In this document: one piece after another, positions 1 to 64,000 of the stretch | How positions within the stretch are numbered: position 1 is the stretch's first letter | Layout: each line of letters begins with the position of its first letter | NCBI GenBank assembly: GCA_051530055.1 | Contig: CM121341.1 | Coordinates: 6,612,784-6,676,783 of the forward strand | Origin: Neoechinorhynchus agilis | Lineage: Eukaryota > Animalia > Acanthocephala | DNA length: 64,000 bases | Direction of reading: 5' to 3' | The notes under the pieces: generated by a model | What the model saw: only the letters and a program-made list of their open reading frames with translations | Told to the model about the DNA's origin: nothing | Databases searched by the model: none | Position numbers and translations under genes: made by a program

Positions 1-181
1 TCTATGGACGATTCTGACAGTCTAGCTAAGAAAAAAAAACAAATATTTGTTTCCAATAGAAATCTTTTTGTTGGGTTTTTGAGAAGAAAAACCTAGAAAC
101 CAATTCGATCGAACATTTTTTACACATTTATGCCTGCCACAGATCTGGCCAAGATGCGCCGCATTCTACATAAACTCTCGT

Positions 182-3100
182 CTAAACATCGCATGTCCTG
201 CTGGGGCGGTCATCTGCACCCTCGCCACCACCACCGCCACCACCAGTACTCGTCGTCGTATTTACATCACCGACGAGAGCAGTGTTCTTGGTGATTTTCG
301 CAAGAAACGTGAATGCTCGTTCTACGAACTGGCTCACGTTGATTCGTCGTCCATTGAGATTGTTATCGTTTCGAATTCGTTCAACGGCACGTCTTAGATT
401 GCGTTCAATGAGTGCTTCCTTACCGGCGTAATATGTGATCCAATTTCTTGGTGTTAACGTGGACACTTCCATCAACAAGCTCACGATTATGATGGCACGT
501 TGATTGTTCATACCGTACGGAAGCCAGTCGACTACGTCCTCTAGTAAGCCACGGACCAACCTAGAACCTGGTTCGTCATCGTCATCGTCATCGTCCGCCG
601 GGTTTCCACCAGCAGTTCCTCTAAGAACAACTCGGAACCGATCTTCCTTAAGATCGTCTTCGGTCGAAAGACACGATCTTATTAGACAAAGAGAAGGTAT
701 CGCCACAAAGGGATCAATCGTGATTTCGGTGATTCTTTTGTGAGGAAAAACATCAATTAAAGAATAGAGTTCGTTAAAGACGATACCGACGACACGACAG
801 CTCGCCTTTATGTTCTTGTAACAGATGAACTTAACGTAAATGGAGGTGCCTTCATGAACAGCGACATCAGGATGAAGAAGAAGCCTTAGAATCGAGGTTG
901 ACTCCATTATCGTTTCTACACTAATCGGGAAATTGCGCTCTATAAGCTCGTAATCGATTGGACTAATCACGTATCCGATCCCGTCACCTTCGACTTTGTA
1001 CGGATTATCTATGCCGTGATTCGGGTACCGTGGACACCTCACGAGAAACAAAATCATCGATATCAGAGGTACGATGTTTCGAATCGAAGGACGAATGATG
1101 TCACCGAGATTTTCTCGGTCCGGCTCACTCAAAGTCCACGTTGGATCGCAACTAAGCAAAAGATCCACGTCCGGTGCGAAAACGGCTCTTGCAAGACGCT
1201 GTAGCAGAGATATACGTAGGAGTCCTTTGATTGTTTTTGGACCACGATTTCGTAACTTTTCAAAAATATCGATGACCTGTTGAGCATGGTGAGTTTCTTT
1301 AGGGACGAATAGCCTCGACATGATGTTGATGAGGCACTGAATGACATTACAAGCCAACACGAGGCTTTCTTCATTGTTCGATACGGCCATTTGACGAACG
1401 AGCAAAGCTTCGATGATTCTCGAGAAGCGACACCGGAAAGGTCGATAAAAGCGAACTAAAGTTTGGTAGAGCACTTGGAATTGGCATACTTGAGTTAGGA
1501 ATGCTGTTCGTGCAGAGAACGAGTGGACCGTGAGTGCTAGAATTCCATCGAGGATCTCGAGGCACGAATGTCGTATGCATTTTGGAATCGAAGTCTTTGG
1601 TTCTTCGAAATCGACTCGTTCGTTATTCACAACTAGAACACTTCCTTCAATTAAAGGCATTAGAGCGTCAGTTGCGGTGAGTGTTCGTAGAAGACATTGC
1701 TGATCGCGGCTCGGATCATCTTCAGCGCTCTCAAGTACGTGAGTATCGAGTGAAACTGAACTTGACGTGTGGCGTTTCATTAGGTGTGCAACGAACGCAT
1801 AGTAATCCGACCGTCCATGGACCTGATTTTCTAAAATCCGGATATTGGTCGAATGAATGTGCCTGTACACGTTCTCGGGAATCCGTGCTTCCGTCATATG
1901 GCAACGACGATCAAGTGGAATCAGATCTCGAATGGGGTTCGCCTGCTCCTTTCGGGTCCATTCACGTTCATAAAAGAGCATATAAGCACTCGATGGATCT
2001 CCATTTACGCCGTAACAATACTTTTCAAGGACCTTTTCTATCCCTTCAACTTGATAAACTTCATTGTCGTCGAATTTGTACCATTTTCCTTGTTCGCCAC
2101 ACACAGTCCCATCGTTCAATATAAACGAATAATAGTGGCCGTGTGCGAGTCCGCCCGTGTGTATCACGACTCCTTTAAGTTCATACTCAAAGTCCCGACT
2201 TTTCTCTTCGGCTTCTTGAATGGCTTCTTTACACATATAAGGAAGCATTGAAAGATGTTTTGGAAACTCAAACCGATTATTGTACTTGTGAGCGTCCATT
2301 CCTACGCCTGTGCCCAATCCAATACCACCATTGTCGATAAACCGTTTGAGCTGAAAGCCAAGTATCTGCCCACATCGTCTAAATTTTGTCCTCATCACAG
2401 CTTCCACCTTCTTCCGACAATGCTCACATTCGTATGCGTTGAGACCTTCCATTAACTCACCGCCAGTGTACTGCTCAAGACTCTCTTTTAAATCTTTAGC
2501 ATTCACAACGTCTACACTCACGAAACAAAACTCCTCGGGACGAACACTGCGCCTTCTACAAACAGTGCATTCTGTGACGGTCTCAAACGCTCCGCTCAAG
2601 ATCCGACTGAACACTGGCGGAAGTTTGTGTGTCGTAAATGCCTTGTCGACAGTGTCAACAAGCATCTGAAGAAACTCTACAGCGTCATGCTGTTCGTAAG
2701 GGTTAATCTCTTGACCAAAGAACTTAAATGCACTCAGAAACTCACGGGGCGAGTAGACGCTACTGAGAGATTCCATCAAGTAGGCGAACGTGAGTTGAAG
2801 ACATTGAAACGTTTCGAGCGGTTGATCGTCCGGATTGCGGTTAGTTGGTGACGAAGGAGCAGCCGATGCGAAGCAGGTAACGACAGTCGTGTCTTCGTCG
2901 TCTTCTTCATCCAGATTTACGGTCAGCGACGACTCCGAACATGCCGAATGGGTTTCGTCAGTAGTGCCATCGTCAACTTCGTTCACGGAACACAAATCAA
3001 TGCCTTCGTTCGCTTCACCTGAAGACGAACCGTCTCTACCCGTTTGACTGAGACAATTACTTAATTGAAATGGCATTTTGAGAATAGGAGGCGGTGTGGG

Positions 3101-6100
3101 AAGGTCAGTTGTGAGGACAATATCGCGAATTGTGCGGTTCATGAACATTTGCTGAAGAACCGCATTAGCATAGCATGTAGCTCCCGCATTTCTAAGACCT
3201 ACAAAATGACCTTGTTTCCTTGCCTTGTACTCATTGAGCGTAGAAGCGGGTGAATGAATCGAAAGTGGCAGATTCACAGATTCAACGGTTTCTGAACACC
3301 GTACACACTGACGCCGATTGTTTAGACCGTGTCGATGAAGAGATGCTCGAAAAATCATAAGATGTTCATCGATTCGACACAGTTCAACTGCAGCACTATA
3401 GGCTGCACATCTAGCCTCAAACGAAGTACACAAACATTCGTCAGTGAGCAGAGGGAAAGAGCTCTCTTCCACTGGTCGTCCGCATATACAACATCGTCTG
3501 TATATCCGACTATTACGGGTATGGAGGCATTTCTCGTGAATAAATAAAAGAAAGGTAGTCAAAGAGCCCAAAAACTCGTCGGATTGGTGTTTGAGGATAG
3601 CGGCACAGATATCAAAATGGAACGCGATACTGGCTTGACTAACGTCTTTTTCGTCGGCCATCTTCTGAATTGCTTGAATTTCACTCATTGTCAATTGGGG
3701 ACCGACTTCGCGCATGATATCCACTAAATCAGGCTGAGTACATTCCATAAGTTCCGCGAACACATTGTAGCCGTCTTGGAGACTAGGGCACCGGATGTTT
3801 CGCTGTAGAAGGTCGATAAGCATACGAAGAATGTGACTGGTGCCATTGTGATCAGAATAGGACAAAAACGAGTTCATGAGAGCAAACGCGAGTTCACCGG
3901 CAGCCTTACGTACAAGTGGACATTCGCATTTGAACAAAAGGGTATCGAAAAATTCGTAGATTCTCTGGTCATCCGATAGCCAGACTTGGTAAGTTTCTTT
4001 TACTTGAGGATTATATTGAGCGAGGAATAGCGAGTGAAGAAGGTAGATCATTTCCTGTGCAATCTCATAGCATAACGTAGTGACCACGGATGCTCGGACT
4101 CGTTCCTTTTGCGCATTTTGTTCAATCGCCTTCACGTCTGCGAGAAGACGTGCTTTCTTTTGAAGAGTTTCTACCATATTACGGCCGTGTTCTCCAAGAA
4201 GTAGACTTGGTAAACGTTTTGCACTATGTTTCTCGAGGATTCCACGATGAACTTGCTTTAGAAGATCTCTTCGTTCCATGTGAGCTGGTTTTTCTCGAAC
4301 AGCTCGACTCATTGCTATGAGCGAAACGAGTTGGTGGATCAACGTAACAGTGACCATTGCACCTTGAAGATGCACTCGTGTGTCTTTGAGAGCTTCGTAA
4401 CATATTGAATCTTCGTCGAGAAGAGTAAGTATAAAATCAGTACCACCTCGTTCATAGAATCGATGCGCCAACTCAACGTTTTCTTCATCGGATGTACTAT
4501 AAACGTTCAGGAATTGGCCTAATATCTGTAGACGGTATAGAGTCATTGGCGGCATGGGCTCTGGGCTGAAGAATGATTCAATCAAACAAGCGTCTTCTTT
4601 CTCACGCCCACTCAGTTGAGTCACCATCTTCTTTACTTCTTGCTGAATATCTTTTGACGGAGAGCATCGTAACAGTATTTGCTGGATCATAAACGAGAAC
4701 TCAACGTCCTCCACCGACGCGGATAATTCAATGAGACGCTTGTATGCGTTTGTCCTCTGCGTCAAAAATACCGATGGAATTATACGATCATCGATGTGAT
4801 CATCAATCGTCAAATCCATATCACGGACTTCATCGTCATACGTTAACGTAATGGCAAGATCACGCGTAAGGCATACCAACTGTCGATCTTCGATGTCTCT
4901 ACTGATTTTCCGATCGCCCATTCGAAACAATGGAACCATTGGAAACGGAAGATTTAAGACTTGTTCGATTTCGCGTTTCATATCATTCACAGTGTTCCTT
5001 TGATGAAACACGTACGTTCGATTCTCTGGCCTTTTCTCGACTTCTTCACAATCACGCGAACAGCAGTACTTTTCCAGTGTTAGTGTAACAAACTTCGAGT
5101 ATAGAGCATTCGCCAACGACTCACAATGGCATCCGAAGAATTTGTCGCATGACAATACATACTCAAACAACGTGGACGATATTCTTCGCAACGCCTTAAC
5201 ATCCGATCGGTTCTGTTCTATCATAGCCATCGATTGGGCAACTAAATTGTACTGATTTAGGCTCAATTTTCGATCATCGTTTAAATCTAGAATTGAACAC
5301 TGTGTGGCGTCTAAAATCGGCTCGGATGTGTACACTTTCACTAATTCGTCCCGTAACCAATTAGCGCATTTCTCGTCTTCACACTCACTAACAACTTTCC
5401 ATATAAACCGACGACCCTTGAAATCACTTGAAAGCACAGATTTGATTCGTTGTTCCATGAGGATTGACGGATTATGAATGTCATTGGCATCTATTGTACC
5501 GAAAGCGTGACTGCAAAAAAGTGCCCACATGGCACGAATGCACGAAAGTTTAGTCCGGCGTGGATCCATCTCGGCGACTATAAGCTCGTACACGAAGCCG
5601 AATACGCCTGTGAACGCGTCACATGACCGTTGAAGGCTCACGATTTTGGAGAAAAAGTCGAACATGATCTCCGCATCGTCTTCTTCAATACCTCGATTTA
5701 CCAAACACTTCCACAGACATTCTGCGTCTGATATGTTCACCTTTATTGCACTGGTTTTGTGAAAAATGTACATCAACTCGCCCCAATAAAAAAAAGTATT
5801 GAAAAATTGTGTTAAAACCCGCCCGCCCATTGGGAGCAAGTGATATATGTCAAAAGGATAAGACGTTGTTCAACTTGCTCACGATGAGTGTATCCGTCAT
5901 TAGTGGCTCGTTGATACTTAGCATCTTCCATATAAGCAGCAAGATTACGAAGAACGATTTCTACGATGCAGTAGTCATGATGAAGACGCCTAATAACGGC
6001 GTTTCTGCTCAATGAATCGACCATTCGGGTGGTCTGATACCTGTGTTCATCAGAGTCCGTGCTACTGTGACAAAGGTCGATGATTGAGCAGATCAATTTA

Positions 6101-7794
6101 ATGGCGACAATGCTTTCTGGTGCGTTTGAACGTAGAACTTCAACGAAAAGTTGAAGGAATTCCGTTTTGATAAAAGGTCTATTAAGGTCACCGCAGTAAA
6201 TTCCACTTGATCGAGGTAACACATTTCCCACTCTGAGCAAAACCACTTCGCTCACCCGTTCAAAGGTTGACACCAATAGATCACATGAACTTGCACTAAG
6301 GTTCTGAGTGTCGGTTATTTGAGAATGAACCAGTTCCCAAATGAAAGTAAGAATCCTTCTGGTTCTAAGGTTTTCTGTGTCGATTTCATTCATCTTCATC
6401 AGTAGACGGCACACTTCCCTTTGAGCACTACTAGTTCGTGCATCCCATAAAGTTTTAAGAATAAAGAACAAATGTGTCAAGAGTTGATCATCGCATGTAC
6501 TAATCACACCTACGACCATTTCTCGGGCATTTTTCGCCACGGCGGCCTGTCGCCCATATTGAAAACTCCATATATAGTCGAGATCATCATTGGATAGAAG
6601 ACCGGCCCTGGTTAAACAACTGAGGATGTTATCCATGTGGATCTGAAAGGCCGCTTTATGTATGGCGTCTCGCATTATGAGATCAAGAATCCGTTCTCGT
6701 TTCCACCATTCCATGAGACGAGCAATCCGAGGAACACTTGGCGCCCCAGTGTTTTCAATCGATTGTCCCATCAAACGACTGAGATCTTCAAAGGATTGTT
6801 GTTTGAACACATACCGATCAAGACGAAGCATCCCAAGAACAACATCTAGCATTCGATCTTCCATTTCAGTTCTTAGATCTTCCCTATTGATGATTACGCG
6901 TTCGATTAGACAGAGAGCTTTATCGATTAGACGAAAATAGTCTTTTGGTCCGACATTCGACTTTCCTCCACCAGGTTCAGAGCTCCCGTTTGCTTGTTTA
7001 GTCAGATATTGGAACGTGTAACGGACCATTGGGATCAGATAGTCGTCCACTGCTTCTGGGCTCAAGAACGGAAAAGGTTGCCGGAATATGCATAGTACAG
7101 AATCGATCAGCGAGCACTGCATTGGTTTTTCGCTCGATGAAAGCAATGAAAATTTTAGCCGAAGTTTTTCTAGACCGCCAAGATGGCCAAAATAGTTAAG
7201 AAAATCGATTAGAGTTCCACAAGTGAACGGAGAGTCTTCATTGACTACACAAGGACAAGCTATTTGAACTTGATCTTCTGCAGGTTCGAATACACTCAGT
7301 TCTGTTTTGTTCTGTTGATGGAAGTATGCAAACGGAGAAAACAGTCGTTGAAAGATACGAGCAGTGAGGTCACAGTTTTCTTCGAGCCTGAGGATACCGT
7401 ATTCGATAAGTCGATTACCGATAATTTTCACCAATTCATTGCAAGTGTCGTTCAGAATAGAACCAGAGAATTGACGAAACGCGTTATCGACGAACCTAAC
7501 TACGGGGCCATGATAACATCGGACGAACAGGTCATTGAACCGTTCATCTCCACGACGTGTAAATCGAATTATAGTAGATAGACATGAGTTTAGAGCTCGG
7601 AGGTTCACCTCGGACATCAAACAGCTATCGTCACTACACAGAATGACATCAAAGTCAGAGACGGAATAGTCATCAACGTGACTTTGACCACCATTACTCC
7701 CAGACTCAGTCGTAGCGCCGTCTGAAGCGTTTTGGCGATTCTCGTCAACAATTGTCAGATCTTTTTCCATTCCACAAGACCTTACGAACAACAA
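182..7794 (-). CDS. USP9X/USP24 (fat facets)-family ubiquitin C-terminal hydrolase, about 2500 aa, in two long ORFs (5812-7794 and 182-5839) with one frame break
   Basis: Cys box GLRNAGATCYANAVLQQMF, QHDAVEFL, His box YELKGVVIHTGGLAHGHYYSFI, WYKFDDNEV and SAYMLFYER. The segment YTHREQVEQRL...DAECLWKCL resembles USP9X YSHVQEVQERL...QAKQIWKCL. First ATG is about 7770. Confidence 0.85.
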
Positions 7795-8501
7795 AGGCTT
7801 TTGATGACACCGTCGCTTGGCTCTCTAAACACACACAAAATTAAGTTTTGAAAAAGAAGAAGAAACACTGAGAGAGAAAGAGATTTACCTTGATTAAACC
7901 AATGACGAGACTTCTCTTACGAACACGAGATGAAATCTCAAGAGCTGAGCTATTAGTAGAATCTGAATTCTCACTGTCAGAATCCATCTAGGGCAAATCA
8001 GAAAAAAGAGAGGTAATGAAGAACAACAATGTGAATGGCTCATAGCATGCACAGGGCGGTGCCATAGAATGTAAAACTTCTTCCGGTGTTTGTCTTAAAA
8101 GAAATGTCGAAAGAAACACACATGATGATGATGATAACTGGTTGCAGAAATTACGACCAAACAGAAATGCCAATTAACACGGAAGAACGCGTAGTTTAAG
8201 CCACAAATGAACCAATCGCTCGTTTCGTATTGATGACGTACACCGGAGAGAACGTGATGATGATGAGCGAGAGAGAGAGTAGCAAAAAATATGTACGTCA
8301 TTACAGAACTCATGGGTAATATAGGGAATAGACGTATAGAAAACAACAACGCCGCCGTCGGGCACACCGTTCCTATACACACACGCAAGGTTCACACGTG
8401 TGACGTCATCTTTTTCTCGGAGGACAGAGAATGTTTGGCCTGAAATTAGCCATGTTCTTAATAAAAGACGGAGTGACGTCATTTAGTTTTGAATTGGAAA
8501 C

Positions 8502-9581
8502 AATTATTTGTCGATAGGAGAGAAAAATGAAATTAAGAATTGGATATTTCGATCCACTATCTCGGATCTTCTATATCCGAGTTCGCAATCACTGAAAAAG
8601 ATCCGAGATAGTGAATCGAAATATCCAATTGTTAATTTCATTTTTCTCTCCTATCAACAAATAAAAATGAATTTGATATTTCGATCCACTATCTCGGATC
8701 TTCTATATCCGAGTTCGCAATCGCTGAAGAAGATCCGAGATAGTGAATCGAAATATCCAATTGTTAATTTCATTTTTCTCTCCTATCAACAAATAAAAAT
8801 GAATTTGATATTTCGATCCACTATCTCGGATCTTCTATATCCGAGTTCGCAATCGCTGAAGAAGATCCGAGATAGTGAATCGAAATATCCAATTGTTAAT
8901 TTCATTTTCTCCTATCGACAAATAAAAATGAATTTGATATTTCGATCCACTATCTCGGATCTTCTATATCCGAGTTCGCAATCGCTGAAGAATCCGAGAT
9001 AGTGAATCGAAATATCCAATTGTTAATTTCATTTTCTCTCCTATCACAAATAAAAATGAATTTGATATTGATCCACTATCTCGGATCTTCTATATCCGAG
9101 TTCGCAATCGCTGAAGAAGATCCGAGATAGTGAATCGAAATATCCAATTGTTAATTTCATTTTTCTCTCCTATCAACAAATAAAAATGAATTTGATATTT
9201 CGATCCACTATCTCGGATCTTCTATATCCGAGTTCGCAATCGCTGAAGAAGATCCGAGATAGTGAATCGAAATATCCAATTGTTAATTTCATTTTTCTCT
9301 CCTATCAACAAATAAAAATGAATTTGATATTTCGATCCACTATCTCGGATCTTCTATATCCGAGTTCGCAATCGCTGAAGAAGATCCGAGATAGTGAATC
9401 GAAATATCCAATTGTTAATTTCATTTTTCTCTCCTATCGACAAATAAAAATGAATTTGATATTTCGATCCACTATCTCGGATCTTCTATATCCGAGTTCG
9501 CAATCACTGAAAAAGATCCGAGATAGTGGATCGAAATATCAAATTGTTAATTTCATTTTTCTCTCCTATCGACAAATAATT
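8502..9581. repeat. Tandem array of about 8 x 132-bp internally palindromic units, bounded by long terminal inverted repeats (foldback/MITE-like)
   Basis: Each unit has arms gatatttcgatccactatctcggatctt / aagatccgagatagtgaatcgaaatatc. The array ends aattatttgtcgataggagagaaaaatgaaattaa... and ...ttaatttcatttttctctcctatcgacaaataatt are reverse complements. Confidence 0.9.
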
Positions 9582-10144
9582 AATTGTTTTTTCAACAAAC
9601 CATTAATTATAGAGATCATAAATTGGCTTAGAGGTTTTCGTTATGTTCTTAAAAAAAGACTGAGTGACGTCATTTAGTTTTGAATTCAATTGGAAATTAT
9701 TAATGTAAGATAAATAAACGAAATATTGGGAATTAACGAAAATCAATGTCTATTCTTCTAAGATCACAAAGTCAATTTTGGTGTCGGACGTTTAAAGAAA
9801 GATGTTTGGTCTAAAATAGCCTCTTTTTTGGCGATGTCAATATGTGAGAAGATATCGAATCCGCAGAAGACGTCCGGCCAACCTCGTTTAATTAATTTAG
9901 CGTCTTTTAATAAGAAAAATATTAGTTTGAACTGGACGAGGTTCAAAGAACGTATTTAGCGGGAAAATAACGTTATCTGCCGGGCAAAGGCTTCTAAATA
10001 ACACACTTCTGAATGTTTTCGTGTTCCTGTAAAAGATTGTGTGTGTGTGACGTCAACAGTTGACATTTCCATTGTGCACATAAACGAACACGTGAAACCT
10101 TTATAAAGAAAAGCATTCTTAAACTACTGCGAAAATGAAGAGAG

Positions 10145-10158
10145 GTTACCATGGAAAC
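10145..10158. promoter_or_regulatory. RFX X-box candidate
   Basis: GTTACCATGGAAAC matches the RTHNYYWTRRNRAC consensus. Confidence 0.5.
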
Positions 10159-10855
10159 CGAATCATTGTACTAATGACGTCATGTGCGTGTGATGGGTGT
10201 TTTTCGATGTGTACAAATGATTGCCACACATCGATTTCTAGCACAATTACCGAGACCGAAATCACCGTCAATACCCCGCCATTGTGGACGAAAATGGCTT
10301 TAATTGGTTAGGGAATCGAAAGAATTTATAATGAAATACACCATTGCGTTGGAAGAATATGGGAATTGTGACGTCATGATACCGGCGGATAATTTCTTTA
10401 GAATATTTTGGTCGTCAGTATGTGTTTTTTGACGAATGAGCACTTCCATTTTCTGTACGTTGACCATTAGAAGCATTAAGACGTTTACAAACACTTTCAA
10501 GAGCGAGAAAAAAGAAACGGTAAAAATATAACCTCGTGTCCGTAAGTTAAATTTTTTGGCGCCATTCAAAATTGGAACTTACCTAATTGTATGCGAAGCA
10601 ATAGACTTTAATCGTAATATCCGCTTGTTTTATTCAGGTAAAATAAAGAGCTCCAAAACGGAGATTGAACTGTAATCGAAGTTGCGAGGATAAATCGTCT
10701 GTTTGTGTATGTTCAACATTGCGTGACACGGTAGACCGACAATTCGTGATTCTTCCGTAGCACGACGTCACCTTTACAGTTTGTGTAAATAGGTCAAGTT
10801 TTTGACGACAACAACCCGTTTTGTTCGGAATTTGTGAGATTTTCTCTGGCCCACA

Positions 10856-11665
10856 ATGCGATCATTAACACGAGCCGCAACGGTTCGCCTTTTTATCAGA
10901 GTTCTATCGCAAATTCTGAGCGGAATGCATCCTTTGTGTACTTATAAATTAACTCCTATTTACGAAACCACCGGGGTACTGTTCTTTCGTGTTCTCGATG
11001 TGCGTCATATTCATCAGATCAAGAAGTTTTTACCGATATTTCGGCTCAACTCAGAGCATTTATCAAGATTGTTTACGAAGGAAAGCTTACTAGAAATTTT
11101 TCTTCGGAAACAATCTTGATCGCTGGATTGAGCCGAAATATCGATTTAATAAATTTACATAGTGTTGTGGCAACTACACAACAATCATGAGCAGTTTCAT
11201 TTTTTCAACAGATTTTTTACCGTCAACGTGCTTTTTCTCAAAATATCTCAATAAAATATGCGTTTGATCCGGTGGGATTTACAACGTGTCCAACTCAATC
11301 AAAAGAAACTTCTTCAAAATGATTTGGAGATGTTCTCGGATAATAGAATGACCAACGAGGCTTGTTTGGAGAATATTTTTTATTCGGACGCGGGTCAAAA
11401 ATTAATACATCTTCACCTTGTCTCAATGTTCAAAGAAAATCACTCCATACATTCTTTTAAACAAAGACTTTCATCCCTCTCTGAACCTCACACTGAGACA
11501 GATAAAAGGTTAAAGTTACTTAAATCTTTTCGGTTCATCTCAACAATAATAATAGTCGTTCTGATATTCAGAATGCCTATGAAGTACAGAGATTTGTTTA
11601 TGGGTAAATCAGAGAAAGTTCGTCTGAACGCATTCGACATTACTAACAAAAGCTCTCGAGAATAA
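10856..11665 (+). CDS. Probable unassigned protein-coding gene (two consecutive ORFs)
   Basis: ORFs of 87 and 135 aa separated by an intron-sized gap; no family recognised. Confidence 0.3.
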
Positions 11666-11791
11666 AGCTCTTTCATTTTATCATTAACCTGTTCCAAATT
11701 TCCGAAAACAAAACTTGATCATGCAGCTTAAAAATCAAATAGTATTTCATAAGGTTTTAATTCTATCCAATTGTTCCTTCGAGTATATGTG

Positions 11792-11917
11792 TATTCTCAA
11801 GGCCAATTGTAACACACTCGAGTTTTATTGAACTCTTCATTGCGAATTTTCAAGGTCTCAGCCTCCTTTGAAGAGTTCGATAAAACTCGAGTGTGTTACA
11901 ATTCGCCATTGAGAATA
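11792..11917. repeat. About 126-nt hairpin (inverted repeat, MITE-like)
   Basis: Arms tattctcaaggccaattgtaacacactcgagttttattgaactcttca / tgaagagttcgataaaactcgagtgtgttacaattcgccattgagaata, with a 29-nt loop. Confidence 0.85.
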
Positions 11918-12009
11918 AGATTTTAAGTTTACTCCTAGAGGTTGGAATATGGATGTGGCGCATACCAGCCTTTCCCTGACCCAGAAAGGGTTAGCTGTGA
12001 AAAAATATG

Positions 12010-12320
12010 CATAAGATGTCAAAATCTAAAAGCTCACCTCCCTATCACCTCGCACTTCCTTCGACCTCCGTTCCTTTTTCCTCCTCGCACCTCCCTCGAC
12101 TTCCGCTCCTTTTTCCTTACTACCCAATCTTCTCTCGGATATCATAACCTGAAATGAACCTGAGGAAAGACCAAACCTTACAAGCGCTCCTCCGTCAATT
12201 TCCACTCGAACGGACATCCCCAGATCGTTCATTCCCACTTGAAAGGACATACCAGAAAAACAGAATTCTGTGTGTCTATGAGGACCCAAAGGTATATGGG
12301 TCTAATTTCTTAAACACAAA
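12010..12320 (+). mobile_element. 3' fragment (ORF2 tail and 3'UTR) of an L2/CR1-type LINE
   Basis: Shares atcataac..aaatgaacctgaggaaagacc.aacctta.aagcgctcctc with the LINE 3' end at about 24490-24540; C/T-rich composition. Confidence 0.55.
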
Positions 12321-13090
12321 AATCAAAAAAAAGTGTTATTATCATCCCAGTTTGAGTCAAAGTGTTTGAATCCGTTACCACCATTGCCTTTGCAACCAAA
12401 GGTTATGAAATACCTCATTGAAGGGAAGATGAAACTCACTGATGAGTGCAGCCTTCCAGCGAAATGAGTACAAAACTCATAACCGTATGGTTCGTTGGTA
12501 TTTTATGCAAAATCGGCCCGAACTTTTTTAATCGGGAGACGTTTCGAACCTCGCCTGGTTCATGGTCACTTTGTACGTTTTTACGATGTTGCTGGACGTG
12601 GTAGTAATTAAGCCATATACTCAAATTGTTTTAGGAACCAGTAAACAACGAAGTAGTTCAATTATACAAGAAGCCGGAGATCAAAATTCATTTTTCGCAC
12701 CTTCGACTTTAGCATCTTCTGCAGAATATCTAGCGGTTAGGCTGGTTAGTAAAGCTTGTTTAATTAGTAGACTGGCGGATGAGTAGGTTAATTGGTAGGT
12801 GGAATCGAAAATAACTGATATGAACATCTTAGTTCGAGAGCAATCCAAAGCATAACGCTCTGTCAAAATGTCGATATGTGAGACGAGGTACCGGCGAAGA
12901 ATTATTGTTTAGAAGTCTTCAACCGGTTAATAATCATCCGTTTGTTAGTGATTAATAGACGCTAAAGAAGATGTTAGAACCCGAAAAAAAATTCTTATAG
13001 CGCTTTATTAAGTGGATTGCGTCTGCGTATCGCATTTAATAATTTGAACGATTGGAAACTATACAACATAAAATTCTCCTTTATTAAACC

Positions 13091-13390
13091 AGAGGGGGAG
13101 CAGCAACCGCTGTTGAGGAACGCAAAAGGGCAAAATACAGGGATCTGAGTCGAAATCATTATTTTGTTCCTTTTGGCGTATAGTCGCTCGGGTCGTTTGG
13201 TACCGCGGCGCAGGACTCGGTCAAGCAATTGTCTAAGAGACTCAGACGAATCACTGGCGATCCGAGATCAGGAGCATTCCTCCTACAAAACATAAGTCTG
13301 CCCTGCAACTGGGACGAGAACGCTGCATTCGTCTTTTCGACCGTTACACCAGGGCGGCAACTGAGCGATCCAGAGCAGTGGTTTGAATGA
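13091..13390 (+). mobile_element. 5'-truncated, inactivated C-terminus of a CRE-clade (REL endonuclease) non-LTR retrotransposon
   Basis: Translates as GGAATAVEERKRAKYRDLSRNHYFVPFGV*SLGSFGTAAQDSVKQLSKRLRRITGDPRSGAFLLQNISL...NAAFVFST, matching the CRE-type pattern AAE..K..KY..L....FVPFAVETLG.WG.....L..RL...SGDPRAGSFL.QRIS.....NAA; GAG>TAG nonsense at the conserved E. Confidence 0.75.
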
Positions 13391-13820
13391 TATTATGGCT
13401 GATACAAGAATTATTTATTATAATGTTAATTGGAGATATCGTATTGGCGTTAATTAATCATATTCATATCGATTCAAGAAATTCCTGTTGATTCCTGCCG
13501 ATACGAGGTACGAAATGTCTTAAGTACAACGTTTTCTACTGAGCGAAGACAATAACAACAAATTTAATCAATAACCCGCCTCCTCTCTACCCGGAAGCTC
13601 ACATATCGACATTTTCAACCTGTTTTTAATTATTGTTGAAAATATAGTTGAAACGAAAAATGCCTTCATCAATCAGCAACGTCTATGGGCTTTGTTTTCA
13701 CATTTTCCTTATTTCGTAAAGAAGTATAAACATTTGCTTACCTCTTCATCATGGTACGCATTGACGACGGTGACCGGACTAAGCGATCATTTCGAAGTTG
13801 TCAAAATTTAGACGAACAAT

Positions 13821-16165
13821 ATGGAAATACTTAGAACCGCTTACAAATCCGTTTGTTCAATCGATGGTGATGAGCGGAGACTAATTGCGTCAACGAATCA
13901 AGTAATCACAAGAGAGGATGAATTCAATTTGTTTACATGCGGTCTTTACAAGCAAATTGGGCCGAATTCTTTTCTTCATGAAAACGGCAAGGATATCGAT
14001 GAACTTCTTATGTTAGACGAGGAAAAGACAGTGAAGCATCAAAAACCAAAAATGAACTATCTTTATGGCGGACACTGTTCAGCCGATCGCTTTGTTCACA
14101 GTTGTATCAGAGAGCAATTGAACAAACGTTTGTTGTACTCCATGTATGCAAATGGTAGGAAATGGATTTGCCGGAACGTATTTGAGCTTGAGGACGCCAA
14201 TCAGGTATTGTTTCCCATTCAAGTGGAGATGGAAAAAATCAGGGATTTGGTCCGATATCTTTTAAAGAGTTTGTTTTGTTTTAAAAGTAAAGGAGAACTA
14301 AAACGAATGTGCCAGACCTTTTATCCTTGAGAAAATGACTGACGAGTGGTCGTAGTGTTTTTAGAACCTCGCCAAGCATCTTCTTTATTTCTTTCAAAAA
14401 AATCAAGCAATCTCCTTATTGCTCGGGAAAAACAAGTCTTTTTTCTCTCACTCTAACGTCTGTAGGTGTCTAATGAGACTGCTCGGTTCCTTGTTTTACA
14501 TAAGTGAATCCACGAGTAACTCTTGTGCTCTCCAATATTTCTTATTCGTTCGACATCTGACGAGATATCTTGCCCGTCGGCGTGTGGATGTCTTAAGCAA
14601 TTATGTCCGAGTATGGGATGAAAACGCCCTGATGGTCAACGTGTACCGAGCTAGATTCATCCCTGATCAAGATGGAGATTTCACTGTTGTCGTTAGTGAG
14701 TCCGGTCGTCAAAGCAAGCAAACAAGTTTTCATATTCAATGTTTAAGAATACTTCTCGGTGAATTCTGTACTGCGAGGATGGACACGATAGACGAAGTAG
14801 CCCTCGGATTAAAACATTCTTCGCTCTGTGAAAATGACGGCGGAATTCGTTTAAATAACGGAATGAGCCTTTTGGTCACGGACCTTGAGAACTACTTTGA
14901 TAGCATCAAGATCGACGTTTTGCTCAAAACTAATACGATCACACGTCTTCTCGAGTATTTAAGAATTCACGTTCAAGTCGTGCGCTTTGATGAATATAAC
15001 GAGTACACGTTGACCAGTAGTCGCAGGATCAGCGTAAAGAAAAGATTGTTTTGGTCCCAAAGTGCACAGATAAAAATGCGGCGAAATACAGTGTACGCTT
15101 TCAAGCGTTCAATTTGGGTCGAAAGCAAGCAGCTGGTTAAGTTTTTTATATCCTGGCTTACTCGATACACGATAAAATTGCATGGAAAATTCTTTGGAAA
15201 GAAATTGATAAGATAAGACTCATTGAAAACGAACTTATTTTATATGATTCTTATCAAAGGACTTCCAAGAGGATCTTGTCTATCGCCCATTCTTTGCCAT
15301 GCTTATCTTAACCAGCTGGATGATGTCCGAGGTGAGAGGTACTTGAATCGGATCCAATGAAAACTCCATTGAACTTGGACAATTTTTTCTAAAGCATAGG
15401 AACGTTTTGAGAATGGGGGAGGGAAGTGATTTTAACCTGTTTGACTAATTTAAGTACCTCTAATCTGAACTCAATATGATACCAAAATCTATCAACTTTA
15501 GAAATACCGATGACATACTGATCGTTTGTATGACGTCCGACATTCCACTTGTAGAATGCGAATTGAACAAAGTTCTATCTAATCTCGGATTACGACAAAA
15601 TCCAAACAAAATGTATAGAATTGTCCAAGGTGAATGCTCCAAATGTGTTCCGTTCGGCAGTGGCTTGATTGTATTTAACCGAGCCGTTTTGAGTTTCCGA
15701 TTTTACTCGCGAAATGATTGTTCAAATAAAAGTCAATACTATTTGCCAAATGAACGTCTAGAAGATAAAATGGAATTGCTCAGTAGTCGTATGCTGACTA
15801 AGTTAACCGCTCGACTGAAACAAGCTTTCCTCTCATGTGACGTGAACCCAGAATCAATCGTTCTTCTTAACATCGTAGAGATATTTAAGAGTTCGGCTCG
15901 TGACTTCAAAAATCTAACTAACAATTTGAAACTTAGCTTTGAACGATCGGAACAGCGATATGGCAGTTTGCTAATGAAATGCTGCCAAAAAGTTTGGAAA
16001 CACTTCACAATGCATAACAAGTCCGATATTATTTTTTCAAAATCGACAATTGAATACCATGGAATATGGGGCTACCTAAACGAATTTGAAGAATCACCTG
16101 GAAAGTATAAAAGGCTATTAAAGTGGACTAGGCGAATGTATGATTCCTTGAGTGCAGATTTGTAA
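13821..16165 (+). CDS. TERT: Divergent telomerase reverse transcriptase, multi-exon, possibly defective
   Basis: Motifs in the correct order: T motif LFYISESTSNSCALQYF, motif 1/2 RARFIPDQDGDFTVVV, A LLVTDLENYFDSI, B' GLPRGSCLSPILCHAYL, C RNTDDILIV, D LGLRQNPNK, E-like VPFGSGL, followed by a thumb/CTE-like region. Confidence 0.8.
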
Positions 16166-17244
16166 GTGGTTTGAGAATTCTAAAGCCGTTGCTCGCCTTG
16201 TTGTCAAAAATCACAGCTCTAAAGAATAGCATTCTTGTTTTTTAAGATGGACAAAACGCCACCGCTCTGGTTCATTCAATCACTTCTCTTGACTTCAGAT
16301 TGAGCATCAATGTGTTTGAGAAGGAAATAAATCTCTATAGTTGAGGAGACGATCCGGGTAAGTTAGGCTACGAAGAAAGCGGACGAAAGTGCGTTCAGTA
16401 TGACCATGAGGGCGGATATTACGGTTCAGGATTCTTAGTTCGAGTGAAGTGTTCCTGAGTCCATGCCCGTCAGAATGAGAGCAATCTTCTTGTAGGAGCT
16501 TCTGCTTTGTTCTTTCAAACTCGATTGACTTCTCTAAGCGGTTAGGATAGTGCTCACGAGGAATGTAAATCTCCTAGTTCTCACGCAGTTACATCGGCAG
16601 GTTTTACTCGACAATGACGAGACCTCAATTCAATGTAGAAGGCTTGTCCGTCAATCAACGAGAAAAACTTGGGAGTTTGTTTTTATTTGCGCAAAACTCA
16701 ACAATTAAGACGAATAATTTGCCACTTTTCATGGGGCGGAGGAATTATCAATGCCTCTAAAAACAATAACTTTAAAGTCGTTCCTTTTTCACACGGGCAA
16801 ACTCATTTTTCCATACCATCAACCGAAATGAAAAGTAAAAAAAACCCAACCTCACAAGAATAACTACTGATTTTCGGATCCACATTTTGCTACAAGAATT
16901 GGACCAACTTGATTTTGCGTAATCTTTGTGTGGCATTGTTTTTGTGTTCGTTATTTGAGCGATAAACAATATTGGACTAAAAACAATGGAATGCGGGTTT
17001 GGTGAAGTCGAGCGAAGTTTGCTCGAGTGGGAATATCCTGAGTGTGGATTGGTGGTTATTGTTTGCAAAGCCTTCTCTTGAACACAACAATCTCCCTTGG
17101 GAAAAATTCGATGTATGAGCTAGTTCCTAAGGAACAATTGCTAATCAGTATAGAAGATCAGCAGAAGAGTCAGGCATACGATCTGAATGCAATGTCTTAA
17201 AAGGAGATAAAATAATAAATATCATCTTGAATGAATTGCAAGTT

Positions 17245-17258
17245 GTCTCCATGGTGAC
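17245..17258. promoter_or_regulatory. RFX X-box candidate
   Basis: GTCTCCATGGTGAC matches RTHNYYWTRRNRAC. Confidence 0.4.
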
Positions 17259-18049
17259 CTGCATCGCTTCAAGTGCCGCATAAACACTAGTAAAACGTTC
17301 GGTGAGTTAGTTTCATAGCTGACTTTTTAACAGAAACGCTAGTGAATTTCATTTGAATTTACACAAATTCAAGGAAATTACCATGAATCATGATTCATCT
17401 TTTTGTTAGGATTTCGATAAAATTCCATCTAAGATTCAATTTTGAACTACAATTCCAAGTTCATATAAGAATTCATCACAAATGCTTCATTTGAAAATGT
17501 GCAAAAATCGTTGGCTAGTTACAGCAAAATTATTTTCGTTGTTAAATGGATGTGTTACGGAATTGTCAGGTGTAAATTTGCTTCGAATCTTTTCAATTTC
17601 CATCGCTACGCTATCAATGCAATTTTGAGAACCGTAAAAAATGTCAACAATTTTTTCGCTGCAATGCATATTAAGCTCTCGCTACTAAATAGAACCACAC
17701 ATTTTGCAATTATTTTCGAGCTCATAGTTTCTTAGTAATTTTCATCTAAAACCACTTCGGAAATACGGGTTTTTCTCCTTGAATTTTAATACCATTGAAC
17801 GAAGCTTTAATCGATCGCACGAGGAAGTTCTTCGGCATCGATTCGTTGTTAGGACCGGAGTTTGCTTGCTGGAAAGCCTCGTATAACGCGTCTCTCTCTC
17901 TCGCTTGAGACGGCAAGTATCGCGCAACAACTTGCGTGAGTGTTGTTCACCCAAAAAATCTGCAAGGTGCCTAAGATTTTTCTTTATTGGATTTGAAGAT
18001 TAAAAAGAACGCACGAATAACATTCGCTCGATCGTTGTAGACTTTAAAA

Positions 18050-19708
18050 ATGCCAACGACTGATTCCTACGTGGAACTATGGCTTGTATCATTGCCAGGT
18101 CAGCCCTCACCAGAAGGAAGTTGGGAGAAGCTCAACACAGCAACTAATTACCTATCAACTAACAGTCTCTCCCTAAATTTCCGATTTCCAATCCCAGCAC
18201 TTAAAGTAAGTTGAAACGCACTCTTCAATGGGCTTTAGGATCGATCGTAGGTTGGTACATTGGACGAACTCATCGTTTTGGTGGACGATATCGTCAGAAC
18301 TGACACCAATGTGGCACAGTGAGTAATATTTGGCCGTTATAAATGACTTTAATTATTGTAATAGGCTCTGCCGAAAATTGGCTACCTACTTTGCGAATGT
18401 TCTAGATAAAGATCGGGACAAGCTAGCTGAAAATCTCGTCGTTGGTAATGCACCTGACCCGTTGTCTTATTTAACCAAATTCCAATGGGATTACGCAAAA
18501 TTTCCTATCAGGCTACCGTTGCGTTCAATCTATGAAATAATTCAAAAGGTAATCACAAACCGAGATTTTACTCTAAAAGCTTTCGAGCGGCATCCACTCC
18601 TTGGCAATGGTGATTTTGTTTGCTACACTCATTACAAAAAAAAGGTAGTCATAGCCAAAAAAAATGAAGTTATAAAAACCTGAGCACTAGTTTTAAGGTA
18701 ATTCTTTACAAATGCCCAAGTTTGATTAGTCGATAGCACCACTTTCTAAATGAAATTTCTTTTCAAATTTAGCAAACCGCACACATCGAAAGTGAGCTGA
18801 AATCCAAAAGCACATCCTACGATAAGCTGAATCAACGAATCTCAGCCATGAAACGATCTCAAACAGGAAGTTTGTTGGTTCGAGACCTAACAGGGATACT
18901 GCGCTCCAATGCAGATCTTCTTCGCGACGACCTGCTTAGAAATTCGGATTACTTGAAGACGGTTCTCGTTGTCGTCCCACGATCATCCTACAATGACTTT
19001 CATTCCAAATATGAAACATTGACCGACATGATAGTTCCACGTTCAGCAGTTCTCATAACCGAGGACGACAATTATGGATTGTTCGGAGTTGTAATCTTTA
19101 AAAAAGTCGAGGATTCCTTCAAATACGCATGCAAGCAGCACTCGTTTACGGTCAGAGATTATGAAAGTTTAGAAGCCAACATGAATGACACGAGTGATGA
19201 TGTTCTAAAGAAGATGCAAACCGAAAAGGCTCAGCAGTTCGGACCATTGGTTCGATGGCTAAAAGTTAACTTTAGTGAGTGTTTTGCTGCTTGGGTGCAC
19301 CTTAAAGCACTTCGAATGTTTGTTGAGTCTGTGCTAAGGTGAGATTTATTTGTTGTCTTAAATGCACATTGTTGACTTGTCCACTTTAGATATGGACTTC
19401 CACTCAATTTTTTAACAGTTCTGCTTCAACCGAGAGCAAAAAAGACCGAAAAACTGGTTGGTAGTATAACGAACGCTTTTGATGGCTTCAAGACTAGAGC
19501 CGATAAGAATGCTGAAGCGAAAAATGAGAAGGAGGTTTGTGAAAGCTAACCTTTTTTTGTGCGTCTAACAAGCTATTTCAATCAGTTGGAGCACACCATA
19601 TCACCTGAATTGAATGCACTTGCGAAGGAAATGGAGAAAAGCACATTACCGTTCATACTATATAAACTAGATGTTGACTTCACCGCGGATAAACTTGCGT
19701 GCCGGTGA
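18050..19708 (+). CDS. ATP6V1C: V-type proton ATPase subunit C, spliced, apparently intact
   Basis: LWLVSLP, FPIPALK|VGTLDEL, LTKFQWDYAKFP, GSLLVRDLT, SDYLKTVLVVVP, DMIVPRS, LVRWLKVNFSECFAAWVHLKALRMFVESVLR|YGLP; GT-AG introns keep the frame. Confidence 0.95.
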
Positions 19709-19889
19709 ATGTAAAGAGATTGCGTGAAAATTAATAATCATACTTTCGCCAACTGTTGACTTTTTTGGTTCTCCTAAAATACTATTTTTTATTCCCTATC
19801 AATAATAACCTATTTAGAATAATGTAAACTTGCATGTCGTTGCTATGGCATTAAAAACGAATTAAATTCAATTAATCAAAGAAAAGTAT

Positions 19890-20705
19890 ATGTCCGTCGA
19901 TCCGCCTAAAGAGGAACAAATCATTCAGCGACCTAGTGATATTAATGAATTCACTAAGTTTCTGTCCGAAGGACCAAGGAGGACACCGAAGATTGTTGTG
20001 TTCGTCGAAGGTGATTCCGAATTATCGCGAAAAATCATCGAAGACTTGAAACCCGTTGACATAATTTGCGTCGATATCAGCTTAGTCAAAGAAGTCCAGA
20101 GCCGATATGCCATTTCTGCGATCCCCACGGTTGTTTCGATTTGCTACGATAAAGAAGTAGCTCGTTTCACTGGAGTTCAATCATCTGAATTTTATGACGA
20201 ATTTCTTAAAGCAAGTCTTAGGAAAACAAAATTGTGCAAACCGACTGGTGTTGTGGAAATCACGTCTTTGGGCGAACTCAAAGAACTAATTGATGATCTC
20301 GATGAAGAAAAACGTTTGCTCGTAATAGATTTCTACGCTAACTGGTGCTTACCATGCCGACTGTTCAGTCCGTTGATTGAACATTTGTCCACTGAGCGTA
20401 CGGACGTTATGTTCGGTAAAATTGACATTGGCTCGCCCTTTGGTGTTTTGTTATCTGAAGAATTCAATATCTCTGCTCTGCCAACGGTTTTTCTGCTTGC
20501 TAATAAGGATCAAATTCAAAATGATGAAAACATTGAGCTCATTTGTATGTCTGGAGACGTAAACTGTTACGTTAAGATCGCAAGTCTTGCTGGATTTCAA
20601 AACCAAGTCAATCTGAATACTTTCATTGATATTGGCCTAGAGAAGATTAGAGGAAAAATCGGTATTAAAAATGATTTGCAACAACAAAATACAGAGGATT
20701 CGTGA
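19890..20705 (+). CDS. Two-domain thioredoxin-like protein; domain 1 lacks CxxC, domain 2 has WCLPC
   Basis: LVIDFYANWCLPCRLFSP, FGKIDI, NISALPTVF; the first domain has RYAISAIPTVV...EVARFTG. Confidence 0.75.
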   Translation: MSVDPPKEEQIIQRPSDINEFTKFLSEGPRRTPKIVVFVEGDSELSRKIIEDLKPVDIICVDISLVKEVQSRYAISAIPTVVSICYDKEVARFTGVQSSEFYDEFLKASLRKTKLCKPTGVVEITSLGELKELIDDLDEEKRLLVIDFYANWCLPCRLFSPLIEHLSTERTDVMFGKIDIGSPFGVLLSEEFNISALPTVFLLANKDQIQNDENIELICMSGDVNCYVKIASLAGFQNQVNLNTFIDIGLEKIRGKIGIKNDLQQQNTEDS

Positions 20706-20812
20706 GATGTGTTTTTTGGCTGTTAGCAACTCGTTGTTTGATAAAAAAATATTGACCATACATTGAAAGACGACTGCTTTACTTTCCCCTCAAAAAAAGG
20801 CGAGAGCATGAA

Positions 20813-21157
20813 TCAATCGAATAGTTCGGGCGCCTTAGTGTAGACATCAGCCAGGAACTGATTAAAAGTCTGCTGGAACTCCAATTTGGTCATAAGAGTC
20901 CTATCGTGTTGGACGTTTTGACTAAGCTCTTGTCTCTCACCGGGCTTTCTATCCCAGTATCTCGGTCTGCATTTCACCTCCTTCGCCCGTTTGCAATAAG
21001 CACAATGGGTATAATTGGGTCTTTCCACCGCTGATCGATAATCACTAACCTTAACATAATTTTTATTGTCATCATTGAAGATGGCGAGCATTTGACGGGT
21101 TCGCCAAACCGCAAGACTATGGCTGCTATTATTCGATCTCTGTCCAGACTGATCCAT
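20813..21157 (-). CDS. Small protein with a possible degenerate EF-hand (EFCAB10-like)
   Basis: 114-aa ATG ORF; QMLAIFNDDNKNYVKVSDYRSAV resembles an EF-hand loop. Confidence 0.35.
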   Translation of the reverse strand: MDQSGQRSNNSSHSLAVWRTRQMLAIFNDDNKNYVKVSDYRSAVERPNYTHCAYCKRAKEVKCRPRYWDRKPGERQELSQNVQHDRTLMTKLEFQQTFNQFLADVYTKAPELFD

Positions 21158-21785
21158 CTCGATTTGTGTAATGAATTCGTTGGTATTATAGCAGTGAAAG
21201 CGAACAATGTACTTTTGTAACGGATCTTAGGGTGGGGTTTATTATCCGTCTACGTGATGGAGACTAAAGTACGTTGAATTCTAGTGCACTGATTGAGATA
21301 CACTTTTGATGAAGTGTAACATGTCGAGATAAGAAAATTCCGTGCTTTTTCATGAATTGAAATTTTTTTTATTTGCCTCAATCTTTTTCTTCTAAGATGC
21401 TCAAAATTAAAGTGAAGGTAATGTCGTGATTCTCACTAGTGATAACATTAAGGATTAAAGGAATTGATGCCGGTCCGGAATCATACATCAAATTACGCTT
21501 TCCACTAATTATTTTTTGCCATTTGCTAAAGGGGGTTTAAAGTGAAATGGACGAACAAGTACAAAAAGAAGTTTTCTTACATAAATCTACACATCGCGGC
21601 CATCATCATTCATTGATATTTCGCTGTGTCATCTTCCACAAACACCGGATCGTCTTTATCATTAAAATCGACATTCGCTCCTTTGAGTGAAATAAAACGA
21701 GAATTGGAGGAAATTTGTTGTTTTTCGCATTTTTAAAAGGAAGTCCTTTTAATTGGTAGGTAGAATCTACGTTCGATTTAAAGTA

Positions 21786-22820
21786 CTAATCAAGATGCAT
21801 AACGGAGCCTTCTGTTTGAGCGACTTTGATTTGCGTTAATGTCCGAACATTCCACTGTTTGATTGTTTGATCATCAGATCCACTCAAAATGACAAAAGAT
21901 TCCATTGTTGGTGAAATCGCTTTCACTGCAGAACGATGAGCTTCAATTCGCGATGTAGTTACTTGTCCGTTTCCCGAATCGATGTGAGCGATTTCCAATG
22001 TACCGACTTGATCACCGGCTACGATGTAGATAAGTGAATATGAAGCGATTCTAATGCATGTGGGGCCATTTAAATTAAAGTCGAATGATTGAACACAGGA
22101 TTTAGAGAAAATGTCGTAGATTTGAGTCTTGCGACGTCTGATTTCGTTCTAAAGAAAGAATTGAATTGCAAATAAATCCTCAGTATTTCGAAATGCTCCT
22201 TTAATGATTTTTATTTCTAGGAGGGGGGAATAAAATCTATGAGCAGCAAAGCGTCAAATGGTTGAGGATTTTTCCTTAAACTAAAAAGGAAATCGAACAA
22301 TAAAACGGATGAAGAATTTATAGTGATTGCAACTCTCGTTCTCAAACGAGCAACAAGAAAAATGAACTATGAAACTCGATTGTAGTTTCAAAGAACAAAA
22401 TTTCAACTTTGTGGCACAATTTAAAAAAACCCGAGACAAATCCGAGTATTTGAACGACGAAATAGTCCGTCTGACCGCTTTGAAACAGAATAACGAACAC
22501 ATCTCCCATTGCATCGATATCACAAATTGAACATTCCCAATCAACGCTTGAAAGAGTCCAGTGTCGTTCGGATGTAGAGTTCCTGAGGCACAAAAAGTAT
22601 GCCAAACAATGACAATTTGATCGTTTTCACCGAAACTGATCAGATATCGACCATTGAGTGTAAAGAGCACTTTCTTCCCTTGGCTAAAGTGTCCACTAAG
22701 GCTGAGTTTATCTTCGTTATTCTTGAATGATTGATTCAGTGAGTATAGATCGATTTTTGAACAAAGTGCGAGAGCAACAAATACTTCATCGTCACTAACG
22801 TCAAAACTTGCGATATTACA
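21786..22820 (-). CDS. WD40-repeat protein, spliced, ends uncertain
   Basis: SGHFSQGKKVLFTLNGRYLISFGENDQIVIVW and AHRSAVKAISPTMESFVILSGSDDQTIKQWNV are GH...WD repeats. Confidence 0.7.
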
Positions 22821-22906
22821 TTCGACCGGACCGATCCCGCACTTTACACGATAAAGACGATTTCAATTCGATCCGAATCTGCAGTTCAAAACTTCTATTT
22901 TTTGAG

Positions 22907-23822
22907 ATGGCAAAGTTCCAAAGAAGAAAATCGAGTAAAGCTCGAAAACTTCATAGGACAACAACATCTCTGAAACCAGCAAAGGACCGATTTTATGAAC
23001 CCGAAGAACTAAAACGAGCTCCAAATACACGTGCTCGCGACTGCCTGGATATTTCACGTGTCTCATATTTGGACTATTACTCGACGAACCAGCAATCCAA
23101 TATTTCAATTGGTCACAGTTCCCAAAGGACCCACTTTAACGTTTAAAATTGAACGACTCACTCTTGTCTCTGAAGTAATTTCTTCCCTAAGACAAAAGGA
23201 CATTAATCAACAGCTCTTTACAACGCCACCTCTACTAATTCTCAGCGGATTTCGTGGATCAGAAGATTTAAAACAAATACAAATGGTCGCTAAAGTGTTC
23301 CGACGGTCGTTTCCGCCCGTAAATATCCAAAAAGTCGCGTTTGACGAACTTAAGCGATGTGTCGTTGTGAGTTATCACAGAAATGATTGATTCGAAATGC
23401 GACATTAGAAAGTTGAGATTCAAGCGTACTAACGATATTTTAATGATTTTCCTTTTATATTTTAGTTCAATTAATCGATCGATATCACATGGTTGTAATC
23501 GAATTTCTAAGAAATTGATTGACAATAAGCATTGCCCGATCTTTCAAAGTTTGAGACTTTAGAGGATGCTTTGCGGACAGAAGGAGGTTTGGGTTCGGAG
23601 AGTGACGAAGATGATGGAAAATGCATAATAAAAGAAGGAAATGTTCAAATAAAGCTCAGTGAGTTGGGGCCAAGACTCACATTCAATTTGATTGAAATTT
23701 TGGAAGGAGTTTGTACGGGTAATATGTTGTATCCTCACTTTGAAAATAGGGAAATAAAACGGAAAAAGAAGAAACGTTCAAAGCCAGAAAAGAATGAGGA
23801 CGAAAAAGAACAAATTTCTTGA
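22907..23822 (+). pseudogene. PPAN: Peter Pan/Ssf1 Brix-domain ribosome biogenesis gene, disrupted
   Basis: VPKGPTLTFKI, PPLLILSGF, SFPPVNIQKV, LKRCVVV, FEMRH*KV, LSELGPRLTFNLIEILEGV. It has a frameshifting deletion near 23030, in-frame TGA (23388-23390) and TAG, and a frameshift near 23532. Confidence 0.8.
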
Positions 23823-23844
23823 AGTAATTGTATCTTTTTTTTAT

Positions 23845-24670
23845 TTTTGAAGCCTGGACAGTCGGTAACTTTTCAGTATCTATCAAGCTCTCTACAAAAC
23901 CCCGATCTAGAACTCATCGCAGTCCACTTCTCAGCTCCTCCCAGAAATATCCTACACAAATTACAAACTCCACCTGCATTTCTCTAAATGATTCGAAATG
24001 ATCCCTTCATTCTCCTTCAACCCTACATCCTCCCTCGAGCTTTCAAATGACATCCTACGAGCAATCTCCCTAAGAATTCTGGGTTTCCAATTCCAATCAA
24101 ATTTGAAATGAGACTCGCACATCACTCTCTCCCTCAAGCACAACACTTTTAAAATTTATCTCCTCAAACGCCTTCGACATTTAGGAATCCCTTCACCCGA
24201 TCTCTCCAAATTTTACTTCAGCTTTATTCTGCCCTCCCTCACCTACGTTTATTCCGTCTTTTGCAATCCATCCAAATCTCAAATCCGTCGTCTTGAAATG
24301 TTTCATAAAAGATCATCTAAAATTGGCAAAACTGACTTTCCGCCTCTCACCGAATGCCTTGATACTATTTTCATAAAACAATCAAAACGTCTATCAACCC
24401 TACCTTCACAATTTCTTTCATCCTCCCTCAACCTCGAACCTCCCTATACCAACGCTCCTTTTCCATGCTGCCCAATTCTCTCTGGAATATCATAACTCGA
24501 AAATGAACCTGAGGAAAGACCAACCTTAAAAGCGCTCCTCTAAACAATAACCACCAATTCGCCCACAAGAACGGACCTTCCAACCGGATATTCTTAAACG
24601 AGCAGACATATTCTCATCCAAATGGGCGTCCCTCCGACCTGATATTCTACACCCAACCAAAGGTGCATGG
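23845..24670 (+). mobile_element. Internally deleted L2/CR1-type LINE: APE fragment fused to the RT C-terminus and 3'UTR
   Basis: About 105 bp (23847-23951) are ~96% identical to the reverse complement of the APE region at ~31612-31716. This is followed by LRILGFQFQSNLK*DSHI...IYLLKRLRHLGIPSPDLSKFYFSFILPSLTY...QIRRLEMFHKRSSKI. Confidence 0.8.
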
Positions 24671-25029
24671 AGGATCCTATTCTGTATTTTCATCGATAGA
24701 AAATCCTTCGGGTAAGTTTATATTCTGTATTTCTTACCAATAAACGTGATCGATTTTTACCAGCATCGTTTTCTTCGTCGGATTGTTTTCTACTAAATTA
24801 TCAAACTTTCTTGGGGATCTTTATTAAAACTCCACTTTGTCTCACTTCACTGTTTAAAATTGAAATGTGGATCGAGTTAACGATCAGGCGAATTAAGTAA
24901 CCGGCAAAAGACGTTTTTTTCAACTTGTCAAATTGCTTCCGAAACTATTTAAATCCTATGACCAAGACGCGTTTTCCACCCGAATCCTTAGGATTTAATT
25001 TCATTGCTCAAATCAAAAATTTTGTCTTT

Positions 25030-25399
25030 TGTTTTTAAACGCCCTCTGAGCCACCAAAAAAAGCAGCATCGATCGTCATTGGGCTTCGACCGTTCGTCGA
25101 TACTTACTGTTTTCAGAGGAAAATAGGGTTAATTTCCTTTAAACGTCTCTTTCAATTCCTACACGAAACCTTTTTCCTATGAAACATCGATGTCGCTTCT
25201 ACGTCTCTCTTTCGATGAACGAGATCCTTGAATCAACAAATCAGCCGTTCGAATTTTCGGATAATCTCAAATGTTATGAATCTCGGCCAAACAACTTTTA
25301 TTGACCAATCGGTCGATACAATTAAGTTCGCCTGGAAACATTTCGTCGTTTTAGAAAGATCCACGCAGGCTATCGAGAAAACGGATTCGATTGTGATTT
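25030..25399 (+). repeat. Copy A of a ~370-440 bp direct repeat
   Basis: gccctctgagccaccaaaaa...gcagcatcgatc.tcattgggcttcgaccgttcgtcgatacttact...cctggaaacatttcgt.gttttagaaagatccacgc is shared with 27072-27515. Confidence 0.85.
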
Positions 25400-25639
25400 G
25401 GAAACAGCAAGAAAGTTTTTTGAAGAAAATGTGGAAGATTGGATTGTGTATTGAATAACGCGATTCTTAAAGGAAGTTCATTAAAATTTAATTTTATCGG
25501 AGGTAGATTTTTTGAAGCACCCAAAGTGCAATCAGTGCTCGTTGCTTCGAAATTTACGGCGCTCAAAATGCAAATTCGAACGAAATTCAAAACATAAATT
25601 AAAAAAGAACGCATTCTGATCTAAATTCCAAAGATATCT

Positions 25640-26900
25640 CAAATCGGAATTAATCGGATATACGATTTAAATGCAAACTTTATTTTGTCATTGCCTTGCA
25701 TCGGAAAAAATAAGATCAATGATCAATTTATTTGCAATCAAGTGCCGATTTCATATTCCTGGGGACTGTTAGATGAAAAAGGCTTAGTGATTGATTTATT
25801 GAAGAGCAAGTAAAGATTTGTTTTGAAGGACGATGATCGAAATCACGAATATTTAAGACGCAATTTACCTATGGTTACTGAATTTGGGCACGGAAATGTT
25901 TACAATAAAACCTACCTTTTATTTTTCACCTTCTTGAGTATAAGACGATGTGAAATTGAGTTCATTGAGTATCGAAAATCCGAATCTTACGAAATGTACT
26001 CGAATCTCTTTCATTGCAAATTGCAGTCATTTTACAAGGACTACGTTAAAATGATAATGGAAAAATGGAGAACCCATAATTCCGCGGACATTATGTCGGT
26101 TAATTATATGATCGTTAGCGGTTTTCATGAACCATTGGAAGCCATCTTTAAAGAAGTCAAGCATTTGTCCTACTCGTATTTTCCTCAGTTAAATTTCAAA
26201 GATCAAACTTTAGCGCTGAACTTTGTTAAGAAACGAGGAGTAATGAAATTGATAGAAAAAAAACGATGCGACGAAGCCAGAAAGTTGATAAATGAGAGAT
26301 GGGACAATCTCGTGGAACGGAACGATCAAGTCAAATGTTTTCTTTGTATTCAAGAATAGTTAGATATGATGACTGAGAATCACGATACCGTTAAGGCTTT
26401 GAAATACGTCGGTGAGAATATTGCTGGTCTCTTGTCCAATTACGAAGCGAGAAACAGATCGATATTAGAAGTTTTGTCGATGGTATCGATGAAGAAACCG
26501 TCGAAATCACCATTCGCTGCTTTGCTTGGTCCGAGAATGAGAAGTCGAACACCAAAGCAGATAAACTTCCTTCTTATGCAGGAAACCGAGCGATTAGCTA
26601 TCAAAGATTCAACTGGAGAAGATATCGAAGTTGCAACGATCGATGATGTCTGTCTAATCGATGCTTACAGGATATCGTTCTCTATGCTATCAATAATTGG
26701 ATCTTTGGAACGGGCACAAAGACACGTTCATGTCGACCGGGAAATTAATATTTATGAAGTGTTGCCAATATTTTTCCAAGGCAATATTCCTGTTCGGACG
26801 GCGAACGAAATTAAGGAAAGAAGGAATGATCATCGAGAATCCTATTTATGAAAGTAGTGACCTTTTTCTAGAATTTCTATTTTCTGGAAACAAATAAAGG
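25640..26900 (+). CDS. RanBP9/10-like (SPRY?)-LisH-CTLH-CRA protein of the GID/CTLH complex, with an internal TAG
   Basis: LisH-like IMSVNYMIVSGFHEPLEAIF, CTLH-like VMKLIEKKRCDEARKLINERWDNLVERN...FLCIQE*LDM, CRA-like LEVLSMVSMKKPSKSPFAALLGPRMRSRTPKQINFLL; exon boundaries uncertain. Confidence 0.6.
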
Positions 26901-27071
26901 TTCCAAGTTTTTGTTCTTGGTCGAGATGATTTAAGATGGAAAATCGAGAGACAGAACTAAGAATTAATGTATTTTTTAACAATTATCTTCGTTATTTTGA
27001 AAAATTAACGCTCGTCGAGTCTCGCAAAATCAGAGCACCATTCACTCCAAAATTTCTTTTTTTCGCATTTT

Positions 27072-27515
27072 ATCTTTTATTTTTAAGCGCCCTCTGAGCC
27101 ACCAAAAAGCAGCATCGATCATCATTGGGCTTCGACCGTTCGTCGATACTTACTATTTTTGGGAGGAAAATTCGAGAAAGCTTTGTACCCAAAAAACGGG
27201 TTCCTTCCTTTTAAAGTCTCTTTCCTTCCCTACATCAAAACTTCTTCCTTTGAAACGTCGATGTCGCTTCTACGTTTCTCTTTCGATTCATGAGATTCTT
27301 GGATTTAGGAATTCGCTCCGTCAGTTTGCCGGTTAGTCTCTTAATCATGAACCTCGGCAAATTTTTTTTATTGATTCATCGGTCGACACAATTCAGTTGG
27401 CCTGGAAACATTTCGTTGTTTTAGAAAGATCCACGCGGCCTATTTATATATTTGAATTTAGGGACGCTTAAGCGTCCGCCAATCGATTATCGAGAAAACG
27501 GATTCGATTGTGATT
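27072..27515 (+). repeat. Copy B of the direct repeat, with a ~45-nt insertion containing the palindrome ggacgcttaagcgtcc
   Basis: Aligns to 25030-25399. Confidence 0.85.
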
Positions 27516-28161
27516 TTTAGAAATTTAACGTTCCTGAAAAACACATTCAATCTGTCTTAATGCTACAATTTGTTGTCTTCAAATGTTATGTTTGTTCGGC
27601 TGATTTGAAAACAAAAAAAAATTTTGAAGGAAATGTGCAATATTGGAACTTTACTTTGATTGTCGATACTTAACGAACGGGCAAACGTGTTTATTGTTTG
27701 AGCTCTCCTTTTTCGCTTATTGAGGTAATTGTAACTTTTCATGCATTTAATTTTGATAAAGAACCATTCTATTTTTTCTCATTTTACAACTTATATAACT
27801 TGGCTTAAGAAACGAATGATCGGCGAACAGATCATGAAAGCGATAATAACTAAGCTTAATCGCAAGTGTAGAAAATACAAAGCGTTCAATGTAAAATTTA
27901 ATGCTTATTTATTGCGTAAAAATGTAAAGAATTTATTAGATTTGATATTTCGGCACAATCTTGTGCCCTTATCAAAGTCTAAAATCCACACGTTGATGGT
28001 GGTTACATTCACACTGCTCTTAAGTTCAGTTTGAAGTTCGCCTTATCCCCTAGTCCACTGTTTCAAGCTGGCGAATAAATGTGGCCTCCGAGTCACGGGG
28101 AACTGGCAATGATACCTCTCCTCAGAGCGAATATTTGTGTTCTTTGGTTAGTTTTTCCAAA

Positions 28162-28834
28162 TTATTTGTTTGCCTTACGTAGGATTGCAGGGAATTTCGT
28201 ATACCACACGCAGATCATCGGCTTCTGGTTGCAACTAAGCGATCTTTTCTTCACGTCGAACAACATAATCGTAGTATTGATCGGAAATGGAAGGAAAACT
28301 CGGATGTCGTCCAGAGTATCGTCGCATGAAATCACTTCGTATTCTTGTTTCGCGAGACTACGGGTTTTCGCAAGAAATACAGATACGACAAGGTCTCTTG
28401 TTCTGTTTATTCTACATGGATTTGCAACTTCGATTACATTGTGATTCACGATCAATTTGCTACGTTCGTTTTTATCTTCTTTGATTCTAAAGGCCAGATT
28501 TGCGTTGATTTCATTAACTATAATTCGTCGTTTTCTCGATTCGAGTTTTCGGCATGGAGCCTGCAATGACTTTCCAGCTCATCGTGCTTAATAGATATAA
28601 ATCAATAAAAAAATGATTAACGCTCCATGTAACAACTCATCGAGACTCGCGGCGCGTCTTCGGATTCCCATAGTCTTCGGTCGGCGTTTTCATCCGATAC
28701 AATATTTGTAACTTAACGTCCCGCGGAATTTTTGACTTGATACTGAGGGTAACCAGCATTTGTGTGAACGTTATCTTTTTCGTATGATGGACGCCCATTA
28801 ACGAAATTCTCCCATTTTTTATGTCGCGGTGCAC
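28162..28834 (-). CDS. Unassigned protein-coding fragment directly downstream of the LINE
   Basis: ORFs of 65 and 134 aa with protein-like composition; no family recognised. Confidence 0.3.
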
Positions 28835-28849
28835 AATAAATTTCGAATT

Positions 28850-31800
28850 GCAGCAGTAGGTGTTTGTATATTTGAGTCCGGACAGAGGTTCTGATTGAAG
28901 GAGTGGCGAGATTTAAAGCATTTTTCGATGACTTTTGAAAGAATGGATATTGCGCAGAATTATTCCGCAGAAATAGGATGATGACTTTAGCAGTTTTGAG
29001 CATGAGGGGATTAAGTGGGTCTATGACTTCGAGGATGATGCAGCGAAAAGCTCAGTTTGGGATTTCGGATCGACAAGACGAATTTTGAGGTACTTTTTTT
29101 GGGATGGGAAACTAAGGGGGTGTATCGGCGAGTTGAAGAAAGTTTCAGGTGTGGGCGTGAAAGATTGTGTGGTGACTGATGTGGAGCAGTGATTGTAATT
29201 TGAGCCAGGGCAGAGGTTCTGATTGATGGAGTCTAGAACTTGTTTTAATTCAATTGAAGACAAATTAGGGAAGGGATCCGGCTGGCGTATACCAAGAGAG
29301 TCGGCCCACCGCCATGTTGAATTGGAACCCGAACGAATTTTATAGGAAAGAAAGTTTTTGCGGGTGATAAGTATTTTGTTAATTAGAGCTATTTCTAAAC
29401 GGGGAAATCTGGAGGGCAGAGGTTCTGATTGATGGAGTCTAGAACTTGTTTTAATTCAGTGGAGGTCAAATTAGGGAAGGGATCCGGTTGGCGTAGACCA
29501 AGAGAGTCGGCCCGCCACCATGTTGAATTGCCACCCGAACGAATTTTAGAGGAAAGAAAGTTTTTGCGGGCGATAAGTATGTTGTTAATTAGAGCTATTT
29601 GTAAATGGGGAAAATCTGGAGGGCAGAGGTTCTGATTGATGGAGTCTAGAACTTGTTTTAATTCAATTGAAGACAAATTAGGGAAGGGATCCGGCTGGCG
29701 TAGACCAAGAGAGTCGGCCCACCACCATGTTGAATTGGCACCCGAACGAATTTTAGAGGAAAGAAAGTTTTTGCGGGCGATAAGTATTTTGTTAATTAGA
29801 GCTATTTGTAAATGGGGAAATCTGGAGGGCAGAGGTTCTGATTGATGGAGTCTAGAACTTGTTTTAATTCAGTGGAGGTCAAATTAGGGAAGGGATCCGG
29901 TTGGCGTAGACCAAGAGAGTCGGCCCGCCACCATGTTGAATTGGCACCCGAACGAATTTTAGAGGAAAGAAAGTTTTTGCGGGCGATAAGTATGTTGTTA
30001 ATTAGAGCTATTTGTAAATGGGGAAAATCTGGAGGGCAGAGGTTCTGATTGATGGAGTCTAGAACTTGTTTTAATTCAGTGGAGGTCAAATTAGGGAAGG
30101 GATCCGGCTGGCGTAGACCAAGAGAGTCGGCCCGCCACCATGTTGAATTGGCACCCGAACGAATTTTAGAGGAAAGAAAGTTTTTGCGGGCGATAAGTAT
30201 GTTGTTAATTAGAGCTATTTGTAAATGGGGAAAATCTGGAGGGCAGAGGTTCTGATTGATGGAGTCTAGAACTTGTTTTAATTCAATTGAAGACAAATTA
30301 GGGAAGGGATCCGGCTGGCGTAGACCAAGAGAGTCGGCCCACCACCATGTTGAATTGGCACCCGAACGAATTTTAGAGGAAAGAAAGTTTTTGCGGGCGA
30401 TAAGTATTTTGTTAATTAGAGCTATTTGTAAACGGGGAAATCTGGAGGGCAGAGGTTCTGATTGATGGAGTCTAGAACTTGTTTTAATTCAGTGGAGGTC
30501 AAATTAGGGAAGGGATCCGGCTGGCGTAGACGCCCGCCACCATGTTGAATTGGCACCCGAACGAATTTTAGAGGAAAGAAAGTTTTTGCGGGCGATAAGT
30601 ATTTTGTTAATTAGAGCTATTTCTAAACGGGGAAATCTGGAGGAAGAGGTTCTGATTGATGGAGTCTAGAACTTGTTTTAATTCAGTGGAGGTCAAATTA
30701 GGGAAGGGATCCGGCTGGCGTAGACGCCCGCCACCATGTTGAATTGGCACCCGAACGAATTTTAGAGGAAAGAAAGTTTTTGCGGGCGATAAGTATGTTG
30801 TTAATTAGAGCTATTTGTAAATGGGGAAAATCTGGAGGGCAGAGGTTCTGATTGATGGAGTCTAGAACTTGTTTTAATTCAGTGGAGGTCAAATTAGGGA
30901 AGGGATCCGGCTGGCGTAGACGCCCGCCACCATGTTGAATTGGCACCCGAACGAATTTTAGAGGAAAGAAAGTTTTTGCGGGCGATAAGTATGTTGTTAA
31001 TTAGAGCTATTTGTAAATGGGGAAAATCTGGAGAGTTATTTTGATGGGCCTTAGATGCTTGCTTTTGAAGAAGTTTCAAAATGGTGGAGTTATTCATGGT
31101 TGTTCCCGGTTAGAGATTAATGAATTTCTTGGGAATTGCCGAAATTAGGGAATTTTATATGATTGAGGTTAGGGAGGACATTGCCAAGGAAGGTTCGTTT
31201 GTGTTGCTGAAGTGGAATATGCGAATATTAGAGTTGAACAATTTTATAAAATTTTAAATGTGATGATCACGTTTATCCCTGACAAGTAAAAGGGGAGATT
31301 TAAAACGCTGAGGTGGGGTCGAGGGAGTAATGAGGGCAGAAGAGTAGTCAGAGTTCGGTGGATTTAGAGACGGATGAGTAGACGTCGATATTTTTTTGAA
31401 CACTGTCTTGATGAGCGTCAAGACGAGTTAGAAAGTCAATAAGTTGACGTCACTCTGCGAAGGGTGAAAAAGGAAATAGCTTATTGAGGTCTTCTGCAAT
31501 TAGGAAATGTTGTGAATTTGTGCCGTTTATGAGCTCCATCATGGAATCAAGTTGGCGCAAAGAGAACCCAGGGAGAGAGGCAACGATTGTGATTTTTACT
31601 AATGATATTTCTTGGAGGAGATGAGAAGTGGACTGCGATGAATTCTAGATCGGGGTTTTGTAGAGAGCTTGATAGATACTGAAAAGTTACCGACTGTCCA
31701 GACTTCAAAAATATAAAAGCTCTTGAAAAAAACCAATTTCGCAATAGATATAGTTCGACGGTGGGGAAGGGAATTTTGGATTTCGTTAAACCGGAGGGGG

Positions 31801-31870
31801 CATAATTCGCAATAGGGACAGAAATTTGCATCCTCGGAAACACCGTAGCAGAATTTATGGACATCATTTA
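28850..31870 (-). mobile_element. Decayed L2/CR1-type LINE ORF2 (APE domain, amplified linker, start of RT), 3'-truncated
   Basis: APE-like MMSINS...FLKSGQSVTF...DLEFIAVH, LIAEDLN and PNSDY; the RT start shows LKTAKVII and ISILSKVIEK; frameshifts and stops throughout. Confidence 0.75.
29210..31030 (-). repeat. About 9 tandem copies of a ~207-bp (69-codon) unit inside the LINE linker
   Basis: The marker gattgatggagtctagaacttg recurs at about 29221, 29427, 29634, 29840, 30047, 30254, 30460, 30655 and 30849. Confidence 0.95.
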
Positions 31871-34527
31871 AGCACTTTCAACATTAGAGGATGGGATTTA
31901 TGCTTGAACTTAAATGAGTGTTTAAATGTAAAGTGCAAAATCATTGAGCAAAAGTCCAAGAAGCAAGACAGATTTCACACGAATACTCATTCGATTTTAC
32001 ACGAGAAGTTGACAAAGATTTTTCTCCCCTTAAAGCGACATTTTGGCCAGAATCGATTTAATTTGATGGGTTTTCTTTTAAGAGCGGTCAGCCACTTGGG
32101 ACGTTTTGTTGAAGGAGAAATGTTGCAGAATTAGACGTTTTAATGATTACAGGGACAACTCAAATCTGCAATTTGTTCGACAGTGCGAATCTTCGGGATA
32201 AAAACTCAGAATATCCATTTAATGCTCGTTTGCTGCAAATTTCAGAGCACTTTGGCGACCAACTGGAGATATTCAAAAGGCAAAATGGAGACTCAAAATA
32301 TGATTTTGTCTGTGAATTGTTCTTTTGGAGGAGATAGTCTTCGCCTATCCACCTTGGAGAAAATCACGGTGCTTTAAAAAATGAGAAAGGAATTATCGCG
32401 AATTTTCTTTAGGAAAAGAACAGTCATTGATTGGACAAGAGTTTTTCCGTGCTATCGAGTAATAAAAGAAATGATTATGGATTTCCGATCAATACGACTT
32501 TAAGCCATTGCCATAGAAATTATAACGTTTCTCAATTATTGGAATGAATAAAATCGATCAGAGAGCGTGTTGCAGTGATCTCTTTACAGCTCGAAATTTT
32601 GCTCGCCTAAATTTTGAACTGGTGTTCACTTACACATTTACTATGCTCACGAGACAAAAATGATGAGCGCGATTTCAATAAAAAGCAAAAGCATAATCTT
32701 CAAATTATCCCTGAAACAACCGGAAAATATCTAAATTCTGAGAATTTAAAATCCCGTCTTTTTTGCACTATTCGTTCATCAGTGCATTTACAAGCTCTTT
32801 TGGTCCTTTTACAAAGATGCTCAAAACGTTTGTAAGATTTATTCCTTTTCGTAGAAATTTAAAAACGAGAAACCATTTGAACGAAGAAGCGGGACGATTT
32901 TTTGAGATCCAATAATGTTAGTGATTTTGCAGATCTTTAGAGCACTATCAAGTGAATTTCGTGTTGAGAAAATGGTGGACAAATTTAATCCCGCAATTGG
33001 CAAAAATCGATTTCAACGCTGGATGTTCAGATTCGAAAATACAGCAGATAATGAAGTTTATACTCAATACAGATAACGGATAATCTCTAAAAAGAAGCAC
33101 TCAGGAAAATACTAAAAGAAACATTTATGAAATTCGATTTATGACCAAAGTCTAAAACAATTTAAGATTTTAAAAAATTGAGTTCGATAAATTCTCCTAT
33201 CACAATGTAGAACATTCTTTGAAAGAAAATTAATCGGAAAAAAATAGGTTTCCATAAATTTAAAAAATATTACTCACGTCCATTGATGCGCTTCCATTCG
33301 TCCTCGGTACGAGGGCAAAAAACCTTCCAGCAGCCTCAAGATCGCTCGATTCATCGGAGAACAAAACAGAACGAAGCGAGGAACACGAATGCAACGATAG
33401 AAAGCGGACGGCGATTTGGAAGGTACGCTTAAAAACGACAGAATTCTAATCCGTTTATTTGGCGAGCGTTTAAATTTTTGCCTTCGTTTTTTATAATGGG
33501 AAAATCAATTTGTGAAAAGTAGCCATGTTGTCTAAATAAGCAGCGATTTTATTCGGTTTCTAAGGTTTTGCATAAATTTTTTCCTTTTTTTCCCCTCATG
33601 CCTTTGTTCAGTTAATAAAGGTAAATTTGTTAAAGAAAAAGGATTTATGAGATATTCATTTTTTCCCAAAACTTAAATTTATTAAAATTAAGTAAATTTT
33701 ATATTTTTTCCCTTGGTTCCTGAAAATTCGCTCCGGCCGCCATACGGATGCTCGTGGTGTTCCCCCGCTGCACGGCGTCCTTTTATTCTCGGATTACTGA
33801 ATTTCTGGTTGAGCGACGACTGGAGCTAGGACTTGTTTAGAACGCCGACTGTCGTAATTTCTATGCTGAACGGCGTAAATAATTTTGGCAAGATAAATGG
33901 AACTCTTTGACCTTCGTTTACTTCTTATTAAAAGCTTAATGATGATCCCAGCGATTACAACCTTTAGGATTTGCTTTTTATCGCAATGAAATTTGGTGTG
34001 CTCCTCGGCAAAAAAAGTAATCGCCTTGAATTCAAAAATTCCTATGCTGTGAAGAATCCGTATCTCACATTCGAGCATTTTGCTGTCGCAGTGGCGAGAG
34101 TTTTGAAAAATGTAAAGTGACAGATCGAGACATTTATATTTCTCTCTTGCAGAGGGATTTCTTCATAGTTTCGATCTCAAAGCATCTACAAACGATCTTA
34201 AATTCTTCTTTAAAGAGTCAATTTTTATGAAAGATTCCGACGGGAGGAATGTAATTAGTTTTAATTGCTTCAAAAATGCAACATTCCATTTCTGAATCGC
34301 TGATTCTCCGATACAAAAAATAATTAGCTCCACCCTTTGTTGTTGTTTTTGCGATCAACCATTTTCTAAGGTTAAAAACTCCGCGGTGATTGGTTCGACG
34401 GCTCCAATTGTTTCAATAGCCTTGTTTATCACATACGTGCAAATATTTTACTAGTACCTTTTAACATTATATTCTGAATAACCTATGGGCACATCTAACC
34501 AATTTATTTCGAAGAAAAGTTTGCTCT

Positions 34528-37500
34528 TTAGACGTCCAATATTCCATTTTCGAATCCAATAGAAATGCAGAATTCGTCGAGATCGTCGAATCTGGGAGTG
34601 TAAGGCACTTCCTCCAGTCGAGCCATCATATTGCAAAAGAACGTCACGCAATTTCGGTCGCAGGCAAACGAATCCATATCGAAACATTTACAATCTCTAA
34701 AATAGTAAAACAATGGGACGAACCATTTTGTTAATTGTCTGGTGCTAAAACGAAAATTTTTGGCTAATAACCAAATATTTGCAATTAAAACGCACTACCT
34801 CCAAGCAACGCAAAACCAAAGTTGAAATCGAGTATTGTGTCCACATGACTTAAATCGATCATCGACTGCGGCGATTACTTCGTGGAGCTGGGCAATTTTA
34901 TTTTGACCATTTTTTTTGAGTCCGCCTTCTTTTGACGCATAATCCGCATATTCTCCTTTCAGGAGAAAAATTTTAGTTGAATTGAAAAACTGGAATTTTG
35001 ATACAAACTCATTATTTCCCAAATCTTCTTTTTTCGTGTAAAAGTCTGTTTTATCTTGTCAGATAATACAACTCGAATTCTATGGATGAATCCTTTTTCT
35101 TGAAAAATAAGATAGAGAAACGCTCCGGGCTTTTTGAGCAAAATTAATCATTCGTCTTAAACGAAGTCGAAATTACTCTTGTTTCGATTGACGACAATAT
35201 ATCGATAGTTTCCTCCATAACATACCAGAAATTATTTTGAACCTCAGTCAAACAAATTTCTAAAATAATTAATCAGTCCTCAGTGTTTTTTGAGCGTGCA
35301 ACGAACCTTCACTAAAAATTCCAGTGCTCTCTCGATCCAAAAAGTTCGTTTTTAAGGCAGGATTTCCTTAAAAAAAATTACAGTTTTCTCTATTTTCCTC
35401 TATGATGTCTTACTGGTTTCATCTTCGCCAATTTGCTCACCGGGAACGTACCGTCCACTTAAATCATGGTTGCCGTAAACTTTGTACAGATGTTTGCACT
35501 TGAACCTGGACGTAGTTTACCAGCATGCCACGAATAAGTGCACTCACCCATACGATCTCTTTGTCAATGTATTCTCAATTGTAACATTATCAACTGAAAA
35601 TCGATTGCCGCTTCCCTTGTGATCATGATCAATGTAAATCAAAGTCAGTTCGCCCATGTTAGGTCGCTAAAACGCATACACTAGAAATTGAATCCGTGGT
35701 GGCTATTAAGAAATTCATGTGCTTTACAGTTTGAAAATTATTGCTACTAGTTTGGCATCGTAGCATGGTCGTATAGAACTTTACGAGTTTGCTATTTTTA
35801 TTCTTCTCTATTGATTAGAATGATTCTCAGTTCAAAAGCACATTCCTGGAATTCACAATTCAGTCTCTCTACGGTATCTCTTGAAGCAAAACAGGAAAAA
35901 AAGTTTAAGCAGGAAAGTAATTCTTCACCTGTATTACCTACGTTCCCTAATGCTTTTCAAATTTAATCAAAAAATTTTGAAATTTTAGAAAACCAATAAC
36001 TTATTCAAAAGGGTTTGGGATTTCTAACGGGCTTGGGCACTTTGGTGAATAATAATCGAAAATTAATCAAGTTCCTTATTAATTTTTAGAATAGTAACAT
36101 TTATTTCAGTTATTACATCTTTAAAATCATTTTTTCTAGGCGGCTACGGCGTTACATCTTTAATTTTCGGGGACTCTGAGCATCCTTTAATTTTTTAACT
36201 AAATACCTTTTTCCTAAATTTAGTCTTTATCCGCGGTAAATATTTTTTTCCGATTAAAAACGTTCTGCGAACCTCGTGTCGGATTCATCATTAGCTTGTT
36301 AGTATGAGTTCGACGATATTCGAAGAACGTTTTTAATTGAAAAAAATATTTACCGCAGATGAAGGGTTCTAAACAATAATTCTACTTGTGATTCCGTTTA
36401 AAAAAATTTTCATTAAAATAGATAACATAACATTCTTACCTTAACGTTAAAGGACTTGACATCATTTGGAAAGGTAATGAGATTACTTTTAGCGAGTGTC
36501 CCAAAGATAGTCAGAAGAGGTTTAGCGTTATTGAGCTTCATTGTCTTACTAGAGGACTTGAAATTTATACGATATCCAACGACTGAATATGGATTAGATT
36601 ACTTTAAAAAAGAGACACTTTAAAAGTTAACTTAGTTCTGTATAGTGATTGGTGAACGATGAATAACATGCAAATGAGCACGCTTCCATATTTAAGAGGA
36701 AAGATTCTCGTTTACTATCCTGCCGCAAAAATGCATCATGTTTATAGAGCCGTCTAACGATTTTTTTCCTTTAGTTTCGATTTTACGACCATAACTGACC
36801 TCAGTAGATCGCTTTCGGAAAATAGACACGATATACATTCCTTAAGGACACGGTATTCCAGACAAAGTCGAATAAATGCCTCCACTTTGCCATTGTCCGT
36901 CCAGTTTAACTGCTTGATGGAATCGAGTGTCCTGACGACCGCGTAATCAATGATATACTTATTGATCAGTAGGACTTACTCGACGATATTACTCAACACA
37001 AGAAGTTTCCCTGCTACACTAATCTTAGTCTCTTCGTTGTCTATTTTTTGATTGGTTAAAAGGACAATAAACACATTAACTAACCCCGAAATGGATTAAG
37101 TTTTTTCCTCATTATACACCATGTCAAAGCTTAAAGGAAATGGTGATTTTAGAAGGAATAAGTGATATTCAACCACCGTTTTCCATTTTACTGTCTATAG
37201 ATAACCGACGACTGTAAACTGTATTGTTCATTACGGTATAGCATTGTAAGTGGTACCATAGAGGACAGGTGATCTTTTTGGTGTGATCATGTCCGTTGGC
37301 GACCTTACAAAGATCGATTTCATACCTTCGGGTTACGGGCATTGTGAGACCATATTCGTTGTAATAAATCACTAAAACTGGATACGATCATTGCCTCACC
37401 TATATCTCCCTCCCCCTCTTGTTCAGCATTGGACGTAGTGGAATAATTCGAGTAGTTCTTGGTTGAATCAACAAAAAATAGTTTTCCCTAAAAATGAAGA

Positions 37501-40202
37501 TCAATGTACAGGTGTCGTACATTTGCAAGAAACCTTTAAGCTGCATTCCGCAAGCAATTGGGTATAGATTGAATCGTTGTTCATAAATCTCTGATCAATA
37601 CTTTTTCGCCGCTGTAACGCAAAGACTGAAGATTTCCTTGTTAGAATACTTTTTCGGTGATCTTTCCTTAAAATCACTCAAAATTATAAGAGTTTCACAG
37701 ACTGTATTGACCTTTTATAAACGCTGTACTTAAAAATACCGATTTTTCGTTTTACGGAAAACATGGTGCTCCAGGCGAGATCTTCGTAATTGGCTATGGA
37801 CCTTTTTCCGGGCAATATATCATCTGTGGATGCCTCGTGTTTGACCCGGCGAACAACCATATCGTCCAGAATTTTCAGAAATGAATCCTCTACAAGAGAT
37901 TGTAAGTTACTTCTAGAAACTTTTCTATGCTAAACGCATATGACTATTATACTGTGTGCACTCACCAGCAGACATTTCTGATCATTAAATTTAATCGACA
38001 GGGAACCTATCTCCACTTTAAATACATTCAAAAGTCAATAATTTGTATGAACGAAACGCTCGTGGAATATCTCTAGAAACACTAAAAACCCAATTTATCT
38101 ACACACCACACGGATACTATAAAGACATCTCTTAATTTTAGCAGGAGGCGGCTAGAAAAAATACATTTATGCTGCTATACACTTAAAGAATTTGTTCAAA
38201 GAAGGTGACTAACCCAAGTCGGGGATTGATGAGCATGTCCTATGGTATATCATTCCAGGAGATTTTTCGTCACTTGTAAGTCCATTAAAATAATCATTCC
38301 TCTTTTTCATAAATACCTAAAAGCACATTAGGAATACTCAAACGTTAAGAAAATAGACCTTTAGGTTTTCGTCACCTTCCTTCCATTTCAGGGATATTAC
38401 ACTGTCCACAAATGAAACGAACATTTGCGCCGTTGTAAACATTGAAAGGAATGACTGAGTTTGCTTACTCTGATTGGTCAAAAACTTCTTTCTGTCAAAA
38501 TTATCAATGTCTTTTCGTTTGTTTATCCAATCAGTCATCGAATTGAACTGTTTAGAAACAGTTACATAATCAGTGTAGTTATTCAATAGCTGGATAAAGT
38601 AGTTCAAAAATATTTCTCGTGCAAGGGCATTGTAGAATTGGATGCTCAATTGAGAATGACCTTCTGAACCGTGTAGTCGTTGTTGTACGGAACTAACTGA
38701 GTGACTCCTTTGGAACGTAGGTGTATTCGCAACTATTTGCATGGTTGCTTCCAGTTCCTCAGACAATTCCTTGGTGAACGGTAGTGGCGGAACCGTCTTT
38801 GAACTTCGAATGCTGTTTGAGTTTATATCGAAGACGCAGTATTTTGAGACTACTTCGTTGTTCCAATCGAAGTTAGAATCGCGAATGCCCATTATAAAGG
38901 GAAACGGAGCTTCAAGAAGAGTAATCATGGATCGTGGGATTATTGGGACGTATGTATGTGGCCAACTGAATGGATACATTAACGCGAGTAGAGTTTCGGT
39001 TATCCTGACCATTTGAGAGTAATCTAATCGATAAAAATAGTTTGGGTAAATTATATATGTTAAATTGAAGGCTTTAACATAATACCTGGTCCAACTATGA
39101 GTACTCGTGACTCATTCATAACATGAGATAATAACTTAAGAACTATCTTGGGTGTCAGAGACTGAATGACCGATCGAATGTCAAAATCAAAGAATTGGAA
39201 ATTATAATGGTCTAAATGTAACAATGAATAACTTTGGAAACAATGAGCATTAAAAAAAGAGGTCTGTAAACATTGGACGTGTGCTCCAAAATTAGCCAAT
39301 CTGCAAATAATCGTTATATTTTTGCGCTTAAATACCACATTTTTAAATGTCAGCAATGAGGGTAAATCATAGAAGTGTGTTCCTTTGGCGTTACTGCTTT
39401 CGGAACCGAACTGGAGGTCGAACAATAATGGTTGGCATAAATTATTTTAAGCAGCCTTAGCCGCATACTCCATAGAATTTTTGAAATTAATTGAGAACAG
39501 AAACTCACCCAACGAATAAATGTACACATTTTCATGATAGAGTGACAGTATCAAGGCTGATTTTGGATTCGGCATTGCCAGTTCATAGAGAATTATGAAA
39601 ATATATTTTTCTAGAAGCAATTTGTTTAGTGGCGCATGGGAGTCCTCTGAAAAGTTGGCTTTGTGTATAATCGTAAGGATGCGTTGAATACAGTCGCACA
39701 TTGGCAATGAACTGGTCAGACAAATAGATTTTGTGGCGTAAATCCACTCCGCTCGTTGATCGGCAAACTCCTCAATTTCATTTGTGTTCAACCTCTCCTT
39801 GTATACGAGAGATCCACCGTACTGTTTTTCTCCATTTGCCCTCACTAATACAAAAGGATGAAACATGATCTCAGCTGATGAGTCTTCGTCCACTTGGATA
39901 TCGTCCGGCAAACAAAGCTTTTTTATGGAGTCATCCACTTCTCCTGCCGAGAATGGAATTTGTAGGAGAATGGAACTTTTGTATCGTTCGATTGATTTTG
40001 ATTCCTCACTACAATCTTAGAAGCAGAAGGATAATGTTTCTCTCATATATACTGAAAAGTTACCTTCAGTGGAGTCCAGCTCGATGTCCTTCAGGTCAAG
40101 TCCACAAACGACGAATTCATTGAAAATATGGTTTATCGCTTTGTTGTACATCAGTTCTTTCCTGAGGACGAGCACCCACAAAGTTACACTCGCGTTACTC
40201 AA
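34528..40202 (-). CDS. DENND5: DENND5 (Rab6IP1)-like: uDENN-DENN-dDENN, RUN, PLAT, RUN
   Basis: FNEFVVCGLD, FHPFVLVRANGEKQYG, LMYPFSWPHTYVPIIP...LEAPFPFIMGI, RUN1 GKVEAFIRLCLEYRVL, PLAT NMGELTLIYIDHDHKG, RUN2 HEVIAAVDDRFKSCGHNTRFQLWFCVAWR and FDMDSFACDRNCVTFFCNMMARLEEV. Confidence 0.8.
36229..36360. repeat. 132-nt hairpin (MITE-like) inside a DENND5 intron
   Basis: Arms atccgcggtaaatatttttttccgattaaaaacgttct / agaacgtttttaattgaaaaaaatatttaccgcagat, plus inner pairing tcggattcat/atgagttcga. Confidence 0.85.
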
Positions 40203-41986
40203 CAGCCGTAATTGTTACTCACGTTTACTTTTATAAAAAAAAGACGAATATTCGACGGCAGCAAATGCTGATTTCAAGTATCCGTCGGTTAAAATTGGCA
40301 AAGTATTATAATCTTAGCTTTCACTTTTTGCATTTACTTCGTTCGCTAAAAATTTTACGAATTTTAATGTTAAATTTCATAACGTTTTCGCGATTATTTT
40401 GAATGATTGTACTATTCATCCTGTGAGCATTTCAGACCTGAATAAATTTGCACGCTAAATGCTAATTTTTTATAGGGAATTATAATAATTGATTTATTTG
40501 ATAATTTTCGGCCTAAGCGTAGGTCTCTTGTAAGTTCTTAAATATGTGATTTCGTCTTAAGAACTTACAAGCAATGGACTGATGAAGAAGATGTACGCGA
40601 AGACCGAAAATTATCAAATAAGAATAAATCAATTATTATAATTCGCTATCAAAAAGTAAATGATGAACATCTTTACAATGAATGCTAATTCTTTATGTAT
40701 TTTTTTTCGAAAAAAAGGTTTCACATACATTTACGCCAGTTTTGTTAAAGCCGTGAAAGATTAAAAGGTTAATCAAATGATATCTGCTAAGGTTAGTTTC
40801 CTTTTTCGGGTCGTTATCGGTTAGATAAATATCCAACTGCTGACAATTTTAGTTCATTTTAATATTTTTGAATCATGTGCTATCAATTTTATTTTACAAC
40901 TGTTGTAATCTTTTCAATTTGTACTAGGATAGAAGTTCGAATTTTGATATAATCAATTTTTATCATTGTAATAAAATGGCGGTATGTGAGGTACCGGGTA
41001 ACAAACCGATGATGAACCCGACTATGTTCGAAAATTTATTTAATAAAAAATTATTCACCGGGTGAAGACATAAATAATGCTTCTTTTTATTATAATTCAT
41101 TGCTTCGCAGTTATATTGTGGTGATATAGAGATTAATTATTTATTATTTCTTTTTCACAATATTTCGTCGGATATATCAATGTATTTCTGTGAATTTCAA
41201 AGAACGCCATCTCAGAGAATTGGAATAGGGCGTTGGTATTTAGAACTCAGACGATAATTTATTTCCACAAATGTTTTGAGTTAAAAGACTTAAAAATTAT
41301 AAGCATCTCTGAGTGTAAAGCAAATCGAACTTTATTCTTATTAATCATAACAAAGTAATGTTGTTGATGTGAAGTGATCTTTGAAAATCAACATTAGCGT
41401 TGAATATCTACGAAAAATCGCCGTGTCCAATACACAATTTGATCGTTTCAAAAATCAGTGCGACGTTTCAACGATTCATCTTCAGGGTTTTGTATTTGTT
41501 TTCCTTACTAGAATGAGCGGGTAAGAGCTGCCTTCAAAGCCAAGAAAAAGTCTGGTTTTATTGGACTTTGATTGGCTACAAAATAAAAGTTCGTTATTTA
41601 AAACAAGCAATAAAGCAAAAGTACTGTAAATTTATTATAAATTTTATAATCAGTGCATTTCGGCAACTTTTGCAGTGTTGAATGCAATCGCTTACAGAGT
41701 AAATTTTTTGCGAAATAATACTTGATTTTAATGCTCATAAATCGTTCTGTTGATTTTATTTCAAACATCTTAGTGCATGTCATTTTAAGGACTGAATTAT
41801 ACTTTTCATCTATGTTTCTTGTTCATTAAGAAGTCGATGTGTCACGTTAGACTTGCTCAGTCGGTGGATTTACGGGGTTGTGAAGAATCATGCGGGCTAT
41901 GATTAATCGGTCTTAGTTATAAAAGAAAGTTTTCACAGACGACTTAGTGAAAAATGGCTCGAACTAAAATAACCAGTAGCCAATTT

Positions 41987-44005
41987 ATGGCCATTCCAAC
42001 ACCTGCTAAGGAAGAGGCTCAGGCATTCCTGGACTACAATAATAAATCACCGACTCCATACCATGGTTAGATCGTTTATCTTTAGCTGCCAGAGCTAATA
42101 AAATTTCTCTATAGCCGTACAAAATGCAAAATCGATGTTACTCGATAATGGATTTACTGAATTGACAATTGAAAGTGATTGGAATTTGTCTAAGAAAGGA
42201 GGGGTAATTAGTGTAATCGAATGCTTTTTAAAGTGAATTTGGGGTGCTTAGTATTTTATAACAAAAGGAGATACGACAATAATCGCTTTTCTGGTCGGCG
42301 GACAGACTACCAATGGTAGTCCAGTTGCGTTAGTCGCTACTCATACGGATAGTCCTTCACTCAAGGTGACTCCGAATTGACATGGATGCACCGTTGTTTA
42401 ATTGGAAATTGTAGGTCAAACCTTGTTCTAAGAGAGGATTCGGTAAATATTCTCAAGTTGGAGTGACCTTGTATGGAGGCGGAACGTGGTACACGTGGTT
42501 CGACCGTGAGCTCAAACTCGCTGGAAAAGTCTGGGTTACGTTGGCAGTATCCATTCGAAGCGGATCAAAACAACTAGATGTGGAAACCACGGAGACATAT
42601 CCTTGTCTTTTAAATCAAAGCTCGTTTAGAAGTCACTTTATTTTCGCAATAAAACGGCGATAACCACGTAGAAATGCGTAGCTGTGATTTTTTAGATGTT
42701 TTCAAATCACCATTCTTCAAAATATTGAGTTGTAATCGGGCCGATTTTTTTCACAATTTAACTCCAAAAATTAAAAATCTCATTTTTTTTAAAGAATGGA
42801 TTCTGTCGACATAAGAGACCTGGTGGACAAGTAGAAAGTCAACTGATCAACATTGAAAAACCTCTAATGTACATTCCAAACCTCGCAATTCACTATATTC
42901 GGTCGGATACATTTACTCCCGATCTAGAAGTTAACGTGTAAGTACGTTTAATTTAACTCACGAAGATAAAAAAATAATTTCTATAGTCTTCCAATAATTG
43001 CATTGGCTGAAAGCGACAGTATCAAATCCACAGAAAGCACACATAATCCGTTTTTGTTGAAAGTCGTTAGTGACGCGACTCAAACAGCTCCTGAGGATAT
43101 AGTTGAGATGGATCTCTGGGTTGTCGACTATAATCCGGCTAGATTGGTGGGCGTAAACGAAGATTTTATCGTTGGAATGAGATTCGATAACCAAATTAGT
43201 ACATTTGCTGCGCTAAAGGTATTTAGTGGCAATAAATTATACCGGTTCTCAAAAATTACAGGCGCTGATAAATGCAAAATCATCCAGTTTCTTATCAGAA
43301 TCCAAGGCTTTTCATGTGGTAGTTTGCTTTAATAATGAAGAGGTTAGCGATACTTGAAGTATTTATGATTGGAGTTTTGTGAATTTTTGTTGAAAGATTG
43401 GAAATAACACTACTGAAGGAAGTCGATCGGATTTCACTCCTCAAGTAATTCAAAAGATGGTCGGAGGAAAGGAATATTTAGATCAATCAATAGACCAATC
43501 ATTTGCGATATCTGCAGATGTTGTCCATGCTGTTCATCCAAACTATTCGTCAGTGCTACATCTTCCTTGTCCAGCTAGCTTTATCTTTTAAAAATAGAAA
43601 TTACCACGAAGAGAACCATAGGCCGGACTTGGACCTCGGTCCAGTTATCAAATACAACGCTTCAATGAAATACACCACAACTGGTTTTAGCGCAATGATC
43701 GCAAGAGAAGTCGGACGAATGGCTGGTATTAACCTGCAGAGTTTCATTATCAGGAACGACTCGCTGAGCGGAAGCACTCTTGGACCTGATCTAGCGGCCT
43801 TGCTGGGTATTGATTCCGTTGATATGGGAACCTCAATGCTGGCAATGCATTCCATTCGAGAGTTCGCAGGGAGTCTCTCAATCTCACAAGCAAGAGACTT
43901 TTTTGAAGTACTAGTTCCAGAGAATCACAATAATCATTTTTTCTACCTAATCTTGTTTAGGCCTTTTTCCAATATTACGAAAAGGTTCGAGATTCATTGG
44001 AGTGA
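41987..44005 (+). CDS. DNPEP: Aspartyl aminopeptidase (M18 family), spliced, apparently intact
   Basis: SPTPYHAV, VATHTDSPSLK|VKP, YGGGTWYTWFDRELKLAG, IPNLAIH, RFDNQISTF, ISADVVHAVHPNY, GPVIKYNASMKYTT, GSTLGP, DMGTSMLAMHSIRE. Confidence 0.95.
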
Positions 44006-45705
44006 GATCGCGAACTATTTTAGTTCAAATAAACAAGAATGCTATAATTCGCGTGTATAAATAAAGAAACGATATTGGTATTAGCCAATCAAGGACTTCT
44101 ATAACATTATGTTTCAGAAACTATTACCACTCATCCCTTAGCCTAAAATACAATCTTTTCTGTTTGAAGATTGAATTGTTCATATTGGTTGTTTTCTCAC
44201 GGAGAAATTAGAATGATTTTAGTTTAAAATTCGATATTACGACACAATCACTTTCAAGTGGGACTTAAACAACTTTGATAAACGCGTACAAGATTGTGTC
44301 TTCGAAATATCCGATTTTAAAATAAAATCATTTCAATTTCTTCGTGTCAGAAAACAATCTTCTCCACCTATCGTCTGGCGTATGGGTTTCCTAATGCTCC
44401 GTAGCACCACATGTAAATTATTGAACGTTTTTAGAATGAATTTTCGATTGCCTTTTAAAGATTGCGCAATTTATTGTAAATAGTGGGTACGGGTATTGAA
44501 CATTTGATAGTTGTGTTCGAAATTCTTGAATGAACGCATCTAAATCAAAAAGAATAAAATTTCGATTATTAAAAAAATCTATTATAGACCATCGTCGAAT
44601 TCGGCCAAATTTTAAAACGTCGTTTTGAGTTATTGTTTCCAAGTATGCCGTAGACCAAGTGATAACATCATTTCAATTTCTTGAACATTCTCCTTCAAAT
44701 TTTCTTGATCGAAAACCTTTTTTAGTGTTACAAGCTCAAAAAACATCCTGACACAGATCGTTTATTTGGGGCTCGACGAATTTCAGGTGTACCGAAAAAA
44801 ATACAATGCTCGATGAAATCACTTATTTTGAGTTTCATCCTAAAGCCATTTAGTTTTCCAGTGTATTTAAAGGATTGCATTCAAGAAAAGTTTCTCTGGA
44901 TAAATTTAAATTCTTTAACGTTTACTAGCAAGTCGATTTTATTGATTCAGTGTTATTTTAAAGGCATATATCCAAACCTCACTTCTTTTGTATAAGAGAT
45001 CCTTTTTTGTCTGTACGCCAAAAAAGGAAAATAAGCCGAGTAAGGGATGCTTTAAAAAACACTGGATAGAAGCAAATGTTTACTTTTAATAGAATGTGTT
45101 GGTTTAATTCGGAGATTTTCACTTACAAATAAATATATTGACAACTGCACGTTATTGGATCGCAAAAAAACTTGCAATACATGCAGTGAGGCATTGCAAA
45201 GAACGCATTCCTCCAAGACATTTGCTTGCATAATCTTTCAATGGTAATACTGAAGTCGATGTATCTCCGATTTCACGTTTAACTTTCGGTCATGTTCTTC
45301 ATGGGTCAAAGTTTCTCTGTTAATAATTTTCCTCTTCAATTTTTAAATTAATCAAGCGTAGAGTTTCCATTAGGGTTACCATTAGTCATTAGACTTTTAA
45401 TAAAGAAACTGCCCATTTCTGGCACATTTGCGTTAATGTTCCACGAAGCGAAACTGGTAACCCGGAAAGGTCGTCGAATTCCCAAAGAAAAAGGCAATTC
45501 CTTTGTTGATCCATGGTTCATTTACATATCCTTTTCAACACAGCAGGCTTATGTTATACCTTTGATAGCGTACTGCATGGAACACATAGTCTGGTAGAAA
45601 AAATTGCCGCCGTAAAATATCTATTGCATCTAGCTGTCACTTTCCCAACGGCTGCCTTATTAAGAAGGTTGGGCAACTTCATAAGAGCTTGCAAACGAAA
45701 AACGA

Positions 45706-46167
45706 ATGGTCGCTGATTATTCCCGTCTTACGTTCACTGATGAAATCAGTTGTTCAGGTTGGAAAGACGAAACGGGTGTATGGAACAATGGATTCGAGTG
45801 TCCATCCAGACACGTATGTTGCTTTAATGGTTATAATCGCTTTTGCTGTAAACTCAACGACGAAGAGACCAGCACAGCTCTCAAAACCAGTACCTTCAAT
45901 CCGAATTCTGTGATGAGCACAAAACCCGGTTTTTCATTTGTAATCAAACTTAACCTTACTCAAGTCCTCATAATCACAGCATTGCTGACCATTTGTCTCC
46001 TGATGCTTCTGCTCATTTGTGTAAGGATGTTGTTCACAATGGAAAGCAGACGACGAGACAGATTAAGTGCCACGTCAAGCAGTAGTGTTCAACAAAAGCC
46101 TTTTAATATTTATCCACAGTCGTGTCAGTCACAACCTCAGACAACAATAAAGTACTATGCCAAATAA
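45706..46167 (+). CDS. Shisa-family single-pass membrane protein (the signal peptide may be in an upstream exon)
   Basis: CSGWKDETGVWNNGFECP...CC......RFCC matches the Shisa Cys motif; TM segment VLIITALLTICLLMLLLICV. Confidence 0.75.
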   Translation: MVADYSRLTFTDEISCSGWKDETGVWNNGFECPSRHVCCFNGYNRFCCKLNDEETSTALKTSTFNPNSVMSTKPGFSFVIKLNLTQVLIITALLTICLLMLLLICVRMLFTMESRRRDRLSATSSSSVQQKPFNIYPQSCQSQPQTTIKYYAK

Positions 46168-46810
46168 ACAATGATGGATACGAGTGATTGGCACCGGTGG
46201 GCGCTCGGAGTCTCTGAACCGTCGAAAAAATTCTAGTCGTAATGAACAGCATAACAAAGTTAAAAACGCATTTTTATTCCATATGCATTCGCCGTAAAAA
46301 ATAGAGACTTCATAAATCTCGAAGGCATCCATGATTGCGAAAAGTTCGTTGCTTCACGTGATGGCTTTAAGAAGCAGAATCCTTGAACTTTTGCGAGTTT
46401 TTATTCCAAGCATGAAAAAATCAAAACGGGCACGAAAAGAGAGAAACACAGATAGTGGACGCCTATAGATTTCAAAAGGCTTACATAGAGCTTGATAAAT
46501 GTATCCATTGTCTTAAAAAAGAGTCCGAGTCGATGTGTTTGCTGGACACTAAAGTCAAGGAATCAGGGTTCCGAATTAGGAAATATTGACTCTATCTTGA
46601 CAAGAGCCTAATTTGTAGTTTGTTGTAGCTTAGCGCAGTCACGTAAATAATCGGCTCGACGTTTTGAACACACTAACCTAGTTGACCACATCAATTTTTT
46701 TCAGAAGGTTCAAAATCGCGAGTTGTCATAGTAATCAATAAATAACGCAAAATCTCACTTAGCAATTGATTCTGTAATAGATTCCGTCAACTACCATCGA
46801 CATCGTTAAG

Positions 46811-47134
46811 ATGAGCTTTAATTGTCAGGACCGATTCACGATTCGCCCCCGATCGTCAAGTCAAATTCCACTTAGACGAGGAGTTCCTTGCGGTCCGCCA
46901 AGATTCTACAAACAAACGGTATGCTACCAACCTCCTCCTTTGTATGTTGAACGAGTGGTATACCAACCACCACCTCAACTCTGTGAACGCATTGTTCCGT
47001 CCAGAGATATTGCGACCAGTGAAACCATTAGTCAGCAGTGCACAAGCCGCGCTTTACCTTTAAATAGGACTCCAACGACGGATCAATGCTGCTACCCTCC
47101 CCGGCTACAGTATCCAACAAGACGGAACTGTTGA
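46811..47134 (+). CDS. Small Pro/Cys-rich orphan protein with repeated YQPPP
   Basis: 107-aa ATG ORF with two YQPPP..ER repeats. Confidence 0.45.
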   Translation: MSFNCQDRFTIRPRSSSQIPLRRGVPCGPPRFYKQTVCYQPPPLYVERVVYQPPPQLCERIVPSRDIATSETISQQCTSRALPLNRTPTTDQCCYPPRLQYPTRRNC

Positions 47135-47158
47135 TTTAGCGAAAAATTATGATTGAAT

Positions 47159-48948
47159 TTAATATGTTAAAGAAGTATTGTCATAATGCTTGATGGAAAT
47201 ATGGTATCGGTTTCTAATTGTGTACTTCTTAGCACCGTGATTTTTTTGTATTTGTTTAAACCGCTTTTGCAAGTCCTGGAGAGTTAGCCGTGTGTCTGGG
47301 TCGAATCTCAAACACTCTCCAATTGTCGTGGTGACCTCTAGAGGCAAAAAGTCAGCGTCGTTGAGGAAGGTGGCCAAATGTCCTTCGCTTTTTATAAGCT
47401 CCCGAGTCTAAACATTAAAACTGATAAAGCTAAAACATTTCTTAGCTTACATATTCCAAGTCGAGAACGTCCCCTATAGGATAATCTTCGTTTATCAAAT
47501 ACCATGCAATCAAACCAATCGCATAAACGTCCACCTTTTCTGGTTTAATTGAGCACTTACGTTGATCAATACATTCGGGGCATATCCATTGAATGTTCTC
47601 AGCTGTCTGGCACAATGTGATCGGTTCGTTGAGCGCAGTATTCAACGATCGCACAATGTGATTTGTAATGCATAGGTTTTGTCGACTTTTGTCAATTAAA
47701 ACATTCGATGGTTTCAGAGATCCGTGACTGTAACCCTTTTGATTCAAATAAACCATGGCGTCAATAAGTTCCAGTATCCATTCAATCTTCTTCTTTGAGT
47801 CAATGGTTCCACGGTGAATATTGATGTAATCGAGAAGATTGTAACCGTTCACTTCTTTACTGATAATTGCAATAAATTCGTTCATTGTGCATATTCCAAC
47901 TATTGGAATCACAGCTCGGTGAGTCAATTTGCTGCAAAGAAAAGGAATACGGAATCGATCACGCTGCCGCTTATTCTCAATATTTGAAAAATGTGAAGAA
48001 AACAGTCCGTTTTTCCTCGTTTCCAGCGAATCAAAAATTGTTTTTAAAGCAAAACGATTTCTATAGGGTCAAAAAATGACAAATTAAAGTTTTGATCCCA
48101 TGATTGTTTTCGTGGGAAATTCAGTTATCTACGACTACTAACATTTGAAGCAGCATTAAGGCAGCTCAAGCAACATAGAAAAAATCTGGGACGAATAAAT
48201 ATCTGATTTTACTCTCCGGCTTGTATTGTCATTTAAAACATAGGAGCGATTTCTTTTAAGTGCTAGAATAAATTTCTCAGAGCTAAAGTGCAAATCGATT
48301 TCTCGCGAGACAAAAAGTTTTGATTTCAGTAATTGTTTTTTATGGGACATTCAATGCTTGACGACTAACATTTGAAGCAGCATAAAGCCAGCTCAAGCAA
48401 AAATAGTTCGCAAAACATTAAAGTTCAGACTGCTGTTTTTCTCCCTGAGTGGGCAAAAGACGTCAGATTGTTCTATTAACTGATAACACGACGAATCCAT
48501 GAATTTTTAGACTTGTCAATTAAAGTCAAACATGATTGCAGCTGCACGGGAAACCATGTCAGTTGTTAGGATGCTATAAAGCGCCTTGGAGACGACTTTT
48601 CCGGTTGCACTTTCTGCGTTCCGAGAAGTAAAATCGCTAGAATGCCAGCGTAAAATAAGACGGATTTGCGTAAAAGTAATCATTATTAAAACTGATTTAG
48701 AAAATAGTGGGCATTTAGATCGAAAAAGTTAAGGATCTAATTTTTTGTTCACTACCCTGTGCCCCTTCCCGAACGACAAACCTGGCTTTATAAACGAACG
48801 AAGCAACATCATCGTAGAAGGCTTCTAAAGATTGACGAAGATTTTTTCTAACTTGAGTATAAAACTTTGCAATACGCATCCGATTTCTCACTTCTATTTT
48901 CCAAGTCTCACAGTACTCAGTTCGTCTCAAACTAAATATGTCATTCAT
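47159..48948 (-). CDS. TKL-like pseudokinase with an uncharacterised N-terminus, multi-exon
   Basis: HRAVIPIVGIC, HGSLKPSNVLID (no HRD aspartate), NHI in place of DFG, WICPE, VDVYAIGLIAWYL, TTIGECLRFDPDTRLT. Confidence 0.7.
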
Positions 48949-49157
48949 GGAGCGCGGAACACAACCTCATCTCGTACCATTTGATTAACTTAATTTCATC
49001 ACTCGAAATGAAAAACTCACTATGTGACTTGCTATCGATTTTAGACACTCTTTGGAATTCCCACTGAATACAACGCGATTGGTTCACTTAAATATAATGT
49101 GCCGTCAGTGCCACTAGTTGCATCGCACCCGACACTACCACTACCCATTTCAGAACC

Positions 49158-50303
49158 ATGCCGTTAGCAATCGCAAAAATAGTGATTCCACTTCTCCTGG
49201 CTAATATTGTGAGCTCCAAAAAAGCTCAATATGCCGGTTGTTACGGAATTGATGAAGATGATCAAATGAGAGAGGTGGACTGGTTTGCCATTGTGAAGCT
49301 GCCCAAACTAAACCACACTCAAATTAACAATGAATGGCTTCGACAAGGTCTCGGCTTTCTTTACATCGACTCCGAGGACGCTAATAAGTGGAGACTTATA
49401 AAAGATCCGATTTCTAGACCAGATTCATTCCTGATGAAAACGATCGATCGTGAAAACGAACTATCCACGTACGCTGCCTATAATGATCAGCCTTCTTTGA
49501 CAACCGAAGGAACAAATAACGAACATGGACACGTAAAAGGAGTTTATGGATTCGCCAAATCCGGTGGTTTCTGGCTCGTTCACAGCATTCCCCATTTCCC
49601 AATGGTCGGAAACATCTCTTCGTACCCTGACAGCGGAAAACATTATGGACAACATTTGTTCTGCCTAAGCCTTCCTCCAAACATAGAGGACAATATAAAA
49701 ACTAATATCATCAGTTACTTAAACCCACATTTCTCCATTAATAAATCCGATTCAAACCAGAAGTTAGAGGAGAGAAAAAATTGCTCAAACCATTATACGA
49801 TTAGTACACTCAATAACTTAACAGTTAATGTTTTTGCCAAAGCGCCGGAATATAAGGCGGATATATATGTGGATATTCTAACTAGAAATCTAAGAGACGA
49901 TGTTCTCGTGCAAACATGGACCCACAGTCCAGACTACATGAACTCTGATTGTGATGGCCACTTTAAAGTTGAGAACATAAAATCAAGTCAGGTACAAAAT
50001 CTGAGTACTAATGAATCTTCAATCGGATTTCCATCTTCGAGCGATCACTCGAAGTGGGCTTTGTTGAAGAATCAAAGGTATGTGTGTTTCGGAGATCTCA
50101 ATCGGGTTACCGAGCACATTACAAGGGCCGGTGGATTATATTGCATAAATCACGACAAGCTTTGGAGCAGATACAGTGAACTTATTTTCGATGTGGACGC
50201 TTGTGTGATTCTAAAAAAGCAACGCTCGAAATCGAACGCGGAAACATTGAGTCTCGTGTACCCAATAATACTTATAGCCACCATCTTTGCAGTCTACAAA
50301 TAA
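49158..50303 (+). CDS. DNASE2: Deoxyribonuclease II family, intronless, with a signal peptide and C-terminal hydrophobic tail
   Basis: VDWFAIVKLP, YNDQP, HGHVKGV, GFWLVHSIPHFP, YGQHLFCLSL, DHSKW, CFGDLNR...RAGGLYC. Confidence 0.95.
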   Translation: MPLAIAKIVIPLLLANIVSSKKAQYAGCYGIDEDDQMREVDWFAIVKLPKLNHTQINNEWLRQGLGFLYIDSEDANKWRLIKDPISRPDSFLMKTIDRENELSTYAAYNDQPSLTTEGTNNEHGHVKGVYGFAKSGGFWLVHSIPHFPMVGNISSYPDSGKHYGQHLFCLSLPPNIEDNIKTNIISYLNPHFSINKSDSNQKLEERKNCSNHYTISTLNNLTVNVFAKAPEYKADIYVDILTRNLRDDVLVQTWTHSPDYMNSDCDGHFKVENIKSSQVQNLSTNESSIGFPSSSDHSKWALLKNQRYVCFGDLNRVTEHITRAGGLYCINHDKLWSRYSELIFDVDACVILKKQRSKSNAETLSLVYPIILIATIFAVYK

Positions 50304-50539
50304 ACTTACGTTTTGTTCCATCTTTAAATCTTAAACCCATCATCTGCTTCTCACAGTAGCACAGGCAAAACATACAAAATGGGAACGTAATGCCGATCAG
50401 AACCGCTGTGATTACCATCCAGAAGTGAATGTAATCGAATTCTGTGTTTGTACTGGTAAAGAACATTTGGGCAGTTTTCATTTATACCTTTTGATATTGC
50501 ACAGAGATCGCCACAAAAGCATCGATGTCCGACATTCAA
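50272..50539 (-). CDS. Small predicted membrane protein exon(s); may connect to upstream ORFs at 50903-51488
   Basis: Hydrophobic FWMVITAVLIGITFPFCMFCLCYC followed by a GTAAGT donor near 50310. Confidence 0.4.
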
Positions 50540-51612
50540 ATCCTTAATTGAACAAGAAATTAGGAAAATTGTACATTTTAGAACACATGTCGATGCTCTG
50601 TTTGAAAGCGACTTCTTTTGTTTTAAAATAATTAAATAAAGTCTATTAAATTTGCAAAAAAATGCGATTATTTTTGTTATTTGTGTTTATTTTTCATTGC
50701 CCAAATTATTGCAGAGAACCTATCCCAACTTGGAATTTCGTTGTTTTTTCTCTCTATAAATATGGCTCGTTGAAATTTCCGATTAATTTGCTGCGACGAT
50801 CGATGGTCATTTTATTGTATTTCAGCAACCTTGATTTAATTTTCAAAAAATTGTATGTGAATACCACATAAATCCAGGAGTCACCGAATCGACTGTGAGC
50901 ACTTACAGCAAAATGCTAAAAAATTCGAATACTGACCAGGTCACGGTTATAGGAAACTGAGTACTCGTGCTTTTGTGTACATAGGAGATTGATTTTGCTA
51001 AGAATATAGCCAACATCACTGCAAAATAAGAGTGAGGATATTCTGCAAGAAAATTCCCTTTGAATCTTACTAAGTAGTATAAAGGACCTGCCAATAAGTC
51101 CTGCCCCTGACAAGATATTGATGACTTAGTTCGTGTGCGGCCACTCTTTCAAAAGCTCTTATTTCAATTTCCTTGTTTTCTTCATTGATTGATCTTTGAG
51201 TACAGACCTGAGATTAAGGAGGTGAGGTCGTCAATTTTTTAACTGAAACGGAACTTGAGCTTCTCCACAATCTCCAATTGACAAATATGATCGATTGTAG
51301 GTGGGAAACACCATTCCACACGGGTGCCAACCAATCCGTTCAACATCCGTTTTAAATGCCCTGAAAGGTATGGCAATCTCACAAATGATGGTAAGATTCC
51401 TACCAAAGTCCATTGTTCGGATAATTCGGAAGGTATAAGCGGGCGTCCAGATTTCGGAGCATACATTTAGGTAGCTCACATAGGCCAAAATGTTGAATGA
51501 TGAGAAAAATTAGCAGCGGTAACATTGAAAGTTTCGGTGCATGAATAACTGTCCTAACTTTGTACAAGCCCAGCCCCTCGACACTGTGAAATTACATTTT
51601 ATGCATTTTAGT

Positions 51613-52065
51613 TTAAAAAGTCCACACATGCACAATAATCAGAACTTTTTCCCGTTGAAACTTGTAAACTAGACATTGATCGCCGTCTTCGGTTTCACAA
51701 AGTTGAGAATTTAGAAATTCTAATCGTAGAAGAATAGAATGTCTAAGTTAAGTGTTCTCTAAATACGAACTAATGTCGCCTATAGTCAACCTTACGTTCA
51801 CAAAGTATTTTCTACCTTGAAGAGACTCCTTCATTTCGTCCACAATCCCACGACCTATTTTCTCTGCAATTCTATTGGCTGAATGTTCACCGACAAAGTC
51901 ACGAAGGTCCATTTCTTTATACATATCATTGGTTATTAATTCAAGATTTTCATTCAAGACACGACGAACAATCTCAACCAATCTTGGAGGATTCTGCACA
52001 CGAAATAAGCTTCCTAGTTCCGATTTGGATTCAACAAAATTTTGGGCTTTCAAAACTTTCTTCAT
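51613..52065 (-). CDS. Tctex-1 family dynein light chain
   Basis: VEIVRRVLNENL, IVDEMKESLQGRKYFVNVRLTIGDI; second exon SQLCETEDGDQCLVYKFQREKVLIIVHVWTF. Confidence 0.7.
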
Positions 52066-52120
52066 TCTGACGAAGGACGACTATTAGCGGTAAAATAATT
52101 CAGACGGACCAATGTTGTTA

Positions 52121-52134
52121 GTATCCATGGAGAC
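52121..52134. promoter_or_regulatory. RFX X-box 56 bp upstream of the Tctex1 start
   Basis: GTATCCATGGAGAC is a full consensus match and lies next to a gene family known to include RFX targets. Confidence 0.65.
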
Positions 52135-52561
52135 TTGCTTGTACCCATCTGATAAAATCTGGTTTTAATTAGGAAAGCCTGTAATTATTAAGAATTTAAT
52201 ACTCAAGAAAAAAATCCTTCGGGTGATAGAGTTGGAGATGTGGTGATCGTTGAATAAAAAATATTTTATTGAACAGAGAAATTAAGCAGAGAGGAAGTAG
52301 TTTTATATTGAATGAATCAAGTATGCGGGCGGATTTTTTCCAAAAACCGGCGGAACTCTAAAGTCCATTTGTGCGAAATAAAATTTTAAATGTCTAAAGA
52401 TCGTTAAGATCACCTTCTTTTAGTACTACTCCAGCTTTCGAATATGAATCGCTTTAGACACAGAAATCCAATCTTGGCACGTCTGGGGTATAGATAAGGT
52501 TATCTTTATGTACGAAGAACAAAAATCAGCATATCGTAAAGAATCAGTCCTTCTGGCGAAG

Positions 52562-52860
52562 AACCACATCAAAAACTGCCGCAAAATATCGGACGGCGTA
52601 ATTAAACTTTTATTCGGTAAAATAGATTTAGCTTAGAGTTGCCGTATTAATCAAAACCAATCGAAATTACCGACTGATTAGTGTTGTGATCGTCGTAAAT
52701 CGGGACGAGAAACCACATCAAAAACTGCCGCAAAATATCGGACGGCGTAATTAAACTTTTATTCGGTGAAATAGATTTTGCTTAGAGTTGCCGTATTAAT
52801 CAAAACCAATTGAAAATACGGACTGATTAGTGTTGTGATCGTCGTAAATCGGAACGAGAA
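52562..52860. repeat. Two near-identical ~150-bp tandem copies
   Basis: aaccacatcaaaaactgccgcaaaatatcggacggcg...gtcgtaaatcgg.acgaga is repeated head to tail. Confidence 0.9.
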
Positions 52861-53623
52861 ACTTTATCGAGAAACCAATGCGTTTAAAGTAGGTCGTAAA
52901 TCAGGCAAGCAACGTGGAAATCCGAGTTTTGTAACTTAATATTTTTTAAATTGACATTTGAGCAACGATAAAGCTACAAAGCTCCACGTTCAGAACTAGC
53001 CTAAATTCATTTCTATTCAAATGGCGTATGACTGATGCTTACTTTTTAGAAGACATTCTGACGGTGCGTTTGCTTTTAAGCAGAGACTTGTTGCTCGTGA
53101 AGCAATTGCTGAAAAGTCACAGAAGATGATGATGAACCCACGGTCACACAAAGTGGATCTGCCAGCTTTATGTGTGATACTATAAAATATCCGCTCTTTT
53201 TTAACCTTACTGTTTTTGCATTGGATTCTCATTCTTCTACTTAGAACATGTCTCAAACTAAGATAATCTTTTGAACGTTTTTTAGAGACCGAGCACAGCG
53301 AAAAAAAATATGCCAGCGAAATGCCACATAATAACTAACCGGGTTTATTAGTTTACTTTGATTTCTTAACTATCCGCAAACTATTAACTCTAGTTAATTT
53401 CGAAACAGTTAGAAGTAATTATAATTTTTGACATTAGTACGAACGTAAACTTCAACATGGATTTAATAGTCGAATAAGTCAACATTGAACAAATTGAAAC
53501 GCCTCTGTCGTCCACGTTCCATACAACTCGTGACATTCCCTTTTACGAGGTTGTATTCATCTCGTTAGACGTTAACGAGCATTTCGAACCCTTTTATTTT
53601 CTTACTTTCAAATTTTTGTCAAA

Positions 53624-55425
53624 ATGGGTTCAGATGTGAATGTACTGACCTTCCGCATTAAACGATTAAGACCCTTTAAAATCTTTGACAAATACTATTT
53701 GTTTGTATTTAAATATTATAGATTTTGTGTGTTGGATGGAGACTCAAGTGGATCCTTTAACTGCTCAAATCCTTCTCATGTCGTACTATCCAATTGGTTC
53801 ATACATTATTCGACCATCTTCATCTGGGCATGAGAAAACTATTTCAATTTTGCGAGACCGCAAGGAAGTAGTTAACGTCCGTCTGTCTACTGATAAGCCA
53901 GAAGATGAACTGCTAAGGACAGCACAGGATCTTCTGGGTGACGAGCATCGTGTAAATCGCGTAGAACTTCTTCATGCATTACCTTTGTATATTCACGTGA
54001 ACCACAGTAATGATCTACTACGCAGATGCAAACCAAGTTCATTTTTAGTCCGAGCTCCCACTCAATCCTCACAGTGTGGTCTTGTTCTTTGTGTCAGCAG
54101 TTCGGAGACGAAAAATCAAATTCACAGATTTCGACTTTTGCATTGTTATGGGAACGGGAAGTGTAAGGGTTGGTCATTGCAGTCCGCAGACCCTACGACG
54201 CCAAAGTTCCAAGCAATTGATGATCTCATTGCTTATTATCAGAAAGTTTCAGTAGCTTCTACAAGCGGCGAGGTTTGTTGTTTAAAGGAACCGGTCAATC
54301 GAACATGGGTGTCAAAGTTATTGCTTCAACGAAGGATCAAAGAAATTGAAAGGCATGCTATGACAATCAATTCAGTCGATTATGCCTACTATGAGCTTGA
54401 ATTTGAGGTTGGTGTTTATCTTGTCCTAAAATTGGTTATTTATCCAAAGCCTCCTTGTACTGTAGTAAATTGCTTTAAATCCAATCAAAATGCAGGAAAT
54501 AGGTACCACTTTAATTTTTTACAAGGATCGCAATAATGTATTGTTTGTGTCAAGATACACACGGATCGGCATTTAAAATCACTTATTCGTTTCATTTCTA
54601 TTTCATGTTTTTCGTTCACATATAGAATCTTGAACTCTGTGCAGATCGCCATTGTATCTCGGAAACAATAGGCCACAGACATCCCGAGCTTAACCGATGC
54701 CGACTCTTGGTACCCTTTGATTTCAACATTGTTAGATGTGAGTCATACATTAACGCGAGTAATATGTAAGGAATGAGTATTTGATTGGTGCTTTAAATTG
54801 CCACGTTTAGAGAATTAAAAGATAAACGGGTGATTTTAGCACAAGCCCCGATTCCCTCGACCGTAAAGCGATTTCTTCGTATGGTTCATGATGAGAACGT
54901 TCGGATGATCATTTGCCTAATAAAAGTAAATGACAATCTCGTCAGATTTTCTATGTTTGTCAAATACTTTTAATAACAGAAAGTCGATCGCATAACCGCA
55001 TTCTAACCGAGCCTTATTGGTCGGACGACTTGGTGCAGTCCCACGAAATCGTCTTGCCCGAGCACGGTGATATTGTGATGAGGAAACTGATTTTGAACGG
55101 TCGTGATGTGATCCTTTATCAGATCACGTCGTGGCAGCAACATTCAATACCGAATAACGATGAGTCCGTTAGATTTTTGTTGAATAAGTTCACCGAACAC
55201 CTTAGAGACAATGAAGAACTCAAACCTGTACTTGTTCATAGCAGTTTCGGAGTGGGAAGAGCAGGTACTTTTCTTGTACTTGCCAAAATGATACTTGAAG
55301 CAGAGCGTGAATATGTAAGCATTTTTGAAACTGTTCTTGATTTGAGAATGCAACGGCGTTTCTTGGTGGATAATGCCAAACAGTACCTTTACGTACTTAA
55401 GTATGCGAATCGGTATATAAAATAA
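53624..55425 (+). CDS. Tandem-SH2 protein tyrosine phosphatase (SHP2/corkscrew-like architecture), predicted catalytically inactive
   Basis: SH2 motifs GSYIIRPS and SSFLVRAP...FQAIDDLIAYY; PTP motifs NRCRLLVPFD, YINAS, ILAQAP, PVLVHSSFGVGRAGTF and QRRFLVDNAKQY. Confidence 0.85.
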
Positions 55426-56026
55426 GTGATTTGTTAGAGTAACTGATATCTATGATTGATATGAAACATACAAATGAAAAGGAACTAAGTGTTCTTGGTC
55501 ACCGGTGCTTTTTGTTATCGAATACAATATGGAAGTTTTATAAGAAAAATAGTAGTACAAATAGAACGCATGCTAAAATTTTCGAAATTTCCACTTGCTG
55601 GGAAAAAAAGTAGGTCATCCAGATATATTTATAGAATCGGCAATTCATTGCAGCTTCGAGCATTTAGGGAATTCGAGAGGTTCACCGGTAAGTAGCCGTG
55701 ATTATCTTAGAAGCAAAATTAGACAGCGGAGGTTTTTCTTTGGTCGAATGTTTTCAAAAACTTTATTCCGACTAAAGCTGTCAAATGGTGTTGAGAAAAT
55801 TTTAAACCGGCTATAAAATAAAATGGCTGAGAAGGTAAAGTCCATAGCAAAAGCGTAGAGAATCAAAACAAAGAAAATATTGCTGTTTTTTTGTGAGTTC
55901 TTCAAATCAAATTGACAAAAGAAGATGAGCATCAAGTGTTTTATAAAATGATCTGATTCGGTTCTTTGTTTGATATTAAACTTGCAGAGAGGGATTAATT
56001 TATTGAGATAAAATTTCCAAGTTACT

Positions 56027-56966
56027 TTAAAAGTGATTAACTTTATTCGCTTTGTCATCTTTCCTCAACCATTTAGCTCCTGGTCCAAATTTCCGATTGT
56101 AGCAAACTGAAGATAATTTGATTCAAGATCAAAAAAGTGAGATGTTTTTACCTTTGCAGAAAACTTCACCTCTATTGTTATCGCAGCAATTGACAGAAGT
56201 TAGGGAGGATCTGCATAAGGCGCATGAGAAACACGTTTTGTGAAATACCCAAAGGTGGAAGTTCAGAGAGAGAAAACGAATAAAGCTGTTCATTATACCT
56301 TTCCTGCAGCATTGACCTTTTCAGCGAGATAAACCATCTTTGAGCACCTTGCACATTTGTCCCCCATAACCAATGCGGCTAATCCGATTGCTGTATTAGT
56401 AAGTCGGGTGTATTGATCGGATGTCCCGTCCTTATTTCTACGCATACAGACACCATTACCGATAGATTTGTAAAGATTGTGCTTTGAAAGAGACGAAATT
56501 GAGTCCGTTGAGCTGTATCATAAACGAAATAGCTATTTTTCGATGAAAAGAGACAATTTAACATACTTGGACAATGTCAAGAGATGCTCGGCCTTTTTCT
56601 GCTGAAGGAACACTTTACCATGAAGACCGAACTGTTTTTGATAGCAATTTTTGCAGTATAAAGAATTATTATGTTCACTAATGGAACGTGAATCAAGTAG
56701 TCGTCCACAAATAGCTTCACAAAAAGATAGGAGATAATTTTGCATTCGGTCTTGCATCCCAAATGACAATTACCACATTTTAAGCATAATTTATGATAAC
56801 GCTTTCCGGCAGCGGATACAGTTTCTGCTGCATAGGCTGCTTTATTGCATTTGGCACAAGTTGGAGTCTCAGGTTGCTGGACTGTTGATCGTTTTGGGTA
56901 GAAAAGTGATTTGCTGGTACTGGAAGAGCTATGTGTAGCCATGATTGATCGTTGAGTGCTGAACAT
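56027..56966 (-). CDS. CSRP: CRP/CSRP (muscle LIM protein)-type two-LIM-domain protein
   Basis: CAKCNKAAYAAETVSAAGKRYHKLCLKC|AICGRLLDS...YCKNCYQKQFG and DKCARCSKMVYLAEKVNAAGK|VFHKTCFSCALC...FCK|VCYNRKFGP. Confidence 0.85.
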
Positions 56967-59559
56967 CCGTTTCCGTTTAAAGGTTAAATGGTGACAGGGT
57001 AAGAAGGACTGAACGTTGAGTAGTCTAGAGATAGATGCTTAAGACGCAAACGTGCCTTGTATTGAACAAAGAAGCATTGTGAAAGTGTAGCCCTCACTTC
57101 TTGAAAAGCACGTAAAAATCTCGGTTGGGAAAGTAAATAAAAGGGTAAAAGTAGAACGTCTATAGAAACGGCTTGTTTGCTCTAAAGAAATCATATTTTA
57201 TTGACGGGTCCTTGGTTGAAAGGCCATTGAATAAACAGTTAAGTCGAACGGTCCAGTGATCTAATATAAACTAATAATGAAATGCCGAGATAGGAATAAA
57301 CAAAGCAAAACTAATTTAAACGTAGATCCCTACTAAGTTGGTTAAAGGGACTTTGAATACAATCTTCCAATGTGTTTTTCATCGGTGACTGATTCTTTGA
57401 CTTGATTATGGAACATGATCACATGAGAAAAAAATTAAAATCCTTGAAATGCTAATCCATGCGAAATTATTGTTGACAATTTTCACTTTTCCCTTCCCTC
57501 CATAAAGTGGAGCATTTAAAAGTCATCTACTTTTGTATATAAAGGTTGGAATAAAACGGACAAGGGTGTCAGATCATCTTGTGCAATGTTTAGTTGATTA
57601 TAGAAAATTGGCACTCTAACGCAATTTTCAAATGACCTTTAAAAAGTCATTTTTTCTAACTGGCATTAAAAGTTTTGTTATTTTCCCATTTCCATCGACC
57701 TCAAGCACTGCATCAAGTTTAGAACAAGTAATGTCTAAGGAAACGACGCTCGAAACTTCAATGGTGTTAGACGTAAAGGTACTGTGGTGCTCTAATTAAG
57801 GCAAATTGCTGAACATTAAACTCTTCATTTAAAGTGATTGAATTCTAATCGCCTTTTGTGCAATAATAAGATTGCAAGAAGCCGATAAATCTGAGATTGG
57901 GCGCCAAAGCGCTATGTAGCGTAAAGCATGAAAATATTTCGGTGATCTTTTATTTCGAGTGTCTTAAATGCATTTCCGGCGAAGAGGAACTGCATCTTTT
58001 CTGACATTATCTATTCTCGAGATAAAAAGCACTTCAATTGCGGCGGAATACCACTGGAATGCGTAGTCCAACCGACATGAGAGCCATAGTCGTCATTACG
58101 AATTCCATAAATTCCCGAAAATATTCTTACACTTGTGTTGTACCTTATAGACTTACTTCTAAACTAGGGACTTTGTCCAGACTTGAGTTCAGGTTAATGC
58201 GATTCATGTCTGATGAATTTCTGGTGAATATTTGCCACCGTCCACCATTTACACACTAGCAAAATCGTGGGCGATTATGGCGGTGATTGACGATGAACAT
58301 AACGTCCAATGTGAGTTAGTGCGTCGTGTGAACGTTTTATTGAACAATATTGCAATTCGAGCGTATTGATCGTACTGCAGCAGGGTCATTTTCGAATTTT
58401 ATATCAAGAATCGTCAAGTTTTGGCATAGAGTTCTTGTGAGTTCTGTTTTTCTTGTAATTGGCATAGTAGTTATTTTTCGGTTATGCTGTTGATGTGATT
58501 AATATTTGATATGCTCCTTAGCTTCGCAATAGCAAGAAATGATTCATGGATTTCTCTAATAAAATTAATTGGTTGTGGTTTGTAGTTAAAATCTCTTGCG
58601 GCATTACTAAGGATATTAGAAAATTCGTGCCTTAAAAATAATGATGTACAACAATACAATGAACTTTTATAATTTCGGTGAACATAATCCTTGTAAGTTT
58701 ATAAATATTCCAGTTGATCTTATAATATTTAAAAATTTGCGATCAATGACTGATAAGGCTAGGTTACCTCTTTCGAAATATTTCCAATAAATCAAATAGG
58801 TTATGACCGGGAGTATGTTCACAAAAATTATAAACTTTGACTTACCCGAAGGATTTTTTGTTGATAATGAACTTTTAGTCGCCAACTGTAGTAATAGCCA
58901 CAAATTTGTACAGGAAGCAAATGTTATTTCGAACGGAAATGAATTTTAGCACATTATTGTTTAAAGTGCAACGATTTGATTGGTCTAAATTACAATCTCA
59001 TTTTCTGGTTTTACACTTCCTAGAAAGTGTAAGTTCGAGAAGATTAGAATTAGTACAGAGATCTATCATTTTTGATTCAATTATAGCTTTAAGCGGAACA
59101 CTTATTTTAAAGTACTTGATTTAAGCTTCTAGAGCTTCAAAGTTTCTTAAGCTCTCACTTATTTTGATTTTGAAACGAAAGGGTCTCATGATCTACATCA
59201 ACACCGCCAATATGCAAAAGATGAAATCATATTTAATACCGGAACTAAGTTTAGGTGTCATAATTTATTATGGAAAACTGCATTTGCCAACTGGCCATGC
59301 TTTTCGGATTCAATCTTATTAAATAAGATTTGCACTTGTTTGAAGAGTTTCATTGTTAAGTTATAGTCACGGTCACAAAAGTCGTCGAACAAATCACATT
59401 GGCAGCCGATTCATTTCAGTGTTATAGATGCAAAATTGAAGAAATTTTGGTTAGATCCAATTGTTTTCGGCAAGGCATGTATTTTATCAGATCTTAAATC
59501 GTAAACTTTTGAAGAAATTTTGATAAATGCTTACAAGATTTTTTCATTTATCTCAAATC

Positions 59560-59770
59560 ACATACATTCATGGCATCACTGCATATCGTTTGGGAGCCTC
59601 TCGGCTAACTCAAGCACTCCGGACGCGCTCAGTCGCACTCGAAAGTACAGGGCTAACCCTCTTAGGGGCCAATGGGCGATCTCAAAACCTGATTCCTACC
59701 CTTACCGCAGCCTCGCAACCCCCATGGACTTGAACGAGCGATCCGAAAACAATCGGGTCTAACAAAAATT
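59560..59770 (-). mobile_element. Possible decayed CRE-clade RT fragment
   Basis: GC-rich island; the minus strand reads LDPIVFGSLVQVHGGCEAAVRVGIRF*, resembling the CRE RT motif QLGVG..GGCEAAVH; the match is short. Confidence 0.35.
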
Positions 59771-60593
59771 CCTTAAACATCAGAATAATTAAATCTTCAA
59801 ACATTTCAGTTTTAATAGATTGTGACTAAAAATATGCAGATCACGTTGTCAAGAAGATGTGTGTGTATTCCGACAATCTGTGAATCAAATATGTACAAAT
59901 CGAATCAATATCCTGCCTCAAGAACTATGAAAGTGATTTATTTTCGACATCTCTCATTTATTAAACGAGTATTTTATATGGAACTCCGGTGAGACACGCA
60001 TAAATTCCATTAAGCAACAGTGTGAGGCTTTGAAAGTCAAATCGAGTTATGCGCTCTTCAGCACGGTATTTTTTAAATTGAAACATAATTCTTTTTAAAA
60101 CGGACAATACCACTGCGGTACTATACAGAACAAGATAGTTTAATTATCGAGTACAATCTTTCGAGAATAGTCGGCAATTTTCTTGAAACTATCGTCTTAG
60201 TCTAAATTCGATAATGGCAAGATTTAATTCCAAATCGTATTTAAAAATCAACAGTGAACGAGTAAGGGACTAAAATGTCCATAAAATTTTTCGAAAGCAT
60301 TGAATACTAACGAATCATCTGTTAAAAAGGTTTCGCTAAAGATTGGGCGTAGCATAATTATATGTTTCTGTCCATTATAGAGTTTCTGTGGTTCGTTATT
60401 TTTAGATAAGTGATCAAGAATTTCTTTGGTTGAAGATGGGAAATGGAGGAATGGCGACAATGCGTTTTGCGGCACAAATCAATTGCTCGCCGTACCAACA
60501 TCGTTCACCGTCCTAGATAATTATTTTGGCGATTGTGAGCAGACTTTATTGAGCATAATCCATAGTTTAAAAACGATTGACGAGTACTCATTA

Positions 60594-61007
60594 TCAGTGC
60601 TCGTGAAATGACGCTCGAGATATGTCGACATAGTTAAGACATTGCTCTCGTTTCCTTTCTATTGATCGGTGATTTTGAAACCAAGTAGAGATCGTAGCAT
60701 AACTTAGTCCGGTAGCATTCGCGATTTCTTGTCTTTGGAGTCTCGAAGGTTTTGGATTTGATTTGTAAATAGACATCAAATAAATTCTTTGCATGGCATC
60801 GAAATTAGTCCTTTTCCTTCGGCTCGAACTGCGGTGTACAACAATAGGTAACTGATTCCTTTGGTAATTACTTTCTCTGGTGTCAACATTCCTTGTGCAA
60901 CTATTCAAAAGCGTTCTAGGCGGAGGAATTGCCGAATTGAAGGCATCGGTGAGGATCTTTTCCACTATTTCTAAATATTCCGTTGATTTCCCTATATAAC
61001 ACACCAT
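60594..61007 (-). CDS. Divergent homeobox protein (Q50, PRD-class-like)
   Basis: RRKRTNFDAMQRIYLMSIYKSNPKPSRLQRQEIANATGLSYATISTWFQNHRSIERKR. Confidence 0.85.
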   Translation of the reverse strand: MVCYIGKSTEYLEIVEKILTDAFNSAIPPPRTLLNSCTRNVDTRESNYQRNQLPIVVHRSSSRRKRTNFDAMQRIYLMSIYKSNPKPSRLQRQEIANATGLSYATISTWFQNHRSIERKREQCLNYVDISRASFHEH

Positions 61008-62145
61008 GGAATTATATTTTTTTAAACGTGGTTCATACCATCTTCGTGATTGATGCGATCCATGAATTATATAGTTCAGAAATGGAAAAATTGCAGCATA
61101 CGTTTAGATTTTGACGAAATAAGTGTCAAATTAACCATTGAACTAGCACTGATTTCGAGTGAAATACGATGTTTTTCAAATAAAAAAACGGTGTTAAGCA
61201 TCGGTCTCGATCAACATTTGCCTAATCGAAGAATCCTACACATTTTTACTAGATATTTTGTGTGAATCAAATCGATGTGTTTCCTTTAAACGGGTTTTTA
61301 AGATTTCCGGCCACAAAAACCCATTTATCTTCTTCTATTATCCTTGTTCATAAAGGAGAAATTCAAAAAAGCTTTTTTGATTTTTGGCAAATGTGAAATA
61401 GTCGACGAATACAGTCATACGGGAAGTAACTGTAGTGAACTTTGAAATGTTCGTGAAGGAGTTTTTAAATGGCGGCGGCAATAGGAAACACACCCATTCA
61501 GGTACATGAGTCTTTTCACATGACATGGAACAAAAGGAATACTTGTCACGTGGATTCTATATTCCGTATGTGCCAGCACTATGAAGCCTTTTTTGGTTGT
61601 CAATCATACCAATTTTAAGCTCCTTGTGCCACGAAAGCTTAATATAATGGCAGAAATGATTAATTTGCAACCTTGATCAAAAGGCTTTCAAGATTTTGGC
61701 TCCCTAAACAATCGAATTTAACCAAAATTCCTCTAAATTTTTCAAAGTAATAGACATACATGACGAACTGTTGGTAATTGGTAACTATTAGAGAAGCATT
61801 GCCCCCAAAAATCAGATCTCAATTATTCGAACTGATCGACTGAATGCGCTTCGGTGTCGGTAAATTAAGCTAGAAAAGACCCTTTTTTGTCCTTCTCAAG
61901 AATGACCGATCGAACTTGGCAGAGTCAGCGAAATTGCCTCCAGCATTAGTAATGTTTCAGCCACTATTCGAATGATATTGTGAAAAATCACAATCAAAGA
62001 AGTGCAGTTTGGAGAGGTGAAATTCGCTGCTTGGTGTATTTAAACTAAAAAATAATAATTAGAGCTTGTGTTCTCGTAGTTCTGTTATCAAGCAGACCTC
62101 ATTCATCTTTACCTTAGATAAATCACATCCTAATCAACCGTTATA

Positions 62146-63712
62146 ATGGATTACATTAGACAAACAGTCTTCATGGCAAAAGGGTTTTCTGAGTTCACAA
62201 AGTAAGTGGTCCTTAATTTGGATTTATGTTAAATTCGCCTCTAGAGGTGGATTTCAACGGTCATCAAAGAAATTTAAGACGAATGAAGTAGTGGTTTATA
62301 TGGCGGGTAAAAATGTTCTCATCACAGGAGCGAACTCGGGCATTGGATTTGAGACAGCCAAGGCTTTGGCGGCTGAAGGGGCTCGAATTCATCTCGTCTG
62401 CCGAGATGCAGAAAGAGGGCGCACGGCTTTACTGGAAATTATGGCAAATTCTCATTCCGGAGTATCGCCTACGCTATCTCTCGCAGATCTATCCAAACCT
62501 GAACAAATCATCGAGTTCTGTAAGAAGTTCGCGGGTGAAAATAAAGCATTAGATGTTCTCGTAAGTATTAAAAAATTTAAATGTCTTTTAAAAGAATCTA
62601 TAAATTCATATATATTGGCGTTTCCGTTTCAGGATTCGCTAAATAATACGAAAAATTTAATGATCTTCATTAAAAGTTCGATAATTACACATTTAATCTT
62701 CATAGATAAATAATGCCGGTTGTATGGTGGATAAATGGAGTTTAAGTGAGATTGGGAAGTTGGAAACAAATTTTTGTACAAACACGTTCGGTTCGTATAC
62801 ATAATTTTTCTTCTAATATATTCGAACTCTCTTTAAGCACCATACGCCATAACGACGAAGCTTTTGCCACTTTTGAAAAAGTCCAAGGATCCGAGAGTGG
62901 TAACCGCGATACGAGAATAATGATTTGATCTATCAAAGTACTTTAAGATTACCGTTTCATCTGGAGGGATGTATACGGAGAAACTGAATGTTGATGATTT
63001 CAATTCACATAATTCAACCTATAACTCGACAAAAGTTTACGCTCAAAACAAACGACAGCAGGTTGTTATGACCGAAAGGTTCGCTGGTCAACATCCGAGT
63101 GTTTTCTTCGCTACAATGCATCCCGGTTGGGCGGATACTCCAGGTATTAAATATATTCGATCTCCGCGCTTTCACAGTTAATTTTCTATGTTATTTTTGA
63201 TCGCCTTTAATGGTTTCTACACTTTTAGAAATCTGTTTCTTTGATATTTAAGCTTCCCAATTAAATCAATATTCTAAAGCACCTTTGAACTTAGCTTACA
63301 ATACATATTTTTAATTGCAGTTTTGAAATTCGGTGATTTTCGTCGTTGTTGTTTTTCGCTAAACAATATATCCTGATTTCACACTTAGCTGTCCGAACCA
63401 GCATGCCCAAATTTTACTCCAATCTAAAAAAATATTTACGATCACCAAGTGAAGGAGCGGATACCTTGGTTTGGTTAGTTAAACTCGACAATATAAAAAA
63501 GCAGTATCCGAATGGGATGTTTTTCTTCGGTGAGAATTAATGATTTACTATGGTGTATTATCTCGATTCTGTGTTTAGATAGAGAACCAGTAGCAAAGCA
63601 CTTGTGTTTTAGCAGAACTCAGTCCAATCCAGGAGACGAGGACAGGCTGATGCTTGAGCTGGAAACGATGCTTCGGAATATTGAATTTGAAATGAATAGC
63701 AATAACTCGTAG
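62146..63712 (+). CDS. DHRS12: Short-chain dehydrogenase/reductase 12-like, spliced, apparently intact
   Basis: VFMAKGFSEFTK|GGF, ITGANSGIG, INNAGCM, ITVSSGGMY, YAQNKRQQVVMTE, MHPGWADTP|AVRTSMPKFY, EGADTLVWL, DREPVAKHL. Confidence 0.92.
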
Positions 63713-64000
63713 TGAGTTTTCGAATAAAAGATGTTGTGATTAGTAAACCACTTTAATGTCAAAAATGCGAATTTATTGTTTCAAGAAACGATTGGCGTTT
63801 TATAGTCAATAAAAAAGGTCATTTTAAATATCGAAAAGATAGAAAACTTGTTTGGACAACGATAATTATACAGTTTCTCGCCTATGGAGTTTTTAGATCT
63901 ATATGACCATATTGATATTCTGTTTAAACAAGCAACTATTTATTTTCTTACTAGATCACCACAGAAATGATCATAAGATATTCAGGTCAATAGACAAGTT

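Follow-up and report, generated by a model that had tools for sequence, protein, structure and literature searches.

A highly divergent predicted telomerase reverse transcriptase gene in the acanthocephalan Neoechinorhynchus agilis, split in its annotation by a stop codon in a hairpin insert

Telomerase reverse transcriptases (TERTs) that lack a TEN domain, such as nematode TRT-1 and the enzyme of Tribolium castaneum (596 aa; PDB 3DU5/3KYL), form a ring of RNA-binding domain, fingers, palm and thumb. To our knowledge, the Lys, Arg and Gln residues that hold the dNTP are present in every telomerase studied, and no telomere repeat has ever been identified in an acanthocephalan. Diptera have lost TERT, and loss is also reported for bdelloid rotifers, relatives of Acanthocephala within Syndermata in which canonical telomere repeats and/or TERT were not found (PMC5405514). 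As for splicing, GA-AG leads the minor splice classes in some animals with compact genomes (PMC7072748), and a statement cited in PMC4202315 has it frequent in newly gained introns of Oikopleura. Non-canonical introns with hairpin-forming ends and short direct repeats are described from Amoebophrya (PMC7789003).

The locus described here was found in a 64,000-nt stretch (hereafter, the window) of chromosome CM121341.1 of Neoechinorhynchus agilis (Acanthocephala; assembly GCA_051530055.1), where the gene spans positions 13821-16165 on the + strand. GenBank divides it into two gene models, P0001 and P0002, both of them nameless hypothetical proteins: the first (ACOME3_001521, 412 aa) terminates at a TAA codon at 15214-15216 and the second (252 aa) begins at an ATG at 15244. 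The gene is split in this way because of a single stop codon within an intron-like hairpin insert. The assembly is a MaSuRCA hybrid of Illumina reads from a pool of ~50 worms and ONT R9.4 reads (PMC12690905); its consensus derives from high-coverage Illumina super-reads, with a k-mer completeness of 96%.

Judged from its sequence, the locus is a genuine TERT orthologue, extremely divergent and devoid of the TEN domain, and the conceptual protein is small, with about 655 aa, and very far diverged from other TERTs. Aligned by hhalign with 16 chordate TERTs, it gave E values of 6.7e-6 to 9e-8 in a collinear alignment running from the RNA-binding domain through to the thumb; the score was 55.8, against a maximum of 24.0 in 60 shuffles and 20.2 for the reversed sequence. 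A phmmer comparison of human TERT with the conceptual protein (E 0.0011, one target) aligned the T motif and motif B'. When a TERT HMM was run over the 1174 six-frame ORFs of the window, the three pieces of the gene ranked first, second and third, with the exon 2 ORF as the best match and the exon 3 ORF as the second, and this was the only TERT-like locus in the window. Pfam did not detect Telomerase_RBD in the conceptual protein, placed RVT_1 below threshold (24.5 versus 29.6 bits) and gave TERT_C faintly (E 0.05-0.07). The T motif LLGSLFYISESTSNSCALQYF stands opposite LLRSFFYxTESxxQKNxLxFY at top hhalign confidence, and was also recovered in the pairwise phmmer alignment with human TERT.

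Structure prediction from the single sequence gave no usable AlphaFold model (pLDDT 32.5). With the chordate alignment supplied, the thumb (residues 521-657) reached a pLDDT of 71-94, and the best 12 Foldseek matches of this model in the PDB were all TERTs, among them 5UGW, the human TERT thumb, with a TM-score of 0.64; both results are partly circular, as the alignment itself was provided. Searches for relatives returned little else: a word-indexed search with E up to 10 matched the two GenBank models only, and phmmer against 1.84 billion representative proteins added to these a single spurious repetitive bacterial protein. There was no match by phmmer in the PDB and none in Rfam, either at the locus or in the whole window.

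Four exons can be drawn. Exon 1 (13821..14308, ATG at 13821, part of P0001) covers the N-terminal part of the RNA-binding domain, with no TEN domain, and its segment GHCSADRFVHSCIREQL (14070-14120) lies opposite the chordate QVYxFVRxCLxxVVP region at low hhalign confidence. Intron 1 (14309..14465) is a 157-nt GT-AG intron, AT/GTGCCA ... TCTGTAG/G, where slashes mark the exon boundaries. The first-pass annotation had seen no simple phase-matched GT-AG solution near 14310-14365, but the pair GT 14309 and AG 14464-14465 joins KRM/CLMRLL in frame, and P0001 contains exactly this intron. Exon 2 (14466..15196) carries the T motif LFYISES (14491-14511) and motifs 1 and 2, YRARFIPDQDGDFTVVV (14644-14694), all at high hhalign confidence against the 16 chordate TERTs, followed by motif A, LLVTDLENYFDSI (14869-14907), the fingers insertion and IKLHGKFF (15172-15195). 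Beyond the hairpin insert (15197..15259; CM121341.1:6,627,980-6,628,042), exon 3 (15260..15338) encodes motif B', (K)GLPRGSCLSPILCHAYL. Intron 3 (15339..15501; 163 nt, AG/GTACTT ... CTTTAG/A) resolves the junction between B' and C by GT 15339 and AG 15500-15501, as in P0002. Exon 4 (15502..16165) encodes motif C, RNTDDILIV, motif D, LGLRQNPNK, with its Lys at 15608-15610, motif E, VPFGSGLIV (15647-15673), and the C-terminal thumb up to the stop codon at 16163-16165. Two of the three junctions suspected to be non-canonical are thus ordinary GT-AG introns, and only the TAA site remains anomalous.

The spacer between B' and C had been called short, and with the canonical intron 3 it is indeed 9 residues below that of chordate TERTs. 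An alternative intron 3, from GT 15332 (G/GTGAGA) to TG 15467, would restore the normal spacing and raise the hhalign score from 63.3 to 69.1, but shuffled versions of the 11 extra residues did equally well in 18% of trials, and this GT-TG intron, which would lengthen exon 4 at its 5' end by MIPKSINF, is regarded as unproven. An additional coding stretch within intron 1, NLAKHLLYFF, proved unnecessary: it improved the hhalign score by only ~1 and would require two non-canonical introns.

The gene would share with the TERT of Tribolium and with TRT-1 the ring of RNA-binding domain, fingers, palm and thumb, and it has in common with them the T motif and motifs 1, 2, A, B', C, D and E in TERT order, with a long fingers insertion between A and B', the Asp triad and the motif D Lys. 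In contrast with them, it is far more divergent, has a linker between B' and C that is 9 residues shorter and a frame broken by TAA, and carries Asp, Phe and Arg in place of the Lys, Arg and Gln of the dNTP-binding site.

The residues of the active centre deserve special attention. The Asp of motif A (GAC, 14881-14883) and the DD of motif C (15509-15514) are both present, as had been noted from the letters alone; a MAFFT alignment allows an alternative register with TSD at motif C, but hhalign and the RxTDDhLhh pattern favour DD. Profile alignment likewise bears out two reported substitutions: in motif 1 (RFIPD) an Asp (GAT, 14665-14667) stands opposite the conserved Lys, and in motif B' (KGLPRGS) an Arg (AGA, 15268-15270) opposite the conserved Gln. 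In addition to these, the Arg of motif 2 is replaced, RPI having become FTV with Phe encoded by TTC at 14680-14682. All three dNTP-binding residues, the Lys of motif 1, the Arg of motif 2 and the Gln of B' (K626, R631 and Q833 in human TERT), are therefore changed, to Asp, Phe and Arg, at the aligned columns. The K>D and R>F codons lie at least two bases from any Lys or Arg codon, and these replacements are therefore not single-base read errors. Such a triple replacement with the catalytic Asp residues retained is unusual among reverse transcriptases; it concerns the activity of the protein and not its ancestry, and the gene has preserved its T motif, Asp triad and motif D Lys.

The TAA at 15214-15216 lies, as originally described, between IKLHGKFF and KGLPRGS, and it is correct that no donor surrounds it: across 15181-15277 the count of GT and GC is 0. 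It belongs to a segment of 17 codons (51 nt) that is extra relative to the TERT profile in hhalign and at which other TERTs have no residues. Its GC content of 24% is below that of 99.4% of exon windows, and its codon-usage score of -3.6 (exons, +1.9 ± 2.4; introns, -1.3) is below all, or 97%, of the TERT exon windows and inside the intron range. The ends of the insert are perfect 9-nt inverted repeats, TTGATAAGA (15205-15213) and TCTTATCAA (15249-15257), with AAA at the left flank (15202-15204) and a right AAA (15256-15258) overlapping the last two bases of the arm. This pattern occurs once in the window, versus 0.03 expected by chance, and repeats of this kind enclose just 2% of its length; a second copy of the hairpin element was not found within the window. 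The TAA itself sits within a 10-bp stem of a predicted hairpin of ~85 nt (MFE -22.8 kcal/mol, z = -2.2). Downstream of it, 261 codons are fully open, for which the chance is ~1e-8 and which 0 of 20000 shuffles equalled, and the ~2 kb of exon sequence contain no further stops or frameshifts.

All combinations of GT, GC or AT donors with AG or AC acceptors around the TAA were enumerated, and a canonical rescue was rejected, as each in-frame pair removes the conserved IKLHGKFF and/or GLPRGS. Introns of the U12 type (AT-AC) are recognised by a ATATCCTT donor and a TCCTTAAC branch site whose distance to an in-phase 3' site is 10-15 nt; the candidate donor at ATATCCTG (15148) was rejected, as it has an in-phase AC at 15219 or 15234, neither of which has the branch motif, and its use would delete the conserved FFISWLTRYTIKLHGKFF. 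Two in-phase GA-AG introns can be proposed, 15197-15259 (63 nt, G/GAAAGA ... ATCAAAG/G) and 15212-15259 (48 nt, A/GATAAGA). Each of the two donors is one base off a GT donor, and the insert contains a CTTAT that resembles a branch site, is rich in T at its 3' end and offers an AAAG/ acceptor of the kind used in two nearby introns; its length is inside the 45-70 nt range typical of introns resolved in the window. The spacing speaks against both: removal of 63 nt leaves 0 residues between FF and GLP, and removal of 48 nt leaves 5 residues with a G>R change, versus 4 in the consensus; deletion of 51 nt gives the consensus spacing, but without recognisable splice dinucleotides. The motif A Asp is separated from the Gly of B' by 109 residues if the insert is left out and by 126 if it is counted, versus 118 in human TERT.

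GA-AG introns are no habit of the N. agilis genome, as far as we could see from the window. None of the ~16 other introns resolved there by homology or reading frame needs a non-GT donor: phase-matched GT-AG introns account for DNPEP (9), a DENN gene (2), an SH2-phosphatase gene (2) and a USP9X-like junction, with human DNPEP and USP9X sequences serving as provisional guides. Pervasive non-canonical splicing in the style of Oikopleura and Fritillaria is accordingly rejected, and the split BRAKER models of these genes are plain annotation faults. Past the GT, the donor sequence in N. agilis is degenerate, and likeness to GTAAGA therefore counts for little.

Of the explanations initially offered for the locus (a TERT in decay, a working TERT that uses non-canonical introns such as GA-AG, or an assembly artefact), TERT identity is supported, two in-phase GA-AG solutions exist at the TAA, and a simple base-call artefact is unlikely, because the 51-nt stretch has a non-coding look and no counterpart in other TERTs, and because the consensus is Illumina-based. 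Our preferred reading, to which we assign a rough probability of 0.4, is that the stretch with the stop codon would be a short intron with a non-canonical donor in what is otherwise one full-length TERT gene. The hairpin segment, possibly a young intron derived from a hairpin insertion, would be excised from the pre-mRNA at GA-AG boundaries (63 or 48 nt), and the resulting mRNA would encode a single TERT, which may still function even though the residues that hold the dNTP carry K>D, R>F and Q>R. BRAKER/AUGUSTUS permits GT-AG and GC-AG introns only; with no GA-AG model, it would stop the first gene at the TAA and open the second at the ATG at 15244. As in Oikopleura dioica and Eurytemora affinis, the candidate intron is short, lies in a very compact animal genome, combines a GA donor followed by A with a normal AG acceptor and belongs to a class that standard gene finders miss; unlike there, where GA-AG makes up several percent of introns (PMC7072748), no second case was seen among the ~16 resolved here. 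With the introns, or introners, of Amoebophrya it shares the absence of GT-AG, inverted repeats linking the ends (8-20 nt in that organism) and short direct repeats at the boundaries (3-5 nt), but those belong to a dinoflagellate and form families of thousands of copies, whereas the N. agilis insert lies in an animal gene as the lone copy in the window, with no sign of a family. The loss of the dNTP-binding Lys, Arg and Gln counts against the intron reading, as it fits relaxed constraint on the enzyme. The combination of a nucleotide pocket that has been rewired with a hairpin introner-like element excised with no GT donor appears doubtful.

A very recent disabling insertion ranks nearly as likely as a non-canonical intron. 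Palindromic DNA (a foldback element or MITE, or an insertion from templated repair) might have entered an exon, or an old intron might have lost its donor by GT>GA, so that the transcript would end at the TAA and the reference would represent a null allele or a very young pseudogene, a step of telomerase loss. We consider this possible: the perfect terminal repeats with AAA on the left and overlapping the right end, their rarity in the window, the missing GT or GC donor and the replacement of three out of three dNTP-contacting residues all speak for it, and telomere probes failed on chromosomes of Pomphorhynchus (PMC10592040). However, the exons are otherwise intact, and any inactivation must therefore be extremely recent; moreover, a TERT null allele would be unexpected as the consensus of pooled worms, the element has no second copy in the window, and the T motif, Asp triad and motif D Lys are retained. 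Compared with the loss in Diptera and bdelloid rotifers, N. agilis may represent an intermediate stage; in contrast with them, its gene is present and nearly intact and has kept the catalytic Asp residues.

An error of the assembly or consensus, with a wrong base having created the stop or removed a GT from an uninterrupted gene or a canonical intron, is improbable. The mixture of an Illumina pool of worms with ONT R9.4 reads would allow for it, and G/GAAAGA would follow from G/GTAAGA by one T>A change, but transversions between T and A are not typical of long-read error, the coverage and k-mer completeness of the Illumina consensus are high, the entire 51 nt and not one codon look non-coding and have no counterpart in other TERTs, and the K>D and R>F codons are too far from Lys and Arg codons.

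Still less probable is that a genuine stop is overcome during translation, or that the enzyme consists of two parts, one from ORF1 (412 aa), with the RNA-binding domain and motifs 1, 2 and A, and one from ORF2 (252 aa), with motifs B', C, D and E and the thumb. An in-frame ATG 27 nt past the TAA of the insert, as in the two-gene model of GenBank, would suit the latter, and the position of the stop in the stem of the predicted hairpin would suit recoding, whether ribosomes read through the UAA, bypass the hairpin or meet a UAA altered by A-to-I editing. However, we know of no split TERT, eukaryotic ribosomes reinitiate poorly after an ORF of 412 codons, a UAA with G as the next base terminates strongly, no AG that could act as a trans-splice acceptor occurs between 15217 and 15243, both A residues of the UAA would have to be edited, and the sense codons of the insert look non-coding.

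Penelope-like reverse transcriptases are marked by GIY-YIG and/or by multiple copies with repeats, a short or absent fingers insertion and the lack of a T motif. It is very improbable that the reverse transcriptase encoded here is that of a Penelope-like or other retroelement, domesticated or in decay. Pfam does give only a sub-threshold RVT_1 with no Telomerase_RBD, retroelement reverse transcriptases are plentiful in acanthocephalan genomes, and Penelope-like elements, to which TERT is the sister group, account for 8.9% of the P. laevis genome (PMC8557442). However, the TERT profile covers the whole length, T motif FYxSE and thumb included, the distance from motif A to B' is TERT-like, Pfam finds no GIY-YIG or other domain and there are no repeat flanks, two spliceosomal introns are present and the window holds no other such locus.

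An acanthocephalan thus still carries what its sequence identifies as a TERT gene, concealed in GenBank as two 'hypothetical proteins', and the locus is a concrete object for testing how thorny-headed worms cap their chromosomes. Were the nucleotide pocket indeed rewired and the insert removed with no GT donor, this would point to an unusual catalytic mode or to a TERT kept for a non-catalytic role, in a lineage that would be on its way to the absence of telomerase reported from bdelloid rotifers. Should splicing remove the insert, Syndermata would gain a documented case of a GA-AG or hairpin intron, and annotation of the BRAKER type would be shown to fragment such genes; should it not, the reference would capture telomerase loss almost at its first step.

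The locus at 13821-16165 (+) is covered by two adjacent GenBank gene models, P0001 (13821-15216, +; 412-aa product, 'hypothetical protein ACOME3_001521') and P0002 (15244-16165, +; 252 aa); adding 6,612,783 converts window to CM121341.1 coordinates. With Pfam, Telomerase_RBD was absent from the worm protein, RVT_1 stayed below threshold (24.5 bits vs a cut-off of 29.6) and TERT_C was faint. By phmmer, the protein had no match in PDB, and its only matches among 1.84 billion representative proteins were the two GenBank models and a spurious hit to one repetitive bacterial protein. With human telomerase reverse transcriptase (TERT) residues 532-1132 (identical to PDB 7QXA), phmmer aligned the worm protein at the T motif/motif 1 and B' (E 0.0011, single target). 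Comparison by hhalign with an alignment of 16 chordate TERTs gave an E-value of 6.7e-6 (best splice variant, 9e-8); the match was collinear through the RNA-binding domain, T motif, motifs 1, 2 and A, fingers insertion, motifs B', C, D and E, and thumb. Its score of 55.8 lay above all 60 shuffles (mean 18.5, maximum 24.0) and the reversed sequence (20.2), which bears out the TERT call of the first-pass annotation. An HMM built from the chordate alignment ranked the three TERT pieces 1-3 among 1,174 six-frame ORFs of the window and found nothing else. The single-sequence structure model was useless; a model predicted with the chordate alignment, and thus partly circular as a test, had a low pLDDT of 46.8 overall and a confident 71-94 in the thumb, and its 12 best PDB matches were all telomerases. 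Penelope-like elements are plentiful in acanthocephalans (PMC8557442), but the T motif, the motif A to B' distance of 109-126 residues, the spliceosomal introns and the lack of an endonuclease domain make such an element, or another non-TERT reverse transcriptase, very improbable.

The catalytic aspartates (motif A Asp, motif C Asp-Asp) are kept, as had been noted at first pass, and so is the motif D Lys. The nucleotide pocket is altered: the two substitutions reported earlier, K>D in motif 1 (RFIPD vs RFIPK) and Q>R in motif B' (GLPRGS vs GIPQGS), both fall in high-confidence aligned columns, as does a change in motif 2 (DGDFTVV vs xGLRPIV). The replaced Lys, Arg and Gln, all three changed in the worm, correspond to human TERT K626, R631 and Q833, positions at which reverse transcriptases in general contact the incoming nucleotide. 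Since the Asp (GAT) and Phe (TTC) codons are at least two bases from any Lys or Arg codon, these two changes are evolutionary and not read errors. Elsewhere in the window, an SH2-domain tyrosine-phosphatase-like gene (53624-55425, +; catalytic loop VHSSFGVGRAG) has lost its catalytic Cys to Ser and is likely a pseudophosphatase. This loss accords with the extreme divergence of N. agilis proteins in general; only 47% of metazoan BUSCO genes are present in the genome.

Spliced together, P0001 and P0002 form a 2,025-nt coding sequence which, by three-frame translation, holds one internal stop, the TAA at 15214-16 already reported. The stretch 15181-15277 lacks any GT or GC, which covers the ~60 nt for which this had been claimed, and when all GT, GC and AT donors were listed against all AG and AC acceptors, no in-frame pair spared both IKLHGKFF and GLPRGS. 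The sequence thus does contain the stop and does lack the donor. For the other two junctions that had been considered non-canonical, ordinary solutions exist. Intron 1 runs from GT 14309 to AG 14464-65 (+, 157 nt), joining KRM in frame to CLMRLLGSLFYISES; it had been missed at 14310-14365 because the open frame from 14365 was taken as coding. The intron between motifs B' and C runs from GT 15339 to AG 15500-01 (+, 163 nt) and gives DDVRGE-R-NTDDILIV, with a hydrophilic strand ahead of Asp-Asp and a linker 9 residues short, consistent with the short spacer described earlier. A stronger donor (G/GTGAGA, 15332) paired with TG 15466-67 would add ELNMIPKSINF, aligning B' to C without gaps and raising the hhalign score to 69.1 vs 63.3 for the canonical intron. 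Shuffled versions of these 11 residues did equally well in 18% of trials, so only the length of the segment backs this alternative; we retain the canonical intron and note the GT-TG version as a candidate. A U12-type donor-like match in exon 2 (ATATCCTG, 15148-15155, 7/8 to consensus) had no usable branch site or in-phase acceptor and is probably due to chance. The approximately 16 other introns resolved in the window by reading frame and homology are all phase-matched GT-AG, mostly of 45-70 nt with a few up to ~260 nt; GT-AG introns per gene number nine in the aspartyl aminopeptidase gene (DNPEP), two each in the DENN, SH2-phosphatase and TERT genes, and one in the USP9X-like gene. Odd splicing is not the norm in this genome, as far as the window shows.

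The stop lies in a stretch of 17 residues (GKKLIR*DSLKTNLFYM, 51 nt) which, in the profile alignment, is an insertion relative to all chordate TERTs; once these 51 nt are deleted, the aromatic pair and G(I/L)P stand four residues apart, as is usual. Its GC content of 24% is below that of 99.4% of equal-size TERT-exon windows. Because its 16 sense codons score -3.6 in codon-usage log-odds for which the window's other genes were the training set (TERT exon windows +1.9 +/- 2.4, intron windows -1.3 +/- 2.3), the insert appears not to have evolved as coding sequence. It ends in perfect 9-nt inverted repeats, TTGATAAGA (15205-13) and TCTTATCAA (15249-57), forming a hairpin with inner arms of 18 nt (83% complementary); AAA stands left of the left arm (15202-04), and on the right an AAA (15256-58) shares bases with the end of the arm. 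The window has one such end pattern, where chance would give 0.03, and no more than 2% of its length is bracketed by such repeats. As RNA, the insert folds modestly better than shuffled versions (z = -2.2); neither an Rfam match nor a second copy within the window was found. Elsewhere in the window there is a MITE-like isolated hairpin in the intergenic region upstream of TERT (11801-11907; 39-nt arms, 95% complementary) and a smaller one at 11062-11120. Two tandem arrays also occur: one at 8537-9579, whose eight 132-bp units (97% alike) are themselves inverted repeats with 35-nt arms, and one at 29207-31033, where nine 207-bp units (95% alike) lie in a region of very strong GC skew (+0.22 to +0.36).

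Two candidate GA-AG introns (+) are in phase: 15197-15259 (63 nt; donor G/GAAAGA, one base off G/GTAAGA; product GKFF-GLPRGS) and 15212-15259 (48 nt; donor A/GATAAGA; product GKKLI-R-LPRGS). The two candidates have in common a branch-like CTTAT, a T-rich tail and an AAAG/ acceptor resembling those of two nearby DNPEP introns. GA-AG introns do exist; most animals have few of them, and they abound only in a handful of compact genomes (PMC7072748); they are reported as frequent among newly gained Oikopleura introns in work cited in PMC4202315. Hairpin-ended introns with short direct repeats and without GT-AG are known from Amoebophrya (PMC7789003).

Our tentative reading, to which we assign a probability of about 0.4, is that the insert is a short non-canonical and probably young intron, which would be removed from the transcript and leave the gene functional. 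Splicing would account for the stop and for an insertion that other TERTs lack, with its composition, its intron-like length and its codon usage of a non-coding kind. The 261 codons after the TAA are fully open (chance ~1e-8; matched in 0 of 20,000 shuffles) and still carry motifs B' to E along with the thumb. Against splicing stand the absent GT donor, the failure to find a second such intron nearby, and the spacing, which matches consensus in neither GA-AG solution. A very recent disabling insertion or donor loss is only somewhat less probable. True termination at the TAA would require damage too recent for any second lesion in 2 kb, and most of the pooled sample would have to carry the broken allele, a coincidence that splicing does not need. 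High-coverage Illumina reads and ONT R9.4 reads, from a pool of ~50 worms plus single females, went into the MaSuRCA hybrid assembly (PMC12690905). A plain base error would be an unlikely cause of the stop, because the entire 51-nt stretch, not one codon, is anomalous; assembly error in general has little probability, and a split enzyme or translational recoding is highly doubtful.

The gene models come from BRAKER with RNA-seq (PMC12690905). In the window, BRAKER also split the USP9X-like, DNPEP and SH2-phosphatase genes, despite canonical introns bridging the halves, so a split model is by itself weak evidence. BRAKER/AUGUSTUS drops intron hints other than GT-AG and GC-AG, and a GA-AG intron could thus never be annotated, even with read support. 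The USP9X/USP24-like gene (182-7794, -) is joined across its two GenBank genes by a phase-matched GT-AG intron (5818..5751, minus strand), and DNPEP (41954-44005, +) likewise at ~42536-42794; the DNPEP read-through stretch SGSKQLDVE is similar to the start of the next exon, GGQVESQLINIE, and may be a duplicated exon. The two models of the SH2-phosphatase gene leave out two canonical-intron exons. At 25814-26848 (+), two long same-frame ORFs (181 and 163 codons) are separated by one TAG, with a third ORF upstream also one stop away; the pair has no Pfam match or corresponding annotated product and may be another interrupted or a decayed gene.

PMC10592040, summarising Bombarova 2009, records that probes for telomeres, TTAGGG among them, failed on Pomphorhynchus chromosomes, which left two options for Acanthocephala, a different motif or some other means of maintenance. 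Neither telomeres nor telomerase come up in the N. agilis genome paper (PMC12690905). A TERT hidden by annotation, with a strongly diverged nucleotide pocket and interrupted by a hairpin insert, is a useful handle on the acanthocephalan telomere question.
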